Source: a virus
Taxonomy: Duplodnaviria > Caudoviricetes
Virus record (IMG/VR): IMGVR_UViG_3300017991_000133
Coordinates: 1-55,042 of that record
Length of the DNA stretch: 55,042 bases
Direction: 5' to 3' (one strand)
Both the position numbers and the translations under genes were made by a program. Positions 1 to 55,042 of the stretch are shown one piece after another. Below the pieces are notes generated by a model. The model saw only the letters and a program-made list of their open reading frames with translations. It was not told the origin of the DNA and searched no databases. Numbering within the stretch: position 1 is the stretch's first letter; the number at the start of each line of letters is the position of its first letter.

Positions 1-21
1 CATCGGCTGTTTCCTTGTCAT

Positions 22-910
22 CTACCACCCCATAAATTCAGGGAGTGCCTTAAATTCTTCTTCCGTCATTTCCACTATTTCAATTATCATCTTGTCCCCG
101 ATGTCCATCTCTGATATGTAGGCATCCCAAATCTGTTCTTTGTCATAAACATCAACACACCAAGGCTCGTGTTCGTCAGGTCTGTATTTGATATATTTTT
201 TCTTTTCACTCACCGGATGTCTCCTTCGACATTATTTCTTCTACTTTTATCCCCCATGCCCATGATATATTTTTGAACCATCTTTGTGCTTTTCGGAAAG
301 CCTCTAGTTTATCCAATATTAGTTTCGGCTCATGTTTGGTGCTCCACCCCCGAGCCGTATATGGATACCATTGTCCAGAATCAGATAAAACTGATATGAG
401 ATAACCCTTAATCATCGGTTGCCTCCTTTGGCTCTACCTCTCCCTCCTCGCCCTCGGCCTCGATGCCCCCGTTAGCTTGGCTGCCAGTTCTGCATACTCG
501 TCAAGCAGTTTGCGTTGTTCCTCAATGATGTGCGTAAGTTTCGTCAGTAGATCACCATATCCCGTCGAATCGCTGTAATGGTTTTCCACAATCTCCCTGA
601 GCTGGGCATGGGCTTGCTTATTGCGATTCCGTGATGTTGTCCTAAACCTGTCATCCAAGGCAAACAACAACTCCTTTTCCGTCAATTTCTCACTCATCGG
701 TTGCCTCCTCTTTGTTTACCTTCCCGCCAATTTTATGCATTCTTCCGTTAGTTTCTTTTGAAATTCTTTTACAGCATAAATATATTCAAAAATGGCAATC
801 CGTATCAGCGAATCCATCGTGTGAAAATAAGGATTGCCTTTCAAAAAGTTTTCCAATTCTGTTTTTTCAACATCGTGTAGTTTGAATTTGTACTCATGCT
901 TTCTTTCCAT
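22..910 (-). CDS. Four small AT-rich hypothetical ORFs (22-213, 206-415, 434-697, 716-910)
   Basis: Tightly packed co-oriented ORFs with SD-like starts; lower GC than the genome core; no recognisable domain. Confidence 0.7.
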
Positions 911-916
911 CTCCTT

Positions 917-1198
917 TTACCTCCCCGTTTCATCACTTGCCTCTTTCTGTTTATGGTAGCCAAGCACCAGCAGCGCGCGTTCTATTTCCTGGCCGTACTC
1001 GGCCAGGGTATCGAGTAGCTGTTTTAGGTCCTGGGCCTCGAGGCGCTCGATGCGCACGCGAATGCTGCGCTGGTCCTCCCTTATGCCCCATACCCAAAGC
1101 TCTTTTTCAAACAGCAGCCACTGGGTTGCCAGGCCCGCCGTAAAAGCGATGATTACAGCCACAACCAGTTGCCAGCGCTTGTATCTAATCGGCTTCAT
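917..1198 (-). CDS. Small membrane-anchored coiled-coil hypothetical protein
   Basis: N-terminal hydrophobic segment LVVAVIIAFTAGLAT followed by a heptad-like region. Confidence 0.6.
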   Translation of the reverse strand: MKPIRYKRWQLVVAVIIAFTAGLATQWLLFEKELWVWGIREDQRSIRVRIERLEAQDLKQLLDTLAEYGQEIERALLVLGYHKQKEASDETGR

Positions 1199-1475
1199 CG
1201 GGCCTCTCCCCCATCGATCTGTCGATCTCGTTCCAGCTGTGGCAGCGCAGGGTCACCTCCACGTCGCCGGTGAAGAATATGTCGACTTCATCTCCGGTTT
1301 CCTCGATGATCGGCTCCAGGCGGAAGTCCATCGTAATCTGGCGCACGATGCAGCGGGCCAGCTGCGCGTGCAGCACCTCCCGCATCGTTGCCTCGGTCGG
1401 GTTCGTGATGGTCACCTGCCGGAGGATCCGGCGCTCGCCAATCTGAACGTGTTCCTTTTTGGTTATCTCTTCCAT
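1185..1475 (-). CDS. Hypothetical protein
   Basis: ORF overlapping its neighbours in a - strand operon. Confidence 0.6.
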   Translation of the reverse strand: MEEITKKEHVQIGERRILRQVTITNPTEATMREVLHAQLARCIVRQITMDFRLEPIIEETGDEVDIFFTGDVEVTLRCHSWNEIDRSMGERPDEAD

Positions 1476-1723
1476 GTCGTCTCTCCTTTCAGTTTTTGCC
1501 AGGCCACGGCTATAATGGCCGCTACGTAGACCGCGATCCCGGCTATTATCAGCAGCTTGGTCATGGCAGCCCTCCCCGGTCGCGAAGGTCTTCGAGGAAT
1601 CGCCGCTCGCGCCTGTCCATGATCCATCCGGCCAGGACGAACGGCCATGTTAGCGCAAAAAACCACAGCAGCACCACAGCCATGAGCGCCATGACCAGGG
1701 CTCCCTTTAGCTTGTCCCATATT

Positions 1724-2134
1724 CTATAAATCAAATCTCCTCCCCTTGGCCGGTATCCACGTGCCCAGCAGCACTCGTCCGGCCGGCACTAGGGCCTTTT
1801 GGAGCCCTGTTACTCTTATCAGTTGCCGGGCCTCCCAGTCTTGCGGGCCCTTGCGAACAAAGACAAACACCCGGTCCGCGTTCCAGTTCCAGGGCACGAG
1901 CTCCAGCGGCACGGCCTTGCGCTTCCAGCTGGCCTTGGGATCCGCCGTGGCCTGGATCCATAGCGTGATGGTTCGGGCCGGATGCTTTGCAATAATGTCT
2001 GCGCCGAACACGTCGCGTATCCGGGCCCAGCGGCCCCCTATGGGCAGGTTCGCTACACGCCAGCCGCGGTGCTGCAGCCACGCCGTCAGTTCGGCCTGGA
2101 AGTTAAGAGCCTTTTGTCGGTCCGCTTTGCCCAT
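1724..2134 (-). CDS. PD-(D/E)xK nuclease, Holliday-junction-resolvase-like
   Basis: 'DVFGADIIAKHP...LWIQAT' resembles the Hjc-like PD...(D/E/Q)xK layout; size and location fit. Confidence 0.55.
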   Translation of the reverse strand: MGKADRQKALNFQAELTAWLQHRGWRVANLPIGGRWARIRDVFGADIIAKHPARTITLWIQATADPKASWKRKAVPLELVPWNWNADRVFVFVRKGPQDWEARQLIRVTGLQKALVPAGRVLLGTWIPAKGRRFDL

Positions 2135-2546
2135 CGTGCTCCATCCTGTCAAAGAGCTGCTGCTGGCGTCTCAGCTGGTCCTGAAGCTTCCCGGTTAGGC
2201 TCTGCAGCACATCGAGCGTGCCTTGGATCGATACCAGGGCCTCGTTTGTCCTGTGGGCAGCCTCTTTCGCATACACCATGACATCGGATATGTTCATGTT
2301 TTTGTCGAGGTCGAGGCTGAGGCGCCACCACTGGCCGGCGTTGTTCCGGCTCTCCACCATGCCGCGCCGGTTTAACTTGCGCAGCACGTAGGATGCCTGG
2401 GCCACCTCTGTGCGCTCGGCTCCCGCCCTGAGATGGATGTGAGCGTTTATCTCCTTTGTGCTCAGCCACCTGGGCTTGTTCCGTTCCAGGTACGCCAAGA
2501 CAAAACGCTCCGCGTTCTCCGTCTTTTCCTGTTTCCTTTTTGCCAT
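2103..2546 (-). CDS. Winged-helix DNA-binding protein with coiled-coil tail
   Basis: 'LSTKEI...SYVLRKLNRRGMVES...WRL' wHTH pattern. Confidence 0.55.
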   Translation of the reverse strand: MAKRKQEKTENAERFVLAYLERNKPRWLSTKEINAHIHLRAGAERTEVAQASYVLRKLNRRGMVESRNNAGQWWRLSLDLDKNMNISDVMVYAKEAAHRTNEALVSIQGTLDVLQSLTGKLQDQLRRQQQLFDRMEHDGQSGPTKGS

Positions 2547-2559
2547 TCGTCACCTCCTG

Positions 2560-2979
2560 TTATGAGAATACTTTTTTCTTTCCGCCCGCCGCTTCCGGGC
2601 CCTTGCGCTGTTGGTCGATCCGGCGCAGCAGGCACTCGCACTTGCGTGCCACCTTGCGGCCGTCCTTTTCCTCGAGGATCCAGCCAGTATTGGAGCATTG
2701 GTCGCAGTAGCTGTCCATGTATTGCGGCCGGTCGCGGTCCATGGCCTCCCGGGCCAGGTGCGCCACCTCCGGCACCGTCGGCACCGAGCGCTGGTCAAAC
2801 AGGTCGCCGTCGCGTTTGTTCCGGATCGCCTGGTCGATGGCCTCCAGGATGTACTGGAGCGGTATGCTGGCCAGTTGGTTGAAATAGCTGTCCACAATGC
2901 CCGGCTCCGGCCTCCGTGTGAAGGCGTTTAGCATCTCGACCATCTTGCGCGCGAAGGTGTCCTTGTCCTCATGTTTCAT
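2560..2979 (-). CDS. Replication accessory protein (helicase loader/inhibitor-like) with C-terminal zinc ribbon
   Basis: 'SVPTVPEV' followed by CxxCxxxGW...CxC; lies downstream of the initiator. Confidence 0.5.
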   Translation of the reverse strand: MKHEDKDTFARKMVEMLNAFTRRPEPGIVDSYFNQLASIPLQYILEAIDQAIRNKRDGDLFDQRSVPTVPEVAHLAREAMDRDRPQYMDSYCDQCSNTGWILEEKDGRKVARKCECLLRRIDQQRKGPEAAGGKKKVFS

Positions 2980-3116
2980 TTTTTCCTCCGCCTCCTGGGC
3001 TTGCGCATGGTGGAAAGGGCGGCGTAGGCGAGCAGTGCCAGCATGCCGCAGAGCCAAAGTGCGGTTGCTCCGGCGGCCAGGGCCATCATCTGCAGCACTA
3101 GGATCATTTGCTCCTC

Positions 3117-3281
3117 TTACCAGCCAAGGTTCCTGTCGTCTTCGAGCCCGCGCCTATCTTTCCACTTGGCGCATGGGTAGTCGTTCACCTTGCGGTGCTC
3201 CTCCCGCACTATGCACCAGATCAGGTCGCTGCTTTCGGCCTCCTCGGCAAACAGGCAGCGCCCGCATGTGTAGTTGCTCAT
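3117..3281 (-). CDS. Small Cys-containing hypothetical protein (54 aa, not in ORF track)
   Basis: ATG overlaps the upstream stop; MSNYTCGRCLFAEE...WC...PCAKW. Confidence 0.5.
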   Translation of the reverse strand: MSNYTCGRCLFAEEAESSDLIWCIVREEHRKVNDYPCAKWKDRRGLEDDRNLGW

Positions 3282-3943
3282 TTGTCCTCCAGTCGTTCTA
3301 GGTTGCTTTTCGTCCGTATGCTTATGCCCTGCAGTCCCAGCGCGTCGGCCAGATCCTGCACCTTGCCCCAGCTGGGCTCCGGCAGGTTGTGGCCCTTGCT
3401 GTCGGCGCCGATGCTCACAAATTCCGGCCGGGCCAGTGCCACTAGCGCTTCCATAGGCTCTGGATCGAAGTCCATGACCGGCTCCACGCTCACCATCCTG
3501 CGGGCCGTCCGGCCCAGGAGCCTCAGGCTGGCAGCCCGGTCAAACACGCTGGCTCCCCCAGTGTAGTGGTTCGGGCGGTTCGTTTCGATGGTGGTCCCGA
3601 ATATTGTGGATGGCGGGAACTTGCCGTGAAACTCGAAGTAGCGCTTTGGGTTTTTCGATTGGAAGAGGTACGTGTTCTCCGGGTGGTCCGCGCATTTCTG
3701 CAGCACGGCTCTTATCCAGTCTGGATTGACGGATGCCGCGAACATGTCGGTCCCGCTGCCCACAAATATGGTGCGGTCCTGGCCAAGGTCTGTTGTGAGC
3801 TCTCGGCTCTTGAGCTCCAGGGCTTTGAGTGGGAAGCGCCGCATGTAGCAGTACATGCAGCCGTGGGGGCATCGGCCCTTTATCGGGTTCCAGGTGTGGC
3901 TCACCCAGGGGTACATGTTTCCCTTGCTTTCGCGTAGTGCCAT
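3278..3943 (-). CDS. Radical SAM protein, phage Gp37/Gp68 (DUF5131)-like
   Basis: 'TWNPIKGRCPHGCMYCYM' CxxxCxxC, 'IFVGSGTDMF', 'SVEP' motifs. Confidence 0.8.
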   Translation of the reverse strand: MALRESKGNMYPWVSHTWNPIKGRCPHGCMYCYMRRFPLKALELKSRELTTDLGQDRTIFVGSGTDMFAASVNPDWIRAVLQKCADHPENTYLFQSKNPKRYFEFHGKFPPSTIFGTTIETNRPNHYTGGASVFDRAASLRLLGRTARRMVSVEPVMDFDPEPMEALVALARPEFVSIGADSKGHNLPEPSWGKVQDLADALGLQGISIRTKSNLERLEDK

Positions 3944-3946
3944 GGG

Positions 3947-4375
3947 TCAGTTGTAGTGGAGCGTTTCCGCGGTCACCGTAATCGTGTGGGTTCCTATTTG
4001 GGCCGGGTCGTCGGGGATCGTTATGTCTATCTGCAGGCCCCTGGGCGAATCCGGGCCCAGGGTTATGGTGTCGTCCCCCAGCGGGAACACATAGGTCCAG
4101 TCGGCCGGGACCTCGACCGAGATCTGGATCTCTCCTGCAAATTCGTTAACTGAGGTGACGGTCACGCCTAGCGGGACGGTTCTGCCAATGGGCGATTTCC
4201 AGCCCTCTGGATAATTGAGCGCGAGCTCGAAGTCCGGCTTGGCCAGCACGTCTATGGTGGCCGTGGCTGTCTTCGTTATGATCGGCGGCGTCTGCGTGAA
4301 AACGATGATGGCCGCCACCACCAGGGCCAGCACGATGAAGATTATGCCGGCAATCAAAAGGCTTTTGTCTTTCAT
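3947..4375 (-). CDS. Membrane-anchored Ig-like beta-sandwich protein
   Basis: N-terminal TM helix, then alternating beta strands ('PDFEL', 'GTHTITVTA'). Confidence 0.6.
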   Translation of the reverse strand: MKDKSLLIAGIIFIVLALVVAAIIVFTQTPPIITKTATATIDVLAKPDFELALNYPEGWKSPIGRTVPLGVTVTSVNEFAGEIQISVEVPADWTYVFPLGDDTITLGPDSPRGLQIDITIPDDPAQIGTHTITVTAETLHYN

Positions 4376-4776
4376 TTTTTCCCTCCATTCTTTTTTTTAT
4401 CCACATGCCTGCGCAGCTCTTCCTGGCGGCTTGCCAGCAGGCTGCGGTAGGTTATGAGGTTTCGCTTTTTTGTGGGCGATATGTTTTTGTTTCCCTCTAG
4501 CAGAGTCTCTAGACGGTAGAGGGCGAGCTCCACGACCTTGCGCTCGCCCCGGTACTTTGTTCTGAGATGGTCGTACTCCCTGCGCTTGCATACGATGTAG
4601 AAGAGCGTGTCGAGCTCGGCGTCGTGCCTGAATATCTTTATGCCTCTCACGAATGATACCATAATTTCCTGGGCCAGGTCCTTTCGCCCGGGATCGTGCG
4701 GGCCCAGCAGCTTGGTGGCCCTGCCCAGGGCCTGGTTGTAATAGTGCTTTAGCACCATTCCCGAGGGTCGCTTCAT
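4372..4776 (-). CDS. Sigma-factor-like protein (ECF sigma region 2)
   Basis: 'DLAQEIMVSFVRGIKIF...LDTLFYIVCKRREYDHLR' matches the sigma-70 region 2 pattern. Confidence 0.6.
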   Translation of the reverse strand: MKRPSGMVLKHYYNQALGRATKLLGPHDPGRKDLAQEIMVSFVRGIKIFRHDAELDTLFYIVCKRREYDHLRTKYRGERKVVELALYRLETLLEGNKNISPTKKRNLITYRSLLASRQEELRRHVDKKKNGGKK

Positions 4777-5129
4777 TGCTGAGCCTCTACCTCGTCAAGA
4801 TACTCGTCTATCCTTGCCATAAGCTTTTTCGCTTTTTTCTCGTCCTTTTTGTCCCAGCCTGCGAGCGGGCTCAGGTCGGCAGCGGTCCCCAGGATCCTGG
4901 TGAACACAACCATGCAGCCCAGCCTGACCGGGCCGGTTTTTTTATGAAACTTGTGCAGCGGGCAGCCCCGGCAGCCTCTGTCTGCATACTTTATGCAAAA
5001 TGGGCAAGCGGTGCTTGGCCATGAGTTGGGTGTCGGTTTGGGGTTGAACCGCCTGCGGATCCAGGACCAGTCCTCTGCGCTTATGCTTATGAGCTTGCCG
5101 TCGATGCGTGTTCTAATCCTTTTCGCCAT
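4773..5129 (-). CDS. Cys-rich hypothetical protein
   Basis: CPFC...CRGCPL...C motif. Confidence 0.6.
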   Translation of the reverse strand: MAKRIRTRIDGKLISISAEDWSWIRRRFNPKPTPNSWPSTACPFCIKYADRGCRGCPLHKFHKKTGPVRLGCMVVFTRILGTAADLSPLAGWDKKDEKKAKKLMARIDEYLDEVEAQQ

Positions 5130-5745
5130 CTTTTTCTCCCATGATCCGCTCCCACCATGCCTGGCCGTAATTGACTCGGTGGTAGGGCGTGGGCCCGCGG
5201 AGGCGAAGCTGCTTGTACATAACGGGGTCAGGGCTGCCGTGGTTCGTCTCGAGATTGTATCCCGGGTAGAATGCCCCAAATCCTCCAAACAGAGCGTCCA
5301 CATAAATCTTAGCCACGATGCTCGCTGCGGCCACCTCGTAGATTCCCTTGTCGGCCTTTGTCTTGCAGGTCACAGGGATCCCGATCTTGCGGCGCATAAG
5401 ATTGAGAGCGGCCGCTGAGAAGTAGCCGTCAAGCAGAACGCTGGCCTTGTCTGTGCTTATTTGCATTGCGTAGAGCTTGTCGAGCAGCTGGCGCACGGCT
5501 GCTATCATGGCGTTGTTTCTGGCCAGGTGCACGCCTATATGGCTTATGTCCTGGACGGTTGCCAGGGTGACGGAGTAGATGTTGTGCTTTTGGAGCTCCG
5601 GCCAGACCTCGAGGCGCTGGGCTGGGCTCAGGAGCTTGCTGTCTCGCACGCCGGGCACTCTTTTGTTGGTGGGCGTTAACGCGCATACCACACAGTCGCC
5701 GGCAATGCTGGGGCTGAAGTTCACCTCATCGACTCCTATTATCAT
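5113..5745 (-). CDS. rnhB: Ribonuclease HII
   Basis: 'IIGVDEV', 'GVRDSKLLS', 'LLDG', 'KAD...VAAASIVAK', 'HR' motifs. Confidence 0.88.
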   Translation of the reverse strand: MIIGVDEVNFSPSIAGDCVVCALTPTNKRVPGVRDSKLLSPAQRLEVWPELQKHNIYSVTLATVQDISHIGVHLARNNAMIAAVRQLLDKLYAMQISTDKASVLLDGYFSAAALNLMRRKIGIPVTCKTKADKGIYEVAAASIVAKIYVDALFGGFGAFYPGYNLETNHGSPDPVMYKQLRLRGPTPYHRVNYGQAWWERIMGEKDGEKD

Positions 5746-5923
5746 CTGGCCGCCTCCTGTGTTATTTCGTAGAGGTGGCTGACCTCTCGCCGCCGTAAAA
5801 AGGGCCGCCGTCGCGTTTGCCGCGGAAATTCGCTTGGCGAGAGGTGTGCCGCGCGAATTTGCCTCGGCGTTCGTTTTTTTTCTGTGCGGTGTGGGTACCG
5901 CAGGGTTTTTAGATTTTTTTTCT

Positions 5924-6694
5924 TCATTTTTCCTCCTTGGGTTTTTTCACCCATGCCTCCAGGCTGGGTGGCAGCTTGTCGCTCCGCGGGTCGAATTTAT
6001 CCGTGCCTCCTGACTTCTGTTCCCTGGAAAGCCAGTTTCTGATGAAGGCTGCCCAGTTTTTTTTCTGGCCTTTTCCCGGCGCTCCTGTGCTCGTTGTCCA
6101 GTTGCGGATGCACCAGTCGGCCATGCGCAGGAGTTCGAGTTCGATATCGCATTTCGGGTATGCTTTTTTCCAAAGATTGAGGTCTTCGGTGGTGATGCCC
6201 CGCCAGAGACGCGCGCGCGCGTCAAACCTAAGTGCTACGCTATTGGTATCATCAATACAGTTCTTCTTCTTCTCTTTACTTTTAACTTTACATTTAAATT
6301 TAAGGCGGTTTAGGACCGGGGTACTGCTGGGGTGCCCCTGGTGTTCGGCTGGCGGGGGGCTGAATTTTGATGGCGCTTCGTCGCGGGTCCGTGGTTTGTT
6401 GAATGTGTGGAATGCCTTGTACTGGAGGACAGGCTGCTTGTGCTTTGGATCCTCGTAGAGCAGCACCAGGCCCGCGTTCGAAAGGTCCTCGAGGCTGTCG
6501 ATTATCTGGCCTGGCGACCAGGAGAGCAGCGGGCAGACGTCGAGCTTGATCTCTTTCGGGTCGGCCCAAAGCCGGCCCTGGACATCCAGGTGCGGCAGCA
6601 TGATGCAGTACAGGGTTCTGCTCCGCTCGAATCTCAGAGCGGCAAACTTTTCTGAGCGCGATATGCGCTTGTCTATTATTCTGCCTCTCGGCAT
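5924..6694 (-). CDS. Phage replication initiator (replisome organiser type)
   Basis: 'RGRIIDKRISRSEKF...LY...HLDVQGRL' N-terminus, wHTH, C-terminal 'KNWAAFIRNWL'. Confidence 0.75.
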   Translation of the reverse strand: MPRGRIIDKRISRSEKFAALRFERSRTLYCIMLPHLDVQGRLWADPKEIKLDVCPLLSWSPGQIIDSLEDLSNAGLVLLYEDPKHKQPVLQYKAFHTFNKPRTRDEAPSKFSPPPAEHQGHPSSTPVLNRLKFKCKVKSKEKKKNCIDDTNSVALRFDARARLWRGITTEDLNLWKKAYPKCDIELELLRMADWCIRNWTTSTGAPGKGQKKNWAAFIRNWLSREQKSGGTDKFDPRSDKLPPSLEAWVKKPKEEK

Positions 6695-6790
6695 GTCACC
6701 TCCTTTTGTCATGGGCGGCGCCGGCGGTCCATTGCGAGGTTGCGCTTTGGGAGGTTATCCAGGTTCGCACCGGCCGCCGCCCTTTTTTGT

Positions 6791-6997
6791 TCAATCGATG
6801 AATCCTATCGCGGCTTTTATCAGCGGAAGCTGCTTGTCAAGCACCCGGGCCATGTCGGAGAGATGTTTCGTTCCGGCTGCTATTGTCTGGATCGCACACT
6901 GGTCGGAGCGCCTGTCCCACCAGGCGCAGTCGCTTCGCTGGCAATATACCACGCCGCAAGTCCTCAGCGGGCATGATTTTTGGTCTTGGTCAATCAT
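6791..6997 (-). CDS. Small Cys-rich hypothetical protein
   Basis: CPL...C...CAWW...C motif common in small phage proteins. Confidence 0.6.
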   Translation of the reverse strand: MIDQDQKSCPLRTCGVVYCQRSDCAWWDRRSDQCAIQTIAAGTKHLSDMARVLDKQLPLIKAAIGFID

Positions 6998-8024
6998 CCT
7001 CTGTGCCTCCTATGTAGTTTATGGTGGTGCTGCTGGCCTGGGTTTCCTTTTGGTACTTGCGCTGCATGAGCTGGCGCACGGCCGGTGGCAGCTGCAGGCT
7101 CTTTGTGGTCCATGTCCTTGTCGTTATCTCCACATCGTGGTGGATGGCGTTGGCACCGTAGAATCGCCCGGGCGCGTTTTTTGTGCCTATGAGCTTGCGT
7201 TCCAGGGCCCGGCTCTCATCCACGGCCTCCTGGAGGGCGAGGTAGCGCTGGATGTCCTTGTAGTCCTCAGCGGTTATCTCCTGGAGGTTCGATACGTACT
7301 GGAGCGGCTGGCAGATGTGCTCGAAGTCGCAGAGGCCGCAGACGTCGCTTTCGTATTCAATCCTTGGCGGCAGCGTGCCCGCGGCCACGTGCTCGTTCAC
7401 GGCGATGCAGGTTTGGATGTGCTGCTCGGCCATGTCGTAGTCCAGCATCATGGGCAGGATCCTGGGAAGCTTCCCGAAGCTGCCGAGGATAAGAAATCCG
7501 CCCTCGTGGCCCTCGAGGAGAAGGTAGAGGTTCAGCTGCCCGGGCTTGCGCCGGATCCAGTGCTTAGAGTGGTTCTTTATCGCGTCGATGTTGCGCGTCG
7601 AGTCCCAGTACCAGGGCATGACGCTCGTGATCTCCATGGGCCAGCGGCGCTTCTCCGCGCCCACAATGAAGCCGTCTATGCGGCCCCGCAGCTGATACTT
7701 GTCCCAGCTTGTGCTCAGCTGCTGCAGCTGCACTTTGTAGCCGCAGCGGCGAAGCTGTTCCTCGACCTCGTCCTCCATGGCGATGCCGGCGTCCAGGCGC
7801 GCCTGCACATGGACGTCCTTTTGTTTCCGCTCTCTCCAGTGAGTGCGCGCGTAGACTAGAAATCGCCGGCAGGGATGAGGCACCTCGCTTGCCCAGTTGG
7901 CGGCATCGTGCGGCTTAGGGCCTCCGGCCTTTTCCAACTTGCGCTGGAGGTTGGCCTCCATCCTGTTGCCTATGTCGAATGAAATCTCGCGCAGCTGCTG
8001 GAGTGTGAGCTCCTGCTTAGCCAT
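6990..8024 (-). CDS. Cas4/RecB-like PD-(D/E)xK exonuclease
   Basis: 'ASEVPHPCRR', 'GRIDG', 'EITS', 'QLNLY' and C-terminal CxxCxxxxxC. Confidence 0.8.
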   Translation of the reverse strand: MAKQELTLQQLREISFDIGNRMEANLQRKLEKAGGPKPHDAANWASEVPHPCRRFLVYARTHWRERKQKDVHVQARLDAGIAMEDEVEEQLRRCGYKVQLQQLSTSWDKYQLRGRIDGFIVGAEKRRWPMEITSVMPWYWDSTRNIDAIKNHSKHWIRRKPGQLNLYLLLEGHEGGFLILGSFGKLPRILPMMLDYDMAEQHIQTCIAVNEHVAAGTLPPRIEYESDVCGLCDFEHICQPLQYVSNLQEITAEDYKDIQRYLALQEAVDESRALERKLIGTKNAPGRFYGANAIHHDVEITTRTWTTKSLQLPPAVRQLMQRKYQKETQASSTTINYIGGTEDD

Positions 8025-8253
8025 CGGGACCTCCGTTTAACACGGCCCCGGCTATCGAGCTGTAGATGTCATCCCACAGCACGATATAGTACTCGCGGGC
8101 TTCATCGGGGCCTATCTCAAGGATGATTCCCTCGCCGTCGTAGCTTGCGTGGAGCGGCGTGTCAGCGTAGCTGCCGCTGCCCAGCGCCACGCGCAGACGC
8201 ATGCCTGTGGTCTTCCGGTAGGGGATCGTGATGGTTGTCTGCTTGCTGTCCAT
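8017..8253 (-). CDS. Hypothetical protein
   Basis: ORF coupled to its neighbours. Confidence 0.55.
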   Translation of the reverse strand: MDSKQTTITIPYRKTTGMRLRVALGSGSYADTPLHASYDGEGIILEIGPDEAREYYIVLWDDIYSSIAGAVLNGGPDG

Positions 8254-8371
8254 GCCGGGCCTCACCAGGTGAATGGGTTAAGCCAGACAAGCATCATGTA
8301 CATGTAGGCCGCCCAGCTAAGGCCTGCGGCTGCCCACAGAATAATGTCGGCAATGCTCGAGTTTTTCTCTT

Positions 8372-8731
8372 TCATTTTTCCTCCTTTTTTTTGTCTGCAG
8401 ATACGCTCCAGGCCAGGGCCGCTACCCAGCCCAGCAGAGTGAATCCCAGCAGCAGGTTAATAATGGCGATGGGTCCTGTTTGCCGGTGCTGCCGCTTGGC
8501 AGCGATGATGGTCGGCAGGAGGTAGAGCGCGATGGCCGCGATGGCCGCGCCCAGCAGTGCGAGAGCGCCCGCGGCGCTTGTGGCTGCGCTCGATATCCTG
8601 TCCTGCAGCGGCTCGTAGCCGGCATAGCCGGCGTTGCGGGAGTCCTGCCAGCCGATGTAGATGCAGAGGGCCACCAGGGCCGCTCCGACCAGGGCCCAAA
8701 TCAGCAGGGCTTTTTTCGTCTTTGCTTTCAT
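8372..8731 (-). CDS. Superinfection immunity protein (T4 Imm-like) with extra N-terminal TM
   Basis: 'LYLLPTIIAAKRQH...IAIINLLLGFTLLGWVAALAWS' signature. Confidence 0.88.
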   Translation of the reverse strand: MKAKTKKALLIWALVGAALVALCIYIGWQDSRNAGYAGYEPLQDRISSAATSAAGALALLGAAIAAIALYLLPTIIAAKRQHRQTGPIAIINLLLGFTLLGWVAALAWSVSADKKKEEK

Positions 8732-8943
8732 TGCTCCTCCCTTTTCCTGGCCCGGCGCAGCTGCCATAAGGTGGCAAAGAACGCCGTGATTGACGCCAGC
8801 CATAGTGCCAGGGCGATGATTCTCAGCCATTCGGGCCCATCGAATTTTACCGCCCCTGCCAGCAGGGCGCATGTGGCCAGTGTCGCCATAACCAGGATGG
8901 TTGCCCGGTCGTGGAGGCGCTCAACTTTTTTGCTCCACATGGG

Positions 8944-9957
8944 TCATTCCTTTTCGGGGTCTGTGGTCGCGGGATCTCCCTCGAAGAGCGGCTTTTCTGC
9001 TTTTGGCTTTGGCTTGCTGGCTTTGGGATCCGTCTCGTCTTCGGTGGCCTCTTCGACCGCCTGGGCTTCCTCGTCGGGCTCGGGCTCTATCGATTCGCGC
9101 ACCACCTCGGCCTTGATCTCTGTGGATCCCTGCTCCGCCTGGCGCATGACCTGCTCCATCTCTTCGCTTCCGTGCTCGTGGCGCCAGCCCCAAACGGTCA
9201 CGGTGGCGACGCCGTTGTTGTCCGGCTCTACGCGGCCCACAGCGATCCCGGGGTGTGTCTTCAGGATGTTCCTCTCCACGATGGTTTGGGCGATGCGGTC
9301 GCCGAATCGCTGACGCTGTGTGTGCTCCTCAAGGCATTCCTTAATGGCATCGTCGCGATAGTTGATCCAGAGCCCCAGCGGCGGCGCCGTGGGCAGGAAT
9401 ACCCACTTGCCATCCTCTTCCGGCTTGTCGTCCTTGGTACCTATGCGGGCGGCGTTTGGGTGCTTCAGCTGGCCTGTCTTTTCGGCCTTGCCCTTTTGCT
9501 TGTTGTACTTCCATTCTTCCCTGTTCATCTTGGATTGAATGCTCTGGATAAAGTAGGTGTAGACGTTGTAATAAATGGTTTTGTCGATGACCACCAGGTT
9601 GCCCGCCGGGCTGTAGCCTATGCCCATCTTGCGGACGTTGGCCGTGAGGACGGCTTTGGTGTCTGGATCCCGCTCGATCATGGGATTGGGGCAGTCGTGG
9701 CCGTCTACGCTGATTTTCTGCGGCGTAAAAAGCGATACGCTGGCCACCTTGTTGAGCTGTTTGTAGCCGTCGTAGGTGACCGCCCATTTCTGGCCCACCT
9801 TGTAGATGTGGTCCTTGCTTTCGTAGAGCTGCATCTCCGCCTTGACGGGCCTCATGATGGCTCCCTGCGGAGAGCGCTTCACGTAGACCGTGCCGAACTC
9901 GGCGCGCAGCGCCAGCTTGTCATCCGGCCGGTTATCCTGGGTTGCTTTGTTTGTCAT
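8944..9957 (-). CDS. Probable single-strand annealing/recombination protein
   Basis: Lies upstream of the exonuclease, has an acidic disordered C-terminus; family not recognised, call is from context. Confidence 0.4.
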   Translation of the reverse strand: MTNKATQDNRPDDKLALRAEFGTVYVKRSPQGAIMRPVKAEMQLYESKDHIYKVGQKWAVTYDGYKQLNKVASVSLFTPQKISVDGHDCPNPMIERDPDTKAVLTANVRKMGIGYSPAGNLVVIDKTIYYNVYTYFIQSIQSKMNREEWKYNKQKGKAEKTGQLKHPNAARIGTKDDKPEEDGKWVFLPTAPPLGLWINYRDDAIKECLEEHTQRQRFGDRIAQTIVERNILKTHPGIAVGRVEPDNNGVATVTVWGWRHEHGSEEMEQVMRQAEQGSTEIKAEVVRESIEPEPDEEAQAVEEATEDETDPKASKPKPKAEKPLFEGDPATTDPEKE

Positions 9958-10059
9958 TCGTCCTCCTTGAGTTTTTTATTTTTGTGTGCTACCATCGCCT
10001 TAACTTTCCCCGGCCTGGCCGCCGAAAATCACCGGCAATTCCTCCTTAGCCAGGCCGCT

Positions 10060-10470
10060 TTATTTTTTCAAATAATTCCATAGGTCGCTTACTTGCTTGC
10101 GGATGTCCTCGAGCGCATCCTTGGTTGCCCGGCCCTGCGCCTTGAGCTCTTCTCGTGATTCTTTGGGCGTGCCGCCGAGCTGGAACTGCTCTAGCAGCCA
10201 GCGCTCGTAGCCAAGCAAGCGCCGGTTCGCTGCGAGTGTTTCCTTGCGCAGCTTTTTCACTTCTTCCCGGAGCTCCGCCACCTCTACCACCACATCCTCG
10301 TGCTTGCGCTTTAGCAGCTTGTGCCACTGGCGCTGGTGATCGCTGTTGGGGCAGAAGTGCTGCCATTCCCGGTTCGTCCCAAACTCCCGCCGGCAGCTGG
10401 GCAGGCGGCAGGTCCGCCAGTACTTCCATCCGGCGCTTTTGTCAAAATGGCTTTTGTGTTTTTTAGCCAT
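10060..10470 (-). CDS. Zinc-finger plus coiled-coil hypothetical protein
   Basis: CxxxxC...F...FC...H followed by heptads. Confidence 0.6.
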   Translation of the reverse strand: MAKKHKSHFDKSAGWKYWRTCRLPSCRREFGTNREWQHFCPNSDHQRQWHKLLKRKHEDVVVEVAELREEVKKLRKETLAANRRLLGYERWLLEQFQLGGTPKESREELKAQGRATKDALEDIRKQVSDLWNYLKK

Positions 10471-10615
10471 TCTCAGGCCCTCTCGCGGCCGAGCTCTGTT
10501 TGTGTGCGTGAGTGCTAAAGGCTCCGTGTAAATGCATATACGGATTTTTTACGGTACTTTGGGGTTCGGTCGTAGATGGGTTTTTAGCCCAGGGCTCTGT
10601 GGTGCCCATTGGGCG

Positions 10616-10834
10616 CTATCCTTGCCGGGTCTGTTTCTGTGCTGCTGGGGCAGTCCCGGCATGGGCCTCGATGAAGATGCGGATGAGGCGCCTCATCGAT
10701 GGCAGCGGGGTGTGGCGCCCGGTGAACCAGCGATGCAGGGTCGTGTAGCTGATCTCGAGCTCCCGGCAGATAGCCTCGTTGCTTAGCTTTTCGCGCTCTT
10801 TGATCTCGCGCAATTTCTCTAGCTCGTATACCAT
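10616..10834 (-). CDS. Cro/XRE-family HTH regulator
   Basis: 'LSNEAICRELEISYTTLHRWFTGRHTP'; first gene after the leftward promoter; GGAGG SD. Confidence 0.85.
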   Translation of the reverse strand: MVYELEKLREIKEREKLSNEAICRELEISYTTLHRWFTGRHTPLPSMRRLIRIFIEAHAGTAPAAQKQTRQG

Positions 10835-10854
10835 ATTGTCCTCCTGTGCTTTAA

Positions 10855-10883
10855 ATAATATAGGTCGCCATGGCGCTTGTCAA
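10855..10883 (-). promoter_or_regulatory. Leftward sigma70 promoter
   Basis: TTGACA-17 nt-TATTAT on the - strand; spacer contains palindrome CGCCATGGCG. Confidence 0.85.
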
Positions 10884-11116
10884 GTGTTTTATAAAAGTTT
10901 TTGGACTCCAGGGCCTGGCGGGATCCTGGCGCCGGCGATTCCGGGTGCATTGCTGGCCGGTCGCGCCGGCCGCGGGTGGGTCCCGGGACGCTTCTTCCCT
11001 GGGGGGGCTCCTGGCCAAAAGAGGACCGGCCTTTTTGGAAAGATGGGAAAAAAGGCCAAAAGTGCCCAAATACTGTGCAAAATCCCAACTTTTTTTCAAG
11101 TTTTTTTGAAAAAGAC

Positions 11117-11145
11117 TTGACATTCGCCATGGCAAACGCTATATT
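11117..11145 (+). promoter_or_regulatory. Rightward sigma70 promoter driving the ribozyme-punctuated operon
   Basis: TTGACA-17 nt-TATATT with upstream A/T tracts (UP-like); spacer contains CGCCATGGCA. Confidence 0.88.
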
Positions 11146-11227
11146 ATTAATAGGATGAAAAAGAAAAAGGGCGACAGAGAGACGGTCAGCGGATGTCAAG
11201 GCCAGTTAGGTCAAGTCCTTTTCCTTG

Positions 11228-11239
11228 GCTCTTTGAAAA
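11228..11239 (+). promoter_or_regulatory. boxA-like antitermination site
   Basis: GCTCTTTGAAAA, ~80 nt downstream of the promoter, resembles rrn/lambdoid boxA. Confidence 0.6.
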
Positions 11240-11253
11240 AAGAAAGCTGAATA

Positions 11254-11378
11254 GGCTGCCTGGGGTGACTGCCCCAGCGCTCCTCGGCCGGCGAACCGGG
11301 CGGTAGCTGACGCGAGTCAGCGAGAATCGGATGGCTGCCCGAGGGTGCCAGCGCTGCGGCGGGTGTTCCCGGGGGCTC
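11254..11378 (+). ncRNA. Structured leader RNA of unknown function (branched rod)
   Basis: Nested pairings CAGCGCT/AGCGCTG and CCTCGG/CCGAGG; hairpins CCGG-CGAA-CCGG and GCTGAC-GCGA-GTCAGC. Confidence 0.5.
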
Positions 11379-11409
11379 GAAAAGCAGAATCAAAAACCTC
11401 CCTCCCAAA

Positions 11410-11479
11410 TTCGAAAGCGGGGAGGGCTTCTTCCCGCTCCCTCCGGTGCTAGCCGGCCGGGGGCTGAAGAGATAGGCTT
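11410..11479 (+). ncRNA. Type II hammerhead ribozyme 1 (predicted cut after C11439)
   Basis: GAAA 11413-16; stem III GCGGGGAG/CTTCCCGC; CUC triplet; stem I CCTCCGG/CCGGGGG; CUGAAGA 11464-70; stem II only 2 bp; loop AGCC pairs with tail GGCT. Confidence 0.8.
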
Positions 11480-11501
11480 AATTTTTTTTGGGAGGTTTTC
11501 T

Positions 11502-11744
11502 GTGAAATACACAATCGAAAAACTGGAGCTTGTGGATCCCGAGCGGAACCACTGCAAATTTTACGAGCTCGAGTATGACGCGTTCGATAAGAGCGCTGTC
11601 GTGGTCACCCGCCGCTGGGGCCGCATCGGCACCACCGGCCAGGTCCGAAAGGATACGTTCCCTACCAGCGTCGAGGGCTATGCCTTCTTCAACGAAATCC
11701 TTTACTCGAAGCTGCGCAAGGGCTACCGCACGGTAGATTGCTGA
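11502..11744 (+). CDS. Stand-alone WGR-domain protein
   Basis: GTG start after GGGAGG; 'NHCKFYEL...VTRRWGRIGTTGQ...KLRKGY'. Confidence 0.9.
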   Translation: MKYTIEKLELVDPERNHCKFYELEYDAFDKSAVVVTRRWGRIGTTGQVRKDTFPTSVEGYAFFNEILYSKLRKGYRTVDC

Positions 11745-11746
11745 AC

Positions 11747-11846
11747 GCCGAAACCGGGGCATCAGGGCCCGGGCATGTGGGCTTTGTCTGCATGCCGGTC
11801 CTCCCGGTCCCTCGGGTTGACATCCCGGGGCTGACGAGGCTGTCAG
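11747..11846 (+). ncRNA. Type II hammerhead ribozyme 2 (cut after C11809), extended stem III
   Basis: GCC-GAAA; stem III CCGGGG/TCCCGG with a long internal hairpin; GUC; stem I CCTCGGG/CCCGGGG; CUGACGA; GGC; loop TGACA pairs with tail TGTCA. Confidence 0.92.
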
Positions 11847-11871
11847 ATTAAATCTTTTGGGAGGTTTTCAA

Positions 11872-12162
11872 ATGTCTAAACTTTCATCTTATGCAATGGG
11901 CGGCGGCCGCAAGGCTAAGCCGGTTACGGATCCGTCCAAGTTCTCGCGTCATTTCAATCTGGACGATGTCGAGGGCATCATCGGGTTGATGGATGCCAAC
12001 GTTCTGGTGGCTGCGGCTGCCGGTCAGATCGACCTCAACGAGGTCGCTTCCTGGGAGTTGGCCAATCGCGGGATGAACCGCATGGGCGAATGGGTAGGCT
12101 TCGACGAGGCCAAGAGGCGCCATGAGGCGCGCGCCGTCACGCACGGCTGGCCTAAGAGGTAG
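11872..12162 (+). CDS. Small hypothetical early protein
   Basis: ATG after U-tract and GGGAGG; 'ELANRGMNRMGEWVGFDEAK'. Confidence 0.85.
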   Translation: MSKLSSYAMGGGRKAKPVTDPSKFSRHFNLDDVEGIIGLMDANVLVAAAAGQIDLNEVASWELANRGMNRMGEWVGFDEAKRRHEARAVTHGWPKR

Positions 12163-12230
12163 CCGAAACGGAGGGCTCCCCGATCCTCCGTCCCTCCGGG
12201 GTGACTTCCCGGAGGCTGATGAGGCAAGTC
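12162..12230 (+). ncRNA. Type II hammerhead ribozyme 3 (cut after C12192)
   Basis: GCC-GAAA; stem III CGGAGGG/TCCTCCG; GUC; stem I CCTCCGGG/CCCGGAGG; CUGAUGA; GGC; loop GACTT pairs with tail AAGTC. Confidence 0.95.
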
Positions 12231-12253
12231 GAAAAATTTTGGGAGGTTCAAAA

Positions 12254-12571
12254 ATGTTTGAGAAAGACTGTGATTATGAGGTCATGAAAGACGGCGCCAG
12301 CCTGGTCGCTTCGGTGGCCATGGGATCCGGCATCGGCACTTCCTGGAGGCAGAAATCCTTTAAGCTTCCTAAGGGCGCGCTTATCCACTACGAGGGCCGC
12401 GGGAAGGCCATTTTTTCCGGCAGTGTCGAGATGGAATTCTTTTCCATCGTGACCTCGGGATTTGGCGCAGACGCCGGTTCGGACATGAGCGGAGTTGTTT
12501 ACTTCAAAGGCTATTTCGAGCCTAATTCCTGGGGCTGCGTGCCTGCTGGGTATCTCCGCAAGGTCGACTAA
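12254..12571 (+). CDS. Small hypothetical early protein
   Basis: ATG after GGGAGG; MFEKDCDYEV...GYLRKVD. Confidence 0.85.
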   Translation: MFEKDCDYEVMKDGASLVASVAMGSGIGTSWRQKSFKLPKGALIHYEGRGKAIFSGSVEMEFFSIVTSGFGADAGSDMSGVVYFKGYFEPNSWGCVPAGYLRKVD

Positions 12572-12635
12572 TCGAAACGGGGGCTTGGGGCCCTCGTCGC
12601 CGGGAGGTGACCGTCCCGGCCTGAAGAGATAGGTC
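12571..12635 (+). ncRNA. Type II hammerhead ribozyme 4 (cut after C12598)
   Basis: ATC-GAAA; stem III CGGGGGC/GCCCTCG; GUC; stem I GCCGGGA/TCCCGGC; CUGAAGA; GAT; loop GACC pairs with tail GGTC. Confidence 0.95.
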
Positions 12636-12661
12636 GAAATTAATTTGGGAGGTTTTCTAAA

Positions 12662-13057
12662 ATGGCTAAGAAAAAAGAACAGTGGGCAATCGATTATGAG
12701 GTCCGGGTCGCGGCCATCCGGCGGGCGATTAATGTGGACGGCCACAAGTTCTATCTTGACACCTATTTGGGCCGCAAGCTGGTCCTGGCCATTGACGCGG
12801 ATGGCAGCACTGCTGTTTCCGGCCTTGGCACCTGGAGCCAGCACTCCTGGGCGATCTGCTCCACTCAGGTTTATCCCTGGGCAGAGGAGATTGGGATCCC
12901 TCAGGACAAGCACTTCAAGTTCGAAGTGTTCTCAACTCACCGCAGCGAGCAGGCCGCCGAGAAGCGGGCGCTCATGGAGCTCGATGTCAAGTCTTTTGTC
13001 GATTACCGGATCGTCAACCAGCCCAATGGGCTTTCTGTCCTATGGGTTGCTAGATGA
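12662..13057 (+). CDS. Hypothetical early protein
   Basis: ATG after GGGAGG; 131 aa. Confidence 0.85.
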   Translation: MAKKKEQWAIDYEVRVAAIRRAINVDGHKFYLDTYLGRKLVLAIDADGSTAVSGLGTWSQHSWAICSTQVYPWAEEIGIPQDKHFKFEVFSTHRSEQAAEKRALMELDVKSFVDYRIVNQPNGLSVLWVAR

Positions 13058-13059
13058 CA

Positions 13060-13123
13060 GCCGAAACGGGGCGCCGCCCCGTCCTCCCGGGAGTGACCGT
13101 CCGGGAGCTGAAGAGGCAGGTCA
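13060..13123 (+). ncRNA. Type II hammerhead ribozyme 5 (cut after C13083)
   Basis: GCC-GAAA; stem III CGGGGC/GCCCCG; GUC; stem I CTCCCGGG/TCCGGGAG; CUGAAGA; GGC; loop TGACC pairs with tail GGTCA. Confidence 0.95.
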
Positions 13124-13149
13124 AATTATTTTCTTTGGGAGGTGTTTTT

Positions 13150-13410
13150 ATGAGTAAGGAAAAACTCGTTTCTATTCCAGCCGGGTTTAAGTGCCCGGCC
13201 GTTGCTAACTTGCCGGCGGATCCGGCGCTCGAGAGTATGGAGTGCTCGGTGTTCGGTCAGACAAACTGGTTCTGCCCCTACGCTGCTTTTCCGTGCTTAG
13301 AGGAGCGCCGGCTGAGCGCTGACTGTCCGTATGCTCCTGCTGAAATCTGGCGCCACTTCCGGAATTTCCGCGAGCGCGTAGAGCTCGAGGCGCTGGAGGG
13401 AAAGGGATGA
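13150..13410 (+). CDS. Small Cys-rich hypothetical early protein
   Basis: ATG after GGGAGG; five Cys. Confidence 0.8.
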   Translation: MSKEKLVSIPAGFKCPAVANLPADPALESMECSVFGQTNWFCPYAAFPCLEERRLSADCPYAPAEIWRHFRNFRERVELEALEGKG

Positions 13411-13631
13411 CAAAAATCAAGGAATATTTAAACACTCCTGTTTTTGTTTTTCTCTATGAAGATGCTATTCCGGAGGTCATTCTCTGGATGGTGTTTTACA
13501 ATGGCATCGTCGATGCCGTGGAGCTGCTGGCGGCATGGCTCGGGGATGCGTCCGAGACTTATCTTCGCGGCTTAACGGTTACCGTCGTCGACGCCGATGA
13601 GCTGCCGGGCGATCCCTTTGAGTGGATGTGA
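13407..13631 (+). CDS. Small acidic hypothetical protein
   Basis: ATGA-coupled to the previous gene. Confidence 0.75.
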   Translation: MTKIKEYLNTPVFVFLYEDAIPEVILWMVFYNGIVDAVELLAAWLGDASETYLRGLTVTVVDADELPGDPFEWM

Positions 13632-13696
13632 TCGAAACGGGCCCTTGCGGGCTCGTCGCTCCGGGTTGATCACCGGGGCCTGATGAGATTGATCAA
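13631..13696 (+). ncRNA. Type II hammerhead ribozyme 6 (cut after C13657)
   Basis: ATC-GAAA; stem III CGGGCCC/GGGCTCG; GUC; stem I GCTCCGG/CCGGGGC; CUGAUGA; GAT; loop TTGATCA pairs with tail TGATCAA. Confidence 0.95.
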
Positions 13697-13718
13697 ATTT
13701 TTTATGGGAGGTATCGTT

Positions 13719-13955
13719 ATGGACCGTTTAAGTGGACAGAAAAATTTCCACTACGGGCTGGACTTCGTACTCAGTCACCGCGCCGAAGATGTGGCAGAGG
13801 CCATCGATATGCTGGCCAGCCGCAATCGCTTTGAGAAGGTCAAGCGGGTCGTTATTCGGCCTGAGGAGAAGCCCGCTCTGCGACGGCAGCTCGAGGAGCG
13901 CATGAAGGTGCGCCGCCGCAAGGCTGAGCGCCGCCGCGGGGAGTACCGGAAATGA
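13719..13955 (+). CDS. Small basic hypothetical protein
   Basis: ATG after GGGAGG. Confidence 0.8.
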   Translation: MDRLSGQKNFHYGLDFVLSHRAEDVAEAIDMLASRNRFEKVKRVVIRPEEKPALRRQLEERMKVRRRKAERRRGEYRK

Positions 13956-14182
13956 CCTTACAGGCACTTTTGGTAATAGGGCTGCTGCTCTGGTGCTTTG
14001 CGCTGACCGTGCTGCTTATGCGCGAGATGCGCCGCTGCGACCGGATGCGGCACAAGCTGCTTGAGATCCTCCGCGAAATGACGGCGGATTCTCACCAGCA
14101 GGATCTGTTCCCCCAGGCTTATCGTGATGCGGTTTCGCATTACTCTCTGGCCATAGAAGGAGTTGTCAATGAAAGTGATTAG
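13952..14182 (+). CDS. Small membrane-anchored hypothetical protein
   Basis: N-terminal TM; ATGA coupling. Confidence 0.7.
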   Translation: MTLQALLVIGLLLWCFALTVLLMREMRRCDRMRHKLLEILREMTADSHQQDLFPQAYRDAVSHYSLAIEGVVNESD

Positions 14183-14405
14183 CGAGATTAAGCTGCCAGG
14201 TGATATCGAGGTCAAAAAGGTTCCGTCCGACCAGATCCGCGTAGAGATCACCATGGAGTGCACGGACATCTATTTCCGCGAGCTGGATGCATCGATCCAG
14301 GAGGCGGTGGGAAGGTCGTTCCAGGAGCTGCTGCAGAGCGCTGTTATGCGACAGGTGGAAAAGGTAGAGGAGAATTACCTGGAGCGGATTCGGGCGAAAT
14401 CTTAG
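14169..14405 (+). CDS. Small hypothetical protein
   Basis: ATG after AGGAG; overlaps the previous stop. Confidence 0.75.
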   Translation: MKVISEIKLPGDIEVKKVPSDQIRVEITMECTDIYFRELDASIQEAVGRSFQELLQSAVMRQVEKVEENYLERIRAKS

Positions 14406-14507
14406 CCGAATCGGGACCATTCCCCGGAGGTCCCGATGGTGCGGCGATGGCTGACCGCGCCCTGATGATCGCGAGAGCGAGTGCGCCGAGAGGTGCACGG
14501 CAGGCCA
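14405..14507 (+). ncRNA. Variant type II hammerhead ribozyme 7 (U15.1-A16.1 swap, two inserted GAGA hairpins; predicted cut after U14437)
   Basis: GCC-GAAU; stem III CGGGACC/GGTCCCG; GAU; stem I GGTGCGG/CCGCGCC; CUGAUGA; TCGC-GAGA-GCGA; GTGCGCC-GAGA-GGTGCAC; GGC; loop TGGCT pairs with tail GGCCA. Confidence 0.75.
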
Positions 14508-14529
14508 AAATTCAACGGGAGGTATCGTT

Positions 14530-14859
14530 ATGAAAATTTATTTCGGTGTTGGCTCGGGTCCCGGCCCGAGGCTGATCGAGGTCCTGGGAAGCCGGGACGG
14601 TGCGGGCAGAGAGGCTCGGCCCTATCCGCTGCGCCATTTCGTCCGGCACAGTCCGGATGGCTTTCAGTGGGGATATGCAGGGAGCGGGCCCGCGGATGCG
14701 GCGCGCTGTATTTTGATCGATTGCGTAGGAGTCGATCTGGCGGATCGTTTTTACCAGCGATTCAAGCAGGACTTCATCGCTCCTGCCGGCGACCGGCTGT
14801 ATATCACGGAGGCGGAGATCCGCGAATGGCTGGAGGATCAGGCTGGGTACTATGGATAA
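14530..14859 (+). CDS. DUF6166-like protein
   Basis: 'RHSPDGFQWGYAGSGPADAARCIL...YQRFKQDFIA' signature. Confidence 0.75.
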   Translation: MKIYFGVGSGPGPRLIEVLGSRDGAGREARPYPLRHFVRHSPDGFQWGYAGSGPADAARCILIDCVGVDLADRFYQRFKQDFIAPAGDRLYITEAEIREWLEDQAGYYG

Positions 14860-15103
14860 GTTCGAGTCGCAGGAGGTCGGGTTTCAGCTTGCTGCGGAGG
14901 CCGGCGTTCCGGTCCGCGGCATCGTCGATGGTGTAAGGTACATTTTCTTTCCTTCTGGCCATCGCAAGGAGGTCAGAGCAGGAGGCATGAAACGCTCGCC
15001 CACGGCGCCGCTCGATGCGGATACGAAAGTCGTGAGGTGCCCGGCGTGTCGCTTCACAGTATTCCGGGATGGCTGCTGCAGCTACTGTGGAGAGAAATTT
15101 TAG
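14852..15103 (+). CDS. Small zinc-ribbon protein
   Basis: C-terminal CPAC...CSYCG. Confidence 0.7.
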   Translation: MDKFESQEVGFQLAAEAGVPVRGIVDGVRYIFFPSGHRKEVRAGGMKRSPTAPLDADTKVVRCPACRFTVFRDGCCSYCGEKF

Positions 15104-15119
15104 CCTCCCAAATCTTTTA

Positions 15120-15156
15120 GGCCCAGGGGCCGGTTGGTTCCTGGGCCTTTTTTTTT
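15120..15156 (+). terminator. Intrinsic terminator ending the + strand operon
   Basis: GGCCCAGG/CCTGGGCC hairpin followed by T9. Confidence 0.85.
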
Positions 15157-15364
15157 GGCCAAAAATATCGGCGCACAGGCGGCTTCTGGTCGCCTCGTTT
15201 CGTAAAAAGCCGTATTTCAGGATGAAAGCGCAGGATAAATAGTGCAAAAAGCCCTAATATTGCACAAGCTATTGAAATTGTGCTGTTTAGGCCGGAATAA
15301 AAACGCTCTGAGAGGCGCTACGGCGGGCGTTCTCTTGTCGATGCTTATATCCGGTCGCTCAAAA

Positions 15365-16672
15365 TTAGGGCAGGTAGTCGTCCCAGCCGGAAGCCGCTGC
15401 CCGGAACCAGGGATCGGCGTTTTCCATCAGGGTCCGGTAGGTCCAATCGGTCGATGCAAACTGGCCCTCCCAGCCTGAGGCCGTGTGCTTAAAATGAGGC
15501 CGCAGGTTGAACTCCACATCATAGCCGGCGGCCAGAACCTCCCGCGTCATGGCTCGTGTGGCAGCCGGCGTGTCGGTCGGTGTGCAGCCATCCTGGCTCA
15601 GCACATACCTCACGTCGGGCTTTCCTACCGTGGCCACTCGGCGCAGCGCCGTGGGTCCGTCGCAGCAGTTGTGTATGCTCATCTGGCAGACCTGCTCCAG
15701 GCGCTTCGTTTTTAGCCAGGATTCGTCCAGGCCGTTTATGCTGCTCTGCACGGAAAATTTCGGCCAGTGCGCCCAGCCCTCCGGCCGGTATGGCTGCAGG
15801 GCGTTCCACAGCAGCTGGTGCCAGCCTTGCGCGGCCCGCACCTCGTTGCCGAACTCGATCTTCACAAACGGCCAGTGCTTGGCTGCCAGGCAAAACAGCC
15901 GGTTGTAGTAGGCCATAAGATATTCGCCGGTCTTCACCCACGTGGGCTTGTCCTGGTGCTGGTCCTCGTAGTGGTGGTACATGGCGCCCCACTGGCTGCT
16001 GCCGGCCGCCGTGCCATTGCAGTTGTTGTCGCCGTTCCACCAGCTCCATTTCCAGTAGCCGGGCGGGTTGGGCTTTATGCTGCAGTGGTCGTTAGCGCTT
16101 ATCACGGCCGTCAGGTGCCGCTCGCGCATCATGGCCAGGCGCCTGTCGACCAGGGCCCAGTAGTCCTCGTTGTACTCGTCCAGGTCGTAGTCATCGGCGG
16201 CATAGTCCGGTCCCATTCGCCTGTAGGGCTGCAGGAGCCATGGCCAAGTGTGCGGCTCCCAGCCGCCCCATGCCATGCCGCGGATCTGGTTGCCGGCGCG
16301 CAGGCTGCAGAACCAATTAAGAAACGCCCCAAACTCCTCGTCGGTGGTCACGTGGTTTATGTACATGGGCGGGATCAGGCAGGTGCACACGCCCACGTGC
16401 GCGTCGTTTATTTTTAGCTTCGGGTAGCTGAGCTCCAGCGGGAGCTTCACCACCGGCTTGGGCACGTATAGGTCAATGACGCGGTCCACGGCCAGCTTTG
16501 TGTCGCGGCATGCCTCGTTATAAAACTGCACGGCGCCCCGCAGCCGGTGGGTCGCCTGGTCGTCCTCTATGATGGCAAGCGCATTGTCACGGGCGTTGCG
16601 CACACCGGCCGCCCCTTCGTTCACCCGCTGCTTTACCAGGTTAAGGCTTGCTATTATTTCCTCGTTGCTCAT
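15365..16672 (-). CDS. Putative TIM-barrel glycoside hydrolase (clan GH-A-like) with helical N-terminus
   Basis: 'YDLDEYNEDYWALVDRRL', 'IEFGNE' (NE acid/base-like), 'SIH'; last gene of the tail operon. Confidence 0.5.
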   Translation of the reverse strand: MSNEEIIASLNLVKQRVNEGAAGVRNARDNALAIIEDDQATHRLRGAVQFYNEACRDTKLAVDRVIDLYVPKPVVKLPLELSYPKLKINDAHVGVCTCLIPPMYINHVTTDEEFGAFLNWFCSLRAGNQIRGMAWGGWEPHTWPWLLQPYRRMGPDYAADDYDLDEYNEDYWALVDRRLAMMRERHLTAVISANDHCSIKPNPPGYWKWSWWNGDNNCNGTAAGSSQWGAMYHHYEDQHQDKPTWVKTGEYLMAYYNRLFCLAAKHWPFVKIEFGNEVRAAQGWHQLLWNALQPYRPEGWAHWPKFSVQSSINGLDESWLKTKRLEQVCQMSIHNCCDGPTALRRVATVGKPDVRYVLSQDGCTPTDTPAATRAMTREVLAAGYDVEFNLRPHFKHTASGWEGQFASTDWTYRTLMENADPWFRAAASGWDDYLP

Positions 16673-16685
16673 GTCATCGCTCCTG

Positions 16686-17420
16686 TTAAATGGATTGCAG
16701 ATGTGCACCGAAATAGGTGTTTTGTGCACCGTTGTCTATGTCTATGTTGCCGCCGGTATCCTGGTATGCCTGCATGATGTAAGACCATCCAGCCTGGGCG
16801 TAGACGACCTTGGATATCCCTGCGGTCAGGCGTGAGGTGCTTGCGCTTTGTCGCTGGTCGCGAGCCACCACGACGGCGTTTACCAAGAGGTCGCAGTAGT
16901 GGAGTGAGCTGTCGACGGAGCCTTTGTATAAAATGTTGCCAAAAATATGCCAAAATCCGCTCACCGGAAATGTGAACGTATAGGTGCCGGTGTTGTAATT
17001 TCCTCCTGAGTCGAATTCTTCTGTATCGCATTGAACCGTGGTCAGAGTGGCTGTGTTTATCGTTTGCTCGTTGTTAGCGTATGCGAGAAAACGGCTGTTT
17101 GTCCTTATGTGATTGTCGCCCAGCTCTACGCTGGCAAACTCCGGCTCCACGTCGCAGCTCATGCGGGCCTGCAGCACCTCGTCCCATGCAGGTGTGCCGC
17201 TGGGCTGGCATGCGCCGCTTACCGGTCCGCCCGCGCCCAGCTTATGGTAGAGCTTGTCATCGTCGGCATCGCTGGCGACCATGCCAGGCTGTGCATCGGT
17301 CAGCGCGCTCTGCGGATCGCTTTGCCGCCAATTGTTTTTCATGTGATTTACCAGCGTATCGCAGAAGCCTTCAAAGCCCTCGTAGTCGGCGCCGTTTAGC
17401 AATTCATTTCGTGTGCTCAT
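16686..17420 (-). CDS. Tail fibre/receptor-binding protein with C1q-like head
   Basis: 'DTEEFDSGGNYNTGTYTFTFPVSGFW' and 'TYFGAH' C1q/TNF-like motifs. Confidence 0.75.
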   Translation of the reverse strand: MSTRNELLNGADYEGFEGFCDTLVNHMKNNWRQSDPQSALTDAQPGMVASDADDDKLYHKLGAGGPVSGACQPSGTPAWDEVLQARMSCDVEPEFASVELGDNHIRTNSRFLAYANNEQTINTATLTTVQCDTEEFDSGGNYNTGTYTFTFPVSGFWHIFGNILYKGSVDSSLHYCDLLVNAVVVARDQRQSASTSRLTAGISKVVYAQAGWSYIMQAYQDTGGNIDIDNGAQNTYFGAHLQSI

Positions 17421-17436
17421 TGTTGTTTTCCTCCAG

Positions 17437-20175
17437 TTATTCGCATGGGCATATCACCTTAAGCGGGCTACCGCCCGGCAGGCTGTCGTCATCGCAGCTG
17501 CCAATATAGCCAAAAAAGCGCATGTACTGTGTCGCGTCCTCCCAGCTGTTGGCAATTTCGCTGCAGCGCCCGATGATAAAACACTGCGATACGAGCCATT
17601 CCAGGTCCTCTGCCTCCACGGCTATTTTTTGGTTCATCCAGTCGTAGGTGAGCGCCGTGACGTAATAATAATGCCCGGCGTTCCCCTCGCCTGTGGGGCT
17701 TATGTCGTATGGATCCTGGAGCTTAAAGTTATCAAAAATATCGATGTCCTCGATCATCTCCATGGGCAGCGTGAATGCCACCTTGCGGTGGCCGTAGGCC
17801 CGGCGCCGGAGATCCTCGGCGATACGCTGGATCGCAAAGTCCGAGCTGTTGATCCAGGGGTATTCCCATGCCTCCTCGTTGCGGTCCTCGTAGTCCTCAA
17901 CGGCGTCTTCTCGCTGCTTTTCTTCAGCTCCCAGCCACAGGCTTGCGGCCGGCTGGTAGTCCCATTTGGCTTTGACAAAGTTGATGGCTTCCGGAAGGTC
18001 ATAGGTTCTATCGGGCGCCTCCATCGTGTGCACCTGGGCCCATATGGTGAAGTCCGTTTCGTAGTTGGTGAGGTCTTTGCGGCCTGACGTAAAACGACCA
18101 TATCGGTCAGGCCAGATTTTGATTCCGGCGCTGAAAAGAAGCTCCTGGAGCGAGGAGTCGGCCTCCTTGAGTTCTGTTCCGGCCCAGCGGCCGATCTCGC
18201 CGCACCCTTGGTCGTCAAATAGGTCGGCCACCTCGTCGAAGCTGGCCAGGTTGATAAAGGCCAGCGGCACCTGGCAGATAAAAACCAAGAAAAACAGCAG
18301 CACGTATGCCGGGTTTTGGACATAGCCGTTGGCGCTGTTCCATAGCCCAAACCGGTATCCGGTGCAGTTGAAGGTAATCTTTTTATCTCCCTGGTCCGCG
18401 TTGAAATCGATATAGGTGCGGCCGTAAGCGTCGTATGATATGGTATAGTCGTTTCCTGCCCCCTCTGTCTGCAGGGATCCGGCGCTCCAGACCTGAGTTA
18501 TGCCAACTGGGCCTCCTGCAGCCGCATATTTAAACGCCGATGTGTCTACGCAGTGCGCCTCGATGGCTCCCGGGTTGCTTCCTGTCGTATGGGAGTGCAG
18601 GCCCAGCAGCTCGGGGTACCCCATGCCCAGCGCATTCTCATGGGCATCGGGCCATTCGCTCTCCGTGATAGTGTAGCGCGGCAGCACTTTGCGGAGGTGT
18701 TTGCGGCTTATGTCTTTAAGCAGGGCGCGGTATACTGGGCCCTGGAGGCTGTTGTCATCGACGATGCCGTAGAAGACGGCATGCTCCCAGTGCGCAGGCT
18801 CGCTGGCCCAGGCATGGGCAATCTCCACCACCTGATTTTTGCAGTATCCGGTGGCCAGCAGTTTCTGGAATTCCATGTCATGGCTGGCCAGGTCCACGGT
18901 CACGTCGCTTATGTTGTACATTCCGGTCATCTCGTCGATGCTGCGTTTCAGGGTGCTTACATTCAGTAGGCGTCCGTGCCAGAAGGTGTCCGGGGCTTTT
19001 GTGTCGATTGGTGCGATGTATTTGTCGACTGCCAGGCCGCCTATGATCCATCGCCACTTAAATTTTAGAATCGGCGGCCGCGGCGGATCCACGTAGTCGC
19101 CCACAAAGAAATCGAGGCGAGTGCTGGGCGTCGCGTGCCCGTCGTCGGCAGCGATCCAGTCGCCAGCGTATGCCTCGACGTTGCCAATCGCGCCTGCCAC
19201 TCCCACACCGTTTTTTCGCAGCCGTATGTGATAGGTGCCTGCTGGCATGGCCGGCATGTCCTCTATGACGATGCGCGTATCGCTGACCACGGTGAAGTCG
19301 CCGGCCGCGCCGTTTAGTGTATATGTGCCCTGGCCCTGCTGGCCTATAAAGTCGATGAAGTCTACTAGGCTGTTCCAGTTGTTTCCGGCCAGGTTGCCGC
19401 TGTAGCGGTCGCTGCTGTTGAGCTCCGCGTCGTCCTGGTCAAAGGCAAGACCGTGCAGCACTAGGCGCACGCCCCCAGCCACTGGCATGTGCATGCGGTT
19501 TAAGCTGTTGACTACCGGGTTCAGGTAGTTCACCTTGAAAGCGGATGGTTGGAAGTACGCATTACAGCTGTCTCCTGGGTTGACAAATGGCGTGCCCACT
19601 CCCACATAGTTGGCCATGCGGATGAAGACGCCGAGGGAGAAAAACTCGTCCTGTTCGTTGTTTGAACGGTGTGCGCCGTCATAGCTGGCGCACCAGGCCA
19701 TGTCGCTTATAGGCATGTCGGTGCCTATGGTAATGCCGTAGTTGTCGTAGCGGTTATGGCTGTTAGGGGGGTAACTCGTCCAGGCGTTCGCGCCGTCGTA
19801 GTGCTTCCCGGTTACCGTGTTCTTGTCCCACACGGTAGGCAGGGCTGGGTCATCCAGCTGGTATATCATGAGGGTAAAGCCAGTGGCGCCCACGTCGTTG
19901 TTGTCCATGTAGGCCGTGAATTGCAAGGCGTAATCGACAACCTCGTCCATGCCGGCCGTAAGCTCAAAGTCCGCTGCCTCGCAGCGCAGCACGCCGTACC
20001 ATTGGTGGTACATGGGCCCCGCTGTGGTGGCTGCGCCGAGGAAGGCGATATCGCCACCGGCATAGGCCAGGTGATCATTCGTGTACTCGCCTATAGCGTC
20101 ACAGCTGTTGTCGGCGCAGCTGCAGAGAATGCTGCGTGCCACCATGTTCGTTGCCCAAAGCCGCCAGGGTAACAT
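17437..20175 (-). CDS. Large tail tip/hub protein
   Basis: 912 aa, beta-rich, downstream of tape measure and Dit-like genes. Confidence 0.7.
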   Translation of the reverse strand: MLPWRLWATNMVARSILCSCADNSCDAIGEYTNDHLAYAGGDIAFLGAATTAGPMYHQWYGVLRCEAADFELTAGMDEVVDYALQFTAYMDNNDVGATGFTLMIYQLDDPALPTVWDKNTVTGKHYDGANAWTSYPPNSHNRYDNYGITIGTDMPISDMAWCASYDGAHRSNNEQDEFFSLGVFIRMANYVGVGTPFVNPGDSCNAYFQPSAFKVNYLNPVVNSLNRMHMPVAGGVRLVLHGLAFDQDDAELNSSDRYSGNLAGNNWNSLVDFIDFIGQQGQGTYTLNGAAGDFTVVSDTRIVIEDMPAMPAGTYHIRLRKNGVGVAGAIGNVEAYAGDWIAADDGHATPSTRLDFFVGDYVDPPRPPILKFKWRWIIGGLAVDKYIAPIDTKAPDTFWHGRLLNVSTLKRSIDEMTGMYNISDVTVDLASHDMEFQKLLATGYCKNQVVEIAHAWASEPAHWEHAVFYGIVDDNSLQGPVYRALLKDISRKHLRKVLPRYTITESEWPDAHENALGMGYPELLGLHSHTTGSNPGAIEAHCVDTSAFKYAAAGGPVGITQVWSAGSLQTEGAGNDYTISYDAYGRTYIDFNADQGDKKITFNCTGYRFGLWNSANGYVQNPAYVLLFFLVFICQVPLAFINLASFDEVADLFDDQGCGEIGRWAGTELKEADSSLQELLFSAGIKIWPDRYGRFTSGRKDLTNYETDFTIWAQVHTMEAPDRTYDLPEAINFVKAKWDYQPAASLWLGAEEKQREDAVEDYEDRNEEAWEYPWINSSDFAIQRIAEDLRRRAYGHRKVAFTLPMEMIEDIDIFDNFKLQDPYDISPTGEGNAGHYYYVTALTYDWMNQKIAVEAEDLEWLVSQCFIIGRCSEIANSWEDATQYMRFFGYIGSCDDDSLPGGSPLKVICPCE

Positions 20176-20176
20176 G

Positions 20177-21100
20177 TCAGGCCACCTTCATCATAATCGT
20201 GGGCAGGTTCGTGTTATTTACCATGGCCCCGCCTCCAGGGCATGGGTCTGGCATGGCGCCGTATGCTTGTGAAATTTTCCAATAAAGATCGGGGGACGTT
20301 ACAAAATTACCATCATCATATCCCAAAATCCCATACCATCCTTGTGGATCTTGGCTGTTGTAGTCGATGGCGCGCACGATTATGTCGGCGTCGCCGTCTG
20401 TTAAAATGGCCAGCCAGTACAGCCCCGGGCCTATCGTCTCGGTTATGGCCTGGGTCTTATGGCCGGCAGCCGTGCCGTCAAGTGCCGCGCTGCCTACCAC
20501 CAGGTTGTCGGGATATACATCGCCGTCGTCATCGTATATGCCCAGGCGGATGACGCCGTTCGTTCTGCCTGTGGTCACGTAGCAGCTTATCTGGTCGAAG
20601 GACTGCGACACGGGCACCACAAACGGCATGGCGTATATGTAGTCGCGGTTCACGGGCTGTGTGGTTGTTGAGTAGTACTCCCAGGAGGTGTAGCTGCGTC
20701 CGCTGCGCCGGTGCGCCATGCAGTTCTCCGCCCCACCGCCTGCGCCTCCGGCCTGCGCTTCCCAGGCGCTGGCGCCAGCGTCCCAGGTCAGCACGTCGCC
20801 GTCGTTTGGGGCCGCCGCGTCCACATCGCCAAGGTCATCCAAGTCTATCTCGGACGGGTCCACGTCCAGGTCTATCTCGCCGTTTACTGCATCCAGCGCC
20901 ACCGTGATGAGTGCGCTTGCCGCCACCAGGCTCCGGAAGCGCAGATCTACGCCCACCTTACTATCGTATGGGCCCACACCCGCGCCGCGGTTGCTTCCGG
21001 TATTGGCTTCGCCGCCGCCCCCGCCTCCGGCTAGTTGGTTCTGCAGCACGCGGATCTTGTGGTAGATGTCTCTTAATTGAGCCTGTACGCTTAGTGCCAT
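20177..21100 (-). CDS. Tail fibre protein
   Basis: 'GEANTGSN', 'LRFRSL', 'LDDLGDVD...DGDVLTWD...W' fibre repeats. Confidence 0.75.
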   Translation of the reverse strand: MALSVQAQLRDIYHKIRVLQNQLAGGGGGGEANTGSNRGAGVGPYDSKVGVDLRFRSLVAASALITVALDAVNGEIDLDVDPSEIDLDDLGDVDAAAPNDGDVLTWDAGASAWEAQAGGAGGGAENCMAHRRSGRSYTSWEYYSTTTQPVNRDYIYAMPFVVPVSQSFDQISCYVTTGRTNGVIRLGIYDDDGDVYPDNLVVGSAALDGTAAGHKTQAITETIGPGLYWLAILTDGDADIIVRAIDYNSQDPQGWYGILGYDDGNFVTSPDLYWKISQAYGAMPDPCPGGGAMVNNTNLPTIMMKVA

Positions 21101-21104
21101 TGTT

Positions 21105-21962
21105 CTATCCTAAAAGTGTAATTCCGCAGGTCAGGGTGCGGAGCTCTATGGTCCACTCGTAGTCCTCGCACAGGATGCCTTTGGTCAGCTGCTGGCCAAA
21201 GCCCTCTGTGTTTCTCATGTGAACGTAGTAGGCGAATTTGAAGTGATCGTCGGGGATGAAAACAAACTTTCCTCCGGCTTGTTTCACTGCGCTTAAAAAC
21301 AGCCGCAGCTCGTCCACCTGTGCTGGGTCGTTTTGGCTGCGGATCTTGATGCTGAAGTGCTCGGCCTCGCTGTAGTAATTGCTCCAGATTTGGCCGTAAT
21401 AGGTGTCTGCGGTGCCCTCGTAGAATACGGGGCCATCGGCCCTCCCTGGTTCAAGGCGTGCATGGCTGAATGTGTGGGAGGTGCCAAGGAAAAGCTCTCC
21501 TACCTCGATATACCCGTCGGGGTTTGCTGCGTCAATAAATTCCCACATCCAAAACTGGTGAGCGCCCCAGTTGAATCGCTGGTACAGGTTATCAAAGTCC
21601 GGCACCATGCGCGGCAGCAGGCTCATCTCGTGAGCCGGCGTGTCCCAGTCGCAGGCGCCGCTTTGGCCGGGGCAGGCATCGTCGCATGCCTTCATGTCCA
21701 GCAGGTCCCCGCTCTGCAGCATGGAGAAATTTGTGCAAAACATGGCGCAGAGGTTCGGCGATTTGGCCTCATTGAGGTCTACGCAGATCCACTCGGGGAT
21801 CGCCCCGCTTGTGGTCCCTACGCCGTCAAATCGGAAGGGAAAGCTGGGGCGGACGTTGTAGAGATTTTCGAGCACGTAGAGGTCGGCCTCGCTGCTGCTG
21901 TAGAGCGAGGTGTCGCTGCCAATGAAGTTATCTATCGCATATCGAAGTTTTCCTATGGCCAT
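21105..21962 (-). CDS. Distal tail (Dit-like) protein
   Basis: Immediately after the tape measure; 'GYIEVGELFLG'. Confidence 0.6.
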   Translation of the reverse strand: MAIGKLRYAIDNFIGSDTSLYSSSEADLYVLENLYNVRPSFPFRFDGVGTTSGAIPEWICVDLNEAKSPNLCAMFCTNFSMLQSGDLLDMKACDDACPGQSGACDWDTPAHEMSLLPRMVPDFDNLYQRFNWGAHQFWMWEFIDAANPDGYIEVGELFLGTSHTFSHARLEPGRADGPVFYEGTADTYYGQIWSNYYSEAEHFSIKIRSQNDPAQVDELRLFLSAVKQAGGKFVFIPDDHFKFAYYVHMRNTEGFGQQLTKGILCEDYEWTIELRTLTCGITLLG

Positions 21963-21963
21963 G

Positions 21964-24609
21964 TTATGTCTCCAAAAGGATCCGCTTCAGCCGGTCTTTG
22001 AAGCGGCCGTCGTTCTCCAGTGCCGCCAGCATCTCCGGCACCATGCGCTGTCGCGCGTAATCGCGGTCGGTTATCATGAGGCCCTGCATCTTCACCGTCT
22101 GTTCGTTTTGAATGTTGACCTGCTGCTGCCTCATCTGCTGAGCCATGATGTTTTTAAGGGCATCGCTGCGGGCAATGATCTCGGGGTTTCTTCTGGATCC
22201 GTGCGCCATGACAAGCTGCGTGCGATCGATGACGGCTCCGTTGGCTGCGCTGGTTACGTTTTTTATGGCTTTGACCAGCGCTTCGCTTGCCTCCGCTGTG
22301 CGCTTGGCATAGCTCTTGACGTTGTCGAGGCGTTTGTTCACGGCGTCGAATTTCCTGGGGATAATGCCGTGGAGGCCCTCGATCATCTGGTCGTATTTTG
22401 CCAGGAACCAGTTGAATTGATTGTCGCGGAAGTCGGTTCTCAGTGTGGCCAGAATGTTATTCGTATTCTGGACCAGGTCCTTTATGTGGTTTTTTGTGGC
22501 CTTGCCCATACCGCCGGCCAGGCCGCCTATGAGTCCGCCGATGGCGCCGCCCAGGATTCCCCCTGGGCTCAGGCCGCCGGCTAACTTTCCAATGCCTCCA
22601 ATGAGATCCTTGACCTTGCCGCCGACTCCTCCGAAAAGGCTGCCGAGGCCCTTGGCGGCGTTTCCAATTCCTGAGGTCAGGCCGCCTGCCACGTCCTTGA
22701 TTCCTCCCAGCGCTTTGGCTACAAATCCCAATGTCCATTTGCTGATCAGTTGGGATACGAGGGTAAAGAATTGGTTTTTAATCCCTCCCCAAATACTACC
22801 TGCCACGTCTTTAAAACTGCGAGCGCCCATGAGCATATCTTTGAGCCCGAGGGTCCATTCGTCTTTTATGTACTGGCTTGTCTCGCCGAAAACGGTTGCA
22901 GTCTCCTCGGCTGCAGGCTTCACGGCTTTGGGGAATTCAGCGGCTTTGCTTGTCATTTCCGTAAAAACGAGATCAAATTCGCGGCCGGCCGCCGGAATGG
23001 TGTCCACCACCGTCTCGGTAAGGCTGGCGATCTCTTCGCTTGTCGTCTCGACGGCTGTTCTGTAGTCCTCGAGAGAAAGCTTGCCGTCTTTGTATGCCTG
23101 CTCCAGCTGCCGGAGGTAGCCCTCAAGCTCGTCTACGCGGTCCTGCTTTTGTTGGAGCGTTTTGATTCCGAGTTCCGAAAGATAGTCGGTCCAGTCCTTT
23201 TGCTTTTCTTTGGCTGACTCGATCTGCGGAATGAGATTGTTCTGCAGGGCCGCGGAGAAGTCGTCTGTGGCGGATGTCTGTGCTTCGACCGTCTCTTTCT
23301 GTTTTTCGCATACCTTCGTGTAGGCATCCTGAAGCTCTTTTCCCTCTTTGCCGCGCTTTATGGCCATGGCCAGCGCTGCGGCGTTGCCGTGATAGGCGTC
23401 TCGCAGCTTGAGGAATTGCCGCTCACTCAGCCCGGCTGCATCGGTTGCTTCTTTGATCTTGCGGAAAAGCTTTCCTTCCTGATCCAGGCTCCGCTGGGCG
23501 GATTTGTTTGCTTCATCCCGGGCCTTTTTTACCTTCATGTAGCCCAGGGCCAGGGCCCCGAGGGCTGCGGTCAGAAGGGTGACTGGTCCCAGGGCTGCAA
23601 GAGATGCACCTTTCAGCACGCCCATGAGGGCGCTGACGCCCTGGATCGCTTTTCCTGCTGCAGAAAAGCCCGATACGAGCTTGGGCAGCGCGATGACCAG
23701 CGGGCCCAGGGCCAGCATGACGCTGCCTACGATGGCTGCAATTTTTACCAGCCGCTGTGTGAGCTCGGGGTGAGCGTCGGTCCATTCCTTGACCTTTTGG
23801 ACCACCTTGGTAATTCCGTTCACGATCTTGGTTGCTATGGGCAGCAGCTGCTGTCCGAGCGTCGTGGCCACGTCCTGGAGGCGGGCCTTTAGAAGTCGTT
23901 GCTGATTGGCAAAGCTGTCGGAGGTGCGGGCGTAGTCGCCTATGGCGTTTTTGCTCTGATCCATGGCGATCTGCAGCGTAGCTTCGGCCGCCGCCTGCTT
24001 GTAGGCCAGGCCGGTCAGGTTGTCTTTGCCCTCTGCTAGCAGCCGCTCTTTAACCATCTCCTCGGTTATAACAATGCCCAGGCTCTTGATGCTTTCGCGT
24101 TCGCCCAGCATGGCATTGGTCAGGGCTTCGCTGGCGCCCTTGGCTCCACCGCTGTAGTTTGTAAATGAGGCAAGATCGACGGCAAGCTGCTGGGTTTTTT
24201 CGCTGAGGTCCAGTGCTATCCCGGGCATGACGCCTAAGCCGGTCAGCAGGTCGCCTGTGGCTCCCAGCATATCGCGGGCTGCCGTTGAGCTTACGCCGTA
24301 GCTCTCGGCAAGGTTATCGGCTGCCGTTTCTGCCTGCTCGCTTACGTCCTGAAACACGGTGCCAAACTTGGCGTATGTTTCCTCGGCGTCGCTGGCGGCT
24401 TTGATGGTGGATCCCAGCGCCCCCACGATGACGCCGCCGGTTATCGTCATGGCGGCTCCCAGGGCCTGAAAGCGCTTTGTTGTTCTTTCGCTGAATTGCT
24501 TGAGCGAGCGCTCGTCCTCTTTCACTTTCTGGACGGACTGGGCCCACTTCGTGCGGTCAAGCACCATCTTGCCGACTACGCTGCCGGCGAGAAATGCTCC
24601 GCCTATCAT
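21964..24609 (-). CDS. Tape measure protein
   Basis: 881 aa, Ala/Gly-rich helical with hydrophobic segments; follows the tail chaperones. Confidence 0.92.
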   Translation of the reverse strand: MIGGAFLAGSVVGKMVLDRTKWAQSVQKVKEDERSLKQFSERTTKRFQALGAAMTITGGVIVGALGSTIKAASDAEETYAKFGTVFQDVSEQAETAADNLAESYGVSSTAARDMLGATGDLLTGLGVMPGIALDLSEKTQQLAVDLASFTNYSGGAKGASEALTNAMLGERESIKSLGIVITEEMVKERLLAEGKDNLTGLAYKQAAAEATLQIAMDQSKNAIGDYARTSDSFANQQRLLKARLQDVATTLGQQLLPIATKIVNGITKVVQKVKEWTDAHPELTQRLVKIAAIVGSVMLALGPLVIALPKLVSGFSAAGKAIQGVSALMGVLKGASLAALGPVTLLTAALGALALGYMKVKKARDEANKSAQRSLDQEGKLFRKIKEATDAAGLSERQFLKLRDAYHGNAAALAMAIKRGKEGKELQDAYTKVCEKQKETVEAQTSATDDFSAALQNNLIPQIESAKEKQKDWTDYLSELGIKTLQQKQDRVDELEGYLRQLEQAYKDGKLSLEDYRTAVETTSEEIASLTETVVDTIPAAGREFDLVFTEMTSKAAEFPKAVKPAAEETATVFGETSQYIKDEWTLGLKDMLMGARSFKDVAGSIWGGIKNQFFTLVSQLISKWTLGFVAKALGGIKDVAGGLTSGIGNAAKGLGSLFGGVGGKVKDLIGGIGKLAGGLSPGGILGGAIGGLIGGLAGGMGKATKNHIKDLVQNTNNILATLRTDFRDNQFNWFLAKYDQMIEGLHGIIPRKFDAVNKRLDNVKSYAKRTAEASEALVKAIKNVTSAANGAVIDRTQLVMAHGSRRNPEIIARSDALKNIMAQQMRQQQVNIQNEQTVKMQGLMITDRDYARQRMVPEMLAALENDGRFKDRLKRILLET

Positions 24610-24610
24610 G

Positions 24611-24871
24611 TCATCCTCCCTGTTCCAGGTTCATTAGCTGCCACTTGAAACGCGTGATCTCGTCGCTGTATGCGGTGCCATCGCTCATGGCCACTCGCAC
24701 GGCATAGACCAGGTCGGCGCGTCGCTCTATGGCGCGCTTTGCTGCCTCTCTGTACCAGAACTCCTCCTCTCTGAAATCCATGCGGGCCAGCTCGGCTCGC
24801 GTGAACTGGCCTGGAAACTCTGCTGCTATGAAAGCTAGTTTTTGTCGCCAGGCCCTGTCGCTTTTTTTCCC
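24611..24871 (-). other. -1 frameshift site G GGA AAA (24871-24865) and gpGT-like extension to stop at 24611
   Basis: In-frame X XXY YYZ heptamer; the -1 frame is open (KSDRAWRQKLAFIAAEFPGQFTRAEL...EQGG*) up to the tape-measure start. Confidence 0.85.
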
Positions 24872-25152
24872 GGGGTATCGGCCAGCTCCGGGTTGAAAAC
24901 CTGCTCGGTTATGTTCGTCAGAAGCCGGTCCACTACGCGAATGTCCAGCCGATCCAGCTCTTTATGCTTGCCAAAAATGACCTCGAGCTGCTTATAGGCA
25001 GCTTCGCTATCGCCCTTGGCGGCGTCTCGGGCCAGCTGCTCGATCTTTTTGATCGCTTCCCGGTCCAAAATGTTAGCGGTGTAGGTCTTGCCGTTGATCT
25101 TGGCGGTTATGGGCTTGTGTATCGGTTTTTTTTCGTCGTATTCGAAGCCCAT
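24835..25152 (-). CDS. Tail assembly chaperone (gpG-like)
   Basis: Between the major tail protein and tape measure; ends with a slippery sequence. Confidence 0.85.
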   Translation of the reverse strand: MGFEYDEKKPIHKPITAKINGKTYTANILDREAIKKIEQLARDAAKGDSEAAYKQLEVIFGKHKELDRLDIRVVDRLLTNITEQVFNPELADTPGKKATGPGDKN

Positions 25153-25156
25153 GGGC

Positions 25157-25678
25157 CTATACTCCGTACTGGTACAGTTTGCCTTTGTAGCCGCTGTCCT
25201 GGTTCACGAAAACTTTGAAAACGACCATGTGCACTCGCTGGCCCTCGCGGTCAAAGCCCAGCTCGAACGTTCTGTAGGGGAAGCACTTGTAGAGCAGGAT
25301 CCAGGTGCAGGTGTCCGCGTCGGGCTCGTTGTCGCAGAGGGGCTTCAGCACGACCTGCTTGGCGTTCTCGTACATTGCGCAGCCGGCCTTCGCCTTGAAT
25401 ATGGCTGTGCACGGGCCTGCGCCGCTTTCGACTCCCTCGAGAAGATCGATAAGCTGCTGCAGAGCGCTGCGCGCCATGGGCACCTGGAGCTCTACCACGG
25501 TGCCGGTGAAGACGGCGTCGACGGGTGTCTCACCCCAGCCTTCCTCTTGAACGTCGCTAACGCTGTCGGTCGTTGTCAGTGATACGGTGCCGAGGACGGG
25601 GTTCAAGATCAGCGGTGTTCCGCCGTAGTCCCACACTACCTGTACGGGCCCTTTGTCCCCAAATGGTAACTTAGGCAT
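25157..25678 (-). CDS. Major tail (tube) protein
   Basis: 173 aa, beta-rich; position in the module. Confidence 0.8.
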   Translation of the reverse strand: MPKLPFGDKGPVQVVWDYGGTPLILNPVLGTVSLTTTDSVSDVQEEGWGETPVDAVFTGTVVELQVPMARSALQQLIDLLEGVESGAGPCTAIFKAKAGCAMYENAKQVVLKPLCDNEPDADTCTWILLYKCFPYRTFELGFDREGQRVHMVVFKVFVNQDSGYKGKLYQYGV

Positions 25679-25698
25679 GTCTGCCTCCTTTCATAAAG

Positions 25699-26142
25699 TT
25701 AAGGAGCGTTTGCTATGCTCCATATATAGTTTGTGGAGAACTCCACGAAGCCGCGGTCGGCCGGCATGGCAATAGGCGCTGGTGAGCCCTGCGCATTGAT
25801 CACCATGCAGTCCTGTTCTGGAGATCCAAACATAGCCGGCAGGGTCCAGCCCGCCGTTCCGTGTAGCGCCTCGTATAGGCACCAGGCGTCCTCCAGCGCA
25901 GTGTGATAGTCCTCCGCTCTGTTCCAAATCTGAATGGCCTTTTCCTCCCAGTCCGGCAGGTCGGGCACCACGCCGCCCGGCGTGCGCTCCATGACCACCA
26001 CACAGCGGGCCGGTACGTCCGTGTTGTCGGGCCGCTTGTCCGGGAGGTGGCCTATAAAAAGATTGCGGCCAATCACCCATCCGCAGCCGCTTTGGTAGCT
26101 CAAAAACTTGGCCACCGCGTATATCCTGGCATAGTTTGTCAT
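25699..26142 (-). CDS. Tail terminator-like protein
   Basis: 'NLFIGHLPDKRPD', 'IQIWNRA', 'EFSTNY'. Confidence 0.75.
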   Translation of the reverse strand: MTNYARIYAVAKFLSYQSGCGWVIGRNLFIGHLPDKRPDNTDVPARCVVVMERTPGGVVPDLPDWEEKAIQIWNRAEDYHTALEDAWCLYEALHGTAGWTLPAMFGSPEQDCMVINAQGSPAPIAMPADRGFVEFSTNYIWSIANAP

Positions 26143-26546
26143 TTCATGCTCCCCACGGCCTCGTCTACGTGTTCCGCCACCAGCTTCAGGTACTCGTCGG
26201 CAAACCGCTCCAGCTTGGCCTCAAGGTACTTGGGCCCGCTGCCCGGCAGCGTCCAGTGCCATGTCTCGAGGCCCTCGTGAAGGTAGGTGGCATATATGAT
26301 GTTGAAGCCGACGAAGAAAAAGATCTCGTTCTTTTTTATGACTGGCTCAAGGATCCGCTGGCTTTTCCACAGCTCGCCCCACAGGTGCGGAGCCCTGGGC
26401 TCCACCTCGATGGCGTCGGCGATCACCCGGGGGCCGACCTTTTTGAAAAGGGCCTCGGCCGTTATCTCGGGGTGCTTCTTTACGTACTTCTCAAAGCCCT
26501 CCATGAATTCTCCGGTGTCCAGGTAGAGGCCGGTTTGTACAGCCAT
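26139..26546 (-). CDS. Tail completion protein (HK97 gp10-like)
   Basis: 'AP...GELWKS', 'YATYLHE', 'GPKYLE'. Confidence 0.78.
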   Translation of the reverse strand: MAVQTGLYLDTGEFMEGFEKYVKKHPEITAEALFKKVGPRVIADAIEVEPRAPHLWGELWKSQRILEPVIKKNEIFFFVGFNIIYATYLHEGLETWHWTLPGSGPKYLEAKLERFADEYLKLVAEHVDEAVGSMK

Positions 26547-26851
26547 CAGTTGACGTAGACCTCCTTGTGGTGGAGTGCGGTGCTGTCCTGGGGCTCCAGG
26601 ACCTTTATGATTTTGTATTCGCGGCCGCTGTACCGCAGGTAAAAGTGCGTCTGTATGTTTGCGGTTGGGAGGAAAAACACCTTGGCCAGGCTTATGATCT
26701 CTTCACCCTTGTCGTCCAGAACGCGCCGGAGGCCGAACATCCAGCGGCACTTAAGCCCGGGCCATACCGTCTCGCCGGTTATGCGGCCGTACTGGTCCAG
26801 GTTTTTGCGCACCGCGTCGCAGGTGTTTATCAGCAGGCTGTTATAGCTCAT
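26546..26851 (-). CDS. Head closure (stopper) protein
   Basis: 'DQYG', 'GREYKI', 'HHKEVYV'; size and position. Confidence 0.75.
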   Translation of the reverse strand: MSYNSLLINTCDAVRKNLDQYGRITGETVWPGLKCRWMFGLRRVLDDKGEEIISLAKVFFLPTANIQTHFYLRYSGREYKIIKVLEPQDSTALHHKEVYVN

Positions 26852-27767
26852 CTAAATGCTCCTTCAGCTCGACGACACGGTTATCGACGCTGTGGTTGGC
26901 GCGCACGAAGGCGGTCGCCTGCTGGCGTATGTGCTCGAAGAGTTCGGGTTCTGTGCAGCACTTTTTTACTTGTGCCAGCGCGTTTTTGGCGCTTATGGGC
27001 ACGTAGTGCTCTCCTGCCCGCAGTCCTGCCTGCAGCGCGTCCCGAGTCCTTTCTGCCAGCATGAGCGTGCCGGCTGCTGGGATCTCGAAGTACTTGGCCA
27101 GGCCGTAGCGATATATGCTTGCGGTGGCGATGCTGCAGCGGTATCGGTTAAGGAGCTTGGCATAGACTTCGTTTACTGCCGGGGCGATCTCGTAGTGCGC
27201 CATGGGGTCCCGGCGTTCCCATCGCGGATGCAGGAGGCGGTCTATGAACCGCTCCTTTTGGTGCGGCAGCTGCCGGAGAATGTCAGCGCGGATGGGGTAT
27301 AGAGTCTTGTTTGTGTGGCCCGTAAAAAGGGCCCTTTCCAGCGGGTTTTTTCGGATCGGTAGGCTCGTGTATCTGGCGTCCGGGGCAAAGTAGAGCGGAA
27401 AGAAGTGCCAGCGTCGGTTGAACTGCGGGAAGTTCTGGCGCATGTACTCGCCGTATGTGCAGAGCGCGAGGTCGGCTCGATCGAAGACCGGGCCCAGGAT
27501 GGCGGCCGTGAAGTTGTGGGGGCCTGTCAGCAGATACGCGACCTTAATCCCCTTGGCCAGCATAGTCGATTGCCTCAGCGTATTTCTGCCATGGGCCCCG
27601 GCGTAGATCAGCACGAGGTCTGCCCTGCTGGCCTGCGCCGGAAGATGGTTGGCGTAGAGGATCTCGAAGCCCAGGAGCTTTTCGAGGTGTAAGAAAAATT
27701 GGAGTACCCGGTCGCTCAGGGTGGCGTTGTCGCGGAATATTTTTGGCACCACGGCTATGCGCTTCAT
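26841..27767 (-). CDS. Glycosyltransferase (GT-B fold)
   Basis: 'FTG...YPIR', 'YAKLLN', 'KYFEIPAAGTLML', 'GEHYV'. Confidence 0.82.
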   Translation of the reverse strand: MKRIAVVPKIFRDNATLSDRVLQFFLHLEKLLGFEILYANHLPAQASRADLVLIYAGAHGRNTLRQSTMLAKGIKVAYLLTGPHNFTAAILGPVFDRADLALCTYGEYMRQNFPQFNRRWHFFPLYFAPDARYTSLPIRKNPLERALFTGHTNKTLYPIRADILRQLPHQKERFIDRLLHPRWERRDPMAHYEIAPAVNEVYAKLLNRYRCSIATASIYRYGLAKYFEIPAAGTLMLAERTRDALQAGLRAGEHYVPISAKNALAQVKKCCTEPELFEHIRQQATAFVRANHSVDNRVVELKEHLDEL

Positions 27768-28282
27768 CGTGTGTGCCTCCAAGCCACCAGGTTGCTGCCC
27801 TTGACATCGATCTTGCCCAGCGTGCTGGTCTTATAACCAAGGTCCTGGAGCATGTCCGGGTATATGGCGCACAGGTGCCGCTCGTATGGGTTGCCGTCTA
27901 CTGCGTCCTGGTCGTAACGGCCCCACGGGCTGGCCAGCACCACCACGTGGAGTGCCAGCTCTTCGAGTGCTGCCAGCGTCGGCGCCAGATCTTGTGCGTG
28001 TATGTGCTCCGGTCCGTGCCACCACATCACCACATCGTGCGGGCCCAGGTTTAGGCGGGCTGTGCTGCGCACGTCGCCACACATGACGCGATTCACGCCG
28101 GCGACGTGTTTGGCCACATATACGGCGTTGCGGTGCCATGCCTCCAGAACGGTGATGGTGTAGCCGCGGTTGGTAAATAACGGCAGCATGTGCTGGCGTC
28201 TTTGGCTGGCGCCCACGTATAGCAGCGTGTGGTAGCGCAGCACGTCGGGCACGGCCTTTAGCAGTTGCTGCTGTCGTGTCAT
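27764..28282 (-). CDS. Class I SAM-dependent methyltransferase-like protein
   Basis: 'LLYVGA', 'VLE', 'GDVR', 'DVVMWWHGPEH'. Confidence 0.7.
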   Translation of the reverse strand: MTRQQQLLKAVPDVLRYHTLLYVGASQRRQHMLPLFTNRGYTITVLEAWHRNAVYVAKHVAGVNRVMCGDVRSTARLNLGPHDVVMWWHGPEHIHAQDLAPTLAALEELALHVVVLASPWGRYDQDAVDGNPYERHLCAIYPDMLQDLGYKTSTLGKIDVKGSNLVAWRHTR

Positions 28283-28929
28283 GCCGGATCCTCCGCTCGA
28301 TGGTGCCACAGCCGTGATTCGATAAACTCGCGCAGCGGGCCCGGGTCGTCGGGCATGCGCAGGTCTAGAAAGTCCACCACCTCCCCGAGGGCTGTCGTCC
28401 AGTCGTTGAAATAATCGCTGTATATCGTCACGCACCAGCGTTGGCCCTGGATGTTTCTCATCATCTCGCGCATGTATGTGAAGCAGAGCTCGCGGCTGCG
28501 GTCCTCTTCAAAGCCGTTACGGGCCTTGAGGCTTGCGGCCACCTCGTCGAATCGCCGGTTGACAACCACCACGCGCAGGCTCTGGCCCTCGTGGGCAATG
28601 GCCCGGGCCCAAAGGTGCAGGGTAAGGCAGGCCCGCGGATCCTTCCAGCCCACGGGCTTGTTTGTCGGCCACGAGGCGACAAAGCGCAGCATCTCTCCCC
28701 ATATGCGCTCTGTTATGCGCACCTCTTTGGGCGGGGTGTGCCAGCTGCCGCCGTTTATGGCCAGCAGCGCGTCGTTTATGCGCACAAAGGTCCGGTCCTC
28801 GTAGTGGCCTTTTGGGTTATCGACCAGGCCGCTTATGAGGTTTGAGCCCAGGTGCAGGCCGCAGCGCTGCAGCAGCCCGGTCACCATGCTGGTGCCGCTG
28901 CGGTGCATGCCTGTGATGATGGCCTTCAT
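28279..28929 (-). CDS. Sulfotransferase-family protein
   Basis: 'IITGMHRSGTS' 5'-PSB loop, 'NPKGHYED', 'WKDPR', 'R...VAASL'. Confidence 0.85.
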   Translation of the reverse strand: MKAIITGMHRSGTSMVTGLLQRCGLHLGSNLISGLVDNPKGHYEDRTFVRINDALLAINGGSWHTPPKEVRITERIWGEMLRFVASWPTNKPVGWKDPRACLTLHLWARAIAHEGQSLRVVVVNRRFDEVAASLKARNGFEEDRSRELCFTYMREMMRNIQGQRWCVTIYSDYFNDWTTALGEVVDFLDLRMPDDPGPLREFIESRLWHHRAEDPA

Positions 28930-29342
28930 TTAGGCTTCTCCAGGTGAAATGCCACGAGCTGCTTGTCTGGCGGCCGGCTGAACACGGGCTTTTCCTCTAT
29001 GATGGTGTAGCCCTTTCTGAGTGCGGTCGAGAGCTCCTTGGCGGCAAAGTAGAAAAGGCCCTTGGCGCGCTCATAGTCCCGGCCCTGCCGGGTCCATACG
29101 GCGCCTACCACGTGGCCTCCTGGGCGGAGTACGCGGCTCACTTCGCTTAGGCCCTGGCTCAGGCTCTTTGTCGTGCAGAGGTAGGGGCCCAGCAGGATCG
29201 TGTAGGCGTAGCCGTCCTCGTATGGCAGCTTGGCGGCGTCATGGTCCGCGTATTTGCCCCTCAGGTCCAGCTTGCGCTGGCCTCTTTTGCTGGCCGCTTT
29301 TTCCATCGGCTCGAGCTTCGTTTTTAAAATGTTTTTTCCCAT
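28926..29342 (-). CDS. Truncated or degenerate methyltransferase-fold protein
   Basis: 'DAAKLPYEDG', 'EVSRVLRPGG'; motif I absent. Confidence 0.6.
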   Translation of the reverse strand: MGKNILKTKLEPMEKAASKRGQRKLDLRGKYADHDAAKLPYEDGYAYTILLGPYLCTTKSLSQGLSEVSRVLRPGGHVVGAVWTRQGRDYERAKGLFYFAAKELSTALRKGYTIIEEKPVFSRPPDKQLVAFHLEKPK

Positions 29343-29343
29343 C

Positions 29344-30159
29344 TTATCCTCCGATGCAGTTTTCGATCCACTCCCACACGCGCTGCGGGGTGCAGCTGCG
29401 CTGGAAGAGGTGCTTGGCCGAGGCGCCGATCCTCCTGCAGGCGGGTCGATGCTCGCGGCACCACTCTATTTTGTCCACAAGATCGCTATAGTCGTCGGCG
29501 CATGCCACGTAGTGCTCCCCGGGCGCTGGTGAAGTGCGCCATGGCAGCGTGATGTCCAGCTTCGGGCTTATGGTGCATGCCCCCAGGGCCCAGTACTGCA
29601 GCTGCCCTCGGTCGAGGATGTCGTTGCGGGCACCGGGCACGCATACTGCCACGAGGCATTGCTCGACCTTGCGCCAGAATGTCAGCCTATCTGTGATGCT
29701 GGTATCGAGGCTGTGCTTGTATCGCTTGCGCAGCAGTGTCTGGACGGCTGTTCTTCTTATCTTTGCTGCAGCTCCAGGTTTTTGGTTGTTCAGGACCGTG
29801 TCACCTGTGGCGCGGTAGTGCAGGTTGCTGGCCAGGTGCCAGTACTGGCGCCAGTCGTAGAAGCTTATGGGCGTCAGCGGATATGTTTTTGGCTGGGATC
29901 CGTGTTTTTTCTCGCTGTAGTGATAGCGGAAGCAGGCGCTGAATTGGTCCAGGTCGGCGGCCGTTTGATGATGGTCGCCAAAGTCTATGAGGATCCTCGC
30001 GTCATCGGCCCTCATCTCGAATCCCCGGTTCTGCCTTGGCATCGGGACGTAGTTGATTCGCACTCCGACGGCCACAGCCAGGCGCGAGAGAAATCTGTAG
30101 TGCGTCTCGTAATAACGCTGGCCGTCGGGGCGTGGAAAGTCGATGTCACGCAAGTGCAT
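29344..30159 (-). CDS. Glycosyltransferase (GT-B fold)
   Basis: 'VCVPG...DRG...GACTISP', 'PGEHYVACADDYSDLVDKIEWC'. Confidence 0.75.
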   Translation of the reverse strand: MHLRDIDFPRPDGQRYYETHYRFLSRLAVAVGVRINYVPMPRQNRGFEMRADDARILIDFGDHHQTAADLDQFSACFRYHYSEKKHGSQPKTYPLTPISFYDWRQYWHLASNLHYRATGDTVLNNQKPGAAAKIRRTAVQTLLRKRYKHSLDTSITDRLTFWRKVEQCLVAVCVPGARNDILDRGQLQYWALGACTISPKLDITLPWRTSPAPGEHYVACADDYSDLVDKIEWCREHRPACRRIGASAKHLFQRSCTPQRVWEWIENCIGG

Positions 30160-30817
30160 TTTGCCCTCTCTTGCTTAGGAGGCGAAAGCTTTTTCCCCAC
30201 AGCAGGCCCTCTGCTACTCGCATGCGCTGGTATCCGAGGTCCCGCTGCTCCACCGGCTTGGCGGTCCTGTAGGTGTTGTCTTTGGGGCGGTAGTGAGTCA
30301 CCCTCGCCTCATCGCACATGAAAAGGCGACCGATACTCCGGGTGAACCGCCCCAGTTCTGCGTCGCTGCAATAGTGGATGTAATCCGGGCAAAATACGGC
30401 CCGCTGGGGAAAGCGCTCTATGAATGCCCTTCCCAGTAGACCGAATGCCGTGCTGCAGCCACGCACGTCCTGGTTGATCGGGACGAGTCCATCGCCTTTA
30501 GGCGTCTTTCGTTTGAGGCGCTGGACGGCGTGCTCTATGCAGCGGGGCTCGAAGACCAGGTCGTCGCTTGCGTAGAGAACGGCGCCGTCGTCTATGCTTG
30601 CCAGGGCCCGGTTCATTGAGCGGATCCAGTCCTGCCTCTTTTCGTTCCACATGACGGTATCGGCCGGCATGCGCCTTGCGGCCTTGAGAAGATCGGGATT
30701 GCCGTCGACGATGATCACGATGGTGAGGTCCTTGTAGCTGCTTGCGCGGATTGATTTAATGGTCCTCGAGAGCAGCTTCTGCCGGTCGAGCGTCGGGATG
30801 ACTACGCTAACGTGCAT
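30146..30817 (-). CDS. Glycosyltransferase family 2
   Basis: 'VSVVIPT', 'IIVDG', 'SDD' DxD-like motif, 'D.EL'. Confidence 0.88.
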   Translation of the reverse strand: MHVSVVIPTLDRQKLLSRTIKSIRASSYKDLTIVIIVDGNPDLLKAARRMPADTVMWNEKRQDWIRSMNRALASIDDGAVLYASDDLVFEPRCIEHAVQRLKRKTPKGDGLVPINQDVRGCSTAFGLLGRAFIERFPQRAVFCPDYIHYCSDAELGRFTRSIGRLFMCDEARVTHYRPKDNTYRTAKPVEQRDLGYQRMRVAEGLLWGKSFRLLSKRGQNALA

Positions 30818-31688
30818 TGGCGGCTCCTTCGTATGCCTTTATGTATTTGGGTAGGTGCTCGATGGGGTGCCAGTGCTGTAGGGCCCAAAGCCGGGCGCGC
30901 TCCTGGTGGTCGCGCAGCGTGCGGGGGCTGTCGATGAGCCAGAGAAGCTTCTCGTGCAAGTTGGTAAGGCTCGCGTGGATCCAGGGGACTTTCAGGCTGC
31001 GGTTCAGGACAGCGCATCCCAGGCATGCTCCCTCGAGGCTGGTGCGGTGCCAGTTTCCGGTGACCACATCGTCTATGAGAATGTGGGCTCTAGCCTTCAT
31101 GGCCAGGTTTTCCTGGTAGGGCTGGCCTTCGATCCACATGATCTCGATGTCTCGTTCGGTTGCAATCCGGTTTAGCACAGCCTTGACGGCGTGGTAGCCC
31201 TTGCTGTCCGGCCGGCCCACAGGGGACCGGTTCGTTGGGGCAAAGGCTATCGTGATCTTCTGGCCGCGGCGCTGCGGGCGCAGCTCGTCGGGGTCTATGA
31301 TGTTCGGCAGCCCGGGCAGCTTGTATTCCTTGATCTGGAGCGGCTGGGCAATGGTGTAGCAGACGTCGGCCCATGCCATGAGCTCGCGCCAGTTGCCCAG
31401 GCGGGGCAGGCTGTGAAACTGGGCGACCACGGGCTGGGATCGCCGGAGGCCCCTCAGCGTGCGCGTCAGGTAGTTATGGACGTGCCAGACCTCAGCGCCC
31501 CTGAGCGCTGCCGTCGCGTCGCCGTTGCTCGAGCTTAGCAGCAGGTGGTGTGGAAACACGCGGCCGTCGGCGTATTTCACAAAGTCGTTTATGAGCGAGA
31601 CCTCGAGAGCGGTGTACTTGCGCAGCGCCTTGTACAGCTCCCATGGTGCCCCGGCTAGCGGGGTCCTTGCATAGATGGCCACCTTCAT
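30807..31688 (-). CDS. Glycosyltransferase (GT-B, GT4-like)
   Basis: 'FAPTN', 'KG', 'ILIDDV...SLEGACLG'. Confidence 0.78.
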   Translation of the reverse strand: MKVAIYARTPLAGAPWELYKALRKYTALEVSLINDFVKYADGRVFPHHLLLSSSNGDATAALRGAEVWHVHNYLTRTLRGLRRSQPVVAQFHSLPRLGNWRELMAWADVCYTIAQPLQIKEYKLPGLPNIIDPDELRPQRRGQKITIAFAPTNRSPVGRPDSKGYHAVKAVLNRIATERDIEIMWIEGQPYQENLAMKARAHILIDDVVTGNWHRTSLEGACLGCAVLNRSLKVPWIHASLTNLHEKLLWLIDSPRTLRDHQERARLWALQHWHPIEHLPKYIKAYEGAANAR

Positions 31689-31844
31689 GTTATGCTCCAC
31701 TTCCTGCAGGCCGTGACGCCTTAAAGGTCTCGAGACGTCGAGCGTGGCTTAGCGGATGGTAGCCATGTAACTGGCCGCGGCCGGTGGTGGCTGCAAAAGG
31801 CACAACGGTCCGTGTAACAGCGGGCGCTGCTCCTGCAGGGATTT

Positions 31845-32243
31845 TCATTCTCTCAGCCCCCCCTCACTCGTGCGCTCGATGTCCTCGGGGTCTATAAGGA
31901 TCTGGTAAATCTCGTAGCAGCGCGTGTCCTCCAGCGCTTCGAATTGATGCCACAGCTGCGGGCCCACGGTGGTGATTTGGCCTGGCATCAGCACGGTGCT
32001 GTCCAGCAGCCTTACGCCCTCGTCGTCCCATACGCGCACAAGTAGCTTGCCGCTTATCACGTGGAATAGGTTTGTCTTGCCTTTGGGATGGCGGTGCTTG
32101 CTGCAGTAGCCGCCGGCCTTTATATCGAGGTAGTGCGCCTCGACATTTACTGTCTGAAAAACGCACATGGTGCGGCCCCAGGCTTTGTCCTTGACGGCGC
32201 CGATCAATGCAGCACCTCTTCCGGGCGTTGTTTCGGAAAGCAC
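31845..32243 (-). CDS. Cupin-fold protein (sugar isomerase-like)
   Basis: 'KAWG', 'CSKHRH', 'GPQLWHQFEA', 'EIY'. Confidence 0.82.
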   Translation of the reverse strand: MLSETTPGRGAALIGAVKDKAWGRTMCVFQTVNVEAHYLDIKAGGYCSKHRHPKGKTNLFHVISGKLLVRVWDDEGVRLLDSTVLMPGQITTVGPQLWHQFEALEDTRCYEIYQILIDPEDIERTSEGGLRE

Positions 32244-32926
32244 TGCAGTGCGCTCTCAGGGTTTAGGTTAATGACGCGGCTTTTGGTATGGCTTATGCGC
32301 ATGGCTGCCCGGTTGAAGTAGGCTATAAAGTCCTTGACTGTTTTGAACTTTTGCGGCATGGGGTGCCCGCTATGCCAGTGGGTGCGGCCGAATTTATGGT
32401 CGTGGTTGCAGTCGAAGCCCAGGAGGTACACCGGGTCAGCACCCAGGCATACGGCCAGGTTAAGCGCCGCGTAGCCGCTATTGTTTCCGTGCCCTATGCC
32501 ATCCTCGAGGCTGGTGCCAAAGTTGCGCAGGCCCTGATTGTAGTTGCCCTTCACCTTGACTATGAAAAATTCCGGTGGCAGGCTCAGCCGGTATGTGGCC
32601 AGCCATACCTTGTAGGCGGTGCTGCGATTGAACTTTTCGCGTGCACCAGCACCATCGGCGCGCTTGTCGTACATTCCCTTGACCAGCCAATTCAGGAAGC
32701 GGGTATCCATGCTGAATATGATTGTGGGATCGAGGCGCTCGAATGCGCGGTTTATGCCTATGGTCCTTTTCCCTCGCAGCAGGCTCCAATCAAAATTTTG
32801 GAGGCTGGGGCCGCCGCCTATGATAAAGCACGGCTTGCCGCGCCAGGCTCCGTCGGGAAGCACCTCATGCAGCTGCCGGTTCGTGTATTGCCGCGAGGCG
32901 TATAGCATGTTTCGTGTCGTTCTCAT
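32204..32926 (-). CDS. MAF/DUF115-like putative glycosyltransferase (sialyltransferase-like)
   Basis: 'CFIIGGGPSL', 'IGIN', 'NSGYAALNLA...GADPVYLLGFD'. Confidence 0.75.
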   Translation of the reverse strand: MRTTRNMLYASRQYTNRQLHEVLPDGAWRGKPCFIIGGGPSLQNFDWSLLRGKRTIGINRAFERLDPTIIFSMDTRFLNWLVKGMYDKRADGAGAREKFNRSTAYKVWLATYRLSLPPEFFIVKVKGNYNQGLRNFGTSLEDGIGHGNNSGYAALNLAVCLGADPVYLLGFDCNHDHKFGRTHWHSGHPMPQKFKTVKDFIAYFNRAAMRISHTKSRVINLNPESALQCFPKQRPEEVLH

Positions 32927-33570
32927 GGCGCCATGATGATGGGTTTTTTCTGTCTTCGGTATTGCCGCCAGACCGCGTCAACTTTGTCGACTCCGGTGAA
33001 GACGGCGTCCTTCCAGTCCGCCCCAAAGCCCTTGGTGTAGCTGTAGTCGCCGATCTTTTCGCTCTTCAGGCCGCCGGCGCCGCCCTTAGCGTAGGTGCCG
33101 TCGTTTATGGCGTCAACGAGCCATATGAGCGATTGCTTTATCGGCTGCGGGGCGGGCTCTCCGTAGGTGCCCACGAAGCGGCAGTTGTTGAAGCCCCGGG
33201 GGAATATTCCCTCGAGGACCTTTTCGCTTCCCTTGAAGGCGGCCACCAGGATGCTGGCGCCGCTCTGGAATGCGCCGCTGCCGCAGAGGTCCAGATACAC
33301 GGAGTTTTCGTCGAAGGCGTACCAGCTTTCGTCGAGCTCGATAGCGCAGATGTAGACGTGGTCCACAGTGATGATGTCGGCGTAGAGCGGGAGTGTGATC
33401 CGGTTCTTGTCGTTGCCGTTGATCTCGATGTCAAACGGCGCGACGTAAAAGGGCCGCCCCAGGGCCTTCTCCATCAGCTCCTCGGCGAATTTTATGGCGT
33501 CGGCCTTGCAGTCGGCGTCACATCCGCTGGGCCAGCTTTCTATGTCGTCAGGATCGATGTATGTGCCCAT
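32923..33570 (-). CDS. Head-tail adaptor protein
   Basis: 'KSEKIGDYSYT' motif; position after the capsid genes. Confidence 0.82.
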   Translation of the reverse strand: MGTYIDPDDIESWPSGCDADCKADAIKFAEELMEKALGRPFYVAPFDIEINGNDKNRITLPLYADIITVDHVYICAIELDESWYAFDENSVYLDLCGSGAFQSGASILVAAFKGSEKVLEGIFPRGFNNCRFVGTYGEPAPQPIKQSLIWLVDAINDGTYAKGGAGGLKSEKIGDYSYTKGFGADWKDAVFTGVDKVDAVWRQYRRQKKPIIMAP

Positions 33571-33587
33571 GGTGTTCTCCCCTGGGA

Positions 33588-33641
33588 AAAGAGCGAGGGG
33601 CCATTGCTAGCGCAGAGCCGCCGTGGCGGCCCCTCGCTTTT
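33588..33641. terminator. Hairpin between the decoration and adaptor genes (possible terminator or processing site)
   Basis: AGCGAGGGGCC/GGCCCCTCGCT inverted repeat with A/T flanks. Confidence 0.55.
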
Positions 33642-33663
33642 CGGTTGGCGTTCGTGAATGCTG

Positions 33664-34425
33664 CTACGCGATGACTCGTTTTTGCACCACATAAATGTAG
33701 TCGACGTCGATGCAGTGTGCGTCAGCCTCTGCGTTCCGGATCCCGAAGCCCACGTTGAGCTCCTCGTCCTGTGGGATGTTAGTGGTCATGCTGCCGGTTG
33801 CGATGCAGTAGCCGCCTTCCTGGGCGTCGGTGAAAACGAACCAGCGCACGGTTCCTGCGCCGTCCCAGTGGAAGCCTACGCGGTACCAGGTGTTGTCAGC
33901 CATGCTGGCGCAAAACACGTCGGTCAGGGCGCCGTCGTAGCAGGCGAAATGGATGTCATCGCCGCCCATGTCAACGTCGCTCCAGAATACCACGTAGTCT
34001 GTTGGCTGGCCCCAAAAAGAATCTCCGACTATGAGCCCAAACCACCAATCGGCGGCATCGGGATCGTCCACTCTGACGCGGGCCTCCGCGTAGAGCGGGT
34101 AGCAGTCTACCAGCTGCCAGCACTCGCATCCGTACACCAGCTCGTCGGAGTCGTTGTCGGCTCCGGCGTTGCACACTTGCAGCACGCCGTTGACCTCATC
34201 GATGCAGGCTTCGGTTGCGCTGCCGCTGCCCTCCTCGGTTGTGGTGATGGTCCAGCAGTCTGAGTCGAAGCAGCAGAAGTCCATCTCCAGGCGGTGGGCG
34301 AATGGTATCGTGTAGTTCTTGAACCAGCCCCACTTATCGTGGTTGATGTGCCAGTTCAAAAACTCGATGTCGCGGATGAAAAGCTCGGGGCTGTGGTCGT
34401 CTACGTATGCGTGTGGGAATTCCAT
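33664..34425 (-). CDS. Probable capsid decoration protein (beta-sandwich, lectin-like), Cys-rich and acidic
   Basis: Follows the capsid gene; 'TWYRVGFHWDG', 'IDVDYIYV'. Confidence 0.55.
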   Translation of the reverse strand: MEFPHAYVDDHSPELFIRDIEFLNWHINHDKWGWFKNYTIPFAHRLEMDFCCFDSDCWTITTTEEGSGSATEACIDEVNGVLQVCNAGADNDSDELVYGCECWQLVDCYPLYAEARVRVDDPDAADWWFGLIVGDSFWGQPTDYVVFWSDVDMGGDDIHFACYDGALTDVFCASMADNTWYRVGFHWDGAGTVRWFVFTDAQEGGYCIATGSMTTNIPQDEELNVGFGIRNAEADAHCIDVDYIYVVQKRVIA

Positions 34426-34718
34426 TATGTCTCCTCCAGTTTTTGAATTAGGTCGGCCTTCTTCATGAAAAAGCCGCCTTTGATTCCCACCTGCGCGGCA
34501 ATACTGCGCAGCTCCTGCACGCTGTACTTGGTGTAGTCGATGCGCGGTTCCTCCAGGCTGCCCTCCACGACAGTGACCTGGACCAGAGGGAAGGCGTCCA
34601 GTTCCTTGGCCGCCCTCCGGTCCGGGATGTCTATGGGCACGTTATACGGGAGGAAAAAATTGCCAATGCAGGTTGGAAAACCTCGCGACCTTCCGTAATT
34701 GGTTGCCTTAGCTAGCAT
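34425..34718 (-). CDS. Rho N-terminal-like (HeH) domain protein
   Basis: 'YSVQELRSIAAQVGIKG...MKKADLIQKL'. Confidence 0.75.
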   Translation of the reverse strand: MLAKATNYGRSRGFPTCIGNFFLPYNVPIDIPDRRAAKELDAFPLVQVTVVEGSLEEPRIDYTKYSVQELRSIAAQVGIKGGFFMKKADLIQKLEET

Positions 34719-34719
34719 C

Positions 34720-35862
34720 TCAGCACTCGTGCTCCAGGCAGCGGATGAAGACGATGGCGTCCACGTTCTCGACGTTGTAGGCCACGCGAATGCTGTAGAA
34801 AAAGTAGGTGGCCCGGTCGGGCGGGTAGCGCCAGGGCTCGATCCGGATGTCTCGCTGGATGCCGATGATCAGGTTGTTCTTTGGGGTGAGCAGCACGTCG
34901 GTGTACTCGCCGCCGCCGATGAGGCCGTAGGTGCCGTCGGCGTCCTGGCCCAGGTTGGTGGGCATGAGCGGAACGTCAATGATGGGCACCTTGCCGTATG
35001 CGGGCGGCACCTTGCCGGTGAAGATGGCATCGCCCAGGGCCGTGGCCCTTGCGCTCAGCGCTCCCAGGTAGTCCTGCGTCACGAGATCGCTGTTGAGAAA
35101 AACCATGTTGGCCAGGCCGTTCTGTGCTTTGTACTTGGCCGGCATGTTTTTCAGCGCCTTGTGATACTTAAACTCCCAGTTATAGGGCGCGTTGGGATCC
35201 TGTTCGGCGATCATTCCGGGCAGATTGAAGTGCGCATCGGGCGAGTCCTTGCCGCTGGGACAGCTGTCGCCGCTCTGGCACACGCATGCCTCTTTGATGT
35301 GCGCGCTCCCTGTGACGTTGTTGTAGTACGTCTGCCCGGCTGCGCTGTGGTTGATGATGTAGCGCCAGCCGTCGAGCTCTCCGCGGGCATCGTCGGCGCA
35401 GAAGCCGTTGAGGCCGGCCGTGTCGGCCATGTAGCCAATTTCTTCAAGCTCGTTGGAAATCCTTTTCGAGACCATGGACATGAGCTTGTTTTTGAAGCTC
35501 GCTTCGCTCTCGATGTGCTTCAGGTCCTCGATATCCTTGTCAAAGATGGGGAAGGCGCCCAGCAGCTCCACGGTCTGCAGCCGAATGCGGTTATGGGCCC
35601 ACTGCTTTTTGTACTTCGACTCGTTGAATTGGTTGGCAGGCACCAGGAAACGCCCTTCTCCAAAACCGAGGCCGCGGATCTCTTCCTGCGGCCGGTCCAT
35701 GTTGATCTTCCGGGCGTAGTTCTTCATGACGCTCTCGTCCCACATGTACTCGATGAACTGGTCGGCCTCCTTGGCCTGCAGCTGTATCTCGGGCATGGAG
35801 ATGAGATTGTATGTCTTCTTGATGCCAAACCTGCGCTCCAGTAGTTCTTTGCTTCCTAGCAT
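34720..35862 (-). CDS. Major capsid protein (HK97 fold, P2 gpN/XkdG-like)
   Basis: 'QADQFI'-like N-terminus (EADQFI), 'RATALGDA', 'TPKNNLIIGIQRDIRIE'. Confidence 0.88.
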   Translation of the reverse strand: MLGSKELLERRFGIKKTYNLISMPEIQLQAKEADQFIEYMWDESVMKNYARKINMDRPQEEIRGLGFGEGRFLVPANQFNESKYKKQWAHNRIRLQTVELLGAFPIFDKDIEDLKHIESEASFKNKLMSMVSKRISNELEEIGYMADTAGLNGFCADDARGELDGWRYIINHSAAGQTYYNNVTGSAHIKEACVCQSGDSCPSGKDSPDAHFNLPGMIAEQDPNAPYNWEFKYHKALKNMPAKYKAQNGLANMVFLNSDLVTQDYLGALSARATALGDAIFTGKVPPAYGKVPIIDVPLMPTNLGQDADGTYGLIGGGEYTDVLLTPKNNLIIGIQRDIRIEPWRYPPDRATYFFYSIRVAYNVENVDAIVFIRCLEHEC

Positions 35863-36707
35863 CAGTTGTCCCTCCCTTCTGTTCCAAAGTCGAGCGACGG
35901 CCAGAGGTCCAGCACGCCGGCGTCGGCATACTTCCTCTTGTCCTCAAGCGACATGGCTGCCAGCTCCTCTTTGGTGAATTTGGTCTTGAGCTTTTTGACC
36001 TTTTCCTTTTCCTTTTCCTCGTCTGGATCCTCGGGATCGTCATCCAGCTGCTTGCTGATTGGCTCGCCCTTGGCCAGCTTCTTGATCAGGTCGCCCTGCT
36101 TTTTGACCTCACCCAGCAGGTCGGTTATAACCTTGTCCTTTTCCTGTTGCTTCTTCAGCTCTTCGGCTTCCTCGATGCGTTGCAGCTTCTCCAGCTTGGC
36201 CACGATGTGATCCGGCAGGTTGCCGGTGTCCACATCGCCGACCGCCTTTTTGACCTTTTCCTCGGCGGTGCCGACGAGATTGTTGATGATCTCGGCAATC
36301 TTTTTCAGCTGCTCGATGGTCGCTTTACTCAGCCGCGCTCCAGCCTTCTCGACGTCTGTCAGGTCTTCCAGGATGTCCACCTCTTCGGCTTTTTTCGCGG
36401 GGTATCCGTAGCTGGCGTACTTGGAGAGCGTCTTGATCGCGTTCAGCACGTCGCTGGGCATGTCGTCCTTGTACTTGTTCAGCATGTTAAGGGCCGAGCT
36501 GATGGCCTTGGCGGCCTTATCGCTCAGGTCCTTTGCCTTCTGGAGTTCGTCCTCTGATAGCTCTGTGTCTTCGCCAAGGAAGTCTTTGAGAATTTCAATC
36601 AGGTCCATTAGTGACCTCCTCTTTTTGATGAAAAATTTTTTGCGGACTGCGCCTGCGTCTACCAGGCTGATTTCGTCCACGTCAATGTCCTTCAGTTTTC
36701 GGGCCAT
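35862..36707 (-). CDS. Scaffolding protein carrying an N-terminal protease-type strand
   Basis: 'RKLKDIDVDEISLVD.GA...F' N-terminus, then charged coiled coil with repeated KA/KK sites. Confidence 0.72.
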   Translation of the reverse strand: MARKLKDIDVDEISLVDAGAVRKKFFIKKRRSLMDLIEILKDFLGEDTELSEDELQKAKDLSDKAAKAISSALNMLNKYKDDMPSDVLNAIKTLSKYASYGYPAKKAEEVDILEDLTDVEKAGARLSKATIEQLKKIAEIINNLVGTAEEKVKKAVGDVDTGNLPDHIVAKLEKLQRIEEAEELKKQQEKDKVITDLLGEVKKQGDLIKKLAKGEPISKQLDDDPEDPDEEKEKEKVKKLKTKFTKEELAAMSLEDKRKYADAGVLDLWPSLDFGTEGRDN

Positions 36708-36895
36708 TGCAGCCCTCCTCTCAACTGAAATTCACAAAGCGTGTTTTGGATCCCCCCTGTATCGGCTGGGTCGGGCATCCTTAACTCGCAAGCATCTGCG
36801 AGCCTCAGACGCCAGGCGTCGGCATGACCGGGCGGCCATCCGACCGCTGCCTCCGAGCTTGCAAATCTTAGCGCGACTTGCTCTTACGATTTATT

Positions 36896-37723
36896 CTATA
36901 ACTCCGCGTTATACTCGTTGTCAAGTGTTTTTTTCATGTATCGCTTTGCCAGCGCCGGCCGGGCCCATGTCCGCTGCAGCTTTTTCCACTCCCGGCGTGG
37001 CTCCGGGGTCGAGCCGTCGCGGTCGCGGTATAACATCGCAAATGGGTTGGCGCCCATGTTGAAGACCTCCTGGAGACGGCCCAGGGCCTTGTCCGGCGTG
37101 TCGTTGTTAAAGCCCATGAGGACAAAGCAGCTGATCTTGTCCCGACTGAAGTGCTTTCGCAGCTTCTCAAGTGCTATCTTGACCTGCGGCAGCCGGCTTT
37201 CATCGTCGTATGCCGTGAACAGTCGCTTTAGGCGTATGCCTCTAAGCCGGTCCACGACCTTGTCTGTGATCCGTCCGGCTTCCAGGCCGCCGCTGAATTT
37301 TATCGCATGCTGGCTCTGCAGCATTGCGAATACCAGGTCAAGGTGTCGCTCGGAGCAGGCCAGGACGTTGTTGTCTATTATGTTGTTTCCCTCCTGGATG
37401 GGCAGCTCTCTCAGCGGCTTCCTTATGAAGCACCATGGGCAGCGGTTCGGGCAGCCGCGGGATGTCACGGTTACTCCGGGCCGGACGTACATGCCTGGCG
37501 TGAATTCCTCGCCCTCGCCGTCGATGGCTACGCCGCCAAGCTTCACTGGTGCTACGCGCTCCCATTGCCTTGCGAGCCATTTGGCTCGATCGAGGTCCCA
37601 GGTGAACGTGACCGATATGTGGATACTTTGGTACTTTGGTACAAATAGACCAGGCGGCCCGGTGTAGGCGTGCTCGTCGGCCGGCGTCATGGAGGTGCGT
37701 GTCGGGAATACTCGTGCTATCAT
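36896..37723 (-). CDS. Radical SAM protein
   Basis: 'TSRGCPNRCPWC', 'DNNVLA', 'VLMGF'. Confidence 0.85.
   Translation of the reverse strand: MIARVFPTRTSMTPADEHAYTGPPGLFVPKYQSIHISVTFTWDLDRAKWLARQWERVAPVKLGGVAIDGEGEEFTPGMYVRPGVTVTSRGCPNRCPWCFIRKPLRELPIQEGNNIIDNNVLACSERHLDLVFAMLQSQHAIKFSGGLEAGRITDKVVDRLRGIRLKRLFTAYDDESRLPQVKIALEKLRKHFSRDKISCFVLMGFNNDTPDKALGRLQEVFNMGANPFAMLYRDRDGSTPEPRREWKKLQRTWARPALAKRYMKKTLDNEYNAEL
36908..36924 (-). promoter_or_regulatory. Candidate late promoter element, copy 1
   Basis: TTGACAACGAGTATAAC upstream of the scaffold/capsid genes; 15/17 identical to 52312-52328. Confidence 0.55.
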
Positions 37724-37732
37724 GGCAGCTCC

Positions 37733-40700
37733 TTATCCGCTGCTGGCAGTGCCGCCCATGCTGAAGGCTGTTATGTGGCCTTCTTGAATGAGGTTCCATA
37801 CGCCGGGCTCTGTGATCTTTAGCATCAGCCACCAGGAGCCCTTTTTTACGGTCTGGCCGCCCCGGGTTATGTCGTGTTCCGGCTGGAAGCACTCAAGGAT
37901 CGGAAAGGTGTAGCTCTTGCCCCGGTGCTGGACCTTGATCCGCTGGCTGTCCTTGGCGTACTTCTCCATGAAGCGGTACATGGCATCCTGGATGTCCTGG
38001 GCCGAGGTGTAGTCGCCCTGGGTGTCCACCACGTCTGGCTCGTAGACCACTCCGCCCACGATCTGCTTCGTCTTCAGCTGCTTGAGGATCCGGAATTCCA
38101 GGTTCAGGGCTTTCGCGACAGGCTCCTCTATGGCCACTGTGCGCAGAACGCGGCCGCCTTGGGCCTTGATGTCGGCCATTCCTTTCATGCTGTGCTCGGC
38201 GCAGACGGGCACGTATGCTCGGCCGTCGGCCCATATGTGACTCTTCACGGCCGGCTTGTCGCAGTACTTGCACTTGTGCGACTTTGTGGCCGCCTCTTTC
38301 GTGACCGCCTGGTGGTCGCTGTCCTTTAGCCTGCTCATCATCCAGACTCTTTCGCCCTCCCCTGTGGGCACGTAGCTGAATAAATAGTTGCCGTCGAGGA
38401 TCCGGCCGCCGGTGAAGCGGATCTTTTTGGCGTGCTCGTCGGCCTTGTATATCTCCCAGTCAAACGAGTCCAGGTTGACGAGCGCGGCGTATTTGTGGGC
38501 GGAGGCTCCAACGGTGCCAGGCTCGAAGATCTCGATTTTTTGCTTGCCGGCGGTCATCCAGCTCAGCGGCCCTCGCACAATGTTCTGCTGGCGCTCCCCT
38601 TTATGGCTGACCTTCCATGAGAAGCGCAGCTTCGCGTTCTCCGTATCGAGCTTATCGAGCTTGCTAAGCCCGGTGAGATTGCCCACCAGGATCTCGCCGC
38701 CCTCCCAGTAGTCCTTGCCTGCAGGCCGCAGGCGAATGTCGCAGTGTACTCCCTTTTCTCCAAGAACGTCCTTTAGGGCGCGCTCGAGCTTGGCTGGCGT
38801 AAAACGGGCCACTAGGATCCGGCTTTGGGCCTCTTTCAGAGCTTTTGTCTGGTCCTCCTCGATGCCCATGATGTGAGCCTGTAGCACGCCGGTGCCCTTT
38901 GTCCCGGGCTCAAAGTCGATGTTTCCCTCGGCCCCTGTGGTGCCCTCGTCCTTGGCCACCTGGCCCACTCCGGGTCTGTCAGCGCGTCGCATCGTGCCTC
39001 CGCATTTGGGGCACTTGAGCTCTACGCAGTGCTCGGTGGTCGTCAGCCGGTGGCCGCAATCGATGCACTCGCAATCGTAGCGGGTCTTGTCGATGGTGAC
39101 GTCGCGGATGGTGTTTTTTATGCCCGGCGGGGGATCGTAGCCCACGGGGGGCTCGAATTCCTCTATCACGTCGAGCTCGTAGGCGGCCTTAAAGCCGTCC
39201 CGGCCGGTGTAGCGCAGCTGCACAACTCCCAGGATGTGCTTGTTCTCGACCAGGTAGATTCGCTTGCCCACATAGCCGCTGCTCAGCTTCTGGCCAAGCA
39301 GCAGGGTGCCGCTCTTCATGGCTTCCGCTCCCTGGGGCTTCTGGACGTAGATGCCCCGCAGTGTTTTTGCCTTTGTCACCTGAAGAACGTTTGCCCGGCG
39401 GGCCACGTCGGCTGCCTGGGCGGCGGTATAGGGCTCCTTGCGCCCGCTGTCTTTGTCAATCACTCGCGGGCCCAGCCAGACAAGCTTGCCATCCTGCGGG
39501 ATGAGCTCCTCAATTCCAACGGTCAGGATGTCACCGATGTCAGCTTTTATCTCTGTGGTGTAGGTCTTCCCCAGGACCACCAGCTTTTTGCTGTCCACGT
39601 CCGTCGTGTTCGCATAGTCGCTATCTGCCTTTAGCACTCCGCAGCTGTATACGTAGCGGCCGCCCTTGGCCGTGTGGCGATCCAGAACCTGGGCCTTTAT
39701 CTCGGCCTCCACCTTAAGCTTTGCCCATCCGGGCTCGCTGCCGTCGAGACTCCAGGTGCTCTTTACGTCCTTTATGACCACTCCCTCGCTCTGCGGGAGC
39801 CTGGCGAATTCTTTAAATCTGTCCTCGAGCTCCTCGAGGCTTTTGATCTGGACAGATCTCGTCATGTCGAAGTGTGGGCTGGCTTTCAGGTGCTCGCCGT
39901 AGAATTCCTCCAGCGCCTTTCGCCTTTCTGAGAATGGCTGGTCGTGGAGATCTTTGTCCCTGTAGGGCATGTCGAAGACGGTGGCCACGATGCGGTCCTT
40001 TTCGCCAAGCTGCGGCTTCGCGGCCATGAGCGTCATGAGCTCAATGCGGGGCAGCGGCTTGCCGTCCCTCTCTATGCCTACGCTCGAGTCCAGGATAAAG
40101 GCGCCGGGGATTCTGGCCAGCTCCTGGGTCAGCGTCGGGTATTTCGCGGCGTGATTCTCGCGGTTCTCGCTCATGATCTTTACGGTGTCGCCCTGCTTGG
40201 CCAGCACCATGCGGAATCCGTTAAGCTTCGGCTCTGCTACCAGGGTGCGATCCTTGGCCCAGGAGGCGATCTCTTTGACGCTGTATGCCTCGGTCAGCCC
40301 CGCCATGGTCGGCTTGGGCGGGTCGTAGCGGCCGAATGGCGTGAGCTCCCTGGCCTTGGCCACAGCCTTTTTGTCCCAGCGCACCAGGGCGGCGTTCGAG
40401 CGCTTGATCTCGTGGATGGCGTAGCGGGAGTCGTCAGCCAGGCGCTCCTGCAGGGCGGCTGCCGTCTTGAATTCATGGGCGTGTGTGGGGTCGTATCGTT
40501 TGCCCAGCGGCACGAGCGCCACAATGCGCTCGGCTGCCACACGCTCCGCCTCCCTCAGGAGGTGCTCTGTGTTCTTTACATGCTCCAGGCTGTGAACCAT
40601 GACGACGTTGTCCCAGCTGTTGGAGTCGTAGGGCAGCGGATCCTCTTCAAGGTCGACGTCCACGACGTCCAGGCCCCGCTTGCGGCAGTAGCGCAGCGCG

Positions 40701-41452
40701 GTCCGGTCGTTGTCGATGCCGGCCACCTTGCGGCCGCTTTGCTCCAGGAGCTTCAGGAGACGGCCGGTGCCGCAGCCTAGATCCAGAACGCTGCCATCGG
40801 CCAGGTTGCTGACCACATTCCAGTTGTCCTCAAGCAGCTGCATGTCCCAGCTGTCCAGCCCCTCGTAGTATTCGGGCGGCTTTGATGCGGCCTTGCCCCA
40901 TGAGCGCTTCTCCTCCACCGGCACCCGCTCCATTTTATGCTTGCCGCGCAGCACGAGGTCAAACATGGGCACGAATGTGCTGTGGGGGCCCCGGGGGGCG
41001 TAGACGAAGTGCGCCTCTTTTCCTGTGCGCATCTTGACGGTCCGGCCCACCTTGAGCTCCACTCCCTGATCGCGGTTATCCGCGCTGTCGCGTATGACGA
41101 TGTCGACGTCCTCGGCGCCTGCCGGATCCTTGACGAAGCTGCCGGCTATGCTCATGTAGTCCGGCACGATGACCAGGTCCCCCAGGTCGCGCACGTCTAT
41201 GCCGAACATGGCCTTGCGGAAGACGGCCCGGTCGATGGCCTTGTCGTTGTAGCGCAGGCCCCGCTCTTTCATCTCGCTTACAAGCAGCTGGTAGTTATCC
41301 AGCAGCTCCGAGCGCTCGAGCTTGCCGATGCGGATGCACCGGCTGTTATAGAAATGGCGCTCGTATAGGTTTATGGCCCTGAGCCTCAGCACGTAGAGCT
41401 CGTTGTCATCTACGCTCTTTAGAGTCTCTGCCTTGATGTCCTCGATTTTCAT
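37733..41452 (-). CDS. Multi-domain protein: nucleotidyltransferase-like, SAM methyltransferase, ATP-dependent ligase, zinc ribbons, LigD-phosphoesterase-like and XkdF-type prohead protease
   Basis: 'IAGS...DVDIV'; 'VLDLGCGTG'; 'EPKLNGFR', 'EGVVIKD', 'WAKLK'; CxxC pairs; 'QAH...HCDIRL'; 'VGGVVYEPDVVDTQGD...W...AFSMGG'. Confidence 0.82.
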   Translation of the reverse strand: MKIEDIKAETLKSVDDNELYVLRLRAINLYERHFYNSRCIRIGKLERSELLDNYQLLVSEMKERGLRYNDKAIDRAVFRKAMFGIDVRDLGDLVIVPDYMSIAGSFVKDPAGAEDVDIVIRDSADNRDQGVELKVGRTVKMRTGKEAHFVYAPRGPHSTFVPMFDLVLRGKHKMERVPVEEKRSWGKAASKPPEYYEGLDSWDMQLLEDNWNVVSNLADGSVLDLGCGTGRLLKLLEQSGRKVAGIDNDRTALRYCRKRGLDVVDVDLEEDPLPYDSNSWDNVVMVHSLEHVKNTEHLLREAERVAAERIVALVPLGKRYDPTHAHEFKTAAALQERLADDSRYAIHEIKRSNAALVRWDKKAVAKARELTPFGRYDPPKPTMAGLTEAYSVKEIASWAKDRTLVAEPKLNGFRMVLAKQGDTVKIMSENRENHAAKYPTLTQELARIPGAFILDSSVGIERDGKPLPRIELMTLMAAKPQLGEKDRIVATVFDMPYRDKDLHDQPFSERRKALEEFYGEHLKASPHFDMTRSVQIKSLEELEDRFKEFARLPQSEGVVIKDVKSTWSLDGSEPGWAKLKVEAEIKAQVLDRHTAKGGRYVYSCGVLKADSDYANTTDVDSKKLVVLGKTYTTEIKADIGDILTVGIEELIPQDGKLVWLGPRVIDKDSGRKEPYTAAQAADVARRANVLQVTKAKTLRGIYVQKPQGAEAMKSGTLLLGQKLSSGYVGKRIYLVENKHILGVVQLRYTGRDGFKAAYELDVIEEFEPPVGYDPPPGIKNTIRDVTIDKTRYDCECIDCGHRLTTTEHCVELKCPKCGGTMRRADRPGVGQVAKDEGTTGAEGNIDFEPGTKGTGVLQAHIMGIEEDQTKALKEAQSRILVARFTPAKLERALKDVLGEKGVHCDIRLRPAGKDYWEGGEILVGNLTGLSKLDKLDTENAKLRFSWKVSHKGERQQNIVRGPLSWMTAGKQKIEIFEPGTVGASAHKYAALVNLDSFDWEIYKADEHAKKIRFTGGRILDGNYLFSYVPTGEGERVWMMSRLKDSDHQAVTKEAATKSHKCKYCDKPAVKSHIWADGRAYVPVCAEHSMKGMADIKAQGGRVLRTVAIEEPVAKALNLEFRILKQLKTKQIVGGVVYEPDVVDTQGDYTSAQDIQDAMYRFMEKYAKDSQRIKVQHRGKSYTFPILECFQPEHDITRGGQTVKKGSWWLMLKITEPGVWNLIQEGHITAFSMGGTASSG

Positions 41453-41612
41453 TCTTCCCTCCTGCAGCCTTTTCGTATGGCAGCCTGCGGCCGCACCCGC
41501 TTCGCGGGCACTTGGCCATGGTCCGGTAGCCCTTGCGGCGGATTGCACAGCAGGCCGTGACCACGATCATCTTGCCTCCGCATCCTGGGCACCTATTTGT
41601 CGCTATCCTCAT
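41406..41612 (-). CDS. Small zinc-ribbon protein
   Basis: CPGCGG...CC...CPRSGCG. Confidence 0.6.
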   Translation of the reverse strand: MRIATNRCPGCGGKMIVVTACCAIRRKGYRTMAKCPRSGCGRRLPYEKAAGGKNENRGHQGRDSKERR

Positions 41613-41967
41613 GGGCGTCTTCGCTGGTGGGTGGCCTTCCGGATCCCTGGTCCACCGGGCTCGGGTTGAAGCGGGCCCGCAAGTACGCGGCCAGCGCCTC
41701 GAATGTCTCTGGCTCCATCTGGTTGGCTCCCGGCACAAGGTGTTGGGCCGCCTCTTTGTTCTCGAAGATCAGTGTGGTGCCGCCCAGCTGCGCCAGCATG
41801 ATGTGGCCGCTGTCCACCTTGGCATGCGTAATCTTGGCCAGGTCGATGAGCCAGCCCTGCAGCTCGATGAAGTCGCACTGCAGCGTCACGTGCTTTAGTA
41901 GCGGTGTGGTCGGATGTGCCTTCAGCCAGCGTACAAATGCCTCGGTCGCTTTTTTTTCCGGCTCCAT
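41593..41967 (-). CDS. Hypothetical protein
   Basis: GAGGAG SD; 124 aa. Confidence 0.65.
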   Translation of the reverse strand: MEPEKKATEAFVRWLKAHPTTPLLKHVTLQCDFIELQGWLIDLAKITHAKVDSGHIMLAQLGGTTLIFENKEAAQHLVPGANQMEPETFEALAAYLRARFNPSPVDQGSGRPPTSEDAHEDSDK

Positions 41968-41977
41968 GTGATCCTCC

Positions 41978-42145
41978 TCAGTGCAGCCGCGGCGGCCATG
42001 GATCGTCCCCGGCTTGTCCCTTCTTCAGTCTGCGACCGTCGAATGCTATGCTTCCGTCCGGGTTTCGGAGTATAGTGCCCAACAGCTCGTCTGTGCTGCG
42101 GCGAGCTGCCTCTTCATCGATGTTTTTTCTTTGCTTTTTGACCAT
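41978..42145 (-). CDS. Small hypothetical protein (55 aa, not in ORF track); candidate partner or immunity protein for the MuF toxin
   Basis: ATG 1 nt after the MuF stop, GGAG SD; MVKKQRKNIDEEAARRSTDELLG... Confidence 0.55.
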   Translation of the reverse strand: MVKKQRKNIDEEAARRSTDELLGTILRNPDGSIAFDGRRLKKGQAGDDPWPPRLH

Positions 42146-42146
42146 G

Positions 42147-43685
42147 TTAGTCTCCCGTTGGTTCCAGGGTCACTTCGATATGATCCCCGACTTTTTTTTT
42201 GCCTGTAATTTTAAATTTCTGGCTGCTTGATATACCGACCTCTTCTTCTTCCCAATAGTTGCTAAAGTGTTTGAGCGTTGTGGAGTTTTTCACTCCCTTT
42301 GTTTTGAATATTATGCCTTTAGTCCCGCCATCGTATCGGTCGGCTATGCGGGCGCTGGTGGTCCAGTGGGTTGTCACATCGAACTGGATGGTGCTGCCTA
42401 TTTTAGTCTTTTCGATCGCCTCTGCAAATTTAAGCGCTTCGGTGTGTAGCGATCTGAATCCTCGCATGATCTCTGTCTCTGCTGGAAATGATGGCGCGAT
42501 TTCGATGTATTGGTCTAGCAGCCTTGCCTGTTTTAATGCCTTTTTGTAATTAATTAATGACGTGAATTTGTCTTTTTCGCCCAGCTGGGCCCACCGGAGC
42601 TGTGCGGCTCCTCCTCCGAGGAAGTTTCTGATGGCGTCCTCTCGTAATATGTCAAGATCTTCTGCGCTTATGGGAATTCCGGCAGCCGCATAATCGGCCT
42701 TTATCATGTCGTATAGCTCCCGCTCGTTTTTGCTCCCGAGCATGTGTTCTCTTTCAATGCGCGGCTCCTCTTTCGGCTCGCTGGCGGCTACCCAGGTGCA
42801 CTCGCAGTGCGGGTGCGCCGGTTGCATACCGTGTGCTTGGCTTATCGGGTAGACTTTGCCGTTGCGGGCTCTGCAGATCGGGCATGCCTCCGGGTCGGCG
42901 ATCCATTTCACGTGGGTTATTCCCATGCCCTCGTATGCCTGGAGCGTGCCCTCGCTTTGGGCGAAGCTGCTCTCGGTCCGGGCTATCATGCGCGTGCGGT
43001 AGCGATGCAGCTTGTTGGCATAGCGCTGGGCCTTTTTGGCGGCGTCCTCGTAGGGCACTCCCTTGTCCAGCTGCTTCGTGAGGAAGCGCCCGACGGCCGT
43101 TGCATGGCGGGGCAGCAGCCCTACCACCGGCCTCAGGTTCTGTGCTACCTTTTGGGCGGTCATGCCGTAGCGCACCATCTCGGCTATGTATTGCTTGATG
43201 GCGTCCTTGGTGCCCCGGGTCACCGAGGTCACCAGGTCGGCCGTGTGCTTGTCCGTGTACTCGATGGCCCTATCGCCGGCAGGATCTGCCTGCTTGCGCA
43301 TAAGGTTTTCCGTGGCCGCTCCGATGCTGTAGGCCAGGGCTCGAAGGAACGGGCCGTGCATCGCCTCGAGGCCGATCTTTTCGAGCTCTTTCCAGTCGGC
43401 GATCTTGTTTGCGCCGCTTGCCGGGGTGCGGGCCCTGGCCGCCTTGGCAGCCCCCCTCTCCAGGGGCTTTGTGATCTTTTTGAACCATTCGTTGACGGCA
43501 GGTTCGAGGATCTCGCGCTGCATGTAATCTGCCCGCCGGCGTGCTGAGAGGTAGTTCTGGTGGTCTGTCCTGCGGCTGGCTTTGTGGATAATGAGAAGCG
43601 CCGGCAGCTCCCTGGCAAGCTGGTCCGCGATGCGCTCGTAGAGTTCATCTACCAGGGGCTTTAACTGCTGCCGGACCGTGCTCAT
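42147..43685 (-). CDS. MuF (SPP1 gp7-like) head morphogenesis protein with C-terminal ADP-ribosyltransferase-like domain
   Basis: 'RMIARTE', 'CPIC', 'PAHPHCEC'; C-terminal 'MRG', 'THWTTS', 'EEEV' (R-S/T-E pattern). Confidence 0.85.
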   Translation of the reverse strand: MSTVRQQLKPLVDELYERIADQLARELPALLIIHKASRRTDHQNYLSARRRADYMQREILEPAVNEWFKKITKPLERGAAKAARARTPASGANKIADWKELEKIGLEAMHGPFLRALAYSIGAATENLMRKQADPAGDRAIEYTDKHTADLVTSVTRGTKDAIKQYIAEMVRYGMTAQKVAQNLRPVVGLLPRHATAVGRFLTKQLDKGVPYEDAAKKAQRYANKLHRYRTRMIARTESSFAQSEGTLQAYEGMGITHVKWIADPEACPICRARNGKVYPISQAHGMQPAHPHCECTWVAASEPKEEPRIEREHMLGSKNERELYDMIKADYAAAGIPISAEDLDILREDAIRNFLGGGAAQLRWAQLGEKDKFTSLINYKKALKQARLLDQYIEIAPSFPAETEIMRGFRSLHTEALKFAEAIEKTKIGSTIQFDVTTHWTTSARIADRYDGGTKGIIFKTKGVKNSTTLKHFSNYWEEEEVGISSSQKFKITGKKKVGDHIEVTLEPTGD

Positions 43686-43689
43686 TGGC

Positions 43690-44025
43690 TCAGTTGCCTT
43701 TGCCTCCGGGCCCTTTCGGTCTGACGCCGCTGAATTGAGCGGGCGTTATGCGCCCCAGTCCCTTGGCGGCGGCCGCCTCGCGCTGGCGCTGCATGTCTTC
43801 GTTTCGGGCCTTCATCTGCTCCCACTCCTCGACCGTGATCTCTTTCATGTAGGTTATGTCCAGGTCGCTTCGTGGAAAAAGGATCTGCTTTTTTCCGTCG
43901 GGATCGCTCATCACCAGAATCGGGCCCAGGCGCTCGTTGTCCAGGCGTGCTATGGTTTCCTTGTTCAGCTCGCCGCCCAGCACCAGGCTGATGGCGGGCT
44001 CCTTGAAATAAACGAGTATCGGCAT
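43690..44025 (-). CDS. Hypothetical protein
   Basis: GGAGG SD; in operon. Confidence 0.65.
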   Translation of the reverse strand: MPILVYFKEPAISLVLGGELNKETIARLDNERLGPILVMSDPDGKKQILFPRSDLDITYMKEITVEEWEQMKARNEDMQRQREAAAAKGLGRITPAQFSGVRPKGPGGKGN

Positions 44026-44027
44026 CG

Positions 44028-44750
44028 TTAGTCCTCCTGTTTTTGTGTGTACCAAAATTTGGTTATATCGTAAGGCGCCAGCAGGTCGCGCAGGCGCTCG
44101 TTGTGTGGCCGGTAGTGCAGCCGAAGCCAGCTTAGCACGGCCTTGGGCATGCGGGGCGTGCCGTACTTTTGCTTGCGGTGTTTTAGCGGGTCGTAAAAAG
44201 CGGCCCTCAGGCTGACCAACGGCTTCTCTGGCCCTCCATTTTCCAGGGCTATATGGCGTGCGTAGGCCAAAGGTTGCGCAAAGAACAGCTCGCTGGGGTA
44301 TACGATGAGGCGCTCCCTGGGTACGTGCTCCAGCCAGCGCTTGAGGTGCTCTGCATAGTGCCCCGCTGTGACTGCCGGGTGGCGGCTGCTGATCAGCGCC
44401 TCCGGGTCGCGGCCAAACTTGTCCTGGTGCAGCCAGTAGTGGCTCACGGCCCTGGCCACGGGCTCGCGCAGGAGACAGTAGAACCTGGCGTTAGGCAGAG
44501 TGGCCGCTGCCCTGGCCGGCACGTTCTTCCGGAAGAGATAGGCCGGTGTCGCCTCGAATATCTTGGCTCCCTGGGGCGCTGCTGCAAAGCGGTCGGCGTA
44601 CCAGGCGATGCCCCTGCTCCAATGGCGGTCGAAGAAGTGCACCTCTTTTTTTGGCCAGGTGTGGAATTCTGGTATCTGGCGCAGGATTGCCCACAGGCTG
44701 CTTGTGCCTGCACGCGGTGCGCCTATTATGACAAAGTCCGGCAGCCTCAT
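44028..44750 (-). CDS. Sulfotransferase
   Basis: 'PDFVIIGAPRAGTSSL', 'KEVHFFD', 'EATPAY', 'LREPVARAVSHY' (5'-PSB and 3'-PB motifs). Confidence 0.92.
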   Translation of the reverse strand: MRLPDFVIIGAPRAGTSSLWAILRQIPEFHTWPKKEVHFFDRHWSRGIAWYADRFAAAPQGAKIFEATPAYLFRKNVPARAAATLPNARFYCLLREPVARAVSHYWLHQDKFGRDPEALISSRHPAVTAGHYAEHLKRWLEHVPRERLIVYPSELFFAQPLAYARHIALENGGPEKPLVSLRAAFYDPLKHRKQKYGTPRMPKAVLSWLRLHYRPHNERLRDLLAPYDITKFWYTQKQED

Positions 44751-45478
44751 AGTCGGCCCTCTCCGAATATCGTTCGCTTGGCGTGCAGCTGGAAGGCTGG
44801 ATGGTTATCAGGCTTGGGGCGGATAAGTAGCCATGCCTTGCCGTGGATCAGGGCCGAGAGGCGCTCCCTCCAGCTCATGGCCCAGCATGTCGCTGTCATG
44901 CTGGCTGTTGCATATACGCGGAGCCTATCCTGGCCAGGGCCAGGCGATTTCAGGATCCTGTTAGCCTGTGGGAATGGTACGGGTTTCATCGTCGTCCTCC
45001 TCGCAGAAGCCCTCGGCGGCCGCCCGCTCTGCGGCCCATATCACTCCATGGCGGAAACAGGTCAGGCAGATGTCCTGGTCTATGATCGGCCACAGGTATG
45101 GCGTGTCCTCGTAGCTCTTTCCACACAGGCGGCAGGTCCGCTTGTCCGGCTTCTTACCTATGCCTAAAAACTTCATGATTGCTCGCTCCTCCGCAGCCGG
45201 TATCGTTGGGCAGGCCGCAGCTTGCCGGCCGGCTGCCGGTCTGGCACCTGCAGCTCGTTGGCGGCCGCCACCTGGGGCATGCGCACCAGGCCCCACATGT
45301 AGATGTAGCTGCCGGCGTCGGTGCGCATAAGCCGCTTTTCGACCACGCCCATGTGCTCCAGCTTGCGCAGCTCGGTGCGGCTCAGGACGAATCCGGTCAG
45401 GATCCTTTTGTGCTGGGCGAACACGGCGGCTGCCCGCGCCAACAGAGCTTCCTCGTCGCGTCGTTTAATCCTTGCCAT
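44747..45478 (-). CDS. Three small hypothetical ORFs (44747-44989; 44961-45176 C4 zinc finger; 45173-45478)
   Basis: Overlapping start/stop chain; CRLC...CLTC in the middle ORF. Confidence 0.6.
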
Positions 45479-45487
45479 GGTTGCTCC

Positions 45488-46951
45488 TCATCCCTTGTTT
45501 TTATTGGCCGCCTCGACCATTTCCGTGATCTTGCGCTCGATGTCTTCGTCATCCATCTTGGGCACCCGAAATCCGGCCTCTTCCACCGGGGCAAAGCGGC
45601 TGTTTATGAAGTACTCGTCGGCGTGCTCCATGTCCTTGGTATCCAGGCCGAGCTGCTGGGCGATCCATCCCGGGGTTATCGCGCCCATGCCGAAGAGTCG
45701 CTCCCATCGCTGGACCAGGGCTGCCCAGTCCCGGGTGTCGATCTTGTTGAACTGGAAGCGGTAGGCTTCGGCCTCGAGGCCCTGCCACATGATCTTTGTC
45801 GTGATGGTCCTGGACATCTCGGCCTGCAGGGGCTCTACGATGCCCTGGACGTAGATCTTGTCGGCCGTCGCGGCCGTGCTCCCGCCCAGGCTCCCCACCT
45901 CGGCTATCCCTATGCGGTATGGCGGCATTTTATAGGCGCTGAGGATCTCGTCCCGGAGGCTTTTGTGGTAGATCTGGAAGTGGCCCTCTTTCACGTCCAC
46001 GGTCAGCGGCTCCCAGGTCACCTTTGCTCCGGGTGCCACTTCCATGACCACCGTCTTGTGGGCGTTGTCTGAGCCCTTGATCTCGTTGTCTATAAAGTCG
46101 CTTACGAGCTTGGCGCTGCCCTCTTCCCATTCTCCCTCGAGCAGCACAAAGGCTGCGGGGATCCCATAGTTCTCGAAAAAGGCCAGGTTGAAGTTGCGTA
46201 CACCGATGAGCCCGAATACGCTGCCCACGGCCGGCAGTACGTTTGGTCGGCCGTAGAAGGTGTTCAGGGCGTAGTAATCGCCCTGGAAGATCATCTCGTT
46301 GGCCTTATACTTGCCCCGGCTGCTTTTGTAGTCCTCCCCGGTGTTCTCGTTGACGTCGGTCTGGCTGCCAAAGCGCTTGAACCAGCGCTTGCGGCTGTCG
46401 CGGACTTGGCAGTACTTCTCGCGGCTGCGGTGCACCCGGACCGTTTGTGCGGGAGCGTGAAATATGCCGTTGATCTTGCCGTCGGGGCCGCGGCTTATCT
46501 CCATGGCCCACCAGCCCACGGTGCCCCGGTCGATGATGCACTTTTTGACCACGTCCTGCAGCGTCTCATCCCTGTTGTTGGGATCGTTGAACAGGTCCTC
46601 CGTCTCTTTTTTCTGGTCATCGTTTTCTTTGTCCTCTTCCACCGGCACCAGGGACCAGCCGCCGGCCACGTCAGTCGCGATCTGGCGCACGCAGGCGTCG
46701 AAGAAGGTGCAGTTGTCCTGTAGCCAGAGCAGGTTGTTTACGTTGAAGGGCACCGGCACCAGGCCGTGCTCCCTCATCCAGGCGGCGTCGTCTTCTGGCA
46801 GCTGCCTGCTCTCTATGACGTTCTCTTTATGCTGCTTCAGGATGCTGAACGGGTAGAGCCCGCGGTCTGTCGCAATGTAGCGGTGGACCTTGCTCAGGCG
46901 CTTTGTGCTGCTGCCGCTACGGGATGTGGACTTTGCTCTTTTTTTTGCCAT
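45488..46951 (-). CDS. Portal protein (PBSX/HK97-like)
   Basis: 'NTFYGRP', 'FFENYGIP', 'RDEILSAYKMPPYRIGI'; follows the large terminase. Confidence 0.92.
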   Translation of the reverse strand: MAKKRAKSTSRSGSSTKRLSKVHRYIATDRGLYPFSILKQHKENVIESRQLPEDDAAWMREHGLVPVPFNVNNLLWLQDNCTFFDACVRQIATDVAGGWSLVPVEEDKENDDQKKETEDLFNDPNNRDETLQDVVKKCIIDRGTVGWWAMEISRGPDGKINGIFHAPAQTVRVHRSREKYCQVRDSRKRWFKRFGSQTDVNENTGEDYKSSRGKYKANEMIFQGDYYALNTFYGRPNVLPAVGSVFGLIGVRNFNLAFFENYGIPAAFVLLEGEWEEGSAKLVSDFIDNEIKGSDNAHKTVVMEVAPGAKVTWEPLTVDVKEGHFQIYHKSLRDEILSAYKMPPYRIGIAEVGSLGGSTAATADKIYVQGIVEPLQAEMSRTITTKIMWQGLEAEAYRFQFNKIDTRDWAALVQRWERLFGMGAITPGWIAQQLGLDTKDMEHADEYFINSRFAPVEEAGFRVPKMDDEDIERKITEMVEAANKNKG

Positions 46952-48332
46952 GGGGTTTTTCCTCCTCTTTTGGCTTTTCTTTCTGCGATGTGGCAATGCT
47001 CACCCGGGCCTTTTGGGCAGTGCGCACAGCGCTGCGCACCGATAGCGGCTGGGCCGCTTCCTTCATGGTGCGCTTTATCTGCTCTTCAACCTCGTCCTCG
47101 TCCTTGGCCTGGAAGGCCGCGAAGTGCCGCGGTATGTTCGCTATGTGCACGCGGCTGCTGCGGATCCGCTCGCCGTCAAAGTGCCAGACCAGCTGGGCAA
47201 GGGCGTCCATGCAGTGATCATCGGATTTTGCCGGCTTGCCTGTCTTTTCGTCGATGTGGTAGATGTCGACCTCGTCCAGCGTGTTCGGGCAGCTGCGGGA
47301 GATCACGAGTCGCCCTGTCTTGATCCTGGCGTTGACGGCTGCAATGGTTAGCATCTTGGACGTCTCGCCGCTCTTTATGTCTACGTCGTAGGTGCCGCGC
47401 AGCTCCTCAATTTCGCGCCGGCCCTCCGGGTCCCCCAGGTAGGGTATGTCTCGCATCGTTTCCGATATGTCCTTGAGGTGGGTCCGGGAGGCGTAGTACT
47501 CTTCGTACACGTAGAGAATGTCTTCGCGGGGATCCAGCGCGCCCTTGAGGTTGACGTGCGGGTTGACGTAGCCGAAGTCGGTGCCGCCCTTGCGGGGCCA
47601 TTCCTTGGGTATGTCGAACGGGTCGCAGATGTTTTCCTCGTCAAAATCGCCGTAGACCAGCCCCTGGAGCTTGCGGAACTGGCCCTCGTAGCGCATGCTG
47701 AAGAGGTCGGCGGTCAGCTCGTTTGCGGCCCGCTCCCACTCGCTCTTCGGGTAGAGCGGGTTGTCGATGCTGCTGAAGGTGATCACGTCATAGTCGGCGT
47801 TGCCCCGGCGCCAGAGCTGGTAGAAATTTTTGTAGAGCCAGTTCATGCCGTAGGGTGTGGTCGTCAGCAGGGCGCGGCCGCGCTTCAGGCCCAGGCGTGC
47901 TTGGATCGCTACCCAGGCCATGTACTTCATCTGGCCGGCCTCATCGAGCCAGGCCGATTTATACTGTCCGCCCTCGAGGCTTTCCGGGCGGTCGGCGGTG
48001 CCCAGCCACACGTGGCCCCCCTGGGGCAGGTCGTAGAGGCCCTTCGAGACGCGCAGCTCCCCCTGGAGGTGCGTGCCGCGGAACGTCTCCACGAGCGCCG
48101 GCAGCGTTGCCCTGGTCAGCAGCTTGTAGGTCGGCGCCACCACGATGTACTCCTCCTGCGGATCCTCGGCAATCTCGCAGCTCAGCCAGACGGGCCCGAA
48201 GAAGGTCTTGCCTCCGCCGGTCCCCCCGATCAGCCCCACGTAGCGCTTTTCACTCAGAAGCGCTCTTTCCTGGTGCTGGTAGAGCTCGACTTGCTTTGTC
48301 TCCGGCTGTGATTTTTCTCGTTGCGTTTCCAT
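46917..48332 (-). CDS. terL: Terminase large subunit
   Basis: Walker A 'GGTGGGKT', Walker B 'WLDEAG', 'TTTP', nuclease 'DFG' and 'DHCMDAL'. Confidence 0.95.
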   Translation of the reverse strand: METQREKSQPETKQVELYQHQERALLSEKRYVGLIGGTGGGKTFFGPVWLSCEIAEDPQEEYIVVAPTYKLLTRATLPALVETFRGTHLQGELRVSKGLYDLPQGGHVWLGTADRPESLEGGQYKSAWLDEAGQMKYMAWVAIQARLGLKRGRALLTTTPYGMNWLYKNFYQLWRRGNADYDVITFSSIDNPLYPKSEWERAANELTADLFSMRYEGQFRKLQGLVYGDFDEENICDPFDIPKEWPRKGGTDFGYVNPHVNLKGALDPREDILYVYEEYYASRTHLKDISETMRDIPYLGDPEGRREIEELRGTYDVDIKSGETSKMLTIAAVNARIKTGRLVISRSCPNTLDEVDIYHIDEKTGKPAKSDDHCMDALAQLVWHFDGERIRSSRVHIANIPRHFAAFQAKDEDEVEEQIKRTMKEAAQPLSVRSAVRTAQKARVSIATSQKEKPKEEEKPHGKKKSKVHIP

Positions 48333-48771
48333 TGCTCAGTATAATCTCCAGTGGCAGCTTCGTGCCAGGCGGTATCTCCAGGTGCTTGCGGTCCCGCCAT
48401 ATGTCCGGCCGCCGGTTCAGCAGCCAGAAGATGCAGGCTGCCGTGTCCGGGGGCGTGAATTTTTTCACCCGCCTTATGCTCTTTACCCGGTTGGATGGCC
48501 TGTCGGATTCGGCCTCGGGCTCCAGCTCAACGTGCACCTCTTCGTACTCGTATCCCAGGGCCCGCTTCAGGAGCGCGTTCTCGACCTCGAAGTCCACCGG
48601 GGCCTTTCCTTTTTTTATGGCGTCAGCAAAATCGGGGAACTGCTTCTGGTATTTGTAGTAGGTGTCCTTGGATATGCCCAGCTTGCGGGCAATGTCCTCA
48701 TCGCGGAGTCCCTGGCGGGCGAGGTCCTCTGCTATCTTGGGGAAGTCCTCTGTGTACTTGAGCTTTGCCAC
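48250..48771 (-). CDS. terS: Terminase small subunit
   Basis: HTH, then 'EVENALLKRALGYEY' and 'PPDTAACIFWL.NRRPD.WRD'. Confidence 0.88.
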   Translation of the reverse strand: MAKLKYTEDFPKIAEDLARQGLRDEDIARKLGISKDTYYKYQKQFPDFADAIKKGKAPVDFEVENALLKRALGYEYEEVHVELEPEAESDRPSNRVKSIRRVKKFTPPDTAACIFWLLNRRPDIWRDRKHLEIPPGTKLPLEIILSNGNATRKITAGDKASRALPAPGKSASE

Positions 48772-48774
48772 GGG

Positions 48775-49740
48775 TTATTTCATGTATCCTTGCCTGGGGC
48801 GTATGCGGGTGTAGTCGAAGAGCCAGGGGTTGTGCTCAGCCAGGCTCTCTAGTCCCCCGAGCTGTTTTATGGCCTCGAGGGCCTTGTCTATGTGGACGTC
48901 GTATTTCAGGGCGAGGATGACGGCGCCGGCTTGCCACTCGACCATGAATCTGTGCCATGCTTCTGGCCATGTGGAGCGGAGGATGCGGTATCCGGAGTTT
49001 GTGTACTGGCTGCCGCCTCCGCAGAAGACGCAGCCCACGGTGATGGCGCCGCGGCTACGGGCCGGGTGCTCCTCGAGGGCGTTGCGCTGGATGTAGCGCG
49101 CTATGTCGGGGTCGGTCCATCCGGTGAGCGGATTAGCGATCCACATGCGGTCCCTTTGCTGGTAGAAAAGGGCTCCGTCCTTAAGGTCCCGGAGGCCACG
49201 GAGCGAGTCGTCAGCTAGGCCGCGCTGTCCTGTAAGCTGCACGGTGCAGCCGAGGTTGCGGGTGAGCCGGCGGGCCGGGTCGATCTTCATGGTCCGGCAG
49301 CATTCGGAGACGTTTAGGGCGAAGCCGCGGTCGGGGTGGGCCTGCATCCAGCGGCGGGCGGCCATCTTCCCCAGCATGGGCCAGCCCTTGCGCTGCCATT
49401 GCTCCTTGGGCGTAATGCGGGCCCGGGCAGTACGGAGCTCTAGGCCGTAGCGCTCTGCGGTCTGCTCCACAAAGAGCCGGCTTTCCGGGTACTCCATTTG
49501 GGTGTCTACCCACAAGAGCGTCGGGCGGATGCCGGCCTTGGCGGCAAGATCAAGCAGGACCAGGCTGTCGGATCCTCCGGAGAATGCCAGGCATATGGAG
49601 TCGCCGTGCTCGCTGCGCACGCGATCCAGCATGGTCGTTGCGGTGTGGATGGTGCCGGTGCTTTCAGGCTGCTGCGCCGTTTTTTTTGCTGGGATCGCGT
49701 ATTCGCGTTCCTCGAGGATCCGCTCCGCGAGGCTTGTCAC
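48775..49740 (-). CDS. PAPS-reductase-family (PP-loop, Fe-S) protein
   Basis: 'AFSGGSDS', 'DTQMEYPE', 'CC..MK', 'GCVFC'. Confidence 0.88.
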   Translation of the reverse strand: MTSLAERILEEREYAIPAKKTAQQPESTGTIHTATTMLDRVRSEHGDSICLAFSGGSDSLVLLDLAAKAGIRPTLLWVDTQMEYPESRLFVEQTAERYGLELRTARARITPKEQWQRKGWPMLGKMAARRWMQAHPDRGFALNVSECCRTMKIDPARRLTRNLGCTVQLTGQRGLADDSLRGLRDLKDGALFYQQRDRMWIANPLTGWTDPDIARYIQRNALEEHPARSRGAITVGCVFCGGGSQYTNSGYRILRSTWPEAWHRFMVEWQAGAVILALKYDVHIDKALEAIKQLGGLESLAEHNPWLFDYTRIRPRQGYMK

Positions 49741-51032
49741 TCGGCTGCCTCCTGGGCCTCGAGGTCCACCTTTTCACAGGTAGCCCGGATCTCTTTTTCC
49801 GAAGGGCCGCCCTGGGCCTCATACCGGCGGATCACCACGTCCACATACACGGGGTCAAGCTCTATGAGCCGGGCCTTTCGGCCCTCGCGGTCCGCTGCTA
49901 TGAGGGTGGAGCCGCTGCCTGCAAACGGGTCGAGCACGATGTGCCCGGCCTTGCTGGAGTTGCGGAGGGCGCGCTGGATAATGCCCAGCGGCTTTTGGTT
50001 CGGATGAAGCATTGACTGAGTTCCGCGGCGCGCCATCTCCCATACATCGGCCTCGTATCTATGGTCAAGAAAGTAGTGGCGGCCGGCATTCCAACCATAG
50101 AGTATAGGCTGCCCTTTTTTGGCGCGGTTTTTTCCGTTAATTATCAGCTCATGCTTGTGCCGATAGTCGCCCCAGCCCCTGGAGGTGTTGTTTTTTACCC
50201 AAACGATGGCAGTCGAGAACACCATGCCGGCCGCGCGGATGGCGTAGGAGAACACGGGGTAGCTCGGGTAACCGCTGCAGATATAGAAAACGCCGCCGCG
50301 CTTCAGGTTTTCCTTTATACGCGTGCAGAATACCACTGAAAATTCGACAAATTGCTCCTCAGTCATGTTGTCTCCGAGAATCGGGCCAAACTTGGTCCCC
50401 TGGTAGTTTATGTTGTATGGCGGGTCCGTAAAAACGATATCCGCGCGCTCATCGCCCATGAGGGCGGCGTAGCTGGCCGGGTTCGTGGCATCGGCACAGA
50501 GGAGTTTATGCGGTCCAAGAGCATAGAGGTCGCCCATCTGGGAGATCGGTTCGGCCTCAGCCTCTGGCGCCTGATCCTCTTCGCCGGCGTCTATCTTTGG
50601 GCCGAATTGATGGAGCAATTCGTCCACAGATAGAGTTCTTCCAAGATCGAACCGGTATAGAGCTGGGTCGATTTTGTCTTTGGAATCGTATACCATCTCT
50701 GCCAGGGCCTGATCGTCATACTCGCCTGCGCGGTCGTTGTCCGAGAGGTTGTACTCGAGCTTCTCTGCCTCGCTTTTCGGATGCACGATGCTGATGTCGA
50801 CCTCGTCAAAGCCCAGCTCCCTCAGGGCCTCGAGGCGCATGTTTCCTCCCAGCGCTACGTAGTGCCGGTTGTCCTTGTAGCAGACCAGCGGCTTGTAGAC
50901 GCCGAGGTGTGTGATCTGCTTTTTCAGGCGCTCGAAGTCCTTGATTTTGATGTTCCTGGGGTTTTTATCCCAGGGCTTGACGGCCGATAAGGGAACCGTT
51001 TTCATCTCGAGTGGTCCGGTTTTTTTCGCCAT
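49737..51032 (-). CDS. ParB-N domain fused to an N6-adenine/N4-cytosine DNA methyltransferase
   Basis: 'KPWDKNPR', 'GGNMRL'; 'TDPPY', 'HPNQKP', 'DPFAGSGST'. Confidence 0.92.
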   Translation of the reverse strand: MAKKTGPLEMKTVPLSAVKPWDKNPRNIKIKDFERLKKQITHLGVYKPLVCYKDNRHYVALGGNMRLEALRELGFDEVDISIVHPKSEAEKLEYNLSDNDRAGEYDDQALAEMVYDSKDKIDPALYRFDLGRTLSVDELLHQFGPKIDAGEEDQAPEAEAEPISQMGDLYALGPHKLLCADATNPASYAALMGDERADIVFTDPPYNINYQGTKFGPILGDNMTEEQFVEFSVVFCTRIKENLKRGGVFYICSGYPSYPVFSYAIRAAGMVFSTAIVWVKNNTSRGWGDYRHKHELIINGKNRAKKGQPILYGWNAGRHYFLDHRYEADVWEMARRGTQSMLHPNQKPLGIIQRALRNSSKAGHIVLDPFAGSGSTLIAADREGRKARLIELDPVYVDVVIRRYEAQGGPSEKEIRATCEKVDLEAQEAAE

Positions 51033-51035
51033 GGC

Positions 51036-51404
51036 TTATCCTTTGTCAGCCTTTTTTTTTAGGCCGTTTATAATGAGATCCCGGTTGGCCTTAATGTCCT
51101 GATCAAAGCGCGCCGTCGTCTCGCAGCAGTGCTGCTGGACCGCCTCCATTTGGGTTTTTGTGACGGCTACGTTTTTATCGACCTTGACCAGGCAGCGCTT
51201 CACGTCGCTCAGCCTCATGCTGATACCGCGCACAGCCTCGGCCCGCGCCATGGTCTTTAGCTGCTGCTTTATCTCCTGCAGGTCCTCTGCCCGGACCTCT
51301 TCTCTTTCCTTGTGCTTGCGGCTGCGCAGCCACGCCACCACGATGGCGGTTATGTTGGTTGCGGCCAGCCCTATGAGTCCTCCGGTCACGACTGGTTCTG
51401 CCAT
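51036..51404 (-). CDS. Membrane-anchored coiled-coil protein (lysis region)
   Basis: Single N-terminal TM followed by coiled coil. Confidence 0.6.
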   Translation of the reverse strand: MAEPVVTGGLIGLAATNITAIVVAWLRSRKHKEREEVRAEDLQEIKQQLKTMARAEAVRGISMRLSDVKRCLVKVDKNVAVTKTQMEAVQQHCCETTARFDQDIKANRDLIINGLKKKADKG

Positions 51405-51709
51405 CAGCGGATCTCCTCGAGCTGGGCGCGCAGGATCTTGATCTCCTGGCGCAGCTGCAGGTTTTTGGCCAGGGCTGCAGCGAATTTGTAGACCAGGCCC
51501 TCGGTCACGATGAGGTAGCTGGCATTGGGGTTCTCTTCGGGCTGCCACGTGATCTGGCCCCGATCGATCTTGCCAACGACTCGCTCGCCGCCCAGCGGAA
51601 CGAGCTGGACCTCAGTCCTCGTACAGGTCAAGCAGCTTAGAGAGAATAGCGTTAATAGCATCCAGGTCGCCGTCCTCCAGCGCCTGGAGGAGTGCCTGTT
51701 TGTCTTCAT
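51404..51709 (-). CDS. Putative lipoprotein (o-spanin-like)
   Basis: Basic N-terminus, hydrophobic stretch and Cys; overlaps the upstream gene in another frame, as in Rz/Rz1. Confidence 0.5.
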   Translation of the reverse strand: MKTNRHSSRRWRTATWMLLTLFSLSCLTCTRTEVQLVPLGGERVVGKIDRGQITWQPEENPNASYLIVTEGLVYKFAAALAKNLQLRQEIKILRAQLEEIR

Positions 51710-51824
51710 TCCATTCCTCCTGGATCTCGGTGAGTTGTTTTTTTAGCTTGGTAAGCTCGCTGGGCTTCAGCAGCGGTAGCAGCTGCAGAATCAGCTTCAG
51801 CACCAGGCTTAGCTCTTCGGCCAT
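51612..51824 (-). CDS. Small helical protein (i-spanin-like)
   Basis: Hydrophobic N-terminus and coiled coil; directly after the endolysin. Confidence 0.45.
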   Translation of the reverse strand: MAEELSLVLKLILQLLPLLKPSELTKLKKQLTEIQEEWNEDKQALLQALEDGDLDAINAILSKLLDLYED

Positions 51825-51842
51825 GTCGGTCCTCCCGGTGGA

Positions 51843-52277
51843 TCATGCCGGCGCCTCGGCAAACGGATCCACGATTTTGTAGTCGGTTCCCCTGTACGAG
51901 ACGGGGCGCATCTTGACGAACGCGTCGTGCTTGATCGCGTCGGCTACGGTGAGGGTGGTGCTGCCTCCGCCGCTGGCGCCTATGGTGTGATGCTCGTCAA
52001 CGGCCATCTCCACATGCCTGGCCCTGCCGTCCCTCATCCAGAATACCAGACAACCCGGGCCGAGCGTCTCTGTCTTCTGGTGCTTGTATCGCAGGTAGAG
52101 ACCGTGGGCAGTGTCATCGAATGTATGGGCCAGAAGGCCTACGGCTTTCAGCACCTCGATGACCAGGCCGCTGCAGTCGAAGCCGCTCGGGTCGTTTCCC
52201 CCCCAAAGATAAAAAGTGCCGATCCACAGCGAGAGATACCACACCGCTCGTTCGCGTAGTGTGTTGCTGTTCGGCAC
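51843..52277 (-). CDS. NlpC/P60 cysteine peptidase (probable endolysin)
   Basis: 'YLWGGNDPSGFDCSGLV', 'PGCLVFW', 'HV'. Confidence 0.9.
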   Translation of the reverse strand: MPNSNTLRERAVWYLSLWIGTFYLWGGNDPSGFDCSGLVIEVLKAVGLLAHTFDDTAHGLYLRYKHQKTETLGPGCLVFWMRDGRARHVEMAVDEHHTIGASGGGSTTLTVADAIKHDAFVKMRPVSYRGTDYKIVDPFAEAPA

Positions 52278-52311
52278 CGGCGCCAGCTCCTGTGCCTACT
52301 TTTAACGCATG

Positions 52312-52328
52312 GCTATACTTGTTGTCAA
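52312..52328 (-). promoter_or_regulatory. Candidate late promoter element, copy 2
   Basis: TTGACAACAAGTATAGC just after a terminator and before the lysis/packaging genes. Confidence 0.55.
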
Positions 52329-52359
52329 GAGAATTTATCGCGGGTCGGTGGGAGCGGAG

Positions 52360-52397
52360 AAAAAAAAGTCCCCGCGGGGGGCGAGCCCGCGGGGGCT
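52360..52397 (-). terminator. Intrinsic terminator
   Basis: On the - strand, GCCCCCGCGGG/CCCGCGGGGAC hairpin followed by a T run. Confidence 0.85.
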
Positions 52398-52440
52398 GGA
52401 AGAAGTTGCTCAGTTAGTTTCTATCTTCATCCCGAAAACG

Positions 52441-52668
52441 TCATGGCTCCTTTTGGTTTTCGCCGTTCACCTCCTGGGACAGCGCGATGGCGTTCCGCAG
52501 GCCGGCGGTGTCTTCGCCGTCGATACGCAGCACTTCGCGCTCTATTTTGGCGCGCACGTCGGACGGCACGCGCCTTTTGAATCCGTTCAGATAGAGCCAG
52601 AGCCAGGCCGGCTCCAGGCCGTTGGCCCGGGCAGCCTCGGCTATGAGCTCAAGCGGGATGTGCGCCAT
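52441..52668 (-). CDS. Small hypothetical (HTH-like) protein
   Basis: 'IAEAARANGLEPAWLWLYLNG'. Confidence 0.55.
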   Translation of the reverse strand: MAHIPLELIAEAARANGLEPAWLWLYLNGFKRRVPSDVRAKIEREVLRIDGEDTAGLRNAIALSQEVNGENQKEP

Positions 52669-52669
52669 T

Positions 52670-53065
52670 CTACTTGTGCTTCTGCACGAGCTCCTTTAGC
52701 GCTTTCCACCTTCCGTTACACAGGCCCCAGGCCCATAGGCCGTAGAGTATAAACCGGCCGGTGGTCATCATGGCGGCCTGCGTCAGCACGAAGTACGTCA
52801 CGCCGGCTGATATCAGCCCGGTCAGCGCGTACATGATGGCGTGCCTTGCCAGCGGGGTCCAGTCGTCCCAGTCTTTGAAGATCTTCTTGATCCCATTCTT
52901 GATCAGCTGGACGATGCCCAGCAGCCCTATCCCGAATACGGTTTGGATGGCTGCTACCAGGCCCTCGTCGAGCTCAAAGGGGAAGTCCCCGGTGTCCTGG
53001 CCGGCTAGCGCCGCCAGCGGCAGCACCAGCAGAGCCAGCACAGCGATTGTCGCAACTCGTCTCAT
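52670..53065 (-). CDS. Multi-pass membrane protein (holin-like)
   Basis: Signal-like N-terminus plus three hydrophobic segments; near the endolysin. Confidence 0.55.
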   Translation of the reverse strand: MRRVATIAVLALLVLPLAALAGQDTGDFPFELDEGLVAAIQTVFGIGLLGIVQLIKNGIKKIFKDWDDWTPLARHAIMYALTGLISAGVTYFVLTQAAMMTTGRFILYGLWAWGLCNGRWKALKELVQKHK

Positions 53066-53090
53066 TTCGGTTGCCTCCTTTGTTTTGAAT

Positions 53091-53753
53091 TTATCTCCGC
53101 GTGACCACGGTGGTTTCCATCCACACGCGCACGCCGGGAATGCTTGTCTCTTCGCCCAGGGCTCGGACAACCTTGCCGATTTTTACAGTGTCGGGCATCA
53201 GGTATTCCCTGGGCAGCTTGGTGGCATCAACGATCTCCCACTTCGGCTTTTTAACCGTGTGGGTGTGGGCCAGCTTTGTTTTCTCTGGCACCTCGATGTC
53301 GGGCGCCTGTTCCTCGATGCTCGTTATGAGCTCATCGGCCTTGGCGTTGTCTCCGGCTTCCTCGGCCTCGAGCGCCTCTGCAAGCTTGGCCTCTTCTGCT
53401 TCGGCTTGGGCGGCGAGCTGGCGCTTGCGTTCCTCTTCGGCCTTGCGGCGCTCCGCTTCCTTGGCCTCCAGGTAGGCGCCCACCACGCTTTTCACCATGC
53501 GCTCGGCCTGCTGGAGCGGATCCAGGTGCCTTTTTTTCTGAGCCAGCGCCTCTTTCCATGCGGCGTGGTTGCGCTTGATGATCGGATCGAAGGTGTCGTT
53601 GACCTCGGCGGTCAGGCCCTTGATGGCGCCCAGCACCTCGTCTGCAGCCCTTAGGTCTTCGTCGGTCTTGACTGAGATCTCGGCTGCCCGGTCCGGCGCT
53701 TTGAATACACGGGCCAGGCGCTTCGATGCTTCTGTCGTCAGGTTAATTGTCAT
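53091..53753 (-). CDS. Conserved phage coiled-coil protein
   Basis: Long coiled coil, then 'WEIVDATKLPREYLMPD...IPGVRV'. Confidence 0.7.
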   Translation of the reverse strand: MTINLTTEASKRLARVFKAPDRAAEISVKTDEDLRAADEVLGAIKGLTAEVNDTFDPIIKRNHAAWKEALAQKKRHLDPLQQAERMVKSVVGAYLEAKEAERRKAEEERKRQLAAQAEAEEAKLAEALEAEEAGDNAKADELITSIEEQAPDIEVPEKTKLAHTHTVKKPKWEIVDATKLPREYLMPDTVKIGKVVRALGEETSIPGVRVWMETTVVTRR

Positions 53754-53834
53754 GTCTTCCTCCTTTGTTTTTTTCGGCCCTGCGCCCTGTCATGTCCTTT
53801 ATGGTCGCAGTGGCCGTGTCTGTTTTTATGCCTA

Positions 53835-54750
53835 TCATTCGACTATCACCCCAATTTCTTCGAGCATCTTCCTGAGAAACGTATGCGGTGGGGTGAGGTA
53901 ACCATACCCTGTTTCTTGCCCAAACCCCTCCACCCACTTGGCGATAAACTCAGGACTCACCCGTACCCTCTGCCTCTCCTGTATCATCTCGTAAATCTGC
54001 TCACCCGACTTGTACCACCACTCGATTATCTCTTTGAGCTGGGCATGGGCTTGAATAGCCAAATCCTGAGCTTCGTCATCGGCAGCATTTGGGATATATC
54101 TATCAAAGACTTTTTTCAATATGTGTACCAACCCCTTTTCCCCTAGCTTCTCACTCATCGCTTGCCTCCTTTTCTCCATAATATGAAAAAGCTATCCCCA
54201 ATTCTCCCTCTACTCTGTGTCCATATTTTTTTGCATGAATTTTCGCAATCGCTTGTGCGTTTTTATAGCTGTATGTTTCCCAGCCACAGTCTATACATCG
54301 GACATGTCCATGAATAACACCATATTTATATTTCATCCCTCCTCCTCTTCCTCTATACGCCCCGATTCTACGGGGGTACAGGGTCTATACTTTGGACAAA
54401 CATCACGCAGATACCTTGATATGCAATGACTCCCCTCCAAAATACAATGCAAATCTTTCTCATGGATACAGCAATCAGATACTTTACTCATGATCTCCTT
54501 GCTGAGCCTGATTACCTCAGGTGTGATGTCACTTTGTTTCATCGGTTACCTCCTCAGTAGAATTGGGGGCAATCATGGATAGATGGGTATCCACAGCCAT
54601 CGTCCCATCCCGACTCATATCATGCGACAACGGGAAATAACGCCCGTCTTTCTGTCTATTGTGCTGAAACAGTGACAGCATCCAGACCGTCAGTCGTTTA
54701 CCACTCATGCCCCCGTTGGTTGACTTCATCCAATTACCCAAAATAACCAC
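53835..54750 (-). CDS. Small AT-rich hypothetical ORFs (53835-54158, 54151-54336, 54333-54542, possibly 54529-54750)
   Basis: Overlapping chain, low GC; same style as 22-910. Confidence 0.65.
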
Positions 54751-55042
54751 TTATAAATAACTGTCTTATTCCCTTTGAGTGTTAATCTTTTGGGAATTAA
54801 ATAGTAAATACCATTGAGAGTGATAATATTTTGCTTTGTGTATTTTTATACTCATTTCTTCACCACCTCCAAAAGTGCGGAGAGTAGGGCTTCGTGGGGG
54901 CTTGATTTCGAAACGTGCATCTTAGTGGTAGCTGTACCCTTATAAATTCCAACCTCATACCACAAAAGCATGTCCCTCATTAATATCTGCTCGTCTAACT
55001 CTCTCAACTTCTCCAAACAATCCGAGATGGAGGGAATGGGGA

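Follow-up and report, generated by a model that had tools for sequence, protein, structure and literature searches.

Introduction

The early transcript of phage T7 is cut by host RNase III at double-stranded sites in its intergenic spacers, which leaves 5'-phosphate and 3'-hydroxyl ends. Self-cleaving RNA has been put to a related use in RiboJ, a synthetic insulator that was engineered from the type III hammerhead of a satellite RNA.

Natural clusters of hammerheads have been described in prophages. Perreault et al. 2011 (PLoS Comput Biol, PMC3088659) reported multiple hammerheads flanking individual genes or short gene blocks and proposed that they process long phage transcripts into gene-length mRNAs, an idea that later reviews have repeated. 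According to that paper, triple arrays of Clostridium scindens, Azorhizobium caulinodans, and Agrobacterium tumefaciens (whose array holds the gene ardA) cleave in vitro, and one triple prophage array cleaves in Escherichia coli also. Two further systems are close. Three type II hammerheads of Desulfovibrio vulgaris are reported to cleave in vivo by cyPhyRNA-seq, a method that recovered both of the resulting ends, the 5'-OH as well as the 2',3'-cyclic phosphate, from cells (PMC8782182). HHphage of the haloviruses HF1 and HF2 is described as lying a few nucleotides upstream of the first open reading frame (ORF) of an early polycistronic phage transcript, with a mapped 5' end at most 3 nt from the cleavage site (PMC3088659).

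Here we describe a phage array that is a real and strong instance of the published arrangement, clean and unusually large, and whose function we infer. In keeping with the prophage clusters as reported by Perreault et al., it consists of hammerheads on one strand around genes or short gene blocks, its genes are not constant, and it has the type II pseudoknot. It differs from them in having seven copies, all of type II, that occupy every spacer of a promoter-to-terminator unit in a complete phage genome, in the fixed distance from each copy to the next start codon, and in being known from sequence alone. The D. vulgaris hammerheads share its class, but the three copies lie at separate genome locations rather than in an operon-wide array (PMC8782182), whereas HHphage is a single-copy, high-salt variant from an archaeal virus (PMC3088659). 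A sequence-only reading of this DNA had identified the type II class, the order of elements, the cleavage sites, and the fragment sizes, all of which stand. Its implication that the operon design was novel does not, since both the arrangement and the processing idea appear in Perreault et al. 2011 (PMC3088659), and since arrays of 7–11 copies occur in other viral contigs too.

Results

The window (the whole stretch of 55,042 bases that was analysed) is an entire virus record, from an uncultivated tailed phage and rated 100% by CheckV, with terminase, portal, Mu F, XkdF-type protease, and tape measure proteins. The Rfam model RF02276 (Hammerhead_II), for which six or seven matches had been foreseen, matched seven places, every one on the plus strand. 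Four copies scored above the gathering score of 37 bits (42.0–48.5 bits; E-values of 5.8e-7 to 3e-5 for the whole window) and three below it. A covariance model made from two copies found the remaining five and no further copy on either strand of the record. HH1 lies at 11409–11481 (30.0 bits), HH2 at 11746–11848 (31.0 bits), HH3 at 12161–12234 (42.0 bits), HH4 at 12570–12638 (44.9 bits), HH5 at 13059–13125 (48.5 bits), HH6 at 13630–13697 (45.6 bits), and HH7, a variant, at 14404–14510 (26.9 bits for a match at 14404–14481). The low scores accompany a stem III that is extended by about 40 nt in HH2, a G15.2–C16.2 pair in stem III of HH1, whose core is canonical, and a variant core together with an insertion in HH7. 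HH1 was also matched by the R2 model, at 73.8 bits.

All seven copies have the type II topology, with stems I and III closed by loops and stem II open, and all have the same order of strands: the 5' strand of stem II, GAAA, stem III, H17, stem I, CUGANGA, and the 3' strand of stem II. Perreault et al. (PMC3088659) give as core criteria C3 U4 G5 A6 N7 G8 A9, G12 A13 A14, A15.1–U16.1, and H17. In our alignments six of the seven copies (HH1–HH6) have the consensus core, namely CUGA[A/C/U]GA, GAA, A15.1–U16.1, and C17. One copy sits in the leader and one at each of the six non-overlapping gene junctions, the remaining four junctions being overlapping start and stop codons. The earlier claim of a type II hammerhead in every spacer was therefore borne out for all six spacers, and for the leader besides, but HH7 is not canonical. 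When the copies were folded alone, the minimum free energy (MFE) structure was the hammerhead fold for HH3 and HH5, and it was a different one for HH1 (z −0.2) and HH2 (in which the core pairs with the tail); stems I and III were retained in the folded copies other than these last two.

HH7 departs from the consensus core in having U15.1–A16.1, with U17 at 14437. Its stem II (GCC/GGC) closes a five-way junction, and only after an insertion of 30 nt (14469–14498, plus strand) that lies between CUGAUGA and the 3' strand of stem II and forms two hairpins with GAGA loops. The insertion, which has a fold of −17 kcal/mol (z −5.2), has no second occurrence within the window. The MFE of the whole copy is −52.7 kcal/mol (z −3.6), a value reached by none of 200 shuffles, and its tail retains the pseudoknot in the same register as in other copies, as judged by eye from the aligned columns. 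The self-cleavage activity of HH7 is doubtful because of the U15.1–A16.1 pair, for which Perreault et al. (PMC3088659) reported less efficient cleavage, and because of the insertion, at whose position known hammerheads reportedly accept no more than 1–2 nt (PMC10085705).

To judge the pairing we used an alignment of 16 copies, comprising the seven of the window, eight of a syntenic metagenome relative (L193), and one of G003. In this alignment, which was fitted to the covariance model, 95.4% of cells pair, as compared with 74.5 ± 1.5% in 500 shuffles and 31–58% in slid controls, and double changes occur in 20 of the 21 pairs that make up stems I–III and the pseudoknot between loop I and the tail. 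For the stems alone, 91–100% of cells pair and 15 of 16 pairs are double-changed. For the pseudoknot, a helix that is absent from the covariance model, 87.7% of cells pair and all five pairs are double-changed. A smaller set, likewise fitted to the model and consisting of the seven copies and one relative, agreed with the earlier statement that the stems vary in sequence but still pair (95.6% of cells versus 76.1% when shuffled, with 16 of 21 pairs double-changed). The pseudoknot reaches 7 bp in HH6, judging from the sequence together with the aligned columns, and by eye its register is shifted by one base in HH2 and the L193 ortholog of that copy. Pairing of loop I with bases just past stem II is reported for the majority of type II hammerheads (Perreault et al. 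2011, PMC3088659). This covariation indicates that the RNA structure of the copies is under selection. Identity among the window copies averages 66% (range 54–80%), and copies from different phages are 61% identical; that the window copies are as unlike one another as copies from different phages argues against a recent duplication.

The hammerheads are set in a predicted transcription unit of about 4 kb with 11 small ORFs, all on the plus strand, and the seven same-strand copies separate seven gene units of one to three ORFs each. ORF1 (80 aa, 11502–11744) has a WGR domain (Pfam PF05406, E 4.3e-17), ORF2 (96 aa, 11872–12162) matches phrog_22970 (E 5.6e-10), and ORF3 (105 aa, 12254–12571) and ORF4 (131 aa, 12662–13057) have no family in Pfam or PHROGs; the L193 homologs of these four are 54%, 51%, 82%, and 67% identical, respectively. 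ORF5 (86 aa), which is 51% identical to its L193 homolog, and ORF6 (74 aa) overlap by stop and start codon (13150–13631). ORF7, ORF8, and ORF9 (78, 76, and 78 aa; 13719–14405) also overlap and are without a family in Pfam or PHROGs, as do ORF10 (109 aa; DUF6166, Pfam PF19663, E 2.3e-21) and ORF11 (83 aa, without a family), at 14530–15103. Altogether 8 of the 11 ORFs are without a family in a search of Pfam with all 11 and of PHROGs with 10, ORF11 being left out of the latter.

Upstream of the array is a σ70-like promoter (11117–11145, plus strand) with TTGACA and TATATT separated by 17 nt (11 of 12 matches), a block that is also kept in L193. Downstream is a strong intrinsic terminator (15119–15156, plus strand, also given as 15119–15148) with a 13-bp stem followed by a run of T. 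Our promoter and terminator scan found nothing comparable in the array between the two. Given this lone strong promoter and lone strong terminator bracketing the array, a single self-processing RNA would be the simplest reading of the unit at 11117–15148. A second site with 11 of 12 promoter matches is divergent, on the minus strand at 10883–10855.

Each copy belongs to a module of fixed design. Stem II abuts or overlaps the stop codon of the preceding ORF, and downstream of the hammerhead come, in turn, the tail paired with loop I, a spacer rich in A and U, GGGAGG, and a start codon about 62 nt past the cut. Cleavage is predicted after C11439, C11809, C12192, C12598, C13083, C13657, and U14437, and the resulting pieces would be, in order, about 288, 370, 383, 406, 485, 574, 780, and about 719 nt; the sites and the six internal sizes coincide exactly with those proposed earlier. 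If HH7 is slow or dead, the last piece may instead be 1.5 kb. After the cut, six copies would leave a 5' untranslated region of 61–66 nt, and HH7 one of 92 nt (62 + 30). The stop codon of the preceding ORF ends 26–32 nt ahead of the cut, save in HH2, where the distance is 65 nt because of the long stem III.

A scan of related contigs for an alternation of ORFs and ribozymes had been proposed, and L193 shows this alternation, with eight hammerhead copies at matching junctions. L193 shares ORF1–ORF5 with the window at 51–82% identity, and each of HH1–HH4 has its best match there, at 80–89%. The HH1 ortholog (L193 3243–3315) is 83% identical, with compensatory changes, the HH2 ortholog (3589–3691) shares the stem III extension, and HH3 is 89% identical to 3913–3980. 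Four unrelated viral contigs have 7–11 copies, likewise laid out as stop codon, hammerhead, spacer, Shine–Dalgarno sequence, and start codon. No gene content is common to the five arrays (blastp, 1e-3), and the few named families in the others are DUF932, DUF2786/DUF7168, and MarR. Among 26 terminase-related records, one had a hammerhead match, a single copy, and a 91%-complete relative had none; hence the array is dispensable among terminase kin.

Discussion

In the explanation that we consider best, and to which we assign a probability of roughly 0.7, we infer that self-cleaving hammerheads turn the operon RNA into a leader and a set of gene-unit mRNAs with hairpin-capped ends. The six canonical copies most likely would cut themselves during transcription, and HH7 would probably be slower to cleave, if it does so at all. 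The polycistronic RNA would in this way give rise to a leader RNA and unit mRNAs. Each mRNA would start with a 5'-OH immediately before the stem I hairpin, and at its 3' end the stem III hairpin would be followed one base later by a 2',3'-cyclic phosphate. Every unit would have capped ends and a uniform context for translation initiation that depend neither on the neighbouring units nor on host RNases. As in T7, a polycistronic phage RNA is proposed to be cut in its spacers into unit mRNAs with a 3' hairpin, but here the RNA itself would do the cutting, and the ends would be 5'-OH and cyclic phosphate. As with RiboJ, a hammerhead in the 5' untranslated region would strip away upstream context and leave a hairpin and a standard ribosome-binding site, but the modules here are natural, of type II, and repeated seven times.

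An explanation that is compatible with processing, yet on its own unlikely, is that the hammerhead and Shine–Dalgarno module is mainly a junction for the turnover of gene cassettes, with cleavage secondary or enabling. Each accessory gene would travel with its own ribozyme and ribosome-binding site, and the conserved modules of about 100 nt would act as patches of homology at which cassettes come, go, or are exchanged. The repetition covers the 3' half of the hammerhead, the spacer, and the Shine–Dalgarno sequence as far as the start codon, and within this stretch HH6 and HH7 are identical at 16 of 16 bases. Compared with the window, L193 has additional units that come with hammerheads of their own (an ORF at 4004–4267 with the copy at 4269, and the copy at 5386 with ORFs to 6005), and a segment found only in L193, between its matches to window positions 12144–12259 and 12235–12555, is bounded by repeated spacer and Shine–Dalgarno sequence. 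Moreover, HH4, which precedes ORF4, is closest to the L193 copy lying ahead of the homolog of ORF3 (83% versus 77%), and the lack of common gene content among the five arrays by blastp fits as well. On the other hand, the comparison of insertions and deletions rests on one syntenic relative, the window copies at 54–80% identity are too diverged for efficient homologous recombination, and covariation shows selection on the RNA fold, the catalytic core especially, which a mere patch of homology would not need.

It is quite improbable that co-transcriptional cutting serves to detach nascent RNA from what lies upstream rather than to make stable mRNAs, and so to block Rho-dependent polarity or to limit RNA-guided or RNase-based host defences. 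HH1 would indeed remove a 288-nt untranslated leader ahead of the first gene, and every unit restarts. The genes, too, are small accessory ORFs, mostly without a family, with ardA reported from the A. tumefaciens array (PMC3088659) and DUF932, DUF2786/DUF7168, and MarR among the few families named elsewhere. The geometry of a hairpin at both ends is, however, better explained by stabilization of the unit mRNAs.

That the pieces are rejoined into circular or spliced mRNAs, through reversal of hammerhead cleavage or through a host ligase of the RtcB type, is highly improbable. Each internal piece would bear the exact ends needed (5'-OH and 2',3'-cyclic phosphate), and Perreault et al. raised the possibility, but the same paper states, as data not shown, that such products were sought and none found (PMC3088659). 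By eye, stem II of the chimeric hammerhead that the two ends of a piece would form reaches its full 3 bp in one of six pieces (HH2–HH3) and only 1–2 bp in the other five. Finally, it is scarcely credible that the majority of copies are dead remnants, or resemble hammerheads in structure alone, and serve no function today, as three scores under the Rfam cut-off, the aberrant HH7, and the absence of the array from close kin might suggest, when six of seven copies have an intact core, compensatory variation is strong and extends to the tertiary pseudoknot, and the junction copies are 80–89% conserved in L193 as against 51–82% for the proteins between them.

Beyond processing itself, we tentatively raise a broader possibility, which in its entirety is rather doubtful. 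If true, phages would join as many as about eleven small genes that are unrelated to one another, with each gene freeing and capping its own mRNA, and the hammerhead–spacer–Shine–Dalgarno–start module would be a standard connector of accessory islands that also serves as a patch for the gain, loss, and swap of cassettes between phages. HH7 would represent the first hammerhead in nature to carry a large insertion where CUGANGA leads into stem II, making a five-way junction, and would perhaps be a slowed or regulated member of the array. HH1, for its part, would set free a leader RNA of about 290 nt, conserved and structured, that belongs to no known family. The leader (11152–11408, plus strand) would extend about 288 nt to the HH1 cleavage site if transcription starts near 11152. 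It matches no Rfam family at E ≤ 1, and its single-sequence fold has a z of −1.0. Compared with L193, it has long invariant blocks, and RNAalifold gives 66 pairs, in seven of which both sides have changed.

Seven Hammerheads in One Operon

The + strand island of the window, at about 11.1 to 15.2 kb, holds eleven small ORFs (ORF1-ORF11) that form seven units (ORF1, ORF2, ORF3, ORF4, ORF5-6, ORF7-8-9, and ORF10-11), the ORFs of one unit overlapping each other. A promoter had been proposed at 11117-11145, and a sigma-70-like site matching the consensus at 11 of 12 positions indeed lies there on the + strand, facing a divergent - strand promoter-like site that also has 11 of 12 matches. It is followed by a leader of 257 nt (11152-11408, + strand) ahead of the first hammerhead, and the operon closes with a terminator (15119-15156, + strand) made of a 13-bp hairpin and then a T run; its interior holds no promoter or terminator of comparable strength. 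Weak Rfam matches at about 15050-15170, including suhB/mmgR, were rejected, since they stem from the terminator hairpin and none reaches its gathering score. Family matches in the operon are limited to ORF1 (WGR), ORF2 (phrog_22970), and ORF10 (DUF6166).

The sequence-only reading had placed a type II hammerhead before each unit and had expected six or seven matches to RF02276, the Hammerhead_II model of Rfam. The search yielded seven (HH1-HH7, in order), all on the + strand, of which four exceed the 37-bit gathering score (48.5, 45.6, 44.9, and 42.0) and three fall under it (HH2, 31.0; HH1, 30.0; HH7, 26.9). A covariance model seeded with a two-copy alignment of HH4 and HH6 only, used as the seed because MAFFT alignments of the copies were inconsistent with the structure and were discarded, finds the remaining five copies and nothing more on both strands of the genome. 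Copies are thus present in all six spacers between units and in the leader, as had been claimed, and all except HH7 have the full consensus core with A15.1-U16.1 and C17. The base after which cleavage is predicted (H17) lies, in the model alignment, at 11439, 11809, 12192, 12598, 13083, 13657, and 14437, which gives predicted internal pieces of 370, 383, 406, 485, 574, and 780 nt; sites and sizes are identical to those originally put forward.

The modules have a fixed geometry. The distance from the predicted cut to the next start codon is 61-66 nt in six copies and 92 nt in HH7, where it is made up of 62 nt plus a 30-nt insertion. Between the end of the upstream stop codon and the cut there are 26-32 nt, except in HH2, where the distance is 65 nt because stem III carries an extension of about 40 nt. 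Read from the sequence, the stop codon and stem II overlap by one base in four of the six internal copies, and the repeat unit extends via an A/U-rich spacer and GGGAGG up to the start codon. Given this geometry, the upstream piece would end one base past the stem III hairpin, and the downstream piece would start directly at the stem I hairpin. The stem I strands of several copies (11440-11463, 12193-12215, and 13084-13107) are CCUCC-like and GGAGG-like, resembling anti-SD and SD sequences, a likeness that may be due to chance in G+C-rich stems.

Covariation and Age of the Copies

That the stems vary and yet keep their pairing was borne out by a count over 16 copies, seven from the window, eight from L193 (a syntenic metagenome contig), and one from G003 (a viral record related by terminase); an 8-copy set was also analysed. 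In alignments whose fitting to the model gives stems I-III an advantage in this count, standard pairs made up 95.4% of cells versus 74.5 +/- 1.5% in shuffles and 31-58% in slid controls, and double-sided changes were seen in 20 of 21 pairs. The pseudoknot between loop I and the tail, which is absent from the model, pairs in 87.7% of cells and has double changes in all five of its pairs; it is the tertiary contact described as typical of type II hammerheads in PMC3088659. Judging from this covariation, the hammerhead structure is under selection. The window copies are 54-80% alike (mean 66%), hardly above the 61% between copies from different phages, and are therefore old, not freshly duplicated.

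A Variant Seventh Copy and a Conserved Leader

HH7 departs from the other copies in its core, which has U15.1-A16.1 and U17, and in its 30-nt insertion (14469-14498, + strand), which forms two hairpins with GAGA loops and separates CUGAUGA from GGC, the pairing partner of the 5' GCC. Its minimum free energy fold is a five-way junction (-52.7 kcal/mol, z -3.6, with none of 200 shuffles as good). Past the insertion the pseudoknot is back in the register of the other copies, again with about 62 nt to the start codon. According to PMC3088659, a natural U15.1-A16.1 hammerhead cleaves, at lower efficiency, and PMC10085705 states that insertions beside CUGAnGA reach at most 1-2 nt in known hammerhead alignments. 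Because of its U15.1-A16.1 pair and its oversized insertion, HH7 is presumably slow or inactive, unless it represents a new structural variant, and we consider it doubtful, though possible, that it is usefully active.

The leader (11152-11408 in the window, 2983-3242 in L193) is conserved in long invariant blocks, and a consensus fold of the two sequences has 66 pairs, seven of them with compensatory double changes. It had no match in Rfam at E<=1. Of two pattern scans of viral contigs, one gave no match and the other 10 chance matches without further similarity. We regard the leader as a candidate new structured RNA, based on two sequences, which HH1 would free as a roughly 288-nt RNA. A 31-codon leader ORF was rejected as coding after comparison by eye with L193, given changes at second codon positions, an indel of 1 nt, and a stop that is not conserved.

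Relatives and Unrelated Arrays

A scan of related contigs for an alternation of ORFs and ribozymes had been suggested; such alternation was found in the syntenic contig and in four unrelated ones (below), and failed to appear among the terminase relatives. These comprise 26 viral records, most of them 27-69% identical in terminase, and a hammerhead match occurs in only one, G003, as a single copy (38.8 bits; positions 5331-5402 of stretch L065). In the G003 copy the core reads CUGACAA, which puts A at position 8 with no U3 to compensate, and position 17 is U; its layout of tail, spacer, SD, and start is the same. No hammerhead was found in G005, another terminase relative, which is 91% complete.

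L193 is 8.2 kb long and shares with the window the upstream - strand gene, the promoter, the leader, and homologs of ORF1-5 (54, 51, 82, 67, and 51% identity). It has eight type II copies in 3.4 kb (3243-6636), reaching the contig end, of which the best matches to HH1, HH2, HH3, and HH4 are 83, 80, 89, and 83% alike, the counterpart of HH2 also having the long stem III. Five L193 copies have an extra U after CUGAUGA and two an extra base within the heptamer. L193 contains ORF-plus-hammerhead units beyond those of the window, one L193-only segment is flanked by repeated spacer/SD, and HH4 is closer to the copy before the ORF3 homolog than to the copy before the ORF4 homolog. This single comparison suggests that the modules are where units are acquired, lost, or swapped. 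It lends partial support to the rival explanation that the modules are junctions for cassette exchange, which is compatible with a role in RNA processing.

Used as protein queries, ORF4 and ORF2 had no relative in the viral contig collection. Relatives of DUF6166 were found at ten loci, at none of which a hammerhead exceeds Rfam's gathering score; one of these loci, in another viral contig, has a type-P5 twister ribozyme (L012 1480-1540, 46.3 bits), 4.5 kb from the DUF6166 gene.

A pattern derived from HH3 and HH5 matched at least 120 stretches of viral contigs. Eighty records were taken further, and the whole records were scanned with RF02276 (E<=1e-3); because these were preselected for at least one copy, the counts are not frequencies. 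Among the 80 listed, eight have at least four matches and four have at least seven on the same strand: G036 (10), G095 (9, all above the cut-off), G042 (8), and G028 (7). R2, the covariance model of this report, counts 9, 10, 7, and 11 copies in the four arrays. Each array lies on one strand with its type II copies between small ORFs: nine in G095 (1077-7043), 10-11 in G036 (2569-7558), 7-9 in G042 (11368-14304), and 7-11 in G028 (57381-67843). By loose, purely descriptive criteria, an SD-led ORF of at least 35 aa begins 31-99 nt past the cut in 37 of 38 non-window copies, and an ORF stop lies 20-39 nt ahead of it in 33 of 38. The similarity of about 83% among copies inside G095 and among those inside G036 points to their recent spread within these genomes. 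No protein is common to the arrays (blastp, 1e-3); a scan of 60 array ORFs gave the Pfam families DUF7178, DUF932, DUF2786, DUF7168, DUF4241, and MarR_2, in one ORF each. Since operon-wide arrays of 7-11 copies are found again in several unrelated uncultivated phages, the arrangement is a general phage design.

Proposed Self-Processing and Its Alternatives

From motifs, covariation, geometry, and conservation we infer that a single, putatively early transcript from the sigma-70-like promoter would most likely cut itself co-transcriptionally at six sites, perhaps also at the seventh. Besides the leader RNA, cleavage would release one mRNA per unit, capped by hairpins at its ends, bearing a 5'-OH and a 2',3'-cyclic phosphate, and having a uniform 5' UTR with a strong SD. 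The stability and translation of a unit would thereby be freed from dependence on its neighbours and on host endonucleases. Such self-processing may be likened to the processing of T7 early RNA by RNase III, and the modules to the ribozyme insulators of synthetic biology, of which the array arrangement would be a natural counterpart.

The concept, which the sequence-only reading had implied to be new, is already published. In Perreault et al. 2011 (PMC3088659), prophage genes or short gene blocks, which vary, are often flanked by multiple hammerheads, an arrangement said to imply long phage transcripts processed to operon- or gene-length mRNAs; three triple arrays cleaved as expected in vitro, one of them in E. 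coli too. The reviews De la Pena 2017 and Weinberg 2019 restate this picture, and both, like a 2026 paper, still call the biological function of hammerheads from bacteria and phages open. Full-text searches gave no description of operon-wide arrays of at least seven copies, though Figure 3 and the supplements of Perreault et al. 2011 may list larger ones. The operon is thus a real, large, and unusually tidy case of a published arrangement, its small novelties being the HH7 variant, the evidence that units turn over at the modules, and the conserved structured leader. It offers a compact test case: a complete transcription unit with defined promoter and terminator, fixed geometry, and a syntenic relative, containing six canonical ribozymes and one natural variant.

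Among rivals to self-processing into unit mRNAs, the hammerheads might, though this is unlikely, serve to sever nascent RNA, against Rho or defence systems. It is very unlikely that the copies are inactive relics, in view of the selection on their structure. Re-ligation of the pieces into circles is also very unlikely: Perreault et al. 2011 (PMC3088659) report no spliced or circular products from hammerhead arrays, and we rejected circularisation by chimeric hammerheads as a design principle, since the stem II strands fully match in only one of six pieces.

The Phage and Its Host

The record (55,042 bases, 100% complete by CheckV) has the genes of a tailed phage, nearly all on the - strand, including terminase, portal, Mu F-like protein, XkdF-type protease, and tape measure. 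The nearest terminases of cultured phages are less than 30% identical to that of the window, and no match to the operon turned up in a blastn search of 50,697 GenBank phage records. A terminase scan of the genome contig collection gave one match at 60%, the rest being 24-29% identical and mostly from Clostridia contigs. The contig of this closest relative (L194, 13.9 kb) has been assigned to a Candidatus Pacearchaeota MAG, perhaps by mis-binning of phage DNA. A bacterial host is suggested by the sigma-70-like promoters and the SD sites.

On the - strand, a 1271-aa ORF (37733-41548) combines SAM methyltransferase, ATP-dependent DNA ligase, and C-terminal XkdF-type phage protease domains, and the Mu F-like head protein (42147-43685) has a weak C-terminal match, below the cut-off (E 8.5e-4), to NAD:arginine ADP-ribosyltransferase.

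Follow-up and report, generated by a model that had tools for sequence, protein, structure and literature searches.

Seven type II hammerhead ribozymes in the intergenic gaps of a predicted phage operon, and their possible role in mRNA processing

What is a self-cleaving RNA doing between one small phage gene and the next, time after time within a single operon? The function of many bacterial and phage hammerhead ribozymes has been an open question since 2011, and the available text of a 2019 review (PMC6765202) still asks for work that would define it. Here we describe seven type II hammerhead ribozymes inside one predicted transcription unit of about 4 kb, found in a complete 55-kb phage record (the window, by which we mean the whole stretch of 55,042 nt that was analysed), together with a survey of viral loci, and from the two we derive a layout that is precise and testable.

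Seven ribozymes in one predicted operon

The seven ribozymes are packed within 3.1 kb, where they occupy exactly the intergenic gaps between small genes, all in the same orientation, and the coordinates of the seven-ribozyme array as first proposed in the initial annotation all agree with the sequence. The cargo comprises 11 small genes, in units of one to three, flanked by the operon's one strong promoter-like site and its one strong terminator, and at the terminator-like hairpin the operon is convergent with the tail-side genes. The features are as follows.

10834-10616, minus strand: HTH gene beside the array operon (HTH_31 match)
10883-10855, minus strand: divergent promoter-like site serving the HTH gene (11/12 matches)
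11117-11145, plus strand: promoter-like site of the array operon, TTGACA-17-TATATT (11/12 matches)
11146-11439, plus strand: untranslated leader up to the HH1 cut, with CCUCCCUCCC at 11397-11406
11409-11481, plus strand: HH1, type II, in the leader; core GAAA ... CUGAAGA, 2-bp stem II, triplet CUC, 4-bp pseudoknot; predicted cut after 11439 (RF02276, 30 bits)
11502-11744, plus strand: g1, 80 aa, GTG start, WGR domain (PF05406, E 4.3e-17)
11746-11848, plus strand: HH2, type II, 42-nt stem III loop; predicted cut after 11809 (RF02276, 31 bits)
11872-12162, plus strand: g2, 96 aa, phrog_22970
12161-12234, plus strand: HH3, type II, stem II GCC; predicted cut after 12192 (RF02276, 42.0 bits)
12254-12571, plus strand: g3, 105 aa, no family matched
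12570-12638, plus strand: HH4, type II, stem II AUC; predicted cut after 12598 (RF02276, 44.9 bits)
12662-13057, plus strand: g4, 131 aa, no family matched
13059-13125, plus strand: HH5, type II; predicted cut after 13083 (RF02276, 48.5 bits)
13150-13631, plus strand: g5 (86 aa) and g5b (74 aa), with an ATGA overlap and no ribozyme between them
13630-13697, plus strand: HH6, type II, stem II AUC, 7-bp pseudoknot; predicted cut after 13657 (RF02276, 45.6 bits)
13719-14405, plus strand: g6 (78 aa), g6b (76 aa) and g6c (78 aa), which overlap and have no intervening ribozyme
14404-14507, plus strand: HH7, aberrant, with GAAU and triplet GAU; cut after 14437 if active (RF02276, 26.9 bits)
14530-15103, plus strand: g7 (109 aa, DUF6166) and g7b (83 aa)
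15119-15158, plus strand: intrinsic-terminator-like hairpin of 13 pairs followed by T8, the operon end

HH1 (11409-11481), which lies in the leader and has no upstream ORF, falls outside the start coordinate of the initial annotation (11742).

The Rfam profile for type II hammerheads (RF02276, gathering score 37 bits) matches all seven copies, four above the gathering score (42.0-48.5 bits) and three below it (31, 30 and 26.9 bits). HH1 to HH6 are canonical, even though HH1, with its 2-bp stem II, and HH2, with its 42-nt loop III, score under the cut-off. The core CUGANGA ... GAAA is complete in these six copies, the exception being HH7 (GAAU), and the A15.1-U16.1 pair and NUH triplet (GUC in five copies, CUC in one) are likewise present in all but HH7. 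Helices in HH1 to HH6 measure 7-9 bp for stem I, 7-10 bp for stem III and 2-3 bp for stem II, and the topology is that of type II, in which loops close stems I and III and stem II is open. A pseudoknot of 4-7 bp between loop I and the 3' tail can be drawn in 7/7 copies from six different sequence pairs, among them AGCC/GGCU, UUGACA/UGUCAG, UGACU/AGUCG, UGACC/GGUCG and UUGAUCA/UGAUCAA. All three stems and this pseudoknot covary among the copies of the array, stem II for instance through the compensatory pairs GGC/GCC or GAU/AUC. That the motifs might be decayed or chance look-alikes devoid of activity is a reading to which the three sub-threshold copies and the variant core of HH7 lend something, but seven co-oriented copies that exactly fill the intergenic gaps, with covarying helices, speak against it, as does the detector used in our survey, which, run on 230 viral loci, returned 226 type II hammerheads spread over 157 of them, against a single match in reversed sequence; we consider it extremely improbable.

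HH7 stands apart. It carries a U15.1-A16.1 pair in its core, and its CUGAUGA is separated from the GGC strand of stem II by a 30-nt insert (14469-14498) made up of two hairpins with GAGA loops. In its minimum free energy fold GCC/GGC closes a five-way junction, type II-like except for the insert. A natural hammerhead with the U15.1-A16.1 pair cleaves less efficiently according to the available text of Perreault et al. 2011 (PMC3088659), and HH7 itself probably cuts slowly or not at all.

Stop codons, ribosome sites and the viral survey

The stop codons of the upstream genes lie on or beside the ribozymes, as the initial annotation had proposed for four fused copies and two with a 2-nt gap, and the coordinates confirm both groups. 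In HH3 (TAG 12160-12162), HH4 (TAA 12569-12571), HH6 (TGA 13629-13631) and HH7 (TAG 14403-14405) the last base of the stop doubles as the opening base of the 3-nt strand of stem II (GCC or AUC) that precedes GAAA or GAAU, the base supplied being G in HH3 and HH7 and A in HH4 and HH6. The stops at HH2 (TGA 11742-11744) and HH5 (TGA 13055-13057) end 2 nt ahead of the stem II strand. With six stops either on stem II or 2 nt before it, the upstream frame is therefore held in one phase relative to GAAA in 6/6 copies.

A stop-ribozyme-start layout is common among viral type II hammerheads. Counting ORFs of 50 codons or more, the threshold of the survey, 192 of the 226 hammerheads have one upstream, and the distance from its stop to GAAA is 2 nt in 54, 3 nt in 41, 4 nt in 20, 5-7 nt in 39 and more than 7 nt in 38; the stop thus falls within 7 nt in 154/192 and overlaps stem II in 54. 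Among ordinary gene pairs, for comparison, the stop falls within 7 nt of the Shine-Dalgarno (SD) sequence in 64/218. On the downstream side an SD and a start codon follow 180/226 hammerheads, with a median of 29 nt from core to start.

The position of these stops raises the question of whether cleavage is coupled to translation, as had been suggested at the outset. The geometry was rightly described, in that a ribosome sitting on the stop would lie over stem II, GAAA and the first part of stem III, and by unfolding them it could make cutting report on, or depend on, translation of the upstream gene. Stops that overlap or abut stem II in 6/6 internal copies of the array, and a spacing in the survey that is tighter than the usual distance from stop to SD, speak for such gating. 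Much of this placement is, however, accounted for by compaction and by a consensus at the 5' edge of the ribozyme itself: of the 34 copies that lack an upstream ORF, 27 have A as the base ahead of stem II, so that a U alone would complete UAG. The 38 surveyed copies that lie beyond 7 nt also argue against gating, and they include two of the three ribozymes of G011, a distant relative of the window phage, which are found 82-84 nt downstream of the stop; a fused stop is therefore not obligatory for whatever the ribozymes do. On balance we think translation-gated cleavage quite unlikely.

The ribosome sites are uniform within the array. As the initial annotation had it, all seven copies are followed by an A/U tract, GGGAGG and a start codon; the tract is 8-14 nt long and about 80-100% A/U, GGGAGG begins at 11490, 11859, 12241, 12647, 13137, 13706 and 14517, and GTG or ATG comes 6-9 nt later. 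The wider motif (U/C)GGGAGGU is present in 7/7 units, unlike the rest of the phage, which uses mostly AGGAGG or AAGGAG. The window contains 16 copies of GGGAGGT where 6.4 ± 2.7 are expected, a count reached in 0/100 shuffles, and nine of the 16 fall in 11396-14523; plain GGGAGG has no window-wide enrichment (45 observed, 43.6 expected). The A/U tract is not general in the viral survey, where the A/T fraction before the SD is 0.58 after hammerheads and 0.55 for other genes (p=0.48).

Proposed processing and exchange of units

Taken together, these features make it likely that the ribozymes cut a polycistronic mRNA into units that share a standard leader and have a hairpin capping each end. A single promoter (about 11117) would give rise to a transcript of about 4 kb ending at the terminator (about 15158), and seven cuts would divide it into a leader of about 290 nt and seven mRNAs of one to three genes each, with sizes of about 370, 383, 406, 485, 574, 780 and 720 nt. 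Stem II is the open helix, and for that reason both ends produced by a cut would be capped. The upstream mRNA would finish 26-32 nt past its stop (65 nt at HH2), its 3' end being the GC-rich hairpin of stem III and bearing a 2',3'-cyclic phosphate, and the downstream mRNA would begin with a 5'-OH at the first paired base of stem I, followed by the rest of the ribozyme, the A/U spacer, UGGGAGGU and the start codon. It follows from the geometry of the cut that each unit would have capped ends and the same leader of 61-66 nt whatever its neighbours (6/7, HH7 having 92 nt); the predicted lengths from HH1 to HH7 are 62, 62, 61, 63, 66, 61 and 92 nt. For three arrays of this kind in vitro, and for one in Escherichia coli, the available text of Perreault et al. 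2011 (PMC3088659) describes cleavage at every site. We infer that the present array is cleaved in vivo, with protection of the ends and insulation of translation as possible consequences.

The structural premise of the earlier proposal, a 5'-OH lying directly on the stem I hairpin after cleavage, holds for the predicted cut positions, which, with the type II topology, leave stem I pairing from the very next base in 7/7 copies. The hairpin that would carry this 5'-OH on the 3' product has a predicted energy of -11.5 to -16.9 kcal/mol, and the terminal hairpins in general fall between -11 and -17 kcal/mol, with stem III of HH2 at -34.4. RNase J1 of Bacillota degrades the 5'-OH product of the glmS ribozyme, and any protection would therefore come from the terminal hairpin rather than from the 5'-OH and would depend on the host.

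Cleavage may also expose ribosome sites. Leader positions 11390-11402 are predicted to pair with the SD and start region of g1 (11490-11505), and the predicted probability that the g1 SD is unpaired rises from 0.01 uncleaved to 0.49 cleaved, so that in the first unit cutting would remove a leader anti-SD and unmask the g1 ribosome site. Across the array, folding predictions that leave the pseudoknot aside have SD accessibility rising on cleavage in only 4/7 units (HH1, HH3, HH4 and HH6), unchanged in two and lower in one. The hammerhead reaction run in reverse might instead join the excised units into circular or spliced RNAs, each internal fragment having a 5'-OH, a 2',3'-cyclic phosphate and two ribozyme halves, but the stem II strands of neighbours are mostly incompatible (in order GA, GGC, GGC, GAU, GGC, GAU, GGC) and only the HH2-HH3 fragment could re-form stem II. 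Such products were sought and not found, with the data not shown, according to the available text of Perreault et al. 2011 (PMC3088659), and we hold ligation to be very improbable.

A further proposal, which is compatible with processing, is that modules of ribozyme plus ribosome site serve mainly as conserved recombination joints for accessory genes, cleavage adding little. The cargo is certainly diverse: that of the window is unrelated to the cargo of other arrays, except for relatives of g2, g5 and g7, and clustering of 191 proteins (the 11 of the window and 180 from ORFs that come directly after a hammerhead) gives only 11 multi-member clusters, each of two or three members. The mosaic evidence comes from six related arrays (L122, L247, L371, L220, L239 and L370), in which three unrelated cargo genes stand behind one cluster of modules (at least 85% identity, with L247.2 and L239.4 at 95%), two unrelated genes stand behind another module and one cargo family stands behind two different modules. 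Cargo order, which the initial annotation had wished to see compared across relatives, varies within this family, where middle cassettes are replaced between conserved ends; L239 and L370 have their first and last two cassettes in common and differ in the middle. The notion of spacers as swap joints is thus borne out in this separate family, and weakly in G011, which in this region resembles the window at the DNA level only in the ribozyme modules (74-76%) and in a portion of the DUF6166 gene; our search for relatives of the window phage yielded this one distant relative and no close one. Against exchange as the main role, modules of the window are 49-78% identical with exact stretches of only 7-16 nt, short for homologous exchange, their conservation could reflect selection on the ribozyme alone, and compensatory changes in every helix indicate selection for the fold, that is, for activity. 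We regard exchange as the main role as possible but rather unlikely. More tentatively, and with low confidence, the hammerhead and its uniform SD could be pictured as a portable cassette boundary, one that provides an upstream 3' hairpin just after the stop, a standard leader begun by a hairpin and a recombinase-free swap joint for co-infecting phages, with unmasking of the SD in the first unit besides.

Relation to known systems

The array is a large, tidy case of an arrangement known since 2011. The prophage clusters in the available text of Perreault et al. 2011 (PMC3088659) likewise have several hammerheads per unit among small variable phage genes, on either side of one gene or a short block of genes, and processing into gene-length mRNAs was proposed there too. 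Their type II form also has the pseudoknot that joins loop I to the 3' tail. The main text of that paper has 0 occurrences each of stop codons, Shine-Dalgarno sites, ribosomes and translation. Worked out here are the spacing rules from stop to ribozyme and from ribozyme to start, the uniform ribosome sites specific to an array and the maps of mosaic cargo. The copies agree with RF02276 in core, topology and pseudoknot, HH7 differing by GAAU, A at 16.1 and the 30-nt insert on the core side. For the experimenter this layout (stop on or beside stem II, hairpins on both cut ends, start about 29 nt past the core, a ribosome site uniform within the array, and cargo that changes while the joints persist) shows what constructs are worth making and where RNA ends should be mapped.

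Integron gene cassettes, and mosaic phage genomes with conserved boundary sequences, offer one parallel. They share with the array short conserved joints between promoterless, highly variable small genes that differ among relatives. The array differs from integrons in having neither an integrase nor an attC-like site, with no recombinase family found in the neighbouring ORFs scanned; its joint would be a ribozyme with a ribosome site, and exchange is deduced from the mosaic maps only.

Engineered hammerhead switches that mask a ribosome site until cleavage, reportedly built by Wieland and Hartig in 2008 and by Ogawa and Maeda in 2008, are a second parallel. At HH1, similarly, leader AAAACCUCCC is predicted to pair with g1 GGGAGGUUUU across the ribozyme, and cleavage would part the strands. 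HH1 is natural and lacks a ligand domain, and in folding predictions masking of the SD by the leader is absent at the first ribozyme of G011.

A third comparison is with RiboJ ribozyme insulators and engineered cleavage between cistrons, which are said to go back to Lou et al. in 2012 and Qi et al. in 2012. The likeness to RiboJ drawn in the initial annotation is apt in the sense of 'works like', given the predicted 5' hairpin and the uniform leader and SD: in RiboJ, as it would in the array, self-cleavage discards the sequence context upstream, and what remains is a defined leader that has a hairpin at its 5' end, followed by a standard ribosome site. The phage array lies outside the engineered family, being natural, of type II and placed between cistrons rather than after a promoter, and it would also cap the upstream 3' end; it offers natural, orthogonal insulator parts, with seven compatible variants in one operon.

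Identity of the array and its operon

The seven ribozymes, HH1 to HH7, form a real, large and very regular array of hammerheads. Four of them score over the gathering threshold of the type II hammerhead model RF02276 and the other three fall below it, at 31, 30 and 26.9 bits. For counting base pairs a structure-anchored parse was used, a MAFFT alignment of the seven units having been set aside with its stems misaligned. In that parse HH1 to HH6 each have the GAAA and CUGANGA core elements, a GUC or CUC cleavage triplet, a stem I of 7–9 bp, a stem III of 7–10 bp, a stem II of 2–3 bp, and a pseudoknot of 4–7 bp linking loop I to the tail that follows stem II. Two-sided pair changes between copies are found in every helix, with stem II being GGC/GCC or GAU/AUC, and the pseudoknot pairs have six different sequences among the array copies. 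In HH2, stem III carries a structured loop of 42 nt (11757–11800). From HH1 to HH7 the stem II strands read GA, GGC, GGC, GAU, GGC, GAU and GGC, and pseudoknot sequences vary between most copies; because of these differences, neighbouring ribozymes would mostly be unable to cross-pair.

HH7 is aberrant in having GAAU in place of GAAA, which gives U15.1–A16.1, together with a U at position 17 and a 30-nt insert (14469–14498) of two GAGA-loop hairpins between CUGAUGA and the stem II strand GGC. A natural hammerhead variant with U15.1–A16.1 is described as self-cleaving less efficiently (Perreault et al. 2011, PMC3088659), and HH7 may cleave slowly, be under regulation or be inactive. The first ribozyme in the record of a distant relative, G011, has one extra U at the site matching the HH7 insert.

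The phage record is complete at 55,042 bp (IMG/VR) and most of its genes lie on the minus strand. The array is a plus-strand unit flanked by a divergent helix-turn-helix (HTH) gene and convergent tail-side genes, with the following features at its borders:

10834–10616, minus strand: divergent HTH gene, match to HTH_31
10883–10855, minus strand: mirror-image promoter-like site for the HTH gene
11117–11145, plus strand: promoter-like site of the array operon, TTGACA-17-TATATT
15119–15158, plus strand: single strong terminator at the operon end, 13-bp hairpin and T8

Between the promoter-like site and the terminator lie eleven small ORFs of 74–131 aa, of which only g1 (WGR, PF05406) and g7 (DUF6166) have Pfam matches over the cut-off. 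The g2 product matches phrog_22970, a family of unknown function, an Atlas search with g4 gave no usable match, and a term search found no literature on DUF6166. Four ORFs (g5b, g6b, g6c and g7b) have no ribozyme in front and each overlaps the preceding gene, so that the seven ribozymes mark off blocks containing one to three genes. The GC and GC3 content of these cargo genes is similar to that of the rest of the phage and thus gives no sign of foreign origin. A weak Rfam match to suhB/mmgR (28.2 bits, cut-off 41) at 15077–15163 falls on the terminator hairpin of the operon and probably reflects nothing more. Upstream of the array region, on the minus strand, are an RNase HII gene (5113–5745) and a gene for a protein with a superinfection-immunity domain (PF14373, 8372–8872), the latter suggesting a temperate lifestyle.

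Stop codons and ribosome sites in the array and in viral loci

The initial annotation described a stop codon fused to the ribozyme, followed by an A/U tract, GGGAGG and a start codon, and every one of its coordinates matches the sequence. Four stop codons (TAG at 12160, TAA at 12569, TGA at 13629 and TAG at 14403) each contribute their final base to the 3-nt stem II strand before GAAA, and two more (TGA at 11742 and TGA at 13055) end 2 nt upstream of the stem II strand; these positions put the upstream reading frame in the same phase relative to GAAA at all six internal copies. No ORF precedes HH1 (11409–11481). Downstream of every one of the seven copies come an A/U tract, GGGAGG, 6–9 nt and a start codon. 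The description is therefore correct, and the mechanisms attached to it, namely mRNA 5' ends that resist decay and cleavage coupled to translation, are reasonable though unproven.

The Shine–Dalgarno (SD) sequence is (U/C)GGGAGGU at all seven sites, whereas the rest of the phage usually has AGGAGG or AAGGAG. The window contains 16 copies of GGGAGGT where 6.4 are expected, a count reached in none of 100 shuffles; plain GGGAGG is not enriched there. Other arrays have a uniform ribosome site of their own, AGGAGGUGGG in locus L244, GGAGGUGC in L201 and GGGAGGUAGU in L383. Five viral or metagenome contigs with six to eight type II hammerheads (L204, L239, L244, L172 and L383) likewise have a ribosome site that is uniform within each array.

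The wider occurrence of this layout was surveyed in two samples of IMG/VR loci, drawn with search patterns that specify neither stop codon nor ribosome site: a first sample of 119 loci and a second of 118, of which 111 were new and whose pattern fixes CC before GAAA. A detector requiring the core plus pairing, run on 230 loci, found 226 hammerheads in 157 of them, against one in a reversed-sequence control. Detector and Rfam each miss some copies: in eight array loci Rfam reports 26 over the cut-off and the detector 39, and in L172 the detector finds one where Rfam finds six. Setting aside 34 copies that lack an ORF of 50 or more codons ending no more than 90 nt upstream, 192 remain.

Distance from the upstream stop codon to GAAA of the ribozyme core (192 copies)
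2 nt (stop overlaps a 3-bp stem II): 54
3 nt: 41
4 nt: 20
5–7 nt: 39
More than 7 nt: 38

For the same classes followed by copies with no ORF, the unbiased first sample (n=73) gives 16, 7, 2, 21, 14 and 13, and a count of one copy per locus (n=157) gives 31, 28, 17, 32, 23 and 26. Among ordinary gene pairs of the same loci, 64 of 218 have the next SD no more than 7 nt from the stop codon. A median of 29 nt (IQR 25–36) separates the core from the downstream start codon, an SD and start being present after 180 of the 226 copies. The layout of fused stop and fixed spacing is thus common among phage type II hammerheads.

Of the 54 copies at a distance of 2 nt, 50 have TAG as the stop codon. Where no upstream ORF exists, 27 of 34 copies still have A immediately before stem II, so the 5' end of the ribozyme already supplies two thirds of UAG. 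Position 1 of the RF02276 model, a conserved A, corresponds to the middle base of UAG where the stop overlaps stem II and to the last base of UAA or UGA where it abuts.

Two further candidate rules were rejected as general. Stop positions do not strictly follow codon periodicity, the copies within 7 nt being distributed as 71 (2 or 5 nt), 53 (3 or 6 nt) and 30 (4 or 7 nt). Nor does the A/U tract belong to the grammar in general, with a pre-SD A/U fraction of 0.58 for hammerhead-linked genes and 0.55 for other genes (p=0.48). Cargo next to the ribozymes is short, with a median length of 95 aa, and hyperdiverse: 191 such proteins yield 11 multi-member clusters.

Predicted cleavage products and the first ribozyme

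With stem II open, cuts are predicted after 11439, 11809, 12192, 12598, 13083 and 13657 and, should HH7 be active, also after 14437. Upstream products would end 26–32 nt past the stop codon, within the stem III hairpin, with HH2 leaving a 65-nt tail on the g1 mRNA; downstream products would have the first paired base of stem I as their 5' end. Predicted free energies are -11.5 to -16.9 kcal/mol for the stem I hairpins and -11.4 to -15.1 kcal/mol for those of stem III, that of HH2 reaching -34.4 kcal/mol. The processed leaders are predicted to be 62, 62, 61, 63, 66, 61 and 92 nt long and, as deduced from the coordinates, the products would be a leader of ~290 nt and mRNAs of ~370, 383, 406, 485, 574, 780 and 720 nt. 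The ~290-nt leader (11146–11439) has no plausible ORF and no match in an Rfam scan, and HH1 would release it as a separate RNA with a hairpin end.

In the minimum free energy fold, HH1 is enclosed by a helix between leader positions 11390–11402, with AAAACCUCCC, and the g1 SD and start region at 11490–11505. The predicted unpaired probability of the g1 SD is 0.01 in the uncleaved and 0.49 in the cleaved RNA, and HH1 cleavage would part the anti-SD strand of the leader from the SD/start strand. The ACCUCC/GGAGGU closure also occurs at the first ribozymes of L122, L247, L220 and L239, which belong to one family; the first ribozyme of G011 lacks it, as do those of most other arrays examined. Among copies with no ORF abutting them, 8 of 56 have an anti-SD of 5 nt or longer, compared with 5 of 124 internal copies. 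We regard the predicted anti-SD helix around the first ribozyme as a lead.

Relatives, possible cargo exchange and previously known arrays

Searches of INPHARED, IMG/VR and metagenome contigs found no close relative of the phage. Positions 11100–15200 had no blastn match among INPHARED phages; pattern searches for the neighbouring 454-aa protein in IMG/VR (9 stretches) and for g1 in metagenome contigs (386 stretches) gave no confirmed case. The ribosome-site pattern had two matches in IMG/VR, both by chance, and a similar pattern retrieved 40 metagenome loci, three with real hammerheads and none with the window cargo. A pattern that was too loose returned 120 loci from genome contigs, with no real hammerhead and one spurious match. 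No RF02276 match at E ≤ 0.01 was found in 10 viral records with DUF6166 relatives, the controls likewise being without a match.

The one distant relative found, G011, is estimated to be 63% complete and holds locus L085. Its tail-side proteins are 32–43% identical to those of the window and in the same order, and its array lies at the same genomic place. Elements matching those of the window there are a small divergent gene for a regulator (RHH-like, though under the Pfam cut-off), the same promoter hexamers, a leader, three type II hammerheads, a U-rich tract with GGAGG and GUG, and a terminator; two of its ribozymes lie 82–84 nt after the stop codon. G011 and the window have just two cargo families in common, a g5-like C-terminus (54% over 35 aa) and the DUF6166 gene (50% over 80 aa), arranged in the same order; beyond these, the ribozyme modules (74–76%) are the one part of the region with DNA similarity.

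The initial annotation had also suggested that the ribozyme spacers serve as joints for swapping cargo. In a separate family of six arrays, one module cluster stands in front of three unrelated cargo genes, a second module in front of two, and one cargo family is found behind two different modules; between L239 and L370 of this family the end cassettes are kept and the middle differs. These arrangements fit cargo exchange at ribozyme joints, and the evidence comes from outside the window phage, whose own modules have at most 16 nt as their longest exact stretch in common.

This kind of array is already known and that of the window is a further case. Prophage hammerhead clusters have been described as flanking single genes or short blocks, the genes being non-constant, with processing into gene-length mRNAs proposed by the authors and cleavage shown for three arrays in vitro and for one array in E. 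coli (Perreault et al. 2011, PMC3088659). The purpose of such hammerheads was still considered open in a 2019 review (PMC6765202). The stop-codon and ribosome-site rules were not found stated in the literature searched: the terms 'stop codon', 'termination codon', 'Shine', 'ribosome' and 'translation' are all absent from the text of the 2011 article, though its supplements may show such junctions, and the review contains neither 'Shine-Dalgarno' nor 'ribosome binding'. To the known arrays the survey adds that a fused stop and fixed spacing, and not the A/U tract, are common features of phage type II hammerheads.

What the first reader, a model, noticed from the sequence alone, without database searches (positions are those of the whole stretch)
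14405..14507. Unusual hammerhead variant: A15.1-U16.1 flipped to U-A, with two GNRA hairpins inserted beside the core
Seen in sequence: copy 7 has GAAU instead of GAAA and a GAU cleavage triplet, a compensatory swap of the normally invariant pair. Between CUGAUGA and the stem II 3' strand (GGC) sit 30 nt forming two adjacent hairpins, TCGC-GAGA-GCGA and GTGCGCC-GAGA-GGTGCAC. Stems I, II, III and the pseudoknot are all retained. Inference: this is a structural subtype that standard models may miss; it could be slower, ligand- or protein-regulated, or a repurposed non-cleaving element.
Basis: partly seen in the sequence, partly recalled or inferred. Interest (0 to 1): 0.82.

Follow-up and report, generated by a model that had tools for sequence, protein, structure and literature searches.

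The report
Hammerhead ribozyme copy with interrupted core
This is the seventh and oddest of seven self-cleaving hammerhead RNAs that sit between small genes of a phage operon; it keeps the whole hammerhead fold but has a flipped core base pair and two extra hairpins at a core position where no long insert has been reported.

Summary
Window 14405-14507 (+) folds as a type II hammerhead (HHR). Stems I, II and III, the loop I/3'-tail pseudoknot, CUGAUGA and G12-A14 are all intact. It differs in three ways: U15.1-A16.1 instead of A-U, U17 instead of C17, and a 30-nt insert (14469-14498) between A9 and G10.1. Every base of the insert lies in one of two flush GAGA-capped hairpins.

It is the last of seven HHRs that punctuate a 4-kb phage operon, each 0-2 nt after a stop codon. 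A model built from five of the paralogues finds copy 7 at E 3e-4, and the match breaks exactly at the insert. Rfam's Hammerhead_II scores it 26.9 bits, below the cut-off of 37.

The U-A flip is not new. Perreault 2011 reported a natural U15.1-A16.1 HHR that cleaves slowly. The insert looks new. Eckert 2023 states that no known HHR alignment has more than 1-2 nt between CUGAnGA and its stems.

No homologue with this architecture turned up in pattern-limited scans of viral, metagenome or genome collections. The one close relative of the upstream gene lies on contigs I could not reach.

Best reading: a folded, probably attenuated self-cleaver (about 0.45). Main rival: a dead relic (about 0.33). 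Activity is untested.

The parts
11117..11145 (+). Promoter-like site of the operon that carries the seven hammerheads
   Evidence: 11 of 12 hexamer matches with a 17-nt spacer. This is a consensus match only.
11409..11481 (+). Hammerhead copy 1 (type II, A15.1-U16.1, C17)
   Evidence: RF02276 30 bits. Model R2 71.4 bits. Parse.
11746..11848 (+). Hammerhead copy 2, with a roughly 42-nt loop on stem III
   Evidence: RF02276 31 bits. Held out of model R2 and still found at 42.1 bits, E 1e-7.
12161..12234 (+). Hammerhead copy 3
   Evidence: RF02276 42 bits, over the cut-off.
12570..12638 (+). Hammerhead copy 4
   Evidence: RF02276 44.9 bits.
13059..13125 (+). Hammerhead copy 5
   Evidence: RF02276 48.5 bits.
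13630..13697 (+). Hammerhead copy 6
   Evidence: RF02276 45.6 bits.
14169..14405 (+). Upstream gene g9 (78 aa, no family). The last base of its UAG stop is the first base of stem II.
   Evidence: ORF list. No Pfam or PHROG match. One relative, P0002, at 77% identity.
14405..14407 (+). Copy 7, stem II strand 11.3-11.1 (GCC)
   Evidence: Pairs with 14499-14501 in the MFE fold, pair probability 0.71.
14408..14411 (+). Copy 7, G12 A13 A14 followed by U15.1 (GAAU instead of GAAA)
   Evidence: Sequence. Aligned to the GAAA of the paralogue model.
14412..14435 (+). Copy 7, stem III hairpin (7 bp, 10-nt loop)
   Evidence: Pair probabilities at least 0.98.
14436..14437 (+). Copy 7, A16.1 and U17. The predicted cleavage is after 14437.
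   Evidence: Position homologous to the U16.1-C17 of copies 1-6. Cleavage itself is not tested.
14438..14461 (+). Copy 7, stem I hairpin (7 bp, 10-nt loop). Loop bases 14448-14452 form the pseudoknot.
14462..14468 (+). Copy 7, core C3-A9 (CUGAUGA)
   Evidence: Sequence. This is where the paralogue-model match ends.
14469..14480 (+). Insert hairpin 1 (4 bp, GAGA loop), flush with A9
   Evidence: Pair probabilities 0.87-1.0.
14481..14498 (+). Insert hairpin 2 (7 bp including one G-U, GAGA loop), flush with hairpin 1 and with G10.1
   Evidence: Pair probabilities 0.92-1.0. It is the only 7-bp GAGA hairpin in the window.
14499..14501 (+). Copy 7, stem II strand 10.1-10.3 (GGC)
14503..14507 (+). 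Copy 7, 3' tail that pairs with loop I (pseudoknot, 5 pairs). It has the same GGC-A-tail register as copies 3 and 5.
14517..14859 (+). Shine-Dalgarno-like GGGAGG (14517-22) and downstream gene g10 (14530-14859, DUF6166)
   Evidence: Pfam PF19663, E 2.3e-21.
15119..15156 (+). Intrinsic-terminator-like end of the operon
   Evidence: 13-bp stem followed by a run of eight T.

Best explanation
Copy 7 is a diverged paralogue of the six canonical type II hammerheads that separate the cistrons of this phage operon.

Shown: it adopts the same fold, with stems I-III, the loop I/3'-tail pseudoknot and every unpaired core base intact.

Inferred, structure: the 30-nt insert between A9 and G10.1 folds into two hairpins with no unpaired linker on any side. 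These can stack end to end into one helix, so the chain enters and leaves at a nick-like point. That would turn the A9/G10.1 step into a perfect four-way junction and leave A9 free to stack on stem II.

Inferred, function: the RNA probably still cuts itself after U14437, but more slowly than its neighbours, because of the U15.1-A16.1 pair and the insert. Cleavage would separate the g7-g9 message, ending in the stem III hairpin with a 2',3'-cyclic phosphate, from the g10-g11 message. The latter would start with a 5'-OH and three hairpins (stem I and the two insert hairpins).
For: Homology:
- RF02276 scores it 26.9 bits, E 6e-5.
- A model built without copy 7 scores it 27.5 bits, E 2.9e-4 over model positions 5-55. 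The match stops exactly at A9. The next unrelated hit has E 0.63.

Same placement as the other copies:
- It starts on the last base of the stop codon.
- It has the same GGC-A-pseudoknot register, and an SD 9 nt after the pseudoknot.

Fold:
- The five-helix structure is the MFE.
- The probability of the three hammerhead stems is 0.67, the highest of the 7 copies in a secondary-structure-only calculation.
- Strand-exchange alternatives are 6-13 kcal/mol worse.

Signs of selection on structure:
- Across the 7 copies, 99.1% of 109 cells pair and 12 of 16 pairs change on both sides. 0 of 500 shuffles reach this (the alignment was fitted to the model).
- The 15.1-16.1 pair reads AU in 6 copies and UA in 1, a two-step change that keeps the pair.
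- The copy 7 pseudoknot differs from the copy 5 pseudoknot by a compensated A-U to G-C change.
- No conserved unpaired core base is lost.

The insert looks shaped rather than random:
- 30 of 30 nt lie in two flush hairpins with GNRA loops (z -5.19, 0 of 200 shuffles).
- Hairpin 2 contains a G-U pair, which argues for RNA-level rather than DNA-level symmetry.

Literature:
- A natural U15.1-A16.1 hammerhead self-cleaves at low rate, and prophage arrays cleave in vitro (PMC3088659, sections 6 and 8 read).
- One extra nucleotide between A9 and G10.1 is tolerated in CChMVd and conserved in PLE hammerheads (passages of PMC3705267 and PMC4209133).
- Type II hammerheads cleave in vivo in D. vulgaris (PMC8782182, abstract and passages).
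Against: - No cleavage data exist for this RNA.
- No homologue is available to show conservation or covariation of the flip or of the hairpins.
- Perreault 2011 found only low activity for U15.1-A16.1, and at least 10-fold losses for 15.1/16.1 mutants.
- Eckert 2023 report that known hammerhead alignments never have more than 1-2 nt between CUGAnGA and its stems. That suggests a strong structural constraint, and a 30-nt insert may well break it.
- Hairpin 2 abuts G10.1 directly. It could stack on stem II in place of the core, which would give an inactive junction conformer.
- The stacking and four-way-junction argument is my inference from the secondary structure, not a computed 3D model.
- The probability of 0.67 ignores tertiary structure.
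- An alternative stem II register, GCC with 14503-05, has probability 0.28.
Confidence: 0.45

Rival explanations
1. Dead relic. Copy 7 descends from a working hammerhead but no longer cleaves. The flipped pair together with the 30-nt insert at the core inactivate it. It persists as a structured intergenic spacer, so g7-g11 stay on one transcript.
For: - It carries two independent departures from the consensus at constrained positions.
- RF02276 scores it below the cut-off.
- Known alignments have no insert longer than 2 nt at this position (PMC10085705, section 13).
- Perreault 2011 found some phage-context variants inactive (legend of Fig. S7).
- No second example with this insert architecture was found: 0 real among 4 viral pattern hits, 1 metagenome hit and 54 genome hits.
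Against: - A decaying copy should also lose unpaired core bases and stem pairs. Here no conserved unpaired core base and none of the 22 stem and pseudoknot pairs is broken.
- The 15.1-16.1 change is compensated.
- The insert is perfectly structured and flush, which looks maintained rather than random.
Confidence: 0.33
2. Conditional ribozyme. The two GAGA hairpins are a binding platform for a phage or host protein, or for another RNA. The bound partner shifts the four-way junction between a stacked-active and a stacked-inactive conformer, so cleavage between g9 and g10 is regulated.
For: - There are two adjacent hairpins with identical GAGA loops right at the core.
- A four-way junction has two alternative stacking conformers (inference).
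- Perreault 2011 suggests in its Discussion that slow phage variants may respond to signals (passage).
Against: - No partner has been identified.
- The insert has no other copy in the window and no Rfam match.
- Alternative secondary structures are far less stable.
- There is no conservation evidence.
Confidence: 0.12
3. Different wiring. Hairpin 1 (14469-80), which directly follows A9, is the real stem II. Hairpin 2 and the GCC/GGC helix would then be an insert between 11.1 and G12.
For: Hairpin 1 is flush with A9, so the CUGAnGA-stem II block would remain uninterrupted.
Against: - It would give U10.1-A11.1 instead of the conserved G10.1-C11.1.
- It would interrupt the GAAA block instead.
- It would misplace the pseudoknot tail, whose GGC-A-tail register matches copies 3 and 5.
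Confidence: 0.05
4. Chance resemblance. The region is not related to hammerheads.
For: Rfam's cmscan with filters did not list it, even at E up to 10.
Against: - E 6e-5 and E 2.9e-4.
- Identical placement between a stop codon and an SD, as in the six clear copies.
- All stems and the pseudoknot are present.
Confidence: 0.02

Closest known systems
Type II hammerhead ribozymes with a loop I/3'-tail pseudoknot, arranged in arrays in prophage and phage operons (Rfam RF02276; Perreault et al. 2011, PMC3088659)
   Same: - Same topology: stems I and III closed, stem II open.
- Same core strands and the same pseudoknot.
- Same genomic habit: several copies flanking single small genes of a phage transcript.
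- Copies 1-6 of this operon are ordinary members. Four of the 7 copies score over the Rfam cut-off.
   Different: Copy 7 has U15.1-A16.1, U17 and a 30-nt insert between A9 and G10.1. It scores 26.9 bits, below the cut-off of 37.
Natural U15.1-A16.1 hammerhead variant tested by Perreault et al. 2011 (section 8)
   Same: The same inversion of the otherwise conserved A15.1-U16.1 pair, in a bacterial or phage-type context. That variant self-cleaves with low but detectable activity.
   Different: I could not see which sequence it is, because Fig. S6 and Dataset S1 are supplements and were closed. The text read (sections 8 and 17, plus word-search passages elsewhere) mentions no long insert next to CUGAnGA.
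Hammerheads with one extra nucleotide between A9 and G10.1: CChMVd (+) A10 (De la Pena & Flores 2001, seen only as cited in PMC3705267) and Penelope-like-element hammerheads (PMC4209133)
   Same: The same insertion point in the core. The extra residue is tolerated (moderate rate change in CChMVd) or even conserved (PLE hammerheads).
   Different: One nucleotide there, against 30 nt here forming two hairpins.
Permuted hammerheads and the 'Block C' rule of Eckert et al. 2023 (PMC10085705)
   Same: Both concern departures from the classical connectivity of the three conserved blocks.

Membership tests
Hammerhead ribozyme, type II (RF02276) | Three helices around the core, with stems I and III closed by loops and stem II open | tested here: met
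   MFE fold, parse, helix probabilities 0.71-1.0.
Hammerhead ribozyme, type II (RF02276) | Core strand C3 U4 G5 A6 N7 G8 A9 | tested here: met
   CUGAUGA at 14462-14468.
Hammerhead ribozyme, type II (RF02276) | Core strand G12 A13 A14 | tested here: met
   GAA at 14408-14410.
Hammerhead ribozyme, type II (RF02276) | A15.1-U16.1 pair closing stem III | tested here: not met
   U14411-A14436. The pair is kept but inverted (AU in 6 copies and UA in 1). A natural active exception is on record (PMC3088659, section 8).
Hammerhead ribozyme, type II (RF02276) | H17 (not G) at the cleavage site | tested here: met
   U14437. The six other copies have C.
Hammerhead ribozyme, type II (RF02276) | CUGAnGA directly followed (within 1-2 nt) by stem II, that is G10.1 next to A9 | tested here: not met
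   30 nt (14469-14498) lie between A9 and G10.1. The rule is as stated in PMC10085705, section 13. The G10.1-C11.1 pair itself is present (G14499-C14407).
Hammerhead ribozyme, type II (RF02276) | Tertiary contact between stems I and II; here the loop I/3'-tail pseudoknot | tested here: met
   14448-52 with 14503-07: 5 pairs, 4 Watson-Crick and 1 G-U. All 7 copies can form at least 4 of 5 pairs.
Hammerhead ribozyme, type II (RF02276) | Score at or above Rfam's gathering cut-off (37 bits) | tested here: not met
   26.9 bits, aligned over 14404-14481 only. Not listed.
Hammerhead ribozyme, type II (RF02276) | Site-specific self-cleavage giving 2',3'-cyclic phosphate and 5'-OH ends | not testable with these tools
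   Needs a bench assay.
Paralogue family of this operon's hammerheads (homology, not activity) | Significant match to a covariance model built from the other copies, at the same position between stop codon and SD | tested here: met
   R2 was built from copies 1, 3, 4, 5 and 6. Copy 7 scores 27.5 bits, E 2.9e-4. Held-out copy 2 scores 42.1 bits. Placement.

The most novel reading that the evidence does not exclude
Copy 7 is an active hammerhead whose CUGAnGA-stem II block is interrupted by a 30-nt, two-hairpin module. The module forms a perfect four-way junction at the A9/G10.1 step. It would be the first natural example showing that this block can be interrupted by more than 1-2 nt. It would also expose a natural site at the catalytic core where a helical module, possibly a regulatory one, can be plugged in.
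Probability: 0.4. Interest if true: 0.65.

Novelty: new variant of a known kind. Interest (0 to 1): 0.45.

Why it matters
Hammerhead searches, and the recent theory of hammerhead permutations, assume that the three conserved blocks are never interrupted.

An active copy with a 30-nt helical insert between A9 and G10.1 would relax that assumption. It would mean descriptor and covariance-model searches are blind to a class of variants. It would also point to a new attachment site for engineered switches.

If the copy is slow or dead, it is still a useful natural example of how one member of a phage ribozyme array is tuned down or retired, which changes which genes stay on one message.

The U-A flip alone adds only a second natural instance of something shown in 2011.

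Tried and rejected
Homologue hunts that gave nothing usable:

1. g10 protein in viral contigs: 10 loci at 38-55% identity. 9 of the 10 were scanned with Rfam at E up to 1 and showed 0 hammerheads. L009 was left out to stay under the size limit.
2. g9, g2, a 430-aa ORF (49737-51029, minus strand), the g9+P0002 alignment, g7 and g11 in viral contigs: no relative.
3. blastn of 11100-15200 against GenBank phages: no match. tblastn of g9 against phages and plasmids: no match.
4. Insert-architecture pattern in viral contigs: 4 hits. By eye, none shows the two hairpins or a hammerhead layout.
5. Pattern with GAAT, CTGATGA and two GAGA hairpins in metagenome contigs: 1 hit, in an AT-rich contig without the hairpins.
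6. Looser pattern (CGAAW, GNRA loops) in genome contigs: 54 hits. 0 have all 11 hairpin pairs; the best has 8 of 11 and no hammerhead stems.
7. The g9 alignment in genome contigs: none.
8. g9 has one relative, P0002 (77% identity; 5 contigs, from one source only).
9. A small survey with RF02276: 0 of 5 genomes and 1 of 151 genomes of one bacterial family. The yield was too low to look for insert-bearing variants, so I stopped.

All these patterns fix the stem lengths, so relatives with other hairpin sizes would be missed.

Expression: no RNA holder listed. Laying three DNA runs gave only short contigs. Most of the stretch had no cover, which says nothing.

Ideas rejected:
- A switch by strand exchange between stem I and hairpin 2, whose strands resemble each other. 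The forced alternatives are 6-13 kcal/mol worse.
- The insert as a repeat or mobile piece. It has no other copy in the window.
- Single 4-bp GAGA hairpins as special. There are 5 on the + strand against 3.4 +/- 1.9 in shuffles.
- A canonical hammerhead using the GAAA at 14396-99. By eye, no stem III partner exists.

MAFFT alignments A2 and A3 were structurally wrong and were not used.

Kore et al. 1998 (NHH rule) is not held, so what I say about it and about Ruffner 1990 is recall and is not used as evidence. The supplements of PMC3088659 (Fig. S6, Dataset S1) were closed. They may show which sequence carries U15.1-A16.1 and whether any aligned hammerhead has an insert here.
Full report
**What the window is.** The window is a complete 55,042-base IMG/VR virus record. 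On the + strand, a promoter-like site (11117-11145, 11 of 12 hexamer matches) and a strong terminator-like hairpin (15119-15148 plus a run of eight T) bracket a 4-kb block of eleven small genes. Only two of the first ten have a Pfam family: g1 is a WGR-domain protein and g10 is DUF6166. One more, g2, has a PHROG of unknown function. g11 was not scanned.

**The hammerhead array.** Rfam's Hammerhead_II model (RF02276) finds four copies over its 37-bit cut-off. It finds three more below it: 11746-11848 at 31 bits, 11409-11481 at 30 bits, and 14404-14481 at 26.9 bits with E 6e-5 for the record.

I parsed all seven by script. Each copy after the first starts 0-2 nt after, or on the last base of, the stop codon of the gene before it. 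Copy 1 follows an untranslated leader. Each copy ends 9-13 nt before a GGGAGG Shine-Dalgarno-like site and the next start codon. This arrangement is known: Perreault et al. 2011 describe several hammerheads flanking single genes in prophage transcripts and show cleavage of such arrays in vitro (PMC3088659, sections 6 and 17 read).

**The observation.** It is correct in every detail. In copy 7:
- GCC 14405-07 pairs with GGC 14499-501 (stem II).
- 14408-10 is G12-A14.
- U14411 pairs with A14436 (15.1-16.1).
- Stem III is 14412-18 with 14429-35.
- U14437 is position 17.
- Stem I is 14438-44 with 14455-61.
- CUGAUGA is 14462-68.
- Loop I bases 14448-52 pair with the tail 14503-07 (5 pairs, one G-U).
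- Between A9 and G10.1 lie 30 nt that fold into a 4-bp and a 7-bp hairpin, both with GAGA loops.

The unconstrained MFE structure of 14403-14510 is exactly this five-helix fold (-52.7 kcal/mol, z -3.58, 0 of 200 shuffles). It persists in a 166-nt context, where the whole stretch is only z -1.81 with 8 of 200 shuffles as good. All six other copies have A15.1-U16.1 and C17.

**Is it a hammerhead relative or chance?** I built a covariance model from copies 1, 3, 4, 5 and 6 only and searched the whole window with filters off.
- Held-out copy 2 scored 42.1 bits (E 1e-7).
- Held-out copy 7 scored 27.5 bits (E 2.9e-4).
- The best unrelated hit scored 13.4 bits (E 0.63).

The copy 7 match covers model positions 5-55, that is G12 through A9, and stops exactly where the insert begins. 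On the model-fitted alignment of the seven copies, 99.1% of 109 cells form standard pairs and 12 of 16 pairs change on both sides, with 0 of 500 shuffles reaching this. Sliding the 3' partners by one to three columns drops pairing to 36-57%. The alignment leans towards the structure, and these are paralogues, so this shows that the stems are maintained across the array. It does not show that copy 7 is active. The 15.1-16.1 column reads AU six times and UA once.

**What is known and what is not.** The flip is not new. Perreault et al. [quoted passage not shown] They attribute this to loss of an A15.1-G5 contact, and they note at least 10-fold losses for 15.1/16.1 mutants (section 8). Their Discussion already suggests that slow phage variants might respond to conditions or signals. 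My full-text search for U15.1/A16.1 found only that paper.

The insertion point has small precedents. CChMVd (+) has one extra A between A9 and G10.1 with a moderate rate effect (passage of PMC3705267). Penelope-like-element hammerheads conserve one nucleotide there (passage of PMC4209133).

A long insert has no precedent that I could find. Eckert et al. [quoted passage not shown] They build their block theory of permutations on that (PMC10085705, section 13). Two caveats apply. Such alignments come from searches that penalise long inserts. And I could not see supplementary alignments.

**Anatomy of the insert.**
- All 30 nt are used: 22 in stems and 8 in two GNRA-type loops. There is no unpaired base between A9 and hairpin 1, between the hairpins, or between hairpin 2 and G10.1.
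- Alone, the insert folds into just this structure (-17.0 kcal/mol, 84% of the ensemble, z -5.19, 0 of 200 shuffles).
- It has no other copy in the window, and the 7-bp GAGA hairpin is unique there. Single 4-bp GAGA hairpins are not unusual: 5 on the + strand against 3.4 +/- 1.9 in shuffles.
- Hairpin 2 holds a G-U pair, so the symmetry is at RNA level.

My inference is that two adjacent hairpins without a linker can stack into one continuous helix. Its 'nick' would be where the chain enters from A9 and leaves to G10.1. The A9/G10.1 step then becomes a perfect four-way junction, and A9 could still stack on stem II as in the canonical core. The other stacking conformer, with hairpin 2 on stem II, would displace the core and be inactive. 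This is reasoning from secondary structure, not a computed 3D model.

A secondary-structure-only calculation gives the three hammerhead stems a joint probability of 0.67 in copy 7. The values are 0.54 and 0.53 in copies 3 and 5, and below 0.01 in copies 1, 2, 4 and 6, where the tail competes for the weak stem II. Pseudoknots are not modelled, so this shows only that the insert does not misfold the RNA. Strand-exchange alternatives between stem I and hairpin 2 are 6-13 kcal/mol worse. The only notable alternative is GCC pairing with the second GGC at 14503-05 (p 0.28).

**Alive or dead?**

For a maintained, probably active element:
- No conserved unpaired core base is changed.
- None of the 22 pairs in the stems and the pseudoknot is broken.
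- The 15.1-16.1 change needed two substitutions and restored the pair. For a terminal A-U of an 8-bp hairpin, that would hardly matter unless the pair had a specific role.
- The pseudoknot differs from that of copy 5 by a compensated change.
- The insert is compact and flush.

Against:
- Both departures hit strongly constrained positions.
- The known U-A variant is slow.
- The literature rule suggests that long inserts here are selected against.
- I have no homologue and no RNA data.

I therefore put an attenuated self-cleaver at 0.45, a dead but folded relic at 0.33, a conditional ribozyme at 0.12, a rewired stem II (hairpin 1 as stem II) at 0.05, and chance at 0.02.

**How it would work (inferred).** Cleavage after U14437 would release the g7-g9 message ending in the stem III hairpin with a 2',3'-cyclic phosphate. 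It would leave the g10-g11 message starting with a 5'-OH, stem I and the two extra hairpins. The end chemistry is as described for type II hammerheads in PMC8782182. That such ends and hairpins change mRNA stability is general knowledge that I recall, not something tested here. A slower copy 7 would keep g7-g11 joined for longer than the other cistrons.

**Search for relatives.**
- Protein-anchored scans found no locus with the same neighbourhood.
- DNA scans were negative.
- Three architecture patterns gave only chance hits: 4 in viral contigs, 1 in metagenome contigs, and 54 in species-representative genomes, of which 0 have both hairpins. These patterns fix hairpin sizes, so only fairly close relatives could have been caught.
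- The upstream gene has one relative at 77% identity (P0002).
- 151-nt contigs identical over 14393-14543 occur in two other runs. This argues weakly against an assembly artefact, although the two may be one data set.

**Verdict.** This is a real hammerhead-derived element. By strict consensus it fails three membership features: A15.1-U16.1, A9 adjacent to stem II, and the Rfam cut-off. I therefore file it as a new variant of a known kind and not as a plain member. Half of the claimed oddity, the flip, was published in 2011. The other half, the structured 30-nt insert inside the CUGAnGA-stem II block, appears unreported. It would interest ribozyme specialists if the RNA cleaves. It is a single sequence without conservation or activity data, so I score interest at 0.45.

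Noticed in passing
window 11409-14507 (+): Six of the seven hammerheads (copies 2-7) begin 0-2 nt after, or on the last base of, the stop codon of the gene before them; copy 1 follows an untranslated leader instead. Each of the seven ends 9-13 nt before a GGGAGG site and a start codon. A terminating ribosome would therefore sit on stem II and the GAAA strand, so translation of the upstream gene might delay folding of each ribozyme.
   Followed up: partly
window 11760-11801 (+), inside copy 2: Copy 2 carries a roughly 42-nt extension in the stem III loop that forms its own long hairpin in the MFE fold. Large structured inserts therefore occur in this array at a permissive position too.
   Followed up: no
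window 14426-14465 (+): The A16.1-U17 change creates an AUG (14436-38) five nt after a GGAGG (14426-30). It opens a 9-codon frame that ends at the UGA inside CUGAUGA. The GGAGG lies partly in stem III, so this is probably coincidence. It was seen by eye only.
   Followed up: no
window 13706-13721 and 14517-14532 (+): The 16 nt from GGGAGG to the ATG are identical after copy 6 and after copy 7. This suggests that ribozyme and ribosome-site modules were duplicated or exchanged within the operon.
   Followed up: no
window 11146-11408 (+): About 260 nt lie between the promoter-like site and copy 1 with no convincing ORF and no Rfam match at E up to 10. Copy 1 would cut this leader off the first gene.
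   Followed up: no
window 15077-15163 (+): The sub-threshold Rfam hits to mmgR/suhB (28.2 bits against a cut-off of 41) and to a toxic sRNA family coincide with the operon's terminator hairpin and look like terminator mimicry.
   Followed up: partly
window 10616-10883 (-): A second promoter-like site (10883-10855, 11 of 12 matches) faces the other way and precedes a 72-aa ORF (10616-10834). The hammerhead operon thus sits in a divergent, switch-like arrangement. That protein was not analysed.
   Followed up: no
window 34296-34360 (+): There is a weak match to the paralogue hammerhead model (13.4 bits, E 0.63), with a GAA and a tail-like end but no stems aligned. It is most likely chance.
   Followed up: no
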